From Nitrososphaerota archaeon (GTDB lineage Archaea > Thermoproteota > Nitrososphaeria > Nitrososphaerales > Nitrosopumilaceae), in contig JABDBR010000005.1 in the NCBI GenBank assembly GCA_013288545.1, positions 1 to 32,000 of the forward strand: a DNA stretch of 32,000 nucleotides, in the 5' to 3' direction. Position 1 is the first letter of the stretch. Every line of letters starts with the position of its first letter. The notes under the pieces are model-generated. The model had not been told where the DNA came from, searched no databases, and saw only the letters and a list, made by a program, of their open reading frames with translations. Shown piece by piece: positions 1-32,000 of the stretch. The position numbers and the translations under genes are program-made.

Positions 1-1
1 T

Positions 2-766
2 AACGCACCACAAGACAAACAGTTCGTTGAGTTGTTTAACCGACATGTTTGGTTAGTTCCAAGTTTTGGAGACGGTGATGGAACAGTCCCAATATGGTCA
101 TCACAGATTTCAGGTGCAACACAAACATACTATATTCAATACAAGTCAGAGGCATCTTCAGAACATGGAAAACTGACAGACAATCCTGACGTTCAAAAAA
201 TCGTTGGAAGTATTCTCAGCGGCAGCCCCGCAGATTCATCATCATATAGTAATCAGGGCCAAACTAAAACCGATTGGACAACTTTTAGCCTTCATTCAAA
301 TGCACATCTAACTATACTGGATGAAAAAAGTGGAAAAACTCTGGGTTTTAACAATCAAGGCGAAATAGACGAAGACATTGATACTGGAGCATTTCTTGCA
401 ATGGACGGAGGAGAATATGCATCAATTAATGACGTATCAGACACGTACAAAGTTTTGGTAAATGGAACAGGCGATGGAAAGTTTACTTTGATTGCAAATG
501 TAACTAGGTCAGGTCAATCAACAGTATTCTCTTATCAAGATGTTCCAGTTCAACAAGGAACCATAGCACAGGTTGAGCTAAGTCCTAATCAAATGTCTTC
601 TTCCAACATGCCAACCCTGCAGGTAAATAGCGGCGGACAAACAACAAGTGTTTCTCCAACACCTGGAGCAAATCTCAGTATTGTTCCCGAGTTTCCAATC
701 TCATTATTTGTCTTGGTCATTGCATTAACTACAATGGTATTTTTTTCAAAGGTTAAAGTCCTGTAA
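2..766 (+). CDS. C-terminal part of a secreted alpha/beta-hydrolase-like (lipase/LCAT-type) protein with PEF-type C-terminal sorting signal; 5' end outside window
   Basis: Frame 2 is open from the window edge (NAPQDKQFVEL precedes the track's TTG at 32). GDGDGTVP resembles the catalytic-Asp region of LCAT/PGAP1-type hydrolases. A Ser/Thr/Gln-rich linker precedes VPEFPISLFVLVIALTTMVFFSKVKVL (PEF motif + TM helix + basic tail). Confidence 0.5.
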   Translation, partial: NAPQDKQFVELFNRHVWLVPSFGDGDGTVPIWSSQISGATQTYYIQYKSEASSEHGKLTDNPDVQKIVGSILSGSPADSSSYSNQGQTKTDWTTFSLHSNAHLTILDEKSGKTLGFNNQGEIDEDIDTGAFLAMDGGEYASINDVSDTYKVLVNGTGDGKFTLIANVTRSGQSTVFSYQDVPVQQGTIAQVELSPNQMSSSNMPTLQVNSGGQTTSVSPTPGANLSIVPEFPISLFVLVIALTTMVFFSKVKVL

Positions 767-902
767 AAATTACTAACGACTTTTTGTTATCAGTTCTTCA
801 AATTCTTCTGATGTCATGATTTGTTGCGACTTTGCCAAAAGACAAGACAGTAGTTGAGAAAAACCGGGGCGGAAAGCGATCTGTTTGAACTCACTGTAGG
901 AG

Positions 903-974
903 TGGACTGGAGGGGATTTGAACCCCTGACCCCTCGCGTGCAAGGCGAGTATTCTACCGCTGAACTACCAGCCC
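903..974 (-). tRNA. tRNA-Ala (anticodon UGC)
   Basis: Minus-strand read GGGCTGG TA GTTC AGCGGTA GAAT A CTCGC CTTGCAC GCGAG GGGTC AGGGG TTCAAAT CCCCT CCAGTCC A gives a full cloverleaf. Loop CT-TGC-AC and the G3:U70 alanine identity pair are present. No encoded CCA. Confidence 0.93.
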
Positions 975-1043
975 ATTACAGAAATTGAAAACCGCATAGA
1001 TTTTAATTGTTGCCTTTAGGCGACAAAGATTTTATTGGTATAA

Positions 1044-1619
1044 TTGTGTGAGGTATTTGTGGTATTACTAAAATCAGAAGTTGTCCTAAAAGCAGGAGAC
1101 AAGGCTCCAGACTTTAATCTATTAGGAATTGACGATGAGAAACATTCTCTTTCTGAATACAAAGACTATAAAGCAAAATTGATAATTTTCATGTGTAATC
1201 ACTGTCCATATGTACAGGCCAAAGTAGATGCAATGAATGAGATCTATGAAAAATTCAAGGGAAAAATTGCAATGATAGGAATAAACAGTAATGATGCAAC
1301 AAAATATCCAGATGACAGTTTTGACAGTATGAAGATATTTGCAAAAGAGAAAGGTCTAGAATTTACTTATTTGGTAGATGAAACGCAGGAAATTGCAAAA
1401 AAGTATGGTGCAGTATGTACTCCAGATCCATTTCTGTTTGACAGAGAAGGAAGACTAGTCTTCCACGGAAGAATTGACAATGCAATGAAACCAGAAGACA
1501 AACCAACCGAGAAGACAATGATACTAAACATAGAAAAGATTCTTTCTGAAAAGAAGATAGAGAAAGATTTTGACCCATCCATGGGTTGTTCTATCAAGTG
1601 GAAAAGCCAGCAGACTTAA
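1044..1619 (+). CDS. thioredoxin-fold thiol-disulfide oxidoreductase (AhpC/TSA/redoxin family)
   Basis: LKAGDKAPDFNL ... LIIFMCNHCPYV (CxxC in redoxin context) ... CTPDPFLFD are typical of the family. The TTG at 1044 is probably too far upstream. In-frame GTG at 1059 lies about 20 nt after the TATA-like GATTTTATTGG (1028-1038). Confidence 0.75.
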   Translation: MCEVFVVLLKSEVVLKAGDKAPDFNLLGIDDEKHSLSEYKDYKAKLIIFMCNHCPYVQAKVDAMNEIYEKFKGKIAMIGINSNDATKYPDDSFDSMKIFAKEKGLEFTYLVDETQEIAKKYGAVCTPDPFLFDREGRLVFHGRIDNAMKPEDKPTEKTMILNIEKILSEKKIEKDFDPSMGCSIKWKSQQT

Positions 1620-1644
1620 ATGACAGTCGGGTAAAAAAAAATTT

Positions 1645-1732
1645 GGGCCGATAGCTCAGCTTGGCTGGAGCGTTCGACTGATAAAATTATTCAGATATCG
1701 AAAGGTCGTGGGTTCAAATCCCATTCGGCCCA
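1645..1732 (+). tRNA. tRNA-Ile (anticodon GAU) with a 13-nt canonical intron (about 1684-1696)
   Basis: GGGCCGA TA GCTC AGCTTGGCTG GAGC G TTCGA CTGATA[aaattattcagat]A TCGAA AGGTC GTGGG TTCAAAT CCCAT TCGGCCC A. Length is 88 nt, or 75 nt after removing 13 nt 3' of position 37. Confidence 0.88.
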
Positions 1733-1843
1733 TTTGTTTTCAATTTAGTATAATAGATTTCCATAAATAGGAATAACTTGTTACACTTTTGTTGTCAAGA
1801 TTTAAGCTACCAGCATATCTTTCAGGCATGGAAGGAAGATAGC

Positions 1844-2194
1844 ATGGATAAAGACGAACTGTGTAAACAAGTTTTAGAGATAGATTCACGAATAAGATTT
1901 GCAGGTCTTATCAACGAAAATGGAAGACTGGTGGCAGGAGGAATGAAACCTGGATTCAAATCTTTGGAAGACTCGAGAGATGATGAAATGTTATACATGG
2001 AGCTAGTTTTGAGAGCAAAGATGCGAAAGGAGTTTGACAAGGTGTTGGGCCCAGTAAAATTTGCCATGTCATATAGAGACATGTTGATCATAATGAGTTT
2101 CCCAGTAAATGAGAACATACTTTTAATTTCAGTTGAAAAGGACATTGATTTTTCCAAGCTCCCCTTTAAGATTTTAGAAATAATCAATCATTGA
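1844..2194 (+). CDS. hypothetical protein (possibly Roadblock/LC7-like fold)
   Basis: ORF in track is 1778..2194. The first ATG (MDKDELCKQV...) is at 1844 and the upstream part is Cys-rich and unlikely to be coding. RFAGLINENGRLVAGG recalls Roadblock/MglB-type small domains, judged by eye only. Confidence 0.5.
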   Translation: MDKDELCKQVLEIDSRIRFAGLINENGRLVAGGMKPGFKSLEDSRDDEMLYMELVLRAKMRKEFDKVLGPVKFAMSYRDMLIIMSFPVNENILLISVEKDIDFSKLPFKILEIINH

Positions 2195-3087
2195 TTTTGG
2201 TAACTTTCAAACACAGTCTGACACCACTGTAACAAGGCTTCCACATCACCTGATACAAAGTCTACACCAGTCTTGGTTTTTTTTGCAATTTTTGTACATA
2301 GAGCAAGATGAAGATTCTTTCCAAATTTTTCCGTACTTGTATCAACTGCTTGTGAAAAGAATTTGATTTCACCTTCTTTTGAGGAAAATATTATGACAAT
2401 CATTACACCATCACGTTTTGGCCATATCTTGTTTAGAAATCTCTGCAAGTCAATGTCAAACATCACATCTATTGCAGAAGACATGTCACCAAGTAGAGAA
2501 ACCCTCCATTTCTCTGTACGAAGTGCGGCAGAAGCAGCTTGTGCAAGAAGTGCATTTTGATAATCAGTGGCCAAAATAACAGCATTCTTTTTTGGGTGTA
2601 TTTCTTCTTCTAAAAGACCAATCAAGGAGATTGAAGTTGAAATTATCTCATCGAGAAAGTTTTTCTCAGATCTTCCCATTTTCCCGCCATTATAGGAATT
2701 TTCAACTGCCTCAATTGTTGGAATTATCACCTCACTTACTATCTTTGCAGGAGCGGCTCCAGAATGAAGTGCAGTTCTAATGAGAGTATGTGCCTCATGG
2801 GTTAACCCAGATAAGACATATTCTAGATACTTGTTTTGAACTTGAAAAAAGTCTGCCGGAAAACTGAGCTTGTCGACACCTTCTTCAATGAACCACAAAT
2901 TTACACTGCCCATGTTTTTTTGTTTTATCAGACCCTCTCCAGCAAAAATTTTGAGGTATTTGGACACGGTCACACGGTTAATTCGCAGTTTTTCAGCAAT
3001 TTCAACTCCAGTCAATCCGGTTTTTGATGGACCAAGGATATCAATCAGTTTTTCACGTATTTTATCTGAACTATACTCTCGTACCAC
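2188..3087 (-). CDS. transcriptional regulator: N-terminal winged HTH + C-terminal B12-binding-like (helical bundle + Rossmann) module with degenerate cofactor motifs
   Basis: N-terminus LTGVEIAEKLRINRVTVSKYLKIFAGEGLI is a wHTH. AVILATDYQNALLAQ...WRVSLLGDMSS follows the B12-binding pattern (vvlAt..gDxHxxG), but His is Gln. The upstream bundle has Y..E-K where CarH-type proteins have W..E-H. Start is GTG, with a TATA-like GCTATATA about 21 nt upstream. Confidence 0.6.
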   Translation of the reverse strand: MVREYSSDKIREKLIDILGPSKTGLTGVEIAEKLRINRVTVSKYLKIFAGEGLIKQKNMGSVNLWFIEEGVDKLSFPADFFQVQNKYLEYVLSGLTHEAHTLIRTALHSGAAPAKIVSEVIIPTIEAVENSYNGGKMGRSEKNFLDEIISTSISLIGLLEEEIHPKKNAVILATDYQNALLAQAASAALRTEKWRVSLLGDMSSAIDVMFDIDLQRFLNKIWPKRDGVMIVIIFSSKEGEIKFFSQAVDTSTEKFGKNLHLALCTKIAKKTKTGVDFVSGDVEALLQWCQTVFESYQNQ

Positions 3088-3126
3088 AAACGTTGTTTAG
3101 TTTTCTGGTATATAGCATTAATAAAA

Positions 3127-3157
3127 TCAACAAGGACCAGGATGAGGTCCTTGTTGA
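3127..3157. promoter_or_regulatory. perfect 12-bp inverted repeat TCAACAAGGACC-N7-GGTCCTTGTTGA just upstream of the regulator promoter (candidate operator)
   Basis: Arms 3127-3138 and 3146-3157 pair without mismatch, with loop AGGATGA. The repeat lies 40-70 nt upstream of the GTG start at 3087, directly distal to the TATA-like box at about 3107-3116. Confidence 0.5.
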
Positions 3158-3486
3158 CCGGTACTTTGGTATGGTCTGGTTGGTCCAAGTTATGTGAGCG
3201 AGGTATGCAGTATACTACTAGCGCACTATCAGTACAATAACTAAAAAAGTAAATAAGAAAAACGCAGCATTGATACTAAATACTTAAAAGATTGATGAAG
3301 AATTTTTCAGATCTCAAGTCTGGGATTTGATCAAACTAAAAGATCAAAAGACATGTCCAAAGTTTTTCAATGTAACAATGAACCTCATTTTCAGAATACA
3401 AGTTTCATCCAATCTTTTATCACTCAACTAGTTGACATGAAGCTAACCTTTAGTTGGAATATTTATAGCCAAAAGTGTTAAATATT

Positions 3487-3502
3487 CGTACTTTAAAGTA
3501 CG
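3487..3502. promoter_or_regulatory. perfect 16-bp palindrome CGTACTTTAAAGTACG between TATA-like box and start of the RHH-like gene (candidate operator)
   Basis: CGTACTTT/AAAGTACG is self-complementary. It sits 16-31 nt upstream of ATG 3518, right after GTTAAATATT (3477-3486). The half-site GTACTTT recurs at 3161-3167. Confidence 0.45.
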
Positions 3503-3517
3503 GTATAGGTAAGTAAT

Positions 3518-3904
3518 ATGCCAAAAGCAGGTTTCAAATCAATAACAATTTCAGAGGAAGTGTACAACAGATTCCATGACACCTACAAGAAGAGCAAGCA
3601 TGAACTTGCAATGAAGGGAGTCAATAGTTTTGCAGGATACATAACATTCATGATGGAAGATCTCATGCAAAAGGATGACACCTTTGCAAGATATGCACCA
3701 AAACTTGAAAAGATATCTGTCGATGATGATAGAGTTGTAATAAAAGATAACATCAAAAATAGAATAGCAGAAGTTGCTGTTCAGAATAATGAGCTTTACT
3801 GTTTGTTATGTGAGGAAAAAAATTGTGTCCATGTTGGATTTGTATTTTCTCTTCCAGAGATTTACGAAGTTCTAAATGCTAGAGGAATAAAGCACCAAAG
3901 ATAA
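3518..3904 (+). CDS. small putative DNA-binding protein (ribbon-helix-helix-like N-terminus, C-terminal Cys/His cluster)
   Basis: KSITISEEVYNRFHDTYKKSK fits an RHH beta-strand/helix start. The C-terminal part has CLLCEEKNCVH (C-x2-C-x4-C-x-H). The ORF is clean and has an upstream TATA. Confidence 0.5.
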   Translation: MPKAGFKSITISEEVYNRFHDTYKKSKHELAMKGVNSFAGYITFMMEDLMQKDDTFARYAPKLEKISVDDDRVVIKDNIKNRIAEVAVQNNELYCLLCEEKNCVHVGFVFSLPEIYEVLNARGIKHQR

Positions 3905-3910
3905 AAAAGG

Positions 3911-4032
3911 TGCAGGAGGTGGGATTTGAACCCACGAACCCCTAAGAGACGGGATCACCCATTAGTATGATCTTAAGTCCCGCGCGTCCAAAGGCCATTA
4001 AACCTTCTTTGGCCAGGCTCGGCGACTCCTGC
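3911..4032 (-). tRNA. tRNA-Leu (anticodon UAA), class II, with two introns (canonical 16 nt at 3956-3971; D-arm 21 nt at 3986-4006)
   Basis: Minus-strand read GCAGGAG TC GCCG AGCCTGGCCAAAG[aaggtttaatggcctttggac]GC G CGGGA CTTAAG[atcatactaatgggtg]A TCCCG TCTCTTAGGGGTTC GTGGG TTCAAAT CCCAC CTCCTGC A. Length is 122 nt. Removing 16 + 21 nt leaves an 85-nt class II tRNA with D stem GCCG/AGGC. Confidence 0.8.
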
Positions 4033-4130
4033 GTTTTATTAGCGAGATGTTGGAGAAATTAAACGTTTTATGAAAAAAATTTCTAGAACCAAGTAAGATT
4101 AATAAGGATTCAGAAGAGCGAGCTTGTCAT

Positions 4131-4204
4131 GCTTCGATAGCTCAGCCTGGTAGAGCGTTACCTTGGTAAGGTAAAGGTCGCGGGATCGAATCCCGTTCGA
4201 AGCT
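4131..4204 (+). tRNA. tRNA-Thr (anticodon GGU)
   Basis: GCTTCGA TA GCTC AGCCTGGTA GAGC G TTACC TTGGTAA GGTAA AGGTC GCGGG ATCGAAT CCCGT TCGAAGC T gives a complete 74-nt cloverleaf. The T-loop starts with A instead of U54. Confidence 0.9.
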
Positions 4205-4221
4205 TAATGTTTTCTAAGATA

Positions 4222-5550
4222 CTATTTAGGAATTGAGAAATAAAATGCAGTGCCTTCCCCTTCTTTGCTTTCAAACCAAATTTTTCCACCCAGATTTTCA
4301 ATGATTCCCTTACAAATTACCAACCCAAATCCACTTCCCCCGTATTTTCTCTTAAAAGAGATGTCCACCTGATAGAACTTTTTGAAGACAGAGTCTTTTC
4401 TTTTTTCCAAGATGCCAATACCATTATCTTTTACAGAAAACAAGATAGAATCTCCCTCTTCCTTGGCTATAATCTCAATTTTTCCCCCAGTTGTAGGCAC
4501 GAAATCAACTGCGTTTTGTATCAAATTGTAAAAAACATCGTTGAGCCTAGTTTTGTCACTAGTTATTGATTTTTTTGTACTAGTCAAGTTTACAAACTCT
4601 ATCTTCTTGTCTCCCATCATGAACATGCATGATCCCACCACCTCATTCATGAGACTGTCAACATTGAATTTTTCCTTCTTGAATTCCATTGTATTGCTGT
4701 TGAGTTTTTGCACATCAATGATGTCACGCATTAATTGTTCCAATTTTGCTGCATTGTCATAGATTTCATTTACTGCCTCAGATTGTTTTTCAGTCAAACT
4801 TCCAAGTGAATTATCACTTAGAGTTTTGGCATATTTTTTTATTGGCGCTATAGGGATTTGGCATTCTTTTGCAACCATCATGTAAAATTCTTCCTTTGTG
4901 GCATCCATCTTTTTTAGTTCTTCAAGCTGTATCCTTTGTCTTTCATGATCTCCCAAGACACTGTGTGCTTTGTAAATTTCAGACATGTCCCGTATTGCAG
5001 TGTTGCTTCCGATTAATTTGCCCTTGTCATCGTAGATATTGTTTGCACTGATTAATCCAGGAAAAACTGTTCCATCTTTTCTTTTGAACCATATCTCGAT
5101 ATCCTCTACTCTGCCCGATTTTTTCCATATTTCAAAGGTTTTGTGCATATTATCTATACTTCTTTCCGCAGTATGATCAAACAAAGACTTGCCAAGAACA
5201 TCTTCTTTTGAATAACCAAAATTTTTGACATATGCTTGATTACATTCCAATATTATTCCATTAGTGTTTACTGTTCTTTGTAGAACAGGCGAGTTTTCAT
5301 AGATATTTCTATATTTTATTGGATCAGTTTTGGATTCAGTTCTTTGTGATTCTACCACATACTTTGGGGGTGAAATAGAATTTTGTTTTCTATTGCTCAA
5401 CCATACAATAATGCCTCCACTTGCAGCACAAACTACTCCAAGAAAAAACACTTGGCTTGAGAAAGGTTCATGCACATCTAATCCATAGACAGCAATTAAA
5501 AGTCCAAAAATGCCTATCATCAGCCCCCCAATAGGACTAAAATTAGTCAT
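4222..5550 (-). CDS. membrane-anchored PAS sensor histidine-kinase-like protein (2 TM + PAS + DHp-like + HATPase_c) lacking the H-box histidine
   Basis: Two N-terminal hydrophobic helices are followed by a PAS-like region (NSPVLQRTVNTNGIILECNQAYVKNFGYSKEDVLGKSLFD). The ATPase boxes are N (YNLIQNAVDF), G1 (VKDNGIGI), F (FKKFYQ) and G2 (GGSGFGL). The H-box reads FYMMVAKECQIPIAPI versus the consensus F...vSHELRTPL. Confidence 0.8.
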   Translation of the reverse strand: MTNFSPIGGLMIGIFGLLIAVYGLDVHEPFSSQVFFLGVVCAASGGIIVWLSNRKQNSISPPKYVVESQRTESKTDPIKYRNIYENSPVLQRTVNTNGIILECNQAYVKNFGYSKEDVLGKSLFDHTAERSIDNMHKTFEIWKKSGRVEDIEIWFKRKDGTVFPGLISANNIYDDKGKLIGSNTAIRDMSEIYKAHSVLGDHERQRIQLEELKKMDATKEEFYMMVAKECQIPIAPIKKYAKTLSDNSLGSLTEKQSEAVNEIYDNAAKLEQLMRDIIDVQKLNSNTMEFKKEKFNVDSLMNEVVGSCMFMMGDKKIEFVNLTSTKKSITSDKTRLNDVFYNLIQNAVDFVPTTGGKIEIIAKEEGDSILFSVKDNGIGILEKRKDSVFKKFYQVDISFKRKYGGSGFGLVICKGIIENLGGKIWFESKEGEGTAFYFSIPK

Positions 5551-5720
5551 GCTCCAGAATTTCCTCCATTTGGTTTTCCTATAGAACAGATCATTCTAGG
5601 AATTACAAGCAAAGAGTTTGAATCAATTATTGATTTTGTATATTGTATGAGAGTGTACTGTGAAACTAACAGATTAACTTTTCATGTGTTAGGTTTTCAA
5701 GATAAATTAGAAAAAGACGT

Positions 5721-6275
5721 CTAGTCTATTTCCAACAGAGAAATTATCATATCAAGTAACTCCTGGATTCTTTTCTTTATTCCTTCAAGAACCTGCTTGA
5801 TTTCATTTCCTGAGATCCTTGCTTCATGAATTTGCAAACTTTTAGAGACTTGATCCATGCCATGCTCTGTAATGAATTTGTTGAATTTATCTAGAAACTT
5901 GCTTTCAACAAGTATCTGACTTGCAGTCTCCAGATCCCGGACTGGCTGATATACAGTAGACTTGCCAAATAGGTCCATCATGTCATGAGGTAGACTGATC
6001 ATGTTACCATAAAGATCGTAAAACTTCCAAGCAGTCTTTCTGTATGGTGGGAGGTTTTGATAGAGTTCATCCCTTGTTTTGTATCGTACCAAATAGCCAT
6101 TAATCTCAAGGTCAAGCCATGCATTTCCATCAGATATTCCAATCATTTTGCAGGCATCCTTGCAGGTTTCCAATATGTCATGCAATGATCTTGTCTCTTC
6201 CAAGAGTTCAACACTTACATTTTTGGCCATTTGTAGAATTTTTCCTTTCTCACTTGAATTCAATACAATCAGCAT
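5721..6275 (-). CDS. AbiTii-like domain protein (putative abortive-infection/defence-associated)
   Basis: LHDILETCKDACKMIG...NAWLDLEINGY...LPPYRK matches my recollection of the AbiTii domain core (W..EL.GY......P.YR). This was not computed. TATA-like ATAAGATA lies about 23 nt upstream of ATG 6275. An alternative ATG is at 6230. Confidence 0.5.
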   Translation of the reverse strand: MLIVLNSSEKGKILQMAKNVSVELLEETRSLHDILETCKDACKMIGISDGNAWLDLEINGYLVRYKTRDELYQNLPPYRKTAWKFYDLYGNMISLPHDMMDLFGKSTVYQPVRDLETASQILVESKFLDKFNKFITEHGMDQVSKSLQIHEARISGNEIKQVLEGIKKRIQELLDMIISLLEID

Positions 6276-6330
6276 TGAAAGTATCTTTGATTTTACTCTA
6301 TCTTATTGAGATTGTGGTGTTTTCTGTATT

Positions 6331-7197
6331 CTAGTAGTTTTTAATCAGCAGTTCAGTGTGTCCAGTTCTCTTTTGTGATACAGAATTGATGAATCTATTT
6401 GCGTTTATCTCAATTATTCCATCTGAAAACTCTTTGAAGAGTTCAACTATTTCACCAGATTTAGAATTTGACAGTAATACCTTGACGCCTTTTTTATCAA
6501 GTGCTTTGAACTTGGCATAGAGCCTTTCTTGGTCATTAAAATCAAAATCACTATCAGTATAACTTGTAAAGCTAGCAGTTGAGCTAACTGGCTGATATGG
6601 AGGATCCAAGTAAACAAAATCTCCATGTCCAACACCTTTTAGAGCATCTTCAAAATCCTGGCATTTTATCGAGATGTCTTTTGATTGCAACACCTTACTT
6701 ACTTCAAAGAGATTTTCCTTGTTTACAATGTTTGGGTTTACATATCTTCCAACAGGGACATTGAATTTTCCTTTGCTGTTTACACGGTATAATCCATTAA
6801 AGCATGTCTTATTGAGAAAGATCAATCTTGAAACTTTATCAATTTCATTTTTAGGATTAGTTTCTCGTATCTTGTAATAGTAAGTATCATGGTTTTTGGA
6901 ATAGTTTTCAGCATGGTTTTCAAGCGATGAAACAAGTTCCTTTACGTTATCTCTAATTGTGACATATGACAATACCAGATCAGAATTAAGGTCAGAGATA
7001 TGCCATCTTGTTTTTCTTTCTTTAGATACAAGAGAGAAAAATACCGCACCGCCACCTAGAAACGGTTCAAAATATCTTTCAAATTTACTAGGAATGTGAT
7101 TTGTAATTACAGGTAAGAGTTGTCTTTTACCTCCCGCCCATTTTACAAACGGTTTTGGTGCAACAGAAATTAATTGGTATTCTTGTTTCAATACCAA
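6331..7197 (-). CDS. dam: DNA adenine methyltransferase (Dam/alpha-class N6-MTase)
   Basis: PFVKWAGGKRQLLP is a Dam N-terminal signature. FEPFLGGGAVFF is the FxGxG SAM motif. FVYLDPPYQP is the DPPY catalytic motif. There is no in-frame ATG near the N-terminus, so the start is TTG at 7197. Confidence 0.9.
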   Translation of the reverse strand: MVLKQEYQLISVAPKPFVKWAGGKRQLLPVITNHIPSKFERYFEPFLGGGAVFFSLVSKERKTRWHISDLNSDLVLSYVTIRDNVKELVSSLENHAENYSKNHDTYYYKIRETNPKNEIDKVSRLIFLNKTCFNGLYRVNSKGKFNVPVGRYVNPNIVNKENLFEVSKVLQSKDISIKCQDFEDALKGVGHGDFVYLDPPYQPVSSTASFTSYTDSDFDFNDQERLYAKFKALDKKGVKVLLSNSKSGEIVELFKEFSDGIIEINANRFINSVSQKRTGHTELLIKNY

Positions 7198-7298
7198 CTA
7201 CTTGGGAAATTATATTTCCTTTAATTAGATAACAAAAGATCACACCTTGTGTAACTTTTTTTAATCTAAAATGAAGCTCAAGATAGCTTACTAGTACT

Positions 7299-7318
7299 CA
7301 AATAATAAAAGTAAAAGG
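7299..7318 (-). terminator. oligo-T tract downstream of amoA (candidate archaeal terminator)
   Basis: The minus strand reads CCTTTTACTTTTATTATTT starting 11 nt after the amoA stop (7329-7331). Confidence 0.3.
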
Positions 7319-7328
7319 AGAAGGGGAT

Positions 7329-7979
7329 TTAGTCCCACTTAGACCAGGCTGCCATCCATCTGTATGTCCATGTTGTTAATTTGCAACCCAATGCAGTCAT
7401 TGTTACTGTCAAAACTGCACTAGCGCCTGCACCTAACGCGACGGGACTATCATAGAACTTGCCTACTTGGGGTTCTATTGGAGTCATGTATGGAGGCAAT
7501 GTGGTTCTTGGGTATTTGAAAGCAGTCTCAAGAGGATCATCTATTGTGATTAGATTGATCATGTTGAACAACGACATAGACATTCCACAGAGTACACCGC
7601 CTATTAGGATCAAAGAGTGTTTGTTTCTCTTTGTTGCCCAATATGCCAAATCCATCAGTATTGCCGATGGAATCCACATTGGTACCACGATGAAACTGTA
7701 CGGATATCCTAAGGAGAACCACGCACCTTTTGCAATCCACGTATACACTGTCATTATTAGTGCATAGTATGTTGCTGTTCCTGGAACGCCAGTGAACGTA
7801 AGGTAGTATGCTGCACCGACTGCGAGCATCAATGATTGTGATAGAGTAAATATCACATAAGATGTCCACATCCAGTCAGTATAGAAGATGTAGTCTCCTG
7901 CGTTGATTGTCAACAAGGTCGAGTTGACTGCTACCACTACTATGAATAAGTAGTGAGTACATCGTCTTAGCCAGACCAT
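7329..7979 (-). CDS. amoA: archaeal ammonia monooxygenase subunit A
   Basis: MVWLRRCTHYLFIVVVAVNSTLLTINAGDYIFYTDW...TWTYRWMAAWSKWD is the canonical 216-aa thaumarchaeal AmoA. The track ORF (to 8048) adds 23 codons that contain the promoter. Confidence 0.98.
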   Translation of the reverse strand: MVWLRRCTHYLFIVVVAVNSTLLTINAGDYIFYTDWMWTSYVIFTLSQSLMLAVGAAYYLTFTGVPGTATYYALIMTVYTWIAKGAWFSLGYPYSFIVVPMWIPSAILMDLAYWATKRNKHSLILIGGVLCGMSMSLFNMINLITIDDPLETAFKYPRTTLPPYMTPIEPQVGKFYDSPVALGAGASAVLTVTMTALGCKLTTWTYRWMAAWSKWD

Positions 7980-8000
7980 TGGATTGTATGCAGGAAGTGA

Positions 8001-8016
8001 TGTATATAAAATTTTA
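8001..8016 (-). promoter_or_regulatory. amoA TATA box / promoter (leaderless spacing)
   Basis: The minus strand reads AAAATTTTATATACA. The core TTTTATATA (plus-strand 8003-8011) ends 23 nt before ATG 7979. The same spacing is seen for amt, the Cas4-like gene and PII. Confidence 0.55.
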
Positions 8017-8101
8017 TGACATGCGAGATCAGGCAGAAAATAAACCAAGTTGAGATAACTCTAATGAAGAATAATAAAAGAAAAGATGAAAAGGAATTTT
8101 C

Positions 8102-8464
8102 CTATCCGAAGAAGACACAATCAGTCACAAGTGTTGCGATAGCAACTGCTGCGATCACACCAGCTATAAGACCATTGTATGTCTTTGCTTTTGATGTACC
8201 CTCGGTCACTACTTTGACACAAAATAGGTACCCAATAGCTTCTATGATTGTAAGTACAGTTAACGCAAAGTGTGCGCTTGGCGGTGGATATGCCCATGGA
8301 TAATATACGCATGCAACGGCAACTCCTCCCCATGTTCCTGCCCAGAGTGCAACGAATGCACCAGTGATGAGTCCAACCATATCTTCGACACGTCGGCCTA
8401 TCATCTTACTGACGTCGGAACTGGAAGCTCCGCCACCTGTACCGAATCCTTTTGGTAAGGTCAT
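8102..8464 (-). CDS. amoX: AmoX, small membrane protein of the archaeal amo cluster
   Basis: Encoded between amoA and amoC on the same strand, as in group I.1a AOA. The 120-aa protein has hydrophobic helices (GLITGAFVALWAGTWGGVAVACVYY; LIAGVIAAVAIATLVTDCVFF). Its own TATA-like GATTTAAAAG lies about 20 nt upstream. Confidence 0.85.
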   Translation of the reverse strand: MTLPKGFGTGGGASSSDVSKMIGRRVEDMVGLITGAFVALWAGTWGGVAVACVYYPWAYPPPSAHFALTVLTIIEAIGYLFCVKVVTEGTSKAKTYNGLIAGVIAAVAIATLVTDCVFFG

Positions 8465-8536
8465 TTGGATTTATTGACAGATGTATGCTTTTAAATCTTT
8501 TCCCAAGATGAGATACAACTTACGTTAAGTTGATCG

Positions 8537-8567
8537 GAGAAAAATAAGAAAAGAGCGCTTGTGCGCG
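8537..8567 (-). terminator. small GC hairpin (GCGC-ACAA-GCGC) plus T-rich tract after amoC
   Basis: The minus strand after the stop (8569-8571) reads ACGCGCACAAGCGCTCTTTTCTTATTTTTC. Confidence 0.3.
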
Positions 8568-8568
8568 T

Positions 8569-9132
8569 TTATGGGATTGATCTACTGTACAATTTGCCTT
8601 CTAGAGCCATCTTGTACATTTCTGCAACATATGGGTTCTCACCTGGTGTTTCTGCTCCAAGTTCGACGAGTCGTGCGTATACTCTTACTACATAGGCAAG
8701 TGCGCCCATGAAAGCAACGACGACACCCATGTTAAACATCCAGTGGTTTGGAACTGCGAAGATCTCCTCTACATACCAGAAGTGCCACATCTCATTGACA
8801 CCTATTGTGAACATGGTTGCCAAGTAACCAAGGATGGTCATCTTGAGACCGGTGTTCATTGAGTTGTTTGGACCTCTCAGAATTGGTACCTTTCTGTCAT
8901 AAACAGCTACCATTCCCCATCCTAATGGAAGAGCAATGAAATGGCTGTATAACCACCAGTGTGCTGGTGTGAAGGCACTATCTCTGATTGATGTCTGGTG
9001 TAAAGATCCGTCTACGAAGTTATCGACCTCTACTGATGCAGCGATTGATCCCAATGCGATGATGATAAGCCAGATCTTCTTCAGTCTCTGGATTTCAACT
9101 TCTTTTGGAATTAGTGCTGGCATTTGTGCCAT
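8569..9132 (-). CDS. amoC: archaeal ammonia monooxygenase subunit C
   Basis: MAQMPALIPKEVEIQRLKKIW...HWWLYSHF...EMWHFWYVEEIF... is typical of thaumarchaeal AmoC (187 aa). Confidence 0.97.
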   Translation of the reverse strand: MAQMPALIPKEVEIQRLKKIWLIIIALGSIAASVEVDNFVDGSLHQTSIRDSAFTPAHWWLYSHFIALPLGWGMVAVYDRKVPILRGPNNSMNTGLKMTILGYLATMFTIGVNEMWHFWYVEEIFAVPNHWMFNMGVVVAFMGALAYVVRVYARLVELGAETPGENPYVAEMYKMALEGKLYSRSIP

Positions 9133-9387
9133 GACGTTTGGAATGATTACCAGTTATTTAAAAGATGAGTTATAATTTCTATAATATTAATTCTAATTTT
9201 TACATCATTCAACTTGAAAATTCAACAATAATAATTGAAACCCGGACTTAATCACATAATAATAATGTACAAAAAATGATGCAATCCATGATAAACATGG
9301 ATGTATAACACATGATCAGATTCTAAGGGGATCTTATAGGGCAAAATATATATCGTTGTAGTTTCTCAGTTGGTTTAGTTAAGCGAT

Positions 9388-9954
9388 ATGGTCGATAAGA
9401 AGTTTATTGTAGCTGCAATAGGTGTGATAGTAGCACTTGGAGCAGTTGGACCATCATTAGCACAAATGTTCCAACATGCTGAGGCACATGGTGTCCAGGC
9501 ACAGTTACAGAGTCGTTTCGTAAGAATAGATGGCGAGACATGGTCAAAACAATCTGTTCATACAGGAGACACTTTGACAGTATCTGGTAAATTTGTAAGT
9601 CTTGTAAACAGAGACTTGCGAGGCTGGTACACCGTATATGGTGACTCATCCAACGCTGGTAACAGATGGGAAATTGTAGCAAGAGATCCACCTGGTAACG
9701 TAATTACGATACCAGCAAACGCAGTGGTTCCATACAAGTTAACCATTAAGGCACTTGAACCAGCAGTATATCACATGCATACGCAGCTTAACGTAGCAAG
9801 CATAGGTCCAGGTCTTGGTCCAGGACAAACAGTCGTGGTAACAGGCGATCCAATCGTAAAACCAATCCCATACACAAACGTAGCCTATCAATCGATAGTA
9901 ATTGCAGTGGGATATGTGGTTACTTTCGCAACAAGACCTTGGCAAGTGATTTAA
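9388..9954 (+). CDS. amoB: archaeal ammonia monooxygenase subunit B
   Basis: A signal/TM segment is followed by AHGVQAQLQSRFVRIDGETW... and a C-terminal TM ending RPWQVI, as in short archaeal AmoB (188 aa). The gene is divergent from amoC. Confidence 0.95.
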   Translation: MVDKKFIVAAIGVIVALGAVGPSLAQMFQHAEAHGVQAQLQSRFVRIDGETWSKQSVHTGDTLTVSGKFVSLVNRDLRGWYTVYGDSSNAGNRWEIVARDPPGNVITIPANAVVPYKLTIKALEPAVYHMHTQLNVASIGPGLGPGQTVVVTGDPIVKPIPYTNVAYQSIVIAVGYVVTFATRPWQVI

Positions 9955-10016
9955 AAACAATCACCCCCTCTCTTTTCATTTTCTAAGTCAGATAGTGAGA
10001 ACTGTTTTTATAAAAA

Positions 10017-10295
10017 TCAGAATTGAGACTTGGTTATATTAAATTCCAAAGTCCACTTTCTAACATAGTAAAGAGGAACTAGTATAGATATTGGCAGTAC
10101 AATTATCACTCCAAATGGCCATGAAATGCTCATTTGAATTACCAAGTCTACAAAAAATATTATGACTTCAATTATTATTCCGTAGATTAGCTTTTGTATT
10201 CTGTAAAATGCAATTAATTGAGTTACAAAAGTAGGTATTACTGCAAGTATCAGTTGAGTCTTTAGAAATTTTTCATTCTTGTCGTTTGGTGCCAT
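10017..10295 (-). CDS. small integral membrane protein (about 3 TM), unknown function
   Basis: 92-aa ORF with hydrophobic segments LILAVIPTFVTQLIAF, IIIEVIIFFVDLVI and FGVIIVLPISILVPLYY. No recognisable motif. Confidence 0.45.
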   Translation of the reverse strand: MAPNDKNEKFLKTQLILAVIPTFVTQLIAFYRIQKLIYGIIIEVIIFFVDLVIQMSISWPFGVIIVLPISILVPLYYVRKWTLEFNITKSQF

Positions 10296-10364
10296 GTCAT
10301 TAGTACTTGAGTTCGCACTATATCTCTTAACACTATTAATAAGAATTAGACACAGTATACAAAC

Positions 10365-10787
10365 ATGATAACAAGGATATTTACAATTTTCATTCTTTTA
10401 CTAATCACATCTTCAATTCCCTTGTCGTATGCGGATTTAGAGAAAAATCAAAGACAGATAGACATCATAGAATGTCCAATAAGAGAATCTTGTTTCAGTC
10501 CCTGTCAAACAACCATCACAATAGGAGACACTGTCATATGGATAAACAAAGATGTCAAGGACCACATGATTTCAAGTGGAAGCGGTCAGAGCGGACCTGA
10601 TGGATGGTTTTCCAGCACAATAATTCCATCACATGGAATATTTTCACATACGTTTGATAGAAAAGGTGTATTTGTGTACTTTGACAATATGCATCCTTAC
10701 ATGCAAGGTGTCATAATAGTTGATTCTTCACTACAATCATCTTTTATCAAGATGCAACAATCATACTTTTCAGATTGGTGTAGTTGA
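10365..10787 (+). CDS. secreted cupredoxin (plastocyanin-like) domain protein with atypical metal site
   Basis: A signal peptide is followed by ITIGDTVIWINKDVKDHMI...GVFVYFDNMHPYMQGVIIV, which follows the plastocyanin pattern (GdtV.w.N.d...H.v ... Y.C..H...M.G.I.V). Asp107 stands where the Cys ligand is expected. Confidence 0.65.
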   Translation: MITRIFTIFILLLITSSIPLSYADLEKNQRQIDIIECPIRESCFSPCQTTITIGDTVIWINKDVKDHMISSGSGQSGPDGWFSSTIIPSHGIFSHTFDRKGVFVYFDNMHPYMQGVIIVDSSLQSSFIKMQQSYFSDWCS

Positions 10788-10807
10788 TAGTTATCACCAG
10801 TGTTTGA

Positions 10808-11494
10808 CTAGTATTCTATTTTGAAATCATCAAAGTATGCACCAGTATCTTTCTTGGTCCACATGCCAACTTCTCCAGACTGGTAATTGTGATCATTTGC
10901 ACGTATGATTAGTTGACCATCAAGAAATGCAGCTATTCCCTGTGAAGATACCAATGCTTGCATTGTATGCCATTCCCCAGGCGTAATTGTGACTGACTTG
11001 TCATAATTGCATATTAGAAATTCAGGCGTATCTTTACATAAAGAGAGCCTGTTTTGAGCAGAGTCTGCCATAAGAACAAAATAATGTTTATCGTCCACAA
11101 ATCTAAGTATCATACCTGCAGACTTTGCATGGTCACCTGATACAATTTTAAAACTCATGGTAACATTTTCAGTATCGACATTAGGTGAGTCTGGAATTAA
11201 TTGCAAATGATAGTCTGCGGTATCATTAATCGATATCTTTTCTAAGACATTTGGCTTTGATGGTGCACTAGAATCTGACTTTATCACCCACAAAGGCTTT
11301 TGATCTGTTGACAATTCAGAAAACCCTTGAGGAACTGTCCCGTTTTGATAGGAATCAAAGTTCCATATCTTGACATGATGATATCCAGAGTTTACTTCCG
11401 CATTATAATATGCAAAAGATATTCCAATTATTGTAATAGCAGCAAAGATTGTAAGACGTTTCTTCTTACTAAATTGCGGTTTTTTTGATGACAA
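10808..11494 (-). CDS. membrane-anchored exoprotein with DUF1080/LamG-like (concanavalin-type) domain
   Basis: An N-terminal TM anchor is followed by ...ILRFVDDKHYFVLMADSAQNRLSL...EWHTMQALVSSQGIAAFLDGQLI...GEVGMWTKKDTGAYFDDFKIEY, the typical C-terminal pattern of DUF1080/3-keto-disaccharide hydrolase-like lectin folds. Confidence 0.6.
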   Translation of the reverse strand: MSSKKPQFSKKKRLTIFAAITIIGISFAYYNAEVNSGYHHVKIWNFDSYQNGTVPQGFSELSTDQKPLWVIKSDSSAPSKPNVLEKISINDTADYHLQLIPDSPNVDTENVTMSFKIVSGDHAKSAGMILRFVDDKHYFVLMADSAQNRLSLCKDTPEFLICNYDKSVTITPGEWHTMQALVSSQGIAAFLDGQLIIRANDHNYQSGEVGMWTKKDTGAYFDDFKIEY

Positions 11495-11584
11495 ATATCT
11501 ACAGGTAGTGTGCCATTTGTGATTGATATAAAGATACCATTAGATGAAAAGACAGAAAAATGAAAACATTAAGAAAATAAATTA

Positions 11585-11788
11585 TTATTTCTTTTCGCGC
11601 TTTCTTGGCTTATTTTTGCCTCTCCATTTATCAAAGCCCCAACGTGTGGCTCCAAATGTACCAAGTGTAAAGAAGAACCCACCGACCAGCAGAAAGACAA
11701 AATGATGATCAACAAATAACCAAAAAGCAAATCCCAAGACTGCGCTGACAAATTCCAGTACAACAAAAACTAGCCACTTGTCTACCAT
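11585..11788 (-). CDS. small 2-TM membrane protein with basic C-tail, unknown function
   Basis: 67-aa protein: MVDKWLVFVVLEFVSAVLGFAFWLF...FLLVGGFFFTLGTF...KNKPRKREKK. Co-directional with amt and about 100 nt downstream. The overlapping alternative frame (11569..11766) is less protein-like. Confidence 0.45.
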   Translation of the reverse strand: MVDKWLVFVVLEFVSAVLGFAFWLFVDHHFVFLLVGGFFFTLGTFGATRWGFDKWRGKNKPRKREKK

Positions 11789-11893
11789 TTACAAAGTTTG
11801 GTAAATTCACATACTATTTACCGTTTCTCAATTTTTAAAAATCAATCAAGAATAACTTGCACAAAACATAAAAATGAAAAAGATGGGAATTTT

Positions 11894-13399
11894 TTACTCT
11901 GCAAATCCAGAGTATGCGTGTTCGCCTACTTGAGATATGTCCAATCCTATTTCTTCTTCTTTTGGTGTAACTCTAACACCACCTGGCCAAATTGCATCTT
12001 GGATTCTCCAAATGATGTAAGTTAGGCCAAATGACCAAGCTGCACCGAATCCTGCCCCCATGCTGTTAATTACAAACTGCATTGGGTTTCCAAAGAAGAG
12101 ACCGTTGTGTGCATATGGATTGATTCTGACTTCACTGAACGCACCTGTAAGCAATGCACCTACAACACCACCCATTCCGTGTACACCCCAAGTATCCAAG
12201 GCATCATCTATTCTTGCCCTGTTCTTGATCAGTACACAGTAGAAGCATACTGTTGCACATGCAAATCCTACTATTATTGATGCCCATGTTCCAATGAAAC
12301 CAGAGGCTGGCGTGATTGCTACAAGTCCAGCAACAGCTCCGTTGACTGCACCGATGGCGCTAGTCTTTCCTGTATGTGCCCAGCTTAAGAACATCCACCA
12401 TATTGCTGCAACCGCAGTTGCCACGTTGGTGTTCTGGAATGCTTGTGTTTCTAGGAAACCAGCAAAGCCTGCACTACCAGGGTTGAAACCAAACCATCCG
12501 AACCAAAGTAATGATGCACCCAAGATTATAAGCGGAATTGAGTGCGGTTCAAATGGTGCCTTACCATATCCTATTCTTCTTCCCAAGAACATTGCGGTAG
12601 CTAAACCAGCAAATCCTGAGGTGATGTGAATGACTGTTCCTCCCGCAAAGTCTTCTGCACCCATCTTGGCTAACCAACCAAGTGCGGTACCTTGACTTCC
12701 AAGAGACCAGTTGGCATGTCCAGCAACATCATAGATGAATGTAGTCCATAATACGATGTGTATCAGGAATGCGCTCATCTTTACCCTGTCAGCATAACCA
12801 GCAATGGCTAGTGACGGAGTGATGGCAGCGAACATGAGCTGGAACATCACATAGGCTAAGTGAGGAATAGTTGGAGCGTATACATCGGCTGGTGCATTGT
12901 GCGATACATTATTCAAGCCTACCCAGTCAAGGTTTCCAATAAATCCAACAGGATCAGCAGATGGACCAAACATTATCGAGTATCCAAAGACAACCCATTG
13001 GACACTGACAATTGCATAGACCATGAATGCCTGTAACATTACGGTTAGAGAGTGCTTTCGTCTTGTAAGACCTCCATACAAGAATCCCACACCACCAGGA
13101 GTCATTATCATGACGAAGACTGCTGCTGCGTACATGAAGGTTGTATCTCCTGTGTCTATACATGGGGCATTACTTCCACCGAATGTTCCGTTACCTGGTG
13201 GAGTCATCGGCTGAGCACAGTGAATCTCATGTGTCTTGCTAGGATCTGCAAGAGCTCCTAACGGACCAAACTGAGCGTGTGCGTCCTGTATTGCCGTGAA
13301 TCCGGATAACCCGACTATTAAGCCTGCGAGCACAAAAACTACCGGCCATTTGTGTTTTGTTACTATCTGCATTGGCGATTTAGAAATTGTCTCCAGCAT
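11894..13399 (-). CDS. amt: ammonium transporter (Amt/MEP family)
   Basis: Family hallmarks are present: DTGDTTFMYAAAVFVMIMTPGG, AEDFAGGTVIHITSGFAGL, LLWFGWFGFNPGS, WGVHGMGGVVGALLTG. The start is set at Met13 of the track ORF (ATG 13399), because the first 12 codons overlap a TATA box 23 nt upstream of that ATG. Confidence 0.93.
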   Translation of the reverse strand: MLETISKSPMQIVTKHKWPVVFVLAGLIVGLSGFTAIQDAHAQFGPLGALADPSKTHEIHCAQPMTPPGNGTFGGSNAPCIDTGDTTFMYAAAVFVMIMTPGGVGFLYGGLTRRKHSLTVMLQAFMVYAIVSVQWVVFGYSIMFGPSADPVGFIGNLDWVGLNNVSHNAPADVYAPTIPHLAYVMFQLMFAAITPSLAIAGYADRVKMSAFLIHIVLWTTFIYDVAGHANWSLGSQGTALGWLAKMGAEDFAGGTVIHITSGFAGLATAMFLGRRIGYGKAPFEPHSIPLIILGASLLWFGWFGFNPGSAGFAGFLETQAFQNTNVATAVAAIWWMFLSWAHTGKTSAIGAVNGAVAGLVAITPASGFIGTWASIIVGFACATVCFYCVLIKNRARIDDALDTWGVHGMGGVVGALLTGAFSEVRINPYAHNGLFFGNPMQFVINSMGAGFGAAWSFGLTYIIWRIQDAIWPGGVRVTPKEEEIGLDISQVGEHAYSGFAE

Positions 13400-13418
13400 C
13401 TTTCGATAGAGATGTTTC

Positions 13419-13467
13419 TCATCTATAAAAGGCATTTTATCCTAAAATGTTTTTTTTATGATATTAT
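13419..13467 (-). promoter_or_regulatory. amt promoter: copy A of a 49-nt repeated promoter/upstream element
   Basis: The plus strand reads TCATCTATAAAAGGCATTTTATCCTAAAATGTTTTTTTTATGATATTAT. On the minus strand TTTTATAG (13423-13430) lies 23 nt from ATG 13399. It is 44/49 identical to 15926-15974. Confidence 0.7.
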
Positions 13468-13562
13468 CGATACATAATATCTGATTTTGTAAAAGTTTAG
13501 TATCATAGAATTAGAAAAAATTCTAAATAAAATTATTATACAACTTACAGACTAGAGCACGC

Positions 13563-13727
13563 ATGACTGAAGCAGGAATAGAAATTTTCATTGCAACAGG
13601 AGTAACTCTTGCAATGACAATAGCAATTTACTTCGGTGAAAGAGCTCACAGGTATAATTTAGCCAAGAAAGGAAAAACTTGGGGAACCTATGGCTTTAGG
13701 TATGAAGGCACCGGTCAACACGCCTAG
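13563..13727 (+). CDS. 54-aa single-TM micro-protein (below ORF-track cutoff)
   Basis: Hand translation gives MTEAGIEIFIATGVTLAMTIAIYFGERAHRYNLAKKGKTWGTYGFRYEGTGQHA*. It has a clean hydrophobic helix then a basic/aromatic tail. No homology support. Confidence 0.35.
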   Translation: MTEAGIEIFIATGVTLAMTIAIYFGERAHRYNLAKKGKTWGTYGFRYEGTGQHA

Positions 13728-13809
13728 AGTAAATCCCTTTTATCATATTTTTGTAATATCATCAGCGATTAGATAGATTGATTTATTCACAACAAATGTT
13801 GGACAAATT

Positions 13810-14301
13810 ATGAGAGAAAATCTGGAAGAAGAAGAACACATCATAGCATCGCTTCCACAGATTTGGGGAATAGCATTAGGGTTAGGAGGATTTTTTCATA
13901 AAAATAAAGAAGGTATTCTTGTTCTTACAAGCAAAAATGTAATTTTTGTTCCACGTTACATTTGGATTACTGCAAAAGAAAAGGAGCGATATTTTGCAGG
14001 TGATAAGGCTGGAATAGAAAAGATGTCAAACTACAATGAATCAGATCTGGATGAAGATTTGACTGAGAATCCAAAATCATGGATAATACATCTAGATTCC
14101 ATAACAGACGTTGGAAGCATAACAACAAGAAAAGTTGATTTCTTGAGGATCACATTTACAGAAAAAGGAAAAGAGAAAAAATATGATTTTGGAATTACCA
14201 AAACTGTAACAAACTACCCATATAGACAGCCTCTAGTTTTCAAAAATTTAGACTGGAGTTTATGGATAGGTTTGATAGTATCAAAACTAAAAAAACCGTA
14301 G
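13810..14301 (+). CDS. hypothetical protein (possibly PH/GRAM-like fold)
   Basis: 163-aa ORF. GILVLTSKNVIFVP...WIIHLDSITDV...FLRITF is reminiscent of bacterial PH-like domains, which is weak evidence. The C-terminus is hydrophobic. Confidence 0.45.
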   Translation: MRENLEEEEHIIASLPQIWGIALGLGGFFHKNKEGILVLTSKNVIFVPRYIWITAKEKERYFAGDKAGIEKMSNYNESDLDEDLTENPKSWIIHLDSITDVGSITTRKVDFLRITFTEKGKEKKYDFGITKTVTNYPYRQPLVFKNLDWSLWIGLIVSKLKKP

Positions 14302-14310
14302 ATTATAGCA

Positions 14311-14781
14311 CTAACTATTACCTTTAGAGCATAGTTTTTCTCGTGCCTGAGAAATAATAAAATCATCATCAATGTCTGTGGTTTTTAAGAATTTCAAATC
14401 AAATACCTTCTTTTTAAATTTGAATATTTCAAGCTCATATTTTTTGTTTTTAGGAGAATAGTTTGCAAGTTGTAATGATGCAGACCCATTGTATTCTTCC
14501 ATAAACTGCTGATAGTGATCTGATATTTTTAGGGATTTTAAAAAGACATTGGATGTCTGCAATATGCGAGATTGGCAATACAGTATGAATTCATAGTTAG
14601 TATCTCCTTCAAAGAATCTCATTTTGATCTCATCGTCTGGCCAGTATTTTATTATCTGATTCCAGGTGTTCACAAGTTTTCTTTTATTATCAAATATCAA
14701 GTAAATAGTAGGACGCACATCAAACACATGATATCCCAGACCTAGAAAATCTTCAAACCAGTCTATTTTAGAATCTACCAT
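14311..14781 (-). CDS. hypothetical protein
   Basis: The ORF in the track starts at TTG 14793. ATG 14781 lies 21 nt after the TATA-like CATTAAATAC. The region is very AT-rich and has no recognisable motifs. Confidence 0.45.
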   Translation of the reverse strand: MVDSKIDWFEDFLGLGYHVFDVRPTIYLIFDNKRKLVNTWNQIIKYWPDDEIKMRFFEGDTNYEFILYCQSRILQTSNVFLKSLKISDHYQQFMEEYNGSASLQLANYSPKNKKYELEIFKFKKKVFDLKFLKTTDIDDDFIISQAREKLCSKGNS

Positions 14782-14852
14782 GTTCAATTCCAAGTATGTA
14801 TTGTATTTAATGATTAGAATGGGAGTAAGAATTTACAATAAGAAAATTTAAG

Positions 14853-15104
14853 ATGTCAAATAGTTCAGAATATTTTGTAATACACATGGGAAATAGAAAG
14901 CGAATCGGCGAGATAATGAAGATGAGTAAAGAAGAATTATACCAATATCTCAGACAGGAAGATGCTGCAATACAATCAACAGATAAAATAGAAATGAAAC
15001 CCTTTGAACATGGCATCAAGATTTTTTACTTCCACAAAGATTCAGAAACTCCCTACAAGACTCGTGTGTATCTAAACCCAGACGAATCAGAATCGTTAAA
15101 ATAA
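14853..15104 (+). CDS. hypothetical protein
   Basis: 83-aa ORF with no recognisable motifs. The start is uncertain. Confidence 0.35.
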   Translation: MSNSSEYFVIHMGNRKRIGEIMKMSKEELYQYLRQEDAAIQSTDKIEMKPFEHGIKIFYFHKDSETPYKTRVYLNPDESESLK

Positions 15105-15156
15105 ATAAAATTACTTTTAGGTAAAATTATAAAATTAAAATGAAAAAAGTGTGTGA

Positions 15157-15906
15157 TTATAGGAAGGGTTTTGCTTTGAGTTCACGCCACTTGCCACGAG
15201 CCCAGAATCCCCATTTCTGTTTGTCTTCATTTGCATAGTAACATTTCTCATTGTGAGGACATTCCATGCATTTTTCAGACGGTTCGATTGCTGGAGCAAT
15301 GTTGTTTGTCAGCAAGGTATTGAGAATTTTAGCTCTACGTTTTGTTTCGTGTAAAAGCTTCTCACTCTTTGGCACATTAAATTCCATTTCGTTTCCTTCT
15401 CTATCGAAGTAGACAATCACTCCTTCAGGTTTGTCAAACATAAACAGATAGGAGTTCAGGTGTATGAAATCTGCCGGATACGGCATTTCAGGTAATTTTT
15501 CTGAACTTCTAAAGAGCATCACTACTTCATCTTCAACTCTGTCAGCTCTACCGACAATCTTTACGTTAGAACCTGCATCAAGTTGACCGTCAATTGGTTT
15601 TTCCATGATGCTAAATGCGCTCTTTTGCATTATCTTTGACACCATCTGCTTGTGATTGCTTTCAGATGGATCCTTTCGATCAAGGTATGCATTTCTTAAA
15701 CATCCGCTTACCTCATCTACAGTGATCTTACCTTCGTCAGCTACTTGTGGATTAATTGCTGCAAAGACTTGCTCAATTACATCGTAAACATCTACTCGTG
15801 GTGGTGCATCAGTTGCTGCACGATAGTTTTCAATTCCTTCCTTAATTTTGTCTTGAACTTTTCCAACGATTTTTGCTTTTTTGTAGCTAGCTTTGGATTC
15901 TGTCAT
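15157..15906 (-). CDS. Cas4/RecB-like PD-(D/E)xK-superfamily protein with 4-Cys Fe-S cluster signature (orphan, no CRISPR)
   Basis: The N-terminal Cys lies in VSGCLRNAYLDRK (Cas4-type C.R..Y). The C-terminus has CMECPHNEKC (C-x2-C-x5-C). The core reads IVGRADRV...VVMLFRSSEK...FIHLNSYLFMF...GVIVYF. The expected ExK and QxxxY motifs are not clearly conserved by eye. Confidence 0.65.
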   Translation of the reverse strand: MTESKASYKKAKIVGKVQDKIKEGIENYRAATDAPPRVDVYDVIEQVFAAINPQVADEGKITVDEVSGCLRNAYLDRKDPSESNHKQMVSKIMQKSAFSIMEKPIDGQLDAGSNVKIVGRADRVEDEVVMLFRSSEKLPEMPYPADFIHLNSYLFMFDKPEGVIVYFDREGNEMEFNVPKSEKLLHETKRRAKILNTLLTNNIAPAIEPSEKCMECPHNEKCYYANEDKQKWGFWARGKWRELKAKPFL

Positions 15907-15925
15907 TCTTTTGAAGAGTGGGATT

Positions 15926-15974
15926 TCATCTATAAAAGGTATTTTATCCTAAAACAATGTTTTTATGATATTAT
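15926..15974 (-). promoter_or_regulatory. promoter of the Cas4-like gene: copy B of the 49-nt repeated promoter/upstream element
   Basis: The plus strand reads TCATCTATAAAAGGTATTTTATCCTAAAACAATGTTTTTATGATATTAT. On the minus strand TTTTATAG (15930-15937) lies 23 nt from ATG 15906, the same offset as copy A. Confidence 0.7.
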
Positions 15975-16037
15975 TCTTTATTTTGTAATATTTTAAGCAA
16001 TGATTTTAATAAAAGCATTTCATATGTGCAATGAATC

Positions 16038-16385
16038 ATGACCCTTAAAAAAATAGAGGCAATATTTCCAAAAGAAAAATTGGATGCGGTCTTCAATGCC
16101 CTAACAGAACTTGACATAAGTGGATTTACGTACATGGATGTCAAGGGCAGAGGTGCTAGACCAAGAGAAATGGTTTCATCAGGCAGAGGAGGACGTATTG
16201 AAGCTACACACAATGTGAATGCACTAGTCTATGTAGTTGTCACTGAGAGTCAGTTATCTAAAGTAATAGATGCAATAACTACTCATGCAGGTACAGGGGC
16301 AGCAGGAGAAGGAAAGATCTTCATCTACAACCTTGATGATGCGGTAGACATAGGAACCAAAAAACGCGGCGAATCCTCACTCTAA
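16038..16385 (+). CDS. nitrogen regulatory protein P-II family
   Basis: KKIEAIFPKEKLDAVFNAL...GFTYMDVKGRG...TGAAGEGKIFIYNLDDAVDIGT follows the GlnB/GlnK fold pattern (compare E. coli KKIDAIIKPFKLDDV...TEVKGFG...TGKIGDGKIFVFDV). TATA TTTAATAAAA (16005-16014) lies 23 nt upstream. Confidence 0.85.
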   Translation: MTLKKIEAIFPKEKLDAVFNALTELDISGFTYMDVKGRGARPREMVSSGRGGRIEATHNVNALVYVVVTESQLSKVIDAITTHAGTGAAGEGKIFIYNLDDAVDIGTKKRGESSL

Positions 16386-16490
16386 ATTTCTTTTACCTAT
16401 TTTACTTTAATTTATAGAAAGACTCCCTGGTACTTTTTTTGGGATAGAAAATATCTTAATCTATATAACTCCAACAAGCACAACAAAATC

Positions 16491-17009
16491 ATGTTCTGGC
16501 CTGGAATGGGAGATCCGACAAAACGTAAAAAAATGCTCAGATTTCTTGCAATTTCAGCAGCTGTTGGAGTAGCAGTAGTTTTGATCAGTACTACAGCAAT
16601 TTCACAGGTCAAAGAACAGGATCCTCTTTATCACAAATGCGTTAATGGTTTGGATATTCAATATCATGTATCTGCTTCACTAGATGTTCAAGTAGATGGT
16701 AAAAAATGGGAAAAACCGATAGATACCACTGTTATTCCAAAAGATTGTGAAAGATCTATGGTTTTTCTAGATGATGGAACTATTCGCGGCGAATGGACAA
16801 AGCAGTACCCATTTGAGGTAGGCCAATTTCTTTGGATGTCAGGCTTTCCGTTGAGAGACATGGATGAAGTTAAATCAAAAATTTATGTAAATGGAGTAGA
16901 ATCTCCTGACTTTATTCATACAATAGTTCAGGATGGAGTACACTACAAGGCAGAGTTTGCCACAAAGAATGCCGGAGCACCAACCTTTACACCACCACCT
17001 AAAAGCTAA
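16491..17009 (+). CDS. membrane-anchored extracytoplasmic protein, unknown function
   Basis: A basic N-terminus plus TM (RKKMLRFLAISAAVGVAVVLIST) is followed by a soluble domain with 2 Cys and a Pro-rich tail. TATA-like ATCTATATAAC lies 21 nt upstream of ATG 16491. Confidence 0.5.
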   Translation: MFWPGMGDPTKRKKMLRFLAISAAVGVAVVLISTTAISQVKEQDPLYHKCVNGLDIQYHVSASLDVQVDGKKWEKPIDTTVIPKDCERSMVFLDDGTIRGEWTKQYPFEVGQFLWMSGFPLRDMDEVKSKIYVNGVESPDFIHTIVQDGVHYKAEFATKNAGAPTFTPPPKS

Positions 17010-17112
17010 GTATCACCCAAAGCCAGATTCGGAACAATCCAGACTATAAAATTATTCAGAAAATAACTTTAGTTGAGAATAAATTAAAAATAAGGAAAAA
17101 GAGTTTTGGGGT

Positions 17113-17394
17113 TTACCAGTATTTACCGTTGTCTGGTATCAGACCAATGCCTTCTCTTTCAAAGTGCTTGTTGAGTTCTGCGACCCATCTTTCTCTTGTG
17201 TCGCCACCAAGACCGTGCACTCTGAGCCAGAATGCAATTACTCCGAGAAGGAATACTGTGAACATGATGGTTGCGAATATGTAGACCATCACATCATAGA
17301 ATAGCGGGTCATAGTTTGGACCTATTTGACCTGCAAAGTTTGACAGCATACCTACGAGCATAGTGAATATCGTGCTCATCATAATTCCAAGCAA
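17113..17394 (-). CDS. small 2-TM membrane protein, unknown function
   Basis: 93-aa protein with two long hydrophobic helices (STIFTMLVGMLSNFAG; VMVYIFATIMFTVFLLGVIAFWL) and a charged C-terminal tail. Confidence 0.5.
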   Translation of the reverse strand: MLGIMMSTIFTMLVGMLSNFAGQIGPNYDPLFYDVMVYIFATIMFTVFLLGVIAFWLRVHGLGGDTRERWVAELNKHFEREGIGLIPDNGKYW

Positions 17395-17477
17395 TTTAAG
17401 TGCGATATATACATTTCTGTAAGAGATAAAAAATAGAGATCTAACGGGAGATTAATAAAATAAGAAAAAGAGAAGAA

Positions 17478-17777
17478 CTAAGCTCTCTTTGCTTTTTCCG
17501 CTTGCTTTGCTCTTACAACAAAAGCAATGAAGATTCCACCGAATATTCCACCTGAGATGATCGATGCACCGAGTACACCGCTTGCATCAAGATATGGAGT
17601 ACCTGAACCTGCGTGCGGATTATTTTGTACTGCCTGTACCTTAGCTCTTGCTAGTGCCAATTCCTGTTCGAGCCCAAGACCACCACCTGGTGTGTACTGA
17701 GCTGCAGCAAATGGAGCAAATGTAGAGGCTACAAATAGAGCCAACAGTGCAGTTCCAACAATTATTGGTGTTTTCAT
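17478..17777 (-). CDS. small secreted/tail-anchored protein (signal peptide + C-terminal TM), unknown function
   Basis: MKTPIIVGTALLALFVASTFAPFAAAQ is a signal peptide. An Ala/Gly-rich segment follows, then the C-terminal TM GGIFGGIFIAFVV and a basic tail. Confidence 0.5.
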   Translation of the reverse strand: MKTPIIVGTALLALFVASTFAPFAAAQYTPGGGLGLEQELALARAKVQAVQNNPHAGSGTPYLDASGVLGASIISGGIFGGIFIAFVVRAKQAEKAKRA

Positions 17778-17883
17778 ATGAATACCTAATTGAGATTCGA
17801 TTTCGTAGATATTTAACTTTTATGCAATTAATACTTGCGCGGAGTCAAGTAACATTTATGTTTCCTTAAAAAACAAGCGGTTC

Positions 17884-18333
17884 GTGGGTCGATTACATTC
17901 ACATAGACATGGCAAGTCACATTCGACAAGACCAATCACTCCTAGTACACCTACATGGGTAAAACAGAGTCCAGCTGAGATTGAAGAATTGGTTGTCAAG
18001 TATGCAAAAGAGGGCCTTCCTCCAAGCAAGATTGGAATAAAATTGCGTGATCAGTATGCAATACCAATTACAAGACAAATTGTCAAAAAATCAATTACAG
18101 AGATCCTCGAACAGAAAGGAATCAAAACAGAAATGCCTGAAGACCTGAATAACTTGGTAACCAAGGCACTTGGTCTACAGAAACATTTGAAGGAGCACAA
18201 GTCTGATAAAAGAAATGTCAGATCGCTTGAACTCTTAGAGGCAAAAGTTCACAGATTATCTTCATATTACAAGAAGATTGGCACGATAGCCAAAACTTGG
18301 AAATATAAGGCAGTTATTGCTCAACTCGAGTAA
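17884..18333 (+). CDS. rps15: 30S ribosomal protein S15 (uS15; S15P/S13e)
   Basis: The N-terminus (M)GRLHSHRHGKSHSTRP and the C-terminal half LEAKVHRLSSYYKK are typical of archaeal uS15. The start is GTG. Confidence 0.9.
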   Translation: MGRLHSHRHGKSHSTRPITPSTPTWVKQSPAEIEELVVKYAKEGLPPSKIGIKLRDQYAIPITRQIVKKSITEILEQKGIKTEMPEDLNNLVTKALGLQKHLKEHKSDKRNVRSLELLEAKVHRLSSYYKKIGTIAKTWKYKAVIAQLE

Positions 18334-19751
18334 TGGCAAAGTTAGATCAAGCATTATCTTACTTTCATGACAGGGTTTCTGATTGTATCAAAACAGGAAA
18401 GAATATTTCAGTAATTACTCATCTTGATTGTGACGGTATAACTTCTGGAAGTATTGTTACAAAATCTTTGATCAGATCAGGTGCAAAATGTACCGTACGA
18501 ACTGTCAATGAATTCAGCCAGGGCGTTATTGAAAAAATGAAAAATGATTCAAGACAGTTTCACATAATCACAGATCTTGGCGGAGGATTTGCAAAGGACA
18601 TTGATAATGCATTAGATGATGATTGGATAGTAGTTGATCATCATCAAATACCACAAGAAGAATTTGATAACCAGAAAGTGATCAATGCTTGGAAATACGA
18701 TGTTGATGGCGGAAAAGATGTTTCTGCCGGAGGCATGGCATATCTTGTTTCAAAAGCGCTCCACAAAGAAAATACAGATTTAGCATGGATTGCAGTCGTA
18801 GCAGCACTGGGTGATCGTCAGGATCAAGGTGAAAAGAAATCATTTACAGGAATAAATTTGGAAATTGCATCTGCGGCAAAGAAGAACAATCAAGTTGAAA
18901 TTGATTTGGACATTTTGCTCGTTGGAAGAGAGACAAGACCACTCCCAGATGCACTTGCATTTACCTCACAGCCCTTCATTGAGGGTTTAACATGGAATCG
19001 TGACGCGTGTCTTTCACTTTTAAATTCCTCAGGAATAAAATTAAAGGATGGTAGTAGGTGGCGTGTTCCGGCAGAACTAACAGAGGATGAAAAACGGACA
19101 CTTTTACAGACAATATCAAAGTACATTTCGACTAAAAATGCAAGCGACATACTAGATGAGCTTGTAGGATACACATACACATTATCTGGTGAGGATAAGA
19201 GAAGTTTTCTTCGAGATGCAAGAGAATTTTCTACAATGCTAAACTCTTGCGGTAGAATCCGCAAGGCTGGAGTGGGAATAGCAATTTGCATGGGAGACAG
19301 GACCAAGATGTTACAAGAGGGTGAAAACATACTGGTAGAATATAGAACATTCTTGAGAACTTACATGAATACACTCTCCAGTGAAAGATGGAGAATAACC
19401 GATAATGGCCACTACTTGATGGTAAATGGCGAAGGTCTTGTTCCAGAAAATATGACAGGCGCAGTATCATCACTTCTTGGAGGATCACAAAAAAACACAG
19501 GAAAGATAATCATACTTAGAACTAATGGCGAAGAAGGAACAATAAAGTTCTCTTCACGTAAATCTACTGGATGTAAATCTGAAGTAAATTTGGGATTGTT
19601 AATGCGAGAATGTGCTGCAAAAGTGTCTGGAGTAGGCGGAGGACATGCAGCAGCTGCGGGAGCAAGAATTACAAAAGACAAATTAGATGAATTCCTAGAT
19701 TACCTGGAACAAAATGTCTCTAGAATGCAAAGTTCAAGTGTTTCTGAGTAA
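18333..19751 (+). CDS. DHH-family RecJ-like nuclease (archaeal GAN/Cdc45-RecJ homologue)
   Basis: DHH motifs are present: ITHLDCDGITSG, DLGGG, VVDHHQ. The C-terminus has a DHHA1-like GGGHAAAAG. The start overlaps the S15 stop (TAATG). Confidence 0.8.
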   Translation: MAKLDQALSYFHDRVSDCIKTGKNISVITHLDCDGITSGSIVTKSLIRSGAKCTVRTVNEFSQGVIEKMKNDSRQFHIITDLGGGFAKDIDNALDDDWIVVDHHQIPQEEFDNQKVINAWKYDVDGGKDVSAGGMAYLVSKALHKENTDLAWIAVVAALGDRQDQGEKKSFTGINLEIASAAKKNNQVEIDLDILLVGRETRPLPDALAFTSQPFIEGLTWNRDACLSLLNSSGIKLKDGSRWRVPAELTEDEKRTLLQTISKYISTKNASDILDELVGYTYTLSGEDKRSFLRDAREFSTMLNSCGRIRKAGVGIAICMGDRTKMLQEGENILVEYRTFLRTYMNTLSSERWRITDNGHYLMVNGEGLVPENMTGAVSSLLGGSQKNTGKIIILRTNGEEGTIKFSSRKSTGCKSEVNLGLLMRECAAKVSGVGGGHAAAAGARITKDKLDEFLDYLEQNVSRMQSSSVSE

Positions 19752-19956
19752 CCTTTCAGATAAAAAGGCAGAATCCATAAGAAAATCTTTGGAGCCTGAT
19801 AATGTAGATTTTCCAGAAAATCTTTCTTTTAGAATTGAAAAGGATGGAACATCTTTGATTTTCACATTTGAGGGTAAAGGAAATATACGAACATTGATCT
19901 CTACTATTGATGAAGTTCTTGAACAGACTCAAGTTATACTCAAAGTGACTAGCTAA
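19714..19956 (+). CDS. pcc1: KEOPS complex subunit Pcc1-like
   Basis: 80-aa protein with KVQVFLSNLSDKKAESIRKSLEPDN...LIFTFEGKGNIRTLISTIDEVLEQ, which fits the Pcc1/CTAG pattern. It overlaps the preceding gene by 38 nt, and its stop overlaps the serS ATG. Confidence 0.7.
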   Translation: MSLECKVQVFLSNLSDKKAESIRKSLEPDNVDFPENLSFRIEKDGTSLIFTFEGKGNIRTLISTIDEVLEQTQVILKVTS

Positions 19957-21218
19957 TGCTTGACCCAAAACTTCTTCGAGATAATCCTGAAAAGATCAGA
20001 AACATGTTAGAAGCAAGAGCTGTGAAATTTCCTCTTGATGATTTAATATCACTAGACAAGGATAGAAGAGAATTAATTGTAAAAACTGATGAGTTTAGGA
20101 AAAAAAGAAATGATGTGTCATTAGAAATTGCAAGAAAAAAGAAAACAAAGGAAGATGCTTCCAGCCTCATAGAGCAGATGCAAACAGTTTCTGAAAATCT
20201 TCAGAAATTGGAAGAAGGCCAGATAAAAACAGAAGAAAATTTCACGAAACTTTCTTTAACACTACCCAACATGATACACGAGTCAGTCCCCATTGGAAAA
20301 GATGAGACGGCAAACAAGGAGATAAAAAAATGGGGTAACATACCTACTTTTGATTTTCCCATAAAAGACCACATAGATTTGACACAGAGTCTTGACCTTG
20401 TAGATTTAGAGAGAGCGGCCAAAGTTTCAGGGGCACGGTTCTACTATCTCAAAAATCAACTTGTCAGATTAAATCAAGCACTATTACAATTTGCACTTGA
20501 TTTTTTGACTGAGAAAAATTACACTCCCATACAAACACCATTTCTGATAAACAGAGCTGCCATGGAAGGAGCTATAATTGCACAAGACTTTGAGGAAGTG
20601 ATTTACAAGATTGAGGGCGAAGACCTCTATCTCATAGGAACAAGTGAGCATGCAGTAGCATCAATGCATTCAGATGAAATAATCGACGGTAAAAAATTGC
20701 CCCTAAGATATGCTGGAGTCAGTACATGTTTTAGAAAGGAGGCAGGAGCTCATGGCAGAGACCAGAAGGGAATATTCCGAGTACATCAATTTGAAAAAGT
20801 AGAACAGTTTGTGTTTACAAGACCTGAAGATTCGTGGCAAGAGCATGAAAGAATGTTAACAATAGCAGAAGAATTTTATCAAAAAATGGAGATACCATAT
20901 AGAATCATGTTGTTGTCAAGCGGCGATCTGGGCAAGGTCTCGGCCAAGACCTACGATCTGGAAGCTTGGATGGCAGGTCAGAAAAACTATAGAGAGATAG
21001 TGTCTTGTTCTAATTGTCTTGACTTTCAAGCAAGAAGACTGAAGATAAGATTCAGAGACAGGACAGATGAACAGCCACAATATCTCCATTCCTTGAACAG
21101 TACTCTAGTAGCAACTACAAGAACAATGGTGGCAATAATTGAAAACTTCCAGACCAAAGACGGACATATTGCAGTTCCAAAGGTATTGCAAAAGTATGTG
21201 GGAACTAGCCTAATCTAA
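19956..21218 (+). CDS. serS: seryl-tRNA synthetase
   Basis: MLDPKLLRDNPEKIRNMLEAR starts an N-terminal coiled-coil arm. Class II motifs follow: RFYYLKN, FRKEAGAHGRDQKGIFRVHQFEKVEQF, HSLNSTLVATTR. Confidence 0.95.
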   Translation: MLDPKLLRDNPEKIRNMLEARAVKFPLDDLISLDKDRRELIVKTDEFRKKRNDVSLEIARKKKTKEDASSLIEQMQTVSENLQKLEEGQIKTEENFTKLSLTLPNMIHESVPIGKDETANKEIKKWGNIPTFDFPIKDHIDLTQSLDLVDLERAAKVSGARFYYLKNQLVRLNQALLQFALDFLTEKNYTPIQTPFLINRAAMEGAIIAQDFEEVIYKIEGEDLYLIGTSEHAVASMHSDEIIDGKKLPLRYAGVSTCFRKEAGAHGRDQKGIFRVHQFEKVEQFVFTRPEDSWQEHERMLTIAEEFYQKMEIPYRIMLLSSGDLGKVSAKTYDLEAWMAGQKNYREIVSCSNCLDFQARRLKIRFRDRTDEQPQYLHSLNSTLVATTRTMVAIIENFQTKDGHIAVPKVLQKYVGTSLI

Positions 21219-21261
21219 AATGTCGTACAACTTATATTTTGGCCGCAGAAGGTCATCATAG

Positions 21262-21876
21262 TTGGCTCGTCAAAAGACTGCAAGAGTAAAAGACAAGTGG
21301 AGGGAAAAAAAGTGGGTTACAGTACTGCTTCCTGCTTCATTTGATAAAAAACCAATTGCCTATATTCCAGTCACTGATGATGAGAACGCAATTGGTAGAG
21401 TAATAGAGGTCACACTACATGATATCCTAAAAGGAGATCCTTCTCAGCACCAATTCAAGCTATATTTCCAGATTCACAAGATAGACGGAGAAACTGCAAC
21501 TACAATTTTCAAGAGATTTGAATATGCAAAGGAATTCCTAAGAAGTCTTGTAAGACGAGGTTCCTCATTGATTAGTTTCATCGCAGATGTAAAGACCAAA
21601 GATGGGTACATTTTCAGAATAAAGATAGTTGCATTGACCCAGAAGAAGCTTAACACATCAAGAAAACATGCAATCAGACTAGTTGCTCAAGAGGTAATGT
21701 TAAAAACTATTCCAGAGATGACAATAGATCAATTCATTCAAGCTACAGTATTTGGAAAGATAAACTCAGATGTAATGGCAGCAGTCAAAAAAATAGTTCA
21801 CGTAAGACATGTTGGAATCGAAAAGGCAAAGCTCATAAGAACTGCAGAGGGCGAAATTGCTCTGTTGCAGGCCTAA
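21262..21876 (+). CDS. rps3ae: 30S ribosomal protein S3Ae (eS1)
   Basis: (M)ARQKTARVKDKWREKKWVTVLLPASF is the typical eS1 N-terminus. The start is TTG at 21262. Confidence 0.9.
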   Translation: MARQKTARVKDKWREKKWVTVLLPASFDKKPIAYIPVTDDENAIGRVIEVTLHDILKGDPSQHQFKLYFQIHKIDGETATTIFKRFEYAKEFLRSLVRRGSSLISFIADVKTKDGYIFRIKIVALTQKKLNTSRKHAIRLVAQEVMLKTIPEMTIDQFIQATVFGKINSDVMAAVKKIVHVRHVGIEKAKLIRTAEGEIALLQA

Positions 21877-21910
21877 TAGATATTAGCCTATAATTCATAC
21901 AGTATACAAT

Positions 21911-22333
21911 ATGACACATCAGTTAGAAGTTACAGCTGAGGTAATCTTTCATGCAACAGAAGATAGTAAGAAAATCTTTGAGCCCATCTTTGATTTATTC
22001 CAAATAAAAGAAGATGAATTTGCCATAGAAAAAACTCTTGGGCATTACGGAAATACAATATCACTTGCCAAGATAACACTTACAAAAAAACGTGCAGAGG
22101 AATTTATCAAGAAATTAGCCTCAAAAATATCAAAGACCCAGATGGATGAATTGGTAGAAAACATGGATGCATATTTTGAAGATACTTCACTTTTTTTGAG
22201 AATAGGCAAAAATGAGATCGTAAGAAAAGAGATCAGTTTACAACAAAACAACGCAATAAAAATTAAAATAAAAATGCCAATCTACAAAAAAGACCAAATT
22301 TCAAAAAAATACATAGAATTACTTACGGTTTGA
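21911..22333 (+). CDS. DUF54/COG1931-type putative RNA-binding protein
   Basis: LEVTAEVIFHATEDSKKIFEPIFDLF fits the N-terminal pattern of the archaeal DUF54 family, often near ribosomal genes. Assigned from memory of the family. Confidence 0.5.
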   Translation: MTHQLEVTAEVIFHATEDSKKIFEPIFDLFQIKEDEFAIEKTLGHYGNTISLAKITLTKKRAEEFIKKLASKISKTQMDELVENMDAYFEDTSLFLRIGKNEIVRKEISLQQNNAIKIKIKMPIYKKDQISKKYIELLTV

Positions 22334-22519
22334 ATAAAATCCGCAAAGCCTAGCATGATTTAATAATATTTATCGGCCTAAGAGAAAGGGGATGAGGTAA
22401 TATTTTTGCCGCTCCAGTCTGAGCATCTGCTGTGAAGAAGCCGCGACGAACCGACCCAAAATACCTTTGATCTATTTTCATACGGTTCTTTTAAATAGAG
22501 TGGATCCTGTTTTTTCGCT

Positions 22520-23971
22520 GTGAAAACAGATTATGATATCATAGTAGCAGGTGGAGGCCTTGCAGGAATGATTGCTGCCCAGTCTGCATCTTATTACTCT
22601 AAACAGAGATTATCAATTCTAGTAATAGATAGAAATCCAGAACTTACAATTGGCAAGAAGACAATCAACGGTTGGGTTTGTGGAGACGCAGTTGGAAAGA
22701 ATACCGTAGACTACATGACCGAGCGAATAAAGATTGCATGGGGTAATCCTGAGATTGAACATCCAGTAAAAGGAGTAATGGCATTTTCTCCAGATAAAGA
22801 AACATCGATTCCCTTTGACGGTGATGGATACATGTTAAACAGACAACAACTTCCCCAACGTCAGCTTCGTGATGCAAAGAAGGCCGGAATTAATATCCAA
22901 TATTCTACAGCATTAAGAGGTCTACTATATGATAGTGGAACAGTTGTTGGAGTAGAAGGAACAAATTTAGTTACAAATGAACCATTCAAAAAAACTGCAA
23001 AGATAGTAGTTGATGCTACAGGAGTTACCTCCATGTTAAGAAACGGTTTGACCATAAGCACAAAGATAGAACGAAAAATAGACCGTGACGACTTGGAATC
23101 AACTGGACGACACATTATGAAATTTGAACAGGGTATTGATGACAAGAGAGAGTTTGATCCAGATTATTGCATAATCCATCTTGATCAAGATATAGCTCCT
23201 GGAGGATATGGATGGGTTTTCCCAAAAGGAAAAAACAAAGTAAACATTGGTTTAGGAGTACAGCAAAAGGAACTGATAAAGAGAAATCAAAGATTAGGAA
23301 CTCATGATGACGTCACTAAACTGATTAATGATTATGTAAAGATAAACAAAGCAATCAAGAATCCAAAATTATCAGATGATGAAATGGATTCCAATAACGT
23401 AACAGGCAACTGGCAAGTGTCCGTCAGAAGACAAAACGATTGTTTGGTTGCAAATGGATACATGATGGTTGGTGATTCGGCATGGATGCCAAAACCACTT
23501 GATGCTGGAGGAATCGGTCCTGCAATAGTTGCAGCTACAATTCTAGGTAAAAATGCAGTAAATGCAATTGAAGCAAATGATGTTAGTGAGACAGGTCTTT
23601 GGCAATACAATATTGATTTCATAAATGATTACGGATACAAAACAGCAGGTCTTGAAATTTTTAGACGCCTACTTCAGACTCTTACAAACGACCAGATAAA
23701 CTATGGAATGAAGCACTTTTTGTCAAAGTTGGATGTAGAGGCAATCAGTAAAGGAGAACATCCAGACTTTGGAACAGTTGGAAAACTAGGCATGATGATA
23801 AGAGGGGCTCTTAACAAAAAGTTGGCAGATGGGCTCAGATTCACAGCACAACAAAACAAGACATTAACTGAGCATTATTACAACTTCCCCAAAAAGCCAG
23901 AAGGTTTTGATGCCTGGCAGAAAACTTTGCATCATATCCTAGATGAATCATATGCAAAAATACAAGTCTAG
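22520..23971 (+). CDS. FAD-dependent oxidoreductase, geranylgeranyl reductase family
   Basis: YDIIVAGGGLAGMIAA is the GxGxxG FAD motif. Also present are VVDATGVTSMLR, GGYGWVFPKG and MMVGDSAWMPKPLDAGGIGPA, typical of archaeal GGR. At 483 aa it is longer than usual. The start is GTG, 22 nt after CTTTTAAATA. Confidence 0.8.
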   Translation: MKTDYDIIVAGGGLAGMIAAQSASYYSKQRLSILVIDRNPELTIGKKTINGWVCGDAVGKNTVDYMTERIKIAWGNPEIEHPVKGVMAFSPDKETSIPFDGDGYMLNRQQLPQRQLRDAKKAGINIQYSTALRGLLYDSGTVVGVEGTNLVTNEPFKKTAKIVVDATGVTSMLRNGLTISTKIERKIDRDDLESTGRHIMKFEQGIDDKREFDPDYCIIHLDQDIAPGGYGWVFPKGKNKVNIGLGVQQKELIKRNQRLGTHDDVTKLINDYVKINKAIKNPKLSDDEMDSNNVTGNWQVSVRRQNDCLVANGYMMVGDSAWMPKPLDAGGIGPAIVAATILGKNAVNAIEANDVSETGLWQYNIDFINDYGYKTAGLEIFRRLLQTLTNDQINYGMKHFLSKLDVEAISKGEHPDFGTVGKLGMMIRGALNKKLADGLRFTAQQNKTLTEHYYNFPKKPEGFDAWQKTLHHILDESYAKIQV

Positions 23972-24007
23972 ATCTACAAACCCATTTAAGACATTTTTAA
24001 ATTAAGG

Positions 24008-24826
24008 ATGAGACCTGGATCAAATGTGCTTGCAGAGTCATCATTATACATAGACTGGAATAATTCCTTTGAAGTTTTGGATAAGGCGTACGCAGCTAAC
24101 CTATTTGTGCTCGTAATAGGTCCCAAGGGGACAGGTAAGACCACACTAGTAAGAGAATTTGCTACAAAGAGAGGGATTAATCTTGAATCAATTAATTTCA
24201 GTTTAAGAACACGTGAAAGTCACCTAGTAGGTGCAAAGACATTAGAGAATGGTGCAATCGGATTCGAACAAGGAATTCTAGTCAAATCCATGAAAGAAGG
24301 AAATATGCTGTATCTTGATGAGATAAACTCTGCAGAAGCAGATGTACTTCTTCGTCTTGATGAGGCATTAGATGATAGAAGGCAGATCGTTCTAAAAGAA
24401 TCAGGCGGAGAGATGATCAAAGCCGCAAAAGGATGGTTTGTTGTTGCTACAATTAATCCGTTATCACATGTCGGTACAAAAGAGCTACCGCCTCAATTGT
24501 TAAGCAGATTTCCAATAAGATTAAGACTAGATTACCCACCAGAAGACATTGAATTTCAGATAGTCAAACAGTATTCATCTGGATCCCATGAAAAAGAGAT
24601 CATACAAGGAATAAAGTTGGCAAATATTCTACGACAAGCAGCTGCAGTAGAAGAGCTATACTATTCTCCAAGTTTGCGTGAAACAATAGCATTTGCAAAG
24701 ATACTTGATTCTGGTATGAAGACAAGACAAGCTGCAGAGATAGTATTTGCTAATGTATACCTACAATGGGGTAGTGTTGAATTCCAGAAAGTAAATGACA
24801 TCATAACATCGATGTTTGGTAATTAA
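24008..24826 (+). CDS. MoxR-class AAA+ ATPase (AAA_5; CbbQ/NorQ/CobS-like)
   Basis: Walker A is VLVIGPKGTGKTTL and Walker B is LYLDEIN. ...VVATINP...LPPQLLSRF is typical of the MoxR/AAA_5 family. Confidence 0.85.
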   Translation: MRPGSNVLAESSLYIDWNNSFEVLDKAYAANLFVLVIGPKGTGKTTLVREFATKRGINLESINFSLRTRESHLVGAKTLENGAIGFEQGILVKSMKEGNMLYLDEINSAEADVLLRLDEALDDRRQIVLKESGGEMIKAAKGWFVVATINPLSHVGTKELPPQLLSRFPIRLRLDYPPEDIEFQIVKQYSSGSHEKEIIQGIKLANILRQAAAVEELYYSPSLRETIAFAKILDSGMKTRQAAEIVFANVYLQWGSVEFQKVNDIITSMFGN

Positions 24827-26391
24827 TGCAATCATTACATCTCAGAAACGATACATTACTTGAGATAGCAACATTTCTTGTCAGAAGATGGTCTGAAAAA
24901 GGGTCTATCACTATCAGCATATCTGATCAAAAGGAAGTACAGACCAAATTACGAGAAAACAAAGTCTTGATGTTTCCATTAGAGCGATATCAAGGATCAG
25001 ATTTTCAAAAATACAGACAGTTCAGAATAGCTTTATGGTATGAAGCCATGCGGATTAGATATTCAAATAAAATTCTCAGCAATGATCATGCCTTTGGCTT
25101 TATTCTCAATACTCTTGAGACAAGAAGAATTGAAACTATAGCAAGAACGGTTTGGCAAGGAATGGACGGTGAGATCATCTTCAGGTATGGTGTTTCTTGG
25201 CTTTACAGGCCATTGTTGAACACACTATATGGAAACGCCAGAATTGTAGAAGGTTTTTCTCAATATTTTCTATTAGGAGATATCAAAGGTGAACTCTCAC
25301 CTAGCGCATTTGAAAAAGTCCAAAAAGCAAGCAAGTTAGCCTTGGAAATAGTCAAAGAATCAATTGAAAAAAAACATGAAACAGATTGGCTTGAAAAGAA
25401 GATACCTGAAATAATCAAAATTCTAGAAATTGACCCACTTTTAACTATCCCAATATCAATACCCAAAATCAGTTCAGGGATGGCACTTTCAGACCAAGAA
25501 TTTGTAAAGACCCTGAACAAGATTGCAAAATATCGCGAAAGTGACTTTGGTGAGTTGGATCCCAAAAGAATTTCTGAAGGTAAAGAGGTCTTAGAAGAAT
25601 TCAAAGTTTTACTTGAAGAAGCAAAAAGGACAGAGAATAAGGGTCTAAACAATGAAGTAATAGGGATAAGCATCCCCAATGCAACAAATGTAGACGAGAC
25701 AAAGATTATTGATACAGATCTTATAAACCACCTTAAAGCAAAATTCAAGGAATGGAAATCAGGCTGGAAAGAAGAACATGTTTTTTCAGGAGACGAATTT
25801 GATGAAGAAGCATACATGGAAGGTCACAAGCCTTTTCTATCAGATAGAAAAATTGCAATCAAGACCAAAATTGTGATACTTCTTGATCATTCATCCAGTA
25901 TAGCAAATCAGGAAATACAATACAAAAAGGCCACACTTGCTTTATGTGAAGTTTTAGAATATTTGAAAGTAAAATTTTCTGTATTTGCATTTAACACCGA
26001 ACAAAAACAAGTTACTTGTTGGTTAGTAAAGCCAGAAAATTTGAAATGGAATAATATTTCTGCCAAGAGACTTGCACAGATAAAAGCAAACGGCAGTACT
26101 CCATTAGCAGAAGTTTACAACATGTTGTTACCATCTCTTCGATCAAAAAAACCAGACATATTTTTGACATTAACAGATGGTGAACCATCAGATCCTGATG
26201 CAGTTCGTTCTATAATGAGAGATTTCAAATCAATTGGTGTAAAGATGGTCGCAATAGGATTTGGGCCAGACACGGGAGATGCCATAGTAATTGCAAACAA
26301 CCTCAGAAGATTAGGTTATGAGCGTACTCTTGCAGTAAGCAGATTAAGCGATATCCCAAAAAGAGTTTTGAACGTCCTAGGAACTAGTTAA
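24826..26391 (+). CDS. von Willebrand factor A (VWA) domain protein, NorD/CbbO/CobT-like partner of the MoxR ATPase
   Basis: The C-terminal VWA has a complete MIDAS: VILLDHSSSI (DxSxS), NGSTP, LTDGEPSD. The long helical N-terminal region resembles NorD/CobT proteins. The start overlaps the ATPase stop (TAATG). Confidence 0.8.
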   Translation: MQSLHLRNDTLLEIATFLVRRWSEKGSITISISDQKEVQTKLRENKVLMFPLERYQGSDFQKYRQFRIALWYEAMRIRYSNKILSNDHAFGFILNTLETRRIETIARTVWQGMDGEIIFRYGVSWLYRPLLNTLYGNARIVEGFSQYFLLGDIKGELSPSAFEKVQKASKLALEIVKESIEKKHETDWLEKKIPEIIKILEIDPLLTIPISIPKISSGMALSDQEFVKTLNKIAKYRESDFGELDPKRISEGKEVLEEFKVLLEEAKRTENKGLNNEVIGISIPNATNVDETKIIDTDLINHLKAKFKEWKSGWKEEHVFSGDEFDEEAYMEGHKPFLSDRKIAIKTKIVILLDHSSSIANQEIQYKKATLALCEVLEYLKVKFSVFAFNTEQKQVTCWLVKPENLKWNNISAKRLAQIKANGSTPLAEVYNMLLPSLRSKKPDIFLTLTDGEPSDPDAVRSIMRDFKSIGVKMVAIGFGPDTGDAIVIANNLRRLGYERTLAVSRLSDIPKRVLNVLGTS

Positions 26392-26395
26392 AGTG

Positions 26396-26851
26396 ATGAA
26401 ATGTCTTTCAGTATCTCAACCATATGCAGATTTGATAATTAACGGTAAAAAAACGACAGAACTGAGAACATGGAATACAAAATTTAGAGGAGAATTTCTG
26501 ATTCATGCACCAATTAAAATCAAAGATGATGTATGTGAGAGATTGAACATTGACAAATCGAGTCTTAGAACAGGAGTAATCATAGGAAAAGCCGAAATTT
26601 ATAATGTAAAATCATACGAGTCAGTAGAGGAACTCAAGAAGGATTATAACAAACATTTTGCCACCGAGGAATTTTTACGTCATAGATATGGATTTCTGCT
26701 CAGAAAACCACAGGCTCTCAGAGTTCCAGTTCCATACAAGGGCAGTTTGGGATTTTTTGAAGTCAAGATAAGATCTAAACCATCTGATAATGACATAAAG
26801 TCAGAATTATTTGATGAAGAATATAGATACCAATGGATAGGAAAGCACTAG
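26396..26851 (+). CDS. ASCH (PUA-like) domain protein
   Basis: MKCLSVSQPYADLIINGKKTTELRTWNTKFRGEFLIHA is the classic ASCH N-terminal pattern (a.si.qPya.lI..G.Kt.E.R). The start is 5 nt after the VWA stop (track start GTG 26393; ATG 26396). Confidence 0.75.
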   Translation: MKCLSVSQPYADLIINGKKTTELRTWNTKFRGEFLIHAPIKIKDDVCERLNIDKSSLRTGVIIGKAEIYNVKSYESVEELKKDYNKHFATEEFLRHRYGFLLRKPQALRVPVPYKGSLGFFEVKIRSKPSDNDIKSELFDEEYRYQWIGKH

Positions 26852-26869
26852 TAAAATATTATTAAAAAA

Positions 26870-27535
26870 TTAGATCTTGATGTTTGGATTTTCTTTTTTG
26901 AGTTTTTCCCAGTCTGCAAGAAAATTTTTCAGACCAACATCCGTTAGCGGATGTTTTAGCATTTTTCCAAGTACATCAGGAGGTAATGTTACCACATCAG
27001 CTCCAATTTTTGCAGCTTCTACTACATGCATAGGATGTCTTACACTTGCAACAAGAATTTGTGTACTAAATTTATAATTTTCAAAGACTTGATGCATTTC
27101 TCTGATAAGGCTCATTCCGTCTTGTCCATTATCATCAAGTCTTCCAATAAATGGACTCACATATTTTGCACCAGCTTTTGCTGCCAATATTGCCTGATTT
27201 ACAGAAAAGCAAAGTGTAACATTTACGGGAATATTTTCTGATGTCAATATCTTACAAGCCTTGAGACCTTCAGGTGTAAGAGGACATTTTACAACCACGT
27301 TGTTACCATATTTTCGCAGTCTTCGACCTTCCTCTAACATTCCATTAGTTTCCAAGCTCAATACTTCCAGGCTAACATCACCTTTGATAATTTTAACAAT
27401 TTCCTCCATGACTTTTTGAGGATCTCCTCCTTCCTTTGCCATCAGAGATGGATTCGTAGTGATTCCATCTACAAGACCCATATCGTTATACATCTTTATT
27501 GCTGAAATATTAGCAGTATCCAGAAATATCTTCAT
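26870..27535 (-). CDS. tal: transaldolase / fructose-6-phosphate aldolase (short TalC/FSA subfamily)
   Basis: MKIFLDTANISAIK...GITTNPSL...VVVKCPLT (Schiff-base Lys context)...SPFIGRLDD. Confidence 0.9.
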   Translation of the reverse strand: MKIFLDTANISAIKMYNDMGLVDGITTNPSLMAKEGGDPQKVMEEIVKIIKGDVSLEVLSLETNGMLEEGRRLRKYGNNVVVKCPLTPEGLKACKILTSENIPVNVTLCFSVNQAILAAKAGAKYVSPFIGRLDDNGQDGMSLIREMHQVFENYKFSTQILVASVRHPMHVVEAAKIGADVVTLPPDVLGKMLKHPLTDVGLKNFLADWEKLKKENPNIKI

Positions 27536-28500
27536 CTGGTTTGACTCCGAATAGCCTTAACGGCATTAGATATATGAATTGATGTAATACCATGTTTTTC
27601 AAGCAAGAGTGGAATCTCACCGTCTCTTGCAGATTCACCGAACTGATCTTTTGCTCCTATTCTTTTTACAGGAACCGGATATGTCTCAGAGACTGTCTCG
27701 GCAACTGCAGAACCAAGTCCTGCCATTACATTATGTTCTTCACAAGTGACTATTCCTCCAGTTTCACGTGCTGCTTTTTCTAAAAGTTCTGAATCAATAG
27801 GTTTGATGGAAAACATATCAATTACTCTACATGAAATTCCTTCTTGTTTCAAAAAGTCTGCAGCTTCAAGAGCAATACTGACAGTTATTCCACATGCAAC
27901 AATTGTGCAGTCAGAACCATCGCGCAATACAATTCCTTTACCCATTTTGAATTCTTGTTCTTTTGAGTGAATTACAGGTGTTTTTGATCTAGCCAACCTC
28001 ATGTAACATGGACCATAGATTTGTGCGAAAAGTCGAGTTAGTTTTTCTACTGTCACAGTATCAGATGGGACAAATACTTTGACGTTTGGAATAACTCTCA
28101 TTATTGCAATATCTTCTAGTTGTTGATGAGAACCCCCATCAGGACCCACACTAAGACCACCATGTGATACAACCATCTTCACATTCAATCCATTCTTTCC
28201 ATTTCTTGAAGGATACGCTATTGCATTACGTATTTGGTCTACGCATCTGCCAGGAAGAAATGCTGCATAAGTACTTGCAAATGGAATCTTACCCTCATTT
28301 GCAAGACCTGCCGCTATGGTGACCAAGTTGGCTTCAGCAATGCCAACGTTAAAGAACCTATTTGGAAATTTTTTTCCAAAAGGTTTTGTCTTTAATGAAT
28401 CTGTAGTATCTGCACCTACTACAACAATGTTAGGATTCTCCTCCCCTAATTTGATCAGAGTTTCACCATACACAGTTCTCATATCGGCAAATTCTGTCAT
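27532..28500 (-). CDS. tkt: transketolase, C-terminal (pyrimidine-binding + C-terminal domain) subunit
   Basis: R..YGETL..LG..NP.IVV.GADT, FFNVGIAEANLV and GGSHQQLEDIAIMR are typical of the split archaeal transketolase B subunit. There is a 4-nt overlap with both neighbours. Confidence 0.9.
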   Translation of the reverse strand: MTEFADMRTVYGETLIKLGEENPNIVVVGADTTDSLKTKPFGKKFPNRFFNVGIAEANLVTIAAGLANEGKIPFASTYAAFLPGRCVDQIRNAIAYPSRNGKNGLNVKMVVSHGGLSVGPDGGSHQQLEDIAIMRVIPNVKVFVPSDTVTVEKLTRLFAQIYGPCYMRLARSKTPVIHSKEQEFKMGKGIVLRDGSDCTIVACGITVSIALEAADFLKQEGISCRVIDMFSIKPIDSELLEKAARETGGIVTCEEHNVMAGLGSAVAETVSETYPVPVKRIGAKDQFGESARDGEIPLLLEKHGITSIHISNAVKAIRSQTR

Positions 28501-30170
28501 ACAAAACCTGCCTCCTGGGCTATCTGTAAAAGTTCAGTCTTCTTTTTCCCTACCTCATGTAGATCTATCCATTTGTTTACAAGATCAGTACTTCCAAGGC
28601 TGTGAGCCTTGTGAATCAAGAGTTTCCTTCTTGCATGCATTAGCCTCTTCCTAAATTCAACAATTGTTGTTCTGACATCTTTTTGTCCTATTATTGCACT
28701 TCCTCCTACAAACACCCTTGCACCATCCAAGAAACAAGATTCTACATTAGTCAAGTCTACACCTCCATCTGCCTCAATTAGACCCTCAAATTTTTGCTCA
28801 GATAGGAATTTTGCTATTCTTTGTGTTTTTTCATGTGTGGATTCAATATATTTTTGGCCAGATTTGCCAGGAATCACGGACATTATTATTAGCTGATCCA
28901 AATCTGAGATAAATTTCTCAGACCACTGAGGCAGTTCAGTATCAGGGTTGATTGCAAGTCCAACACTTACGGAATTGGAGCGTAGAATATCATGAATTTC
29001 TCCAAAACTTGATTCATCACAAACTTCAACATGTACAGTAATTATATCAGAGCCTGCATCGACATAGTTCTTTACATGTTTTATCGGCTCGTTTATCATA
29101 AGATGCGTGTCAAAAGGAATTGGCGTAATCGATCGGAGTTGTTTTATCTTTTCATGATCAAATGTCTTATTTGGTACAAACATACCATCCATCACATCAA
29201 GATGAATAAAGTCAGATCTTGCAAGAGCTGCCCTCTTAACCTCATTTTCTAAATTTGTCATATCTCCTGCAATTATAGATGGGGATATCAAAAATTGACA
29301 ATCTAGTTCTAGATCAATTATTGGTGATATCTGTGGATTTGGTGCAACACCATGCCACTTTGGATTATCTTCCATATGTTCTACAGATTTACCTTTGATA
29401 GTGCGAGATATGATAATTGACGGAGTTCCTTTTGTCTGTAATACTGAATTTACTGCCTTGGAAATCTGTTCTATTCGGTGACCATCTATTTCCAAGACAT
29501 TCCATCCAAAAGATCTCCATTTATCCCCCACCTTCCACCTTGCAGCATTTTTCCACATCTCAGAAATATCATCACCGACAAGCTCCTCATCCAGAGGCAT
29601 CACTCTTTCCGTATAGTCATCTTGTTGAATGAAGTTTCGGTCCAAGAAAACTGTGAGATTATCGACTTTATATTTAGAAGCAGCCATTGCAGCCTCCCAA
29701 ACTTGTCCTTCATCAGATTCACCATCACCAATTACTGTGTAGATGTGATGATTTTTACCATCAATTCTTGCTGCAAGCGCCATTCCAGTAGAAAACGACA
29801 ACCCCAAGCCAAGCGATCCTCCACAAAATTCAACTCCAGGACATTTAAAGTCGGGGTGACCTTGCAACTTGCTTCCAAATTTTCTCAGAGTCTCAATTTC
29901 AGACTTGTCAAAAAATCCAGCTACTGCAAGATTAGAAAACAAGCCAGGTGATGCATGACCTTTTGATAAGACAAGTCTATCCCTATCTTCCCAGAGAGGA
30001 TTTTTTGGATCATATTTTAGGAATTTAAAATACATACAGCCCATAATTTCTGCCATTGAAAATGATCCTCCAGGATGACCAGAACCAGCCACAGTAATTC
30101 CTTTAATCACAAGTTTCCTTGCTTCTTTTACTTTTTTGAAAATATGATAATAATTTAGGGCCATACCCAT
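28497..30170 (-). CDS. fusion protein: transketolase N-terminal (TPP-binding) subunit + ribulose-phosphate 3-epimerase
   Basis: Residues ~1-290 (AGSGHPGGSFSMAEI, LSKGHASPG, IGDGESDEGQVWEA) form the transketolase N-terminal half. Residues ~305-520 (SPSIIAGDM, HLDVMDGMFVPN, DTHLMINEP, ITVHVE, GLAINPDT, MSVIPGKSGQKYI, EADGGV, VGGSAI) form Rpe. A ~40-aa basic/helical tail follows. Confidence 0.85.
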   Translation of the reverse strand: MGMALNYYHIFKKVKEARKLVIKGITVAGSGHPGGSFSMAEIMGCMYFKFLKYDPKNPLWEDRDRLVLSKGHASPGLFSNLAVAGFFDKSEIETLRKFGSKLQGHPDFKCPGVEFCGGSLGLGLSFSTGMALAARIDGKNHHIYTVIGDGESDEGQVWEAAMAASKYKVDNLTVFLDRNFIQQDDYTERVMPLDEELVGDDISEMWKNAARWKVGDKWRSFGWNVLEIDGHRIEQISKAVNSVLQTKGTPSIIISRTIKGKSVEHMEDNPKWHGVAPNPQISPIIDLELDCQFLISPSIIAGDMTNLENEVKRAALARSDFIHLDVMDGMFVPNKTFDHEKIKQLRSITPIPFDTHLMINEPIKHVKNYVDAGSDIITVHVEVCDESSFGEIHDILRSNSVSVGLAINPDTELPQWSEKFISDLDQLIIMSVIPGKSGQKYIESTHEKTQRIAKFLSEQKFEGLIEADGGVDLTNVESCFLDGARVFVGGSAIIGQKDVRTTIVEFRKRLMHARRKLLIHKAHSLGSTDLVNKWIDLHEVGKKKTELLQIAQEAGFV

Positions 30171-30212
30171 TCCAAAATTTGAATTTCAGAATTTTGACTA
30201 GAATTCAAATTC

Positions 30213-30677
30213 ATGTTTTTTAGCGCATTTGGAGTAAATAAAAAGTTATTTCACAAAATATTAATCCAAAAGCAGCGTATACAAAATGTGGATATAGTAG
30301 ATCTTTTTCCTCTTGTGATTTACGATGATAGATGCTACCTTTGTTCTAAATTTGCAAGTGTAGTTCATACCTTTGCTAGAGACAAGATCTTGATAGTAGG
30401 TCATTATTCTGACATAGGAATGAAAATAAAATCTGAGATTTTTGATCACAATTATGACTCTACTAGAATGTTCTGGTTTATGACAAAGAAGACTGCATAT
30501 GGCGGAAGATCTGCAATTTTACCTCTTTTTTTCAACATTTTGACTGGTAAGTCAAGAGAGCACTTGGATTATGATTCATCCTCTAGTTGTAGTCAAGATT
30601 GTAAAACTCCTAGAGCGTTTTTCATGAGAACAAAGAGCCTATTTTCCAATAGCAAAAAAATAGCCCTAAAATTCTGA
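30213..30677 (+). CDS. DCC-family (DUF393) thiol-disulfide oxidoreductase-like protein
   Basis: LVIYDDRCYLCSKFA matches the DUF393 signature (v.yDG.C.lC). Family members usually start ~10 aa before this motif, so in-frame GTG 30288 may be the true start. Confidence 0.6.
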   Translation: MFFSAFGVNKKLFHKILIQKQRIQNVDIVDLFPLVIYDDRCYLCSKFASVVHTFARDKILIVGHYSDIGMKIKSEIFDHNYDSTRMFWFMTKKTAYGGRSAILPLFFNILTGKSREHLDYDSSSSCSQDCKTPRAFFMRTKSLFSNSKKIALKF

Positions 30678-30681
30678 AAAA

Positions 30682-30810
30682 TCAATATCCTCTGCTATTT
30701 CTATCAGGCGTTCCAACATTTGGATTTCTAAACCCATGTTTTTCCATCATATGGTTTAGGAACCTAATGTCGTCAGAGAATTTTTCTCCACATATACTGC
30801 AATTATTCAT
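30682..30810 (-). CDS. 42-aa classical C2H2 zinc-finger micro-protein (below ORF-track cutoff)
   Basis: Hand translation gives MNNCSICGEKFSDDIRFLNHMMEKHGFRNPNVGTPDRNSRGY*. It matches C-x2-C-x3-F-x5-hydrophobic-x2-H-x4-H exactly (C4, C7, F11, F17, H20, H25). Confidence 0.55.
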   Translation of the reverse strand: MNNCSICGEKFSDDIRFLNHMMEKHGFRNPNVGTPDRNSRGY

Positions 30811-30863
30811 AGTAACAGTGACTGATCGCGATCTTTTTTAGGTTTTGTAAATATATACAACAC

Positions 30864-31121
30864 ATGGTAGATGACCAAAAACTACACAAGATCACCTTTA
30901 CCATCACACCTAATGCAAATGGCTATGTTGTAGGATGTAATGAAATACAATCATTATTTACAGATGTATCTTCAGTTGCAAAAATTGATAAAGTCATGAG
31001 AGATCTCCTGTCAGAGTACATCGATAACTTTCCAGATGACGCACAAAAGAGAGGTTTTGACAAAAACACGCCCATTGAAACAACATGGCATGCGTCTCCT
31101 AATTCAGTTGCTTTAGAATAG
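30864..31121 (+). CDS. hypothetical protein (possibly HicB-like/UPF0150 fold)
   Basis: 85-aa protein. KITFTITPNANGYVVGCNEIQSLFTDVSS...VMRDLLSEYI resembles the HicB N-terminal domain pattern, which is weak evidence. No HicA-like partner was seen. Confidence 0.4.
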   Translation: MVDDQKLHKITFTITPNANGYVVGCNEIQSLFTDVSSVAKIDKVMRDLLSEYIDNFPDDAQKRGFDKNTPIETTWHASPNSVALE

Positions 31122-31126
31122 TAAAA

Positions 31127-31244
31127 GGCGCCAGCACTACTGCTTCCCAAGGGCTCTCGCACCTTAGTAACACAGTAGCGACATTGGGTTTGACTTCCGG
31201 GTTCGGTATGGGACCGGGTCGGACCCCAACGCTGTGGCCGGCTT
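31127..31244 (-). rRNA. 5S ribosomal RNA (stand-alone)
   Basis: The minus strand reads ...GCCGGCCACAGCGTTGGGGTCCGACCCGGTCCCATACCGAACCCGGAAGTCAAACCC...GGGAAGCAGTAGTGCTGGCGCC followed by TTTT. It contains the conserved archaeal 5S core (ACCCGG.C.CAU.CCGAACCCGGAAGU.AA). TATA-like TTAATACA lies about 24 nt upstream. Ends are approximate (+/- 3 nt). Confidence 0.85.
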
Positions 31245-31319
31245 AGTTTCTTTGGTTTCTAATGTTATGTATTAATCTTACTTGATAGAGATATAAATTA
31301 AGAAAGAGAGGTGTAACGC

Positions 31320-32000
31320 ATGACTCATCGAGTTGCAGTATTGGATAAAGAAAACTGTCAGACCAAAAAATGTGGTTTGGAGTGTATCAAATATTGTCCA
31401 GTAAATAAAATGGGGCAAGATTGCATAGTACTAAATGAAGAAACTGCCAAGGCCCAAATCGATGAAGACATTTGCAATGGATGTGGAATTTGTGTCAAGG
31501 TTTGTCCATTTGATGCAATAACGATTGTCAATCTGGCTGAGGAACTAAAATCAGACAAGATTCACCAGTATGGCCAGAATGCATTTAGGCTTTACAGAAT
31601 TCCAAGTTTGAAGAAAGGTCAGGTCATGGGCTTGCTTGGAAGAAATGGCATAGGAAAAAGTACTGTTGTAAGCATACTATCTGGAAACCTAAGACCAAAC
31701 TTGGGAGATTACAATTCACCTCCAGAATGGAGCGAGGTTTTAAAACACTTTCAAGGCACTGAGCTTAAACCGCATTTTGAAAAAATAGCAAATAATGAAT
31801 TAAAAGCATCAATAAAACCGCAGCAAGTATACAACTTAGCCAAGGTATTTGATGGCAATGCAAAAGAACTTTTGGAAAAATATGATGAGCGTGGAAAGGC
31901 AAAAGAACTAGTACAACAGCTTGGCTTGCAAAATTCTTTAGAAAATAAACTTACAGATTTGAGTGGTGGAGAACTGCAGAGAATTGCAGTTGCAGTTGCG
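31320..32000 (+). CDS. abce1: ABCE1 (RNase L inhibitor-type ribosome-recycling ABC ATPase), N-terminal 227 codons; continues beyond window
   Basis: Hand translation gives MTHRVAVLDKENCQTKKCGLECIKYCPV...ICNGCGICVKVCPFDAITIVNL (two 4Fe-4S motifs), then HQYGQNAFRLY, Walker A GLLGRNGIGKST, and the signature LSGGELQR near the window end. It is absent from the ORF track because no stop lies in the window. Confidence 0.93.
   Translation, partial: MTHRVAVLDKENCQTKKCGLECIKYCPVNKMGQDCIVLNEETAKAQIDEDICNGCGICVKVCPFDAITIVNLAEELKSDKIHQYGQNAFRLYRIPSLKKGQVMGLLGRNGIGKSTVVSILSGNLRPNLGDYNSPPEWSEVLKHFQGTELKPHFEKIANNELKASIKPQQVYNLAKVFDGNAKELLEKYDERGKAKELVQQLGLQNSLENKLTDLSGGELQRIAVAVA

Follow-up and report, generated by a model that had tools for sequence, protein, structure and literature searches.

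The window, a stretch of archaeal DNA of 32,000 nt, carries two copies of a 49-nt direct repeat that, judged from its sequence, is an archaeal promoter cassette extending from ~68 nt upstream down to the start codon. One copy precedes amt2 (11894..13399, minus strand; Pfam Ammonium_transp, E=4e-106), and the other precedes a gene for a 249-aa Cas4-like PD-(D/E)XK protein (15157..15906, minus strand). We regard it as reasonably probable that a single duplicated cassette, read by a factor, drives amt2 and the Cas4-like gene, and probably a third gene for a 54-aa protein (s54), as one regulon; amt2 and the Cas4-like gene are most likely switched on together. The cassette is a sharply bounded and strongly constrained cis-element preceding the ammonium transporter gene that an acid-soil nitrifier transcribes most highly, and no prior description of it was found in the literature searched.

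The amt2 gene adjoins amoABCX, and its product is an ammonium transporter of the high-affinity type that has a signal/TM segment at the N terminus; the gene shares 98% identity with its N. devanaterra counterpart in L010, and amt2 of Ca. N. devanaterra has the locus tag NDEV_1784. The name Amt2 was taken from PMC4836417, and few genes of these archaea are transcribed more strongly than amt2 (PMC4836417; 10.1101/175141). Copy A of the repeat (13419..13467, minus strand) and copy B (15926..15974, minus strand) were identical at 44/49 positions without gaps and shared the same orientation, and each ended 19 nt from a minus-strand ATG (13399 for amt, 15906 for the 249-aa Cas4-like ORF), in agreement with the first-pass annotation of this DNA. 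A repeat search of the window showed that the pair could be extended to 60 nt at 83% identity. Copy B lies within a 131-nt intergenic region common to the Cas4-like gene and a divergent PII (GlnB/K-like) gene (16038..16385, plus strand; Pfam P-II, E=2e-19). That PII is the divergent neighbour of copy B had been pointed out before, and the arrangement was kept in the clades N, M, and K; for the suggested response to nitrogen status, PII provides genomic context.

Four conserved parts were recognized in the cassette, namely the TATA box, an AAAATRCC block, a proximal block (TTTTAGGAT), and a distal box (ATATCATAAAA), all given here on the minus strand. The TATA box TTTTATAG is located at 13423..13430 in copy A, where TTTATAG starts 30 nt ahead of the amt ATG, and at 15930..15937 in copy B, 30 nt ahead of the Cas4-like ATG. 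The next block reads AAAATGCC in copy A (13431..13438) and AAAATACC in copy B (15938..15945); both were invariant in the unbiased clade-N set, and the position of AAAATRCC suggests that it is a BRE. The proximal block occupies 13439..13447 in copy A and 15946..15954 in copy B, and its extended form (TTTTAnGATAAAAT) covers about -48 to -35. The distal box (13454..13464 in copy A, 15961..15971 in copy B) covers about -65 to -55 and lies 35 nt upstream of the TATA core. Between the proximal block and the distal box is a 6-nt spacer, free in sequence and constant in length (AAAACA at 13448..13453 in copy A, ACATTG at 15955..15960 in copy B).

Both ATGs had the geometry of an archaeal core promoter, with an A/T-rich TATA box ~25–30 nt upstream. 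In clade N, the TATA-to-ATG distance was 30 nt for the Cas4-like gene in 18/18 genomes and for amt in 17/18, and for both genes it was 30 nt in clade M and 29 nt in clade K. Other genes in the window had TATA-like boxes at similar distances from their ATGs. Based on this geometry and on the classification of Thaumarchaeota as leaderless in 11/11 genomes (PMC6028130), the amt2 and Cas4-like mRNAs are probably leaderless and start at or a few nt from the ATG. The amt start in the ORF list (13435) falls in the TATA/BRE region; cross-species codon patterns favored 13399 instead, because the changes after that ATG were synonymous and the next ATG was not conserved in L007. Rfam returned zero matches over 13000–16500. 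Single-strand folding of the two copies was weak (z -2.2 and -0.9), indicating no structural element, and a bacterial promoter/terminator scan gave counts equal to those of shuffles, its models being bacterial and uninformative for an archaeon.

Conservation within Nitrosotalea (clade N) was measured on unbiased loci, that is, loci picked via the protein and not via the motif. In both copies, 25/25 sites of the proximal block, BRE, and TATA box were invariant, compared with 50% (amt) and 65% (Cas4-like) of the 4-fold sites (P=3e-8 and 2.5e-5, respectively), the counts across loci not being phylogenetically independent. The 6-nt spacer behaved in the opposite way. In copy A its pi was 0.39 vs 0.19 at 4-fold sites, with six variants in nine genomes and a constant length, and in copy B it was 0.52 vs 0.115, with nine variants in 13 genomes. 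At the n position of the proximal block, lineages outside the clade have C, A, or T instead of G, with the flanks fixed. These rates bear out the earlier description of a promoter-bearing repeat selectively conserved upstream of TATA, and by this comparison both copies are under purifying selection in the genus of the window. Both are also older than the radiation of the genus. The first-pass annotation had named absence of the motif from orthologous amt promoters as evidence against shared regulation; we looked for it there and found it in many species, and the same held for the orthologous promoters of the Cas4-like gene. When loci were chosen through copy B alone, their amt promoters retained the module.

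The exact 29-nt core was scanned against 185,579 species genomes and matched only Nitrosotalea-type genomes and one MAG titled Thermoplasmata. The maximum was two copies per genome, always at the amt and Cas4-like promoters, and this included the complete N. devanaterra chromosome. The genome-wide search for additional copies proposed at the outset therefore recovered both known promoters and, for the exact core, nothing further. A dispersed repeat or MITE-like promoter element was rejected because no genome had more than two exact core copies, both of them in this locus. The weaker similarity that had been noticed further upstream (ATTTTGTAA) is present (13484–13492 and 15980–15988), but it sits 11 nt off the register of the module and is conserved only loosely; no evidence placed it in the repeat, and it was set aside.

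A third promoter carries the distal box. The s54 gene (13563..13727, plus strand), which is divergent from amt and conserved across lineages according to tblastn, encodes a 54-aa protein with a hydrophobic stretch predicted to be a membrane helix. Its promoter has a TATCATA box (13501..13507, plus strand) 35 nt upstream of the TATA core TTATTATA (13533–13540), which is the box-to-TATA distance of copies A and B; in clade K the s54 box varies as ATCCTAAAA or ATCTTAAAA. Among unique, unbiased promoters, TATCA[TC]A was found in 75% of those of amt, at -63/-64 from the ATG (one at -68), and the distal box was found in 90% of those of the Cas4-like gene within a -72..-52 window, mostly at -63 to -65, and in 60% of those of s54, at -61/-62. 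A box at a fixed position occurred in 0–5% of the promoters of 11 other neighbouring gene families. The distal box was the element conserved most widely across lineages, and s54 is probably a third member of the promoter class. The other promoters in the window, including those of amoA, amoB, amoC, and amoX, lacked the blocks; a study of the AMO subunits states that it found no promoter motif common to the amo genes (PMC10030591). In sum, the shared motif was present at orthologous promoters of both genes, was conserved above the neutral level, and belonged to a specific subset of promoters.

In sister lineages, the duplicated segment was still 96–99% identical over 79–132 nt, extending through the first 3–5 codons. 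In L087 and L099 the copies run in the same direction; L077 and L100 have them inverted. The similarity between copies A and B was higher within genomes than between genomes in clade M (p=0.001) and clade K (p=0.02, 0.0005), and two alleles were swapped between the amt and Cas4-like promoters in clade K; the same test for concerted evolution in clade N detected none (p=0.6). From these sequence patterns, the sister-lineage copies are repeatedly homogenised by gene conversion, which implies that the two promoters are interchangeable. This concerted evolution is what the first-pass annotation missed, as was the third box-bearing promoter, that of the 54-aa gene. The TATA-to-ATG spacers of the window, previously called unrelated, are instead the diverged remains of one duplicated segment, which stays nearly identical into the first codons in the sister lineages. 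Gene conversion by itself could keep the clade M and K promoters alike, with no shared regulator required. Promoter sharing is also not universal, since the lineage of L081 and L089–L098 keeps the box at amt and has a different Cas4-like promoter. As in the conversion of rRNA operons or duplicated genes, copies within a genome are closer than orthologues and alleles swap both ways. Unlike in rRNA operons, the converted unit is a promoter and start-codon cassette before two non-homologous genes, and it occurs in direct or inverted orientation. It offers a clean natural case of a promoter-only unit evolving in concert before two unrelated genes.

Other origins of the repeat were weighed against the genomic surroundings. 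Chance likeness of AT-rich intergenic DNA has some basis in a window of 35–40% GC with very AT-rich intergenic regions, but its probability is negligible. The 29-nt core TCATCTATAAAAGGYATTTTATCCTAAAA occurred twice in the window with up to three mismatches allowed where the expectation from 100 shuffles was 0, the top score among 2 million random 49-nt pairs from the window was 29/49 against 44/49 for the repeat, and both copies are conserved across species. The earlier suggestion of att-like insertion scars was considered in the form of att-like or target-site sequences bordering an inserted 2.5-kb element, and the repeats do flank, directly and in the same orientation, small ORFs without database matches: h163 (13810–14301, plus strand), h160 (14311–14793, minus strand), and h83 (14853–15104, plus strand; true start probably 14886) are conserved and had no Pfam/NCBIfam match, and the predicted structure of h83 (pLDDT 76) matched no PDB fold and showed no DNA-binding fold. 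We consider an insertion highly improbable and its suggestion refuted by the conserved block of genes. The four genes in the 2.5 kb between the copies were syntenic in every Nitrosotalea locus that covered them and in >60 metagenome loci, and in distantly related ammonia oxidizers they kept their linkage to both amt and the Cas4-like gene; no genome presented an empty site. There was no integrase and no association with tRNAs, which are ~9 kb away. Each copy keeps a fixed distance, that of a promoter, to its start codon; the spacing of the copies is constant at ~2.5 kb throughout the genus, and the copies are inverted in L077 and L100. The amt gene lay 0.4–3.2 kb from the Cas4-like gene in 21/21 adequately flanked loci, at 45–98% protein identity, and in one distant lineage the two genes were part of an operon-like array.

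Two further explanations concern what the conserved blocks do. The cassette might be a core promoter that is strong and constitutive, flanked by A/T-rich sequence and without an operator, copied once and kept alike by gene conversion. The very high transcription of amt2 (PMC4836417; 10.1101/175141), the conversion demonstrated in clades M and K, and a dyad that is not significant by itself would all fit, yet we judge this explanation unlikely. The invariance reaches 17 nt upstream of TATA and resumes in the distal box 35 nt upstream, and the fast-evolving, fixed-length 6-nt spacer between the blocks looks like the footprint of discrete contacts and not like AT-richness. Moreover, both copies are invariant in clade N, where conversion was not detected (p=0.6), and the highly expressed amoA, amoB, amoC, and amoX do without the blocks. 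The other explanation is that AAAATRCC and TTTTAnGATAAAAT form an extended BRE for one TFB paralogue, in the manner of an alternative sigma factor, with no classical transcription factor site. It draws on the position of the invariant block, which abuts the upstream side of TATA, and on the unusually many TFB paralogues of ammonia-oxidizing archaea. TFB contacts are not expected as far upstream as the distal box (-65..-55), however, and the window has no TFB gene, so that we give this explanation only a small probability. In the preferred reading of a duplicated, factor-read cassette, the two cassettes would have arisen when a segment reaching into the first codons was duplicated long ago, and a sequence-specific factor would contact the proximal block and the distal box. 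A candidate is a transcription factor that binds as a dimer directly upstream of BRE/TATA, where archaeal activators typically sit; a TFB paralogue reading an extended BRE would be an alternative candidate. The amt2 gene, the Cas4-like gene, and probably s54 would then be transcribed as one regulon.

The putative operator can be read as the dyad ATCnTAAAA-N6-TTTTAnGAT, of which TTTTAGGAT is the right arm, or, with the next bases, as a 13-bp TTTTA-nGA-TAAAA. The dyad arms match at 8/9 positions, which shuffles equalled in 13–16% of cases (p=0.13–0.16; single copy, AT-rich composition); because the dyad is not significant by shuffling, we relied on evolutionary footprints instead, and the variability of the spacer and of the n position speaks indirectly for a dimer-binding site. 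Within 835 kb of sequence scanned, the dyad was confined to these intergenic regions, and the s54 promoter has the distal box without the dyad. The sites of Ptr2 (Methanocaldococcus), TFB-RF1 (Pyrococcus), and Lrp/AsnC regulators (13–15-bp AT-centred dyads) are located just upstream of BRE/TATA. The cassette resembles them in its blocks adjoining BRE/TATA, a possible AT-rich dyad, and a centre or spacer of set length whose sequence is not conserved, and differs from them in its second box 35 nt from TATA, which is common to a third, dyad-free promoter. NrpR operators have the sequence GGAA-N6-TTCC, occur at nif and glnA promoters of methanogens at or downstream of TATA, and act in repression. 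The possible palindrome of the cassette likewise has a 6-nt spacer and stands before archaeal nitrogen-acquisition genes, but its sequence differs and the element lies upstream of TATA. An NrpR-type operator was rejected, as GGAA-N6-TTCC (up to one mismatch) was absent from 13400–13562 and 15907–16037, that is, missing at both promoters; to our knowledge, NrpR is unreported in Nitrososphaerota. We know of no archaeal regulator consensus that fits the cassette sequence. Pfam and NCBIfam found no DNA-binding domain in the substantial ORFs of the window or in the gene cluster, and no Lrp-type or TFB gene is present in the window. A transcription factor and operator pair for ammonia-oxidizing archaea was not described in the literature searched, nor are we aware of one, and the cassette can be used as bait in the search for its regulator.

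Through the cassette, ammonium uptake is connected to a Cas4-like protein that is widespread and uncharacterised and to a 54-aa predicted membrane protein. A tentative explanation, which we hold possible and no more than that, is that a Cas4-family Fe-S protein lacking the nuclease glutamate was recruited to ammonium acquisition and is made in step with Amt2, hence the shared and re-copied cassette. With the small membrane proteins encoded in the block, such a protein might serve Amt2, e.g., as partner, sensor, or regulator; gene conversion would re-copy the cassette whenever the copies drift, and its reader would be a thaumarchaeal regulator. The Cas4 fold implied by the original gene name was corroborated by a profile match to 4IC1 (E=3.8e-5) and by Foldseek, for which 4ic1 was the top match to the AF2 model (E=6e-9); the protein scored below the TIGR00372 cut-off. 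No CRISPR/cas genes were found in the window or in related loci, where the constant neighbour is amt, and in this linkage the protein differs from Cas4 nucleases. It also differs from Cas4 in having Leu, Ile, or Met in place of the ExK glutamate and, in most cases, Arg in place of the lysine: the motif reads [LIM]-F-[RK] in 17/17 aligned sequences, which thus lack the complete catalytic D...ExK set. With Cas4 (SSO0001, PDB 4IC1) it shares the PD-(D/E)XK fold, the four Cys ligands, the motif II Asp (kept here, with Glu in two sequences), and a conserved QxxxY. The cysteines C69, C213, C216, and C222 are invariant and are candidate ligands of an Fe-S cluster.

The 49-nt direct repeat that the first-pass annotation had described was confirmed ahead of both the ammonium transporter gene amt2 (copy A, 13419–13467) and a Cas4-like gene (copy B, 15926–15974). 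The two copies, both on the minus strand and each 19 nt ahead of an ATG, were identical at 44/49 positions without gaps, the highest match among two million random 49-nt pairs being 29/49, and a repeat search lengthened the match to 60 nt (83% identity). With up to three mismatches allowed, the 29-nt core occurred twice in the window against an expectation of 0. Cross-species substitution patterns show the predicted amt translation start to lie at 13399; the mechanical ORF list had placed it at 13435, within the TATA box.

On the gene strand, each copy reads ATATCATAAAA-N6-TTTTAGGAT-AAAATRCC-TTTTATAG (distal box, spacer, proximal block, BRE position and TATA box), with the ATG 22 nt further on. 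TTTATAG begins 30 nt ahead of the ATG in both copies. In the window's Nitrosotalea clade (clade N), this distance was 30 nt in 18/18 genomes at the Cas4-like gene and in 17/18 at amt, and for both genes it was 30 nt in sister clade M and 29 nt in sister clade K. Such a geometry would fit leaderless transcripts; GeneMarkS-2 infers leaderless transcription for 11/11 Thaumarchaeota analysed (PMC6028130). The cassette blocks were absent from all other promoters of the window, including those of the amo genes, the cassette region gave no Rfam match, and folding revealed no notable DNA structure in the copies. The dyad ATCnTAAAA-N6-TTTTAnGAT did not reach significance within an individual copy (p = 0.13–0.16), and the proximal block can alternatively be read as a 13-bp dyad, TTTTA-nGA-TAAAA. 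The base following TTTTA takes all four nucleotides across clades between fixed flanks. Across the 835 kb of sequence examined, the dyad (at most one mismatch) was confined to the Cas4-like/PII intergenic region and that between amt and s54, a divergent gene for a 54-aa putative membrane protein.

The gene behind copy A encodes an ammonium transporter (Pfam E = 4e-106) and is 98% identical to an N. devanaterra gene. This orthologue is Amt2, a high-affinity type with a signal peptide, and its gene is transcribed more than 10-fold over amt1 (PMC4836417). The protein behind copy B (15157–15906, minus strand) had no Pfam match and only a sub-threshold match to TIGR00372; its family profile found the Cas4 structure 4IC1 (E = 3.8e-5), which was also the top fold match of its AlphaFold model (core pLDDT 70–90; E = 6e-9). 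The family retains four Cys (Fe-S), the motif II Asp and QxxxY, but [LIM]-F-[RK] stands in place of the Cas4 ExK in 17/17 aligned homologues, so that the fold is Cas4-like and nuclease activity is doubtful. The protein may be a nuclease whose catalysis is altered or lost.

Constraint on the module was assessed in loci picked through the protein only, and hence without ascertainment on the motif. In clade N, all 25 sites spanning TTTTAGGAT to TTTTATAG were invariant in nine unique amt and 13 unique Cas4-like promoters, compared with 50% (amt) and 65% (Cas4-like) of 4-fold degenerate sites (P = 3e-8 and 2.5e-5, respectively). The distal box had a pi of 0.06–0.09. The 6-nt spacer (13448–13453 and 15955–15960) had a pi of 0.39–0.52 and 6–9 variants at constant length, varying more between species than 4-fold codon sites (pi 0.12–0.19). 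The module was also kept at the amt promoters of genomes found via copy B alone. The proposed comparison of orthologous promoters found it retained at both genes in many species.

Scanning one genome per species for the exact core gave 27 loci; nearly all came from Nitrosotalea or Nitrosopumilales, and one belonged to a MAG titled Thermoplasmata. Each genome held at most two exact copies, in all cases at the amt and Cas4-like promoters, and the genome search suggested earlier found none beyond these two sites. A protein-based metagenome scan added 80 loci with 65–100% identity to the Cas4-like protein. The block conA-like, amt, s54, h163, h160, h83, Cas4-like, PII, h172, h93, h99, S15 was syntenic in every Nitrosotalea locus covering it, with approximately 2.5 kb separating the copies, and its order was kept in clades M (74–79% identity) and K (71–74%). 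More distant lineages had a rearranged order with gene linkage retained, amt lying 0.4–3.2 kb from the Cas4-like gene in 21/21 loci flanked by 4.5 kb or more on each side. The first-pass alternative that the repeats are att-like scars of an insertion is refuted by this synteny and tight linkage.

Several further features of these loci were observed. In the most distant homologue (L028, 6001–9212; 46% identity), the Cas4-like, ConA-like and amt genes follow one another on the same strand, separated by short gaps, in an operon-like array, amt being broken into three called ORFs by frameshifts or assembly errors. In clades M and K, h83 and the Cas4-like gene are separated by an additional gene (in L050, at 6783–7523), absent from the window, whose 246-aa hydrophobic product is probably a membrane protein. 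The conserved h83 (14853–15104, plus strand; 72–83 aa) probably starts at the internal Met at 14886, giving 72 aa, because conservation is lacking over the first 11 residues. Modelled confidently by AF2 as two helices, a three-stranded sheet and a C-terminal helix, it had no match among PDB folds.

Clade M showed greater similarity of the two copies within genomes than between them (p = 0.001), as did clade K both over the module (p = 0.02) and over the TATA-to-ATG segment (p = 0.0005); clade N showed no such excess (p = 0.6). Two alleles, CTAGGATAAAAT and TTACGATAAAAC, exchange places in clade K: the first stands at both genes in L083, L084, L086/87 and L094, the second at both in L099, and L069, L070, L073 and L092 have one allele per gene. 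The shared stretch spans 85 nt in L087 (96% identity) and 79 nt in L099 (97%), and where the genes are divergent the copies form inverted repeats at 99% identity (88 nt in L077, 132 nt in L100). All four repeats run through the start into the first 3–5 codons (common N-termini MSG, MSSGV or MVRP), and the unit is therefore a complete expression cassette. Judged from sequence, either copy can functionally replace the other, and the pattern points to a minimum of five separate homogenisation events. In the lineage of L081 and L089–L098, the box is kept at amt and the Cas4-like promoter is different.

Among unique, unbiased promoter sequences, TATCA[TC]A had a constant position in 90% of the Cas4-like promoters (mostly -63 to -65), 75% of the amt promoters (-63/-64) and 60% of those of s54 (-61/-62); for 11 further neighbouring gene families, 0–5% of promoters carried it there. 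The box-to-TATA-core distance at s54 was 35 nt, equal to that in copies A and B, and clade K had the s54 box variants ATCATAAAA, ATCCTAAAA and ATCTTAAAA. Between its TATCATA and TATA boxes, the s54 promoter contains a perfect 7-nt inverted repeat (TAGAATT-AGAAAA-AATTCTA; 13506–13525, plus strand), in a region conserved in the genus and distinct from the dyad of copies A and B. In the distant lineage of L030/L031, a 50-nt tandem repeat (3482–3580; two copies, 89% matches) precedes amt, each unit with an ATAATA(C/T)AACATAAAAAAT box similar to the distal box.

The shared cassette probably subjects amt2 and the Cas4-like gene, and probably also s54, to common control by a predicted specific factor that would contact the upstream blocks just upstream of BRE/TATA. 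This would be a regulon-type promoter module, unusual in evolving in concert before two unrelated genes. The main rival, in which a strong constitutive promoter was copied a single time and conversion of the kind seen in clades M and K has kept the copies alike, seems to us rather unlikely, and its variant, an extended BRE recognised by a specialised TFB paralogue, is improbable. For common control by a specific factor, nitrogen status would be a plausible signal, given the PII neighbour. No ORF of the window had a DNA-binding domain, leaving no regulator candidate there, and the NrpR operator of methanogens was absent from both promoters. Our literature search found no prior description of the motif, the Cas4-like/amt linkage or the promoter conversion; a study of AMO subunits reported no common promoter motif among amo genes (PMC10030591).

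The window also carries amoA (7329–8048), amoX (8102–8464) and amoC (8569–9132) on the minus strand and amoB (9388–9954) on the plus strand. In Nitrosotalea, amoABCX and amoYZ are 11–12 genes apart (PMC10030591). Eleven genes after amoB lie two small membrane-protein genes, h93 (17113–17394, minus strand) and h99 (17478–17777, minus strand), which by position and size are probably amoY and amoZ. The amt2/Cas4-like/PII block lies between amoABCX and these candidates. Adjoining amoA are genes for a D12-class N6-adenine DNA methyltransferase (6331–7197, Pfam E = 2e-64) and an AbiTii-like protein (5721–6275, E = 9e-10), which may form a small defence or restriction island by the core ammonia-oxidation genes. 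A PAS-domain histidine kinase (4222–5550, minus strand) adjoining tRNA-Thr and a MoxR-type AAA ATPase and VWA protein pair (24008–26391, plus strand) are unconnected with the cassette.

Follow-up and report, generated by a model that had tools for sequence, protein, structure and literature searches.

The RecB-like PD-(D/E)XK fold is known to persist after catalysis is gone, as in the dead-nuclease domain of RecC, which has taken on a new non-catalytic role. In AddB, Dna2 and Cas4 the Fe-S cluster is regarded as structural. An inactivated precedent with a Cas4-like ancestry is TP1, the nucleocapsid protein of TTV1, in which the Cas4/RecB fold is kept, the catalytic residues are lost and the role is likewise non-catalytic (PMC5704561). 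According to the same phylogenomic survey of Cas4, which does not mention the Thaumarchaeota, all Cas4 proteins keep their catalytic motifs, and archaeal viruses and MGEs commonly carry solo Cas4 genes (PMC5704561). In thaumarchaea, a 'stand-alone Cas4' flanking the atp operon has been described and taken as a possible sign of virus-mediated recombination, with no loss of its active site being noted (Wang et al. 2019, PMC6863869).

Here we analyze a further thaumarchaeal gene of this kind, cas4L (15157..15906, minus strand), which codes for a Cas4/RecB-fold protein of 249 aa from an ATG start. It lies in a 32,000-nucleotide stretch of DNA, hereafter the window, which matches Candidatus Nitrosotalea devanaterra, the corresponding protein of that organism (L001, LN890280.1) being 99% identical to the cas4L product. 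A preliminary description made from the window alone had pictured the product as an orphan Cas4-like Fe-S protein with atypical catalytic motifs, possibly co-opted into nitrogen physiology. Because a nuclease residue has been lost, amt lies close by and a promoter element is common to the two genes, we propose that Cas4L probably acts in ammonium uptake or its control and not in CRISPR or DNA repair.

Cas4 fold and active site

Several comparisons leave little doubt that Cas4L belongs to the Cas4 fold and family. Taken alone, the window protein matches Pfam PF01930 (E=0.058, 13.9 bits) and TIGR00372 (E=1.7e-4, 21.5 bits), in both cases below the curated cut-offs of 22.7 and 65, which sets it apart from typical Cas4. 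When 27 family members are considered, PF01930 is matched by 26 (best 6e-6) and PDDEXK_1 by 23 (best 1e-8), and the family also matches PADLOC Cas4 (E=4e-8) and PHROGs phrog_1706 (E=2.5e-9). The RecB-type similarity first seen by eye is borne out by a family profile that recovers SSO0001 Cas4 (PDB 4ic1) at E=2e-5, as well as by a Foldseek search with an AF2 model (mean pLDDT 59, about 80 in the core), which places 4ic1 at the top (E=1e-6, TM 0.37-0.44) ahead of other RecB/lambda-exonuclease-type nucleases. Cas4L shares with Cas4 the RecB-like PD-(D/E)XK fold, the GRAD motif, the helix that bears Q..Y, the length of the core and the signature of one N-terminal Cys plus C-x2-C-x5-C. The last of these had been correctly recognized in the window: C69, which lies within S-G-C-L-R-N-A-Y and thus in a C.R..Y context, and C213-x2-C216-x5-C222 are invariant in 164/164 orthologues, a set of distinct sequences from each of the four orders of ammonia-oxidizing archaea (AOA). 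These four cysteines are predicted to bind an Fe-S cluster.

The catalytic motifs have fared differently. In HMM alignments, D122 of the G-R-A-D of Cas4L aligns with the G-R-A-D of SSO0001, L131-F132-R133 with E-I-K and H149-L-N-S-Y153 with Q-L-Q-I-Y; we take the catalytic residues of SSO0001 to be D99, E113 and K115. The Glu position of ExK holds a hydrophobic residue (I, V, M, L or A) in every one of the 164 orthologues, and the Lys position R in 127, K in 36 and S in one, so that the family differs from Cas4 in a hydrophobic residue for Glu and mostly Arg for Lys. The degeneracy of ExK that had been read off the window as 'F-R-S' (residues 132-134) is therefore a trait of the whole family. 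For QxxxY the same cannot be said: the reading H-L-N-S-Y holds for the window, but the Q149 position is Q in 138/164 and H in only 16/164, the His being a peculiarity seen here in Nitrosotalea sequences. The Y153 position is Y in 146/164, and that of D122 is D in 123 and E in 41. Among the 120 nearest outside representatives at 50% identity, 103 have D..[E/D]xK, and some, P0132 among them (ADAIVDDSVVEFK), keep it with the same hairpin length, which validates the register of the alignment. Across 27 diverse members, all of which have lost the Glu, 57 columns are invariant, indicating that the fold is kept and that purifying selection acts elsewhere in the protein. With the Glu gone throughout and the Lys in most members, Cas4L most likely no longer cuts DNA, and we hold the loss of nuclease activity to be fairly probable.

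It might nonetheless be argued that Cas4L is an active solo Cas4-type nuclease with a non-canonical or compensated site, which serves in repair, recombination or defence and which sits beside amt by mere inheritance of gene order. The fold, the Fe-S module, the D or E at D122, the basic residue at the Lys position and the mostly kept Q149 and Y153 would all suit such an enzyme, but the hydrophobic residue at the catalytic Glu in 164/164 sequences speaks against it. Position 94, which aligns with H62 of SSO0001, presumably a metal ligand, is E, Q, K or D (Q in the window protein and in 58/164), so no replacement carboxylate is conserved there. The acidic E125 and D126/E127, nearly invariant and close by, would also suit such an enzyme; however, strand alternation and the alignment with P0132 would put E125 on the face of the hairpin opposite to D122. 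The public annotation of Cas4L as 'CRISPR-associated exonuclease Cas4' also favours an active enzyme, whereas the nearest paralogues show many degenerate versions of ExK. As to context, a gene for a RecJ-like DHH protein (18333-19751) lies 2.4 kb from cas4L; yet the amt neighbourhood has outlasted at least six rearrangements and the DHH flank has not, and the promoter box of cas4L is one that it has in common with amt genes (see below). On balance we consider an active nuclease unlikely.

Family distribution and gene neighbourhood

The epithet 'orphan' has to be given up. Clustered at 90% identity, the matches of two database searches come to about 120 clusters that share 46-95% identity with the query, and all the named ones are thaumarchaeal; the names Nitrosopumilus, Nitrosarchaeum and Nitrosocosmicus were not seen among them, and some AOA may lack the family. 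Nitrosocosmicus reportedly lacks the high-affinity Amt, and deep-marine clades the low-affinity one. When 1.84 billion representatives were searched exhaustively by HMM, a single full-length long-form cluster at 50% identity came up, represented by P0120 (Nitrosocaldus), past which the scores fall from 377 to 184 bits. We take cas4L to be an old, vertically inherited gene of AOA.

The window covers the core ammonia-oxidation neighbourhood, where cas4L belongs to a block that lies beside the ammonia monooxygenase genes amoA (7329-8048, minus), amoX (8102-8464, minus), amoC (8569-9132, minus) and amoB (9388-9954, plus). A cupredoxin-like gene stands between amoB and a gene for a lectin-like (ConA/LamG-like) protein (10808..11494, minus), and the latter adjoins or nearly adjoins amt in almost every locus that has both. 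The ammonium transporter gene amt (11894..13399, minus; PF00909, E=4e-106) probably starts at 13399, since the longest ORF, with its start at 13435, would run into the TATA box. A gene count that begins with amoA as NDEV_1777 makes amt NDEV_1784, which has been named amt2 and is reported to be the most highly transcribed amt (PMC4836417); cas4L would be NDEV_1789. There follow sm54 (13563..13727, plus), an AOA-specific conserved neighbour of 54 aa that codes for a single-pass membrane protein and is the first gene of the sm54-orf163 unit; orf163 (13810..14301, plus), a conserved AOA orphan with a weak PH-like Pfam match (E=0.006); orf160 (14311..14793, minus), a conserved AOA orphan without family or PDB match; and orf83 (14886..15104, plus), 72 aa from its conserved start. 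In every sampled lineage orf83 adjoins or nearly adjoins cas4L, with an extra gap of about 0.8 kb in some. Its AF2 model has a pLDDT of 79 and a helix-helix-3-strand-helix layout for which no structural match was found (E above 0.5); the alignment behind this model is shallow, the word-indexed homologue search having returned Nitrosotalea sequences only. Profiles of orf83, orf160 and orf163 found nothing in the PDB. PADLOC and PHROGs gave no match for the five conserved neighbours, so none of them shows up as a defence partner of cas4L. On its other side, cas4L faces a divergent gene for PII (GlnB/K-like; 16038..16385, plus). At 5721-7197 there are a gene for a Dam-type methyltransferase and an AbiTii gene.

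We collected 78 loci from GTDB species representatives, 746 kb in all; being phylogenetically related, these loci provide counts of neighbours and boxes that are not independent events. The lectin-like gene, amt, sm54, orf163, orf160 and orf83 are kept with cas4L, and these seven genes are arranged in at least six different ways, in order and orientation, across Nitrosotalea and other Nitrosopumilaceae, Nitrososphaera, Nitrosopolaris, Nitrosomirales and Nitrosocaldus/HR04. The neighbourhood thus extends across Nitrosocaldales, Nitrososphaerales, Nitrosomirales and Nitrosopumilales. Three units move together, namely cas4L with orf83, sm54-orf163 with orf160, and amt with the lectin-like gene. 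Where at least 5 kb is available on both sides of cas4L, amt is present in 39 of the 40 loci; in two exceptional loci, L060 and L077, there is no amt within 4.5-6 kb upstream of cas4L. The other flank, consisting of PII, orf172, orf93, orf99, S15 and DHH, is kept only in Nitrosopumilales and so serves as an internal control. The facing PII gene, from which the preliminary description had drawn part of its nitrogen connection, is accordingly real in the window but does not hold beyond that order; the linkage to amt across AOA orders sustains the wider pointer to nitrogen physiology. As had also been observed, CRISPR is not part of this context: neither the window nor the 746 kb of the 78 related loci contains a CRISPR-like array, and no cas1, cas2 or helicase domain was detected in the window ORFs of at least 80 aa that were scanned. 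In this, too, Cas4L departs from Cas4, having an amt neighbourhood in place of cas1, cas2 and an array.

The breadth of this synteny also bears on the idea that cas4L was the cargo of an inserted cassette or mobile element, that is to say a solo Cas4 derived from a virus or MGE. Such genes are, as noted above, common in archaeal mobile DNA, and in Nitrosotalea the block with cas4L does separate amoABCX from the probable amoYZ, matching a reported gap of 11-12 genes, where other Nitrosopumilaceae have the two at a distance of only 1-2 genes (PMC10030591); the methyltransferase and AbiTii genes nearby could be read in the same sense. However, the genes from amt to cas4L are conserved in every order sampled, with the same seven genes being neighbours in all four. 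The identity of the proteins is 99% for the closest Nitrosotalea loci and declines to 43-53% for those of the Nitrosocaldus-like and HR04 type. There is neither an integrase nor repeats, the GC content does not deviate strongly, and the PHROGs matches are confined to generic Cas4 models. Since the neighbourhood has been kept through its rearrangements, an inserted cassette is therefore ruled out for practical purposes: synteny across the AOA orders largely refutes this reading, and we give it only a marginal probability.

The box upstream of amt, sm54 and cas4L

That the promoter of cas4L copies that of amt, as had been proposed, is confirmed by a 60-nt segment before cas4L (15915..15974, plus) that is 83% identical to the reference copy at the amt promoter (13408..13467, plus). 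The window contains exactly two copies of a 22-mer that takes in the BRE and TATA region, the expected number being 0.00. For cas4L the TATA box (15930..15937, minus; TTTTATAG in coding orientation) precedes the ATG by 23 nt, which would make the mRNA leaderless or nearly so; that of amt (13423-13430, read on the minus strand) has the same sequence at the same 23 nt from its ATG. Further upstream, each promoter bears a second element, which in cas4L (15961..15970, minus) is TATCATAAAA, with its start 33 nt away from the TATA box and 64 nt away from the ATG, and which in amt lies at 13454-13463 (read on the minus strand). A third copy, TATCATAGAA (13501..13510, plus), is found 62 nt upstream of the start of sm54.

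Across the 78 loci, the consensus of this box, TATCA[CT]A[AG]AA, occurs 165 times in 746 kb. For 141 of these, the distance to a downstream cas4L, amt or sm54 is 44-77 nt, peaking sharply at 62-65 nt, and the box is thereby present before cas4L in 56/71 loci, amt in 43/53 and sm54 in 42/53. Of the remainder, 2/165 precede orf93, none precedes the other 11 of the 12 additional genes scored, and 22 are elsewhere. As the counts come from related genomes, it is the behaviour of the box relative to its surroundings that carries the argument for a cis-element: the spacing from box to TATA is 33 nt in Nitrosopumilales and Nitrososphaerales alike, orders that include one beyond that of the window, whereas the sequence of the spacer differs. 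Moreover, the box is retained before cas4L in the loci where the gene is unlinked from amt (L060, L077), and it also stands before a second amt paralogue (L158). In the window, the promoters of amoA, amoB and amoC do not contain it. We considered whether the box might be the TATA box of a divergent gene and rejected this, given that it stays in place in loci (L057, L059, L061) where the gene preceding cas4L runs in the same direction. In a scan of metagenome contigs for further members of the regulon, using the pattern of the box plus 20-24 nt plus CTTTTATA, most of the matches listed are chance matches in AT-rich bacterial DNA; the AOA-type ones among them are cas4L, amt and one second amt paralogue, and none of those listed adds another gene. 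In one locus (L049), the promoters and first six codons of amt and cas4L do not differ over about 85 nt, which suggests that one promoter was recently copied from the other.

Taken together, clustering and the common box amount to co-location and probable co-regulation, as distinct from a common function; cas4L and amt are probably co-regulated through the box.

Candidate roles of Cas4L, and its short paralogues

We accordingly picture Cas4L as a Cas4-derived protein of the PD-(D/E)XK fold that has kept its four-cysteine Fe-S module and parted with its catalytic Glu, and whose gene forms a conserved set with amt, the lectin-like gene, sm54-orf163, orf160 and orf83. Its transcription appears tied to that of amt via TATCA[CT]A[AG]AA 33 nt before the TATA box, and the likeliest role of its product is that of a cytoplasmic Fe-S protein within an ammonium-uptake module, possibly a redox- or NO-sensitive sensor or regulator that links ammonium transport to the state of ammonia oxidation. 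The parts of this proposal are not equally secure. A functional tie of cas4L to ammonium transport is somewhat favoured by the evidence; that Cas4L regulates or senses as part of the amt module has, taken as a whole, about even chances, and sensing or regulation as the actual mechanism is offered tentatively.

A new function may reside in the parts of the protein that go beyond Cas4. The long family has about 35 N-terminal and 25 C-terminal conserved residues that Cas4 lacks: residues 1-35 form a basic helix (net +3), and residues 225-249 a W/R-rich tail (KQKWGFWARGKWRELK) with a net charge of +4 and three Trp, nearly invariant in the long family and of low confidence in the AF2 model (pLDDT below 50). 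Both are candidates for nucleic-acid, membrane or partner binding. Cas4L is otherwise near-neutral (median pI 6.0), and no DNA-binding or signalling output domain is recognizable in it. Another reading has Cas4L as a non-catalytic structural protein or membrane adaptor, with the Fe-S cluster as a structural staple, that would dock on the cytoplasmic face of Amt, on PII or on small membrane proteins encoded alongside it. Attachment through the tail and the N-terminal helix would be in keeping with the near-invariance of the tail and the positive charge of both, the partners include a transporter, the single-pass sm54 and the weakly PH-like orf163, and a structural cluster would conform to what is held of AddB, Dna2 and Cas4. 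Against this, the model gives little confidence in the tail, and the adjacency of PII is confined to one order. We regard both the adaptor and its proposed mode of attachment as rather improbable.

A bolder version of the regulatory proposal would have Cas4L itself bind the TATCATAAAA box before the amt genes, sm54 and its own gene, as an exapted, NO- or redox-sensitive Fe-S transcription factor. We mention it as a long shot. Cas4L has some likeness to the WhiB-like (Wbl) [4Fe-4S] transcription factors, namely the C-x2-C-x5-C spacing and, after it, a W/G-rich turn and a basic tail; the rest of Cas4L, in contrast, is a nuclease fold. The PHROGs model phrog_1821 (WhiB-like) gives a weak match to residues 210-244 (E=0.005), and 16/27 family members match it at E<=0.1. 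This match was not reproduced by Pfam Whib, to which the family members show no match at E<=1, or by the C-terminal profile, whose PDB hits at E<=10 include no WhiB structure; we have set aside a WhiB-like C-terminus and retain the match as a lead on mechanism only.

AOA drive much of global nitrification. To our knowledge, they are without the regulators known from other archaea, and the control of uptake versus oxidation in them is essentially unexplained. The present analysis supplies three testable objects in this regard: a conserved cis-element before two amt paralogues, sm54 and cas4L; a conserved set of AOA-only orphans around amt; and a strongly conserved Fe-S protein derived from a CRISPR/repair nuclease that appears to have lost its catalysis. 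Should the link to ammonium transport be functional, it would constitute a clear exaptation of the Cas4 fold outside defence and repair and an entry point to nitrogen regulation in AOA. Should Cas4L prove to be the transcription factor of the box, it would be the first nitrogen/energy regulator identified in AOA, setting uptake by the activity of ammonia oxidation with a logic analogous to that of WhiB or NsrR. In comparison with TP1 and the RecC domain, with which it shares the retention of fold without catalysis, Cas4L is neither a viral structural protein nor part of a repair machine; rather, it is encoded by a cellular gene across AOA orders, keeps all four Fe-S cysteines and appears tied to the regulon of a transporter. 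We found no description in the literature of the long family, of its active-site loss, of its linkage to amt or of the box.

Besides the long family, AOA possess short Cas4-like paralogues of 204-219 aa (P0121-P0128; loci L083 and L158), at least one of them from Nitrososphaeraceae, which fall between the long family and the outsiders that keep D..ExK. They have the four cysteines and lack the N- and C-terminal extensions, and the upstream box is absent before the short paralogue. Their ExK positions read KFE, VFR, NIV, YIK, RMH and NFH, a variety of remnants that fits relaxed selection on catalysis. In some Nitrosopumilales the short paralogue is 2.4 kb from an amt paralogue, whereas elsewhere it adjoins TFB, hemerythrin or TruD genes, so that, unlike in the long family, the link to amt is not kept. 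With the amt of the window, the one next to the atp genes in L083 shares no more than 44% identity, and the amt in this position has been labelled HA-Amt (Wang et al. 2019, PMC6863869). On the strength of its place beside the atp genes and this amt, the stand-alone Cas4 of Wang et al. is most likely the short paralogue, which resembles Cas4L in being thaumarchaeal and in its four cysteines and degenerate ExK, and differs from it in the lack of extensions and box. Our results also correct the widespread automatic annotation 'CRISPR-associated exonuclease Cas4', which has already led to genes of the Cas4L type being counted as evidence of CRISPR or viral activity. In Nitrososphaeraceae, a paralogue of orf163 is found near the short Cas4-like paralogue.

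Promoters and probable start of amt

At the locus L049 of another ammonia-oxidising archaeon (AOA), the ammonium transporter gene amt (4160-5629, reverse strand) and cas4L, the gene for the longer Cas4-like Fe-S protein (6001-6735, forward strand), are divergently transcribed, and the two genes have in common an identical inverted stretch of approximately 85 nt, which includes the 10-mer box and the TATA box of the promoter together with six initial codons (MSSGV..). This identity suggests that the promoter was copied, or underwent gene conversion, in the recent past. In the window, the longest ORF of amt begins at 13435, within the gene's own TATA box, and translation probably begins at the ATG at position 13399. 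This start would place the TATA box 23 nt from the ATG, a distance equal to that in cas4L, and would give a signal-peptide-like N-terminus.

The cas4L C-terminus, accompanying orphans and shorter paralogues

Residues 210-244 of the cas4L product (window 15157-15250), which include the C-x2-C-x5-C motif and a W/G-rich basic tail, weakly match the profile phrog_1821, 'WhiB-like transcriptional regulator' (E=0.005); profile searches against Pfam and PDB did not confirm this match. The four small genes between amt and cas4L, namely sm54, orf163, orf160 and orf83 (13563-15104), are AOA-specific orphans, retained with both neighbors across all four sampled AOA orders. No match to them was recovered in Pfam, PADLOC, PHROGs or PDB, except for a weak PH-like Pfam match of orf163.

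AOA additionally carry a second, shorter family of Cas4-like paralogues (204-219 aa), found at L079 (8001-8660), L083 (6001-6657), L158 (2750-3397), L085 and L087. These, too, possess four cysteines, and their ExK motif is degenerate in varying ways. Their neighborhoods include an adjoining TFB gene in Nitrososphaeraceae, and a second amt paralogue with atpC, 2.4 kb away, in some Nitrosopumilales. In L079, L083, L087 and L158 the next gene after the short paralogue is convergent with it and encodes about 185-195 aa, with no such gene in L085. In L079 the short Cas4-like gene has a paralogue of orf163 at a distance of 2.2 kb (5293-5760; 32% identity, hhalign probability 99.2%), so a pairing of Cas4-like with orf163-like genes may be common to the two paralogous sets.

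Other genes of the window

Directly beside amoA lie genes for an AbiTii-domain protein (5721-6275) and a D12-class N6-adenine DNA methyltransferase (6331-7197), both on the reverse strand, which may represent a small defence or restriction-modification insertion; a PAS histidine kinase is encoded at 4222-5550. Eleven genes past amoB is a pair of highly conserved small membrane proteins on the reverse strand, of 93 aa (17113-17394; 83-100% identity among loci) and 99 aa (17478-17777; 61-96%). In Nitrosotalea, amoY and amoZ are reported to be situated 11-12 genes away from amoABCX (PMC10030591), and by position and size the pair are candidates for amoY/amoZ. Finally, the pentose-phosphate cluster contains an unusual fusion of transketolase N-terminal and ribulose-phosphate 3-epimerase domains in a 557-aa ORF (28497-30170, reverse strand), after which come the C-terminal half of transketolase as an ORF of its own (27532-28500) and a transaldolase (26870-27535).
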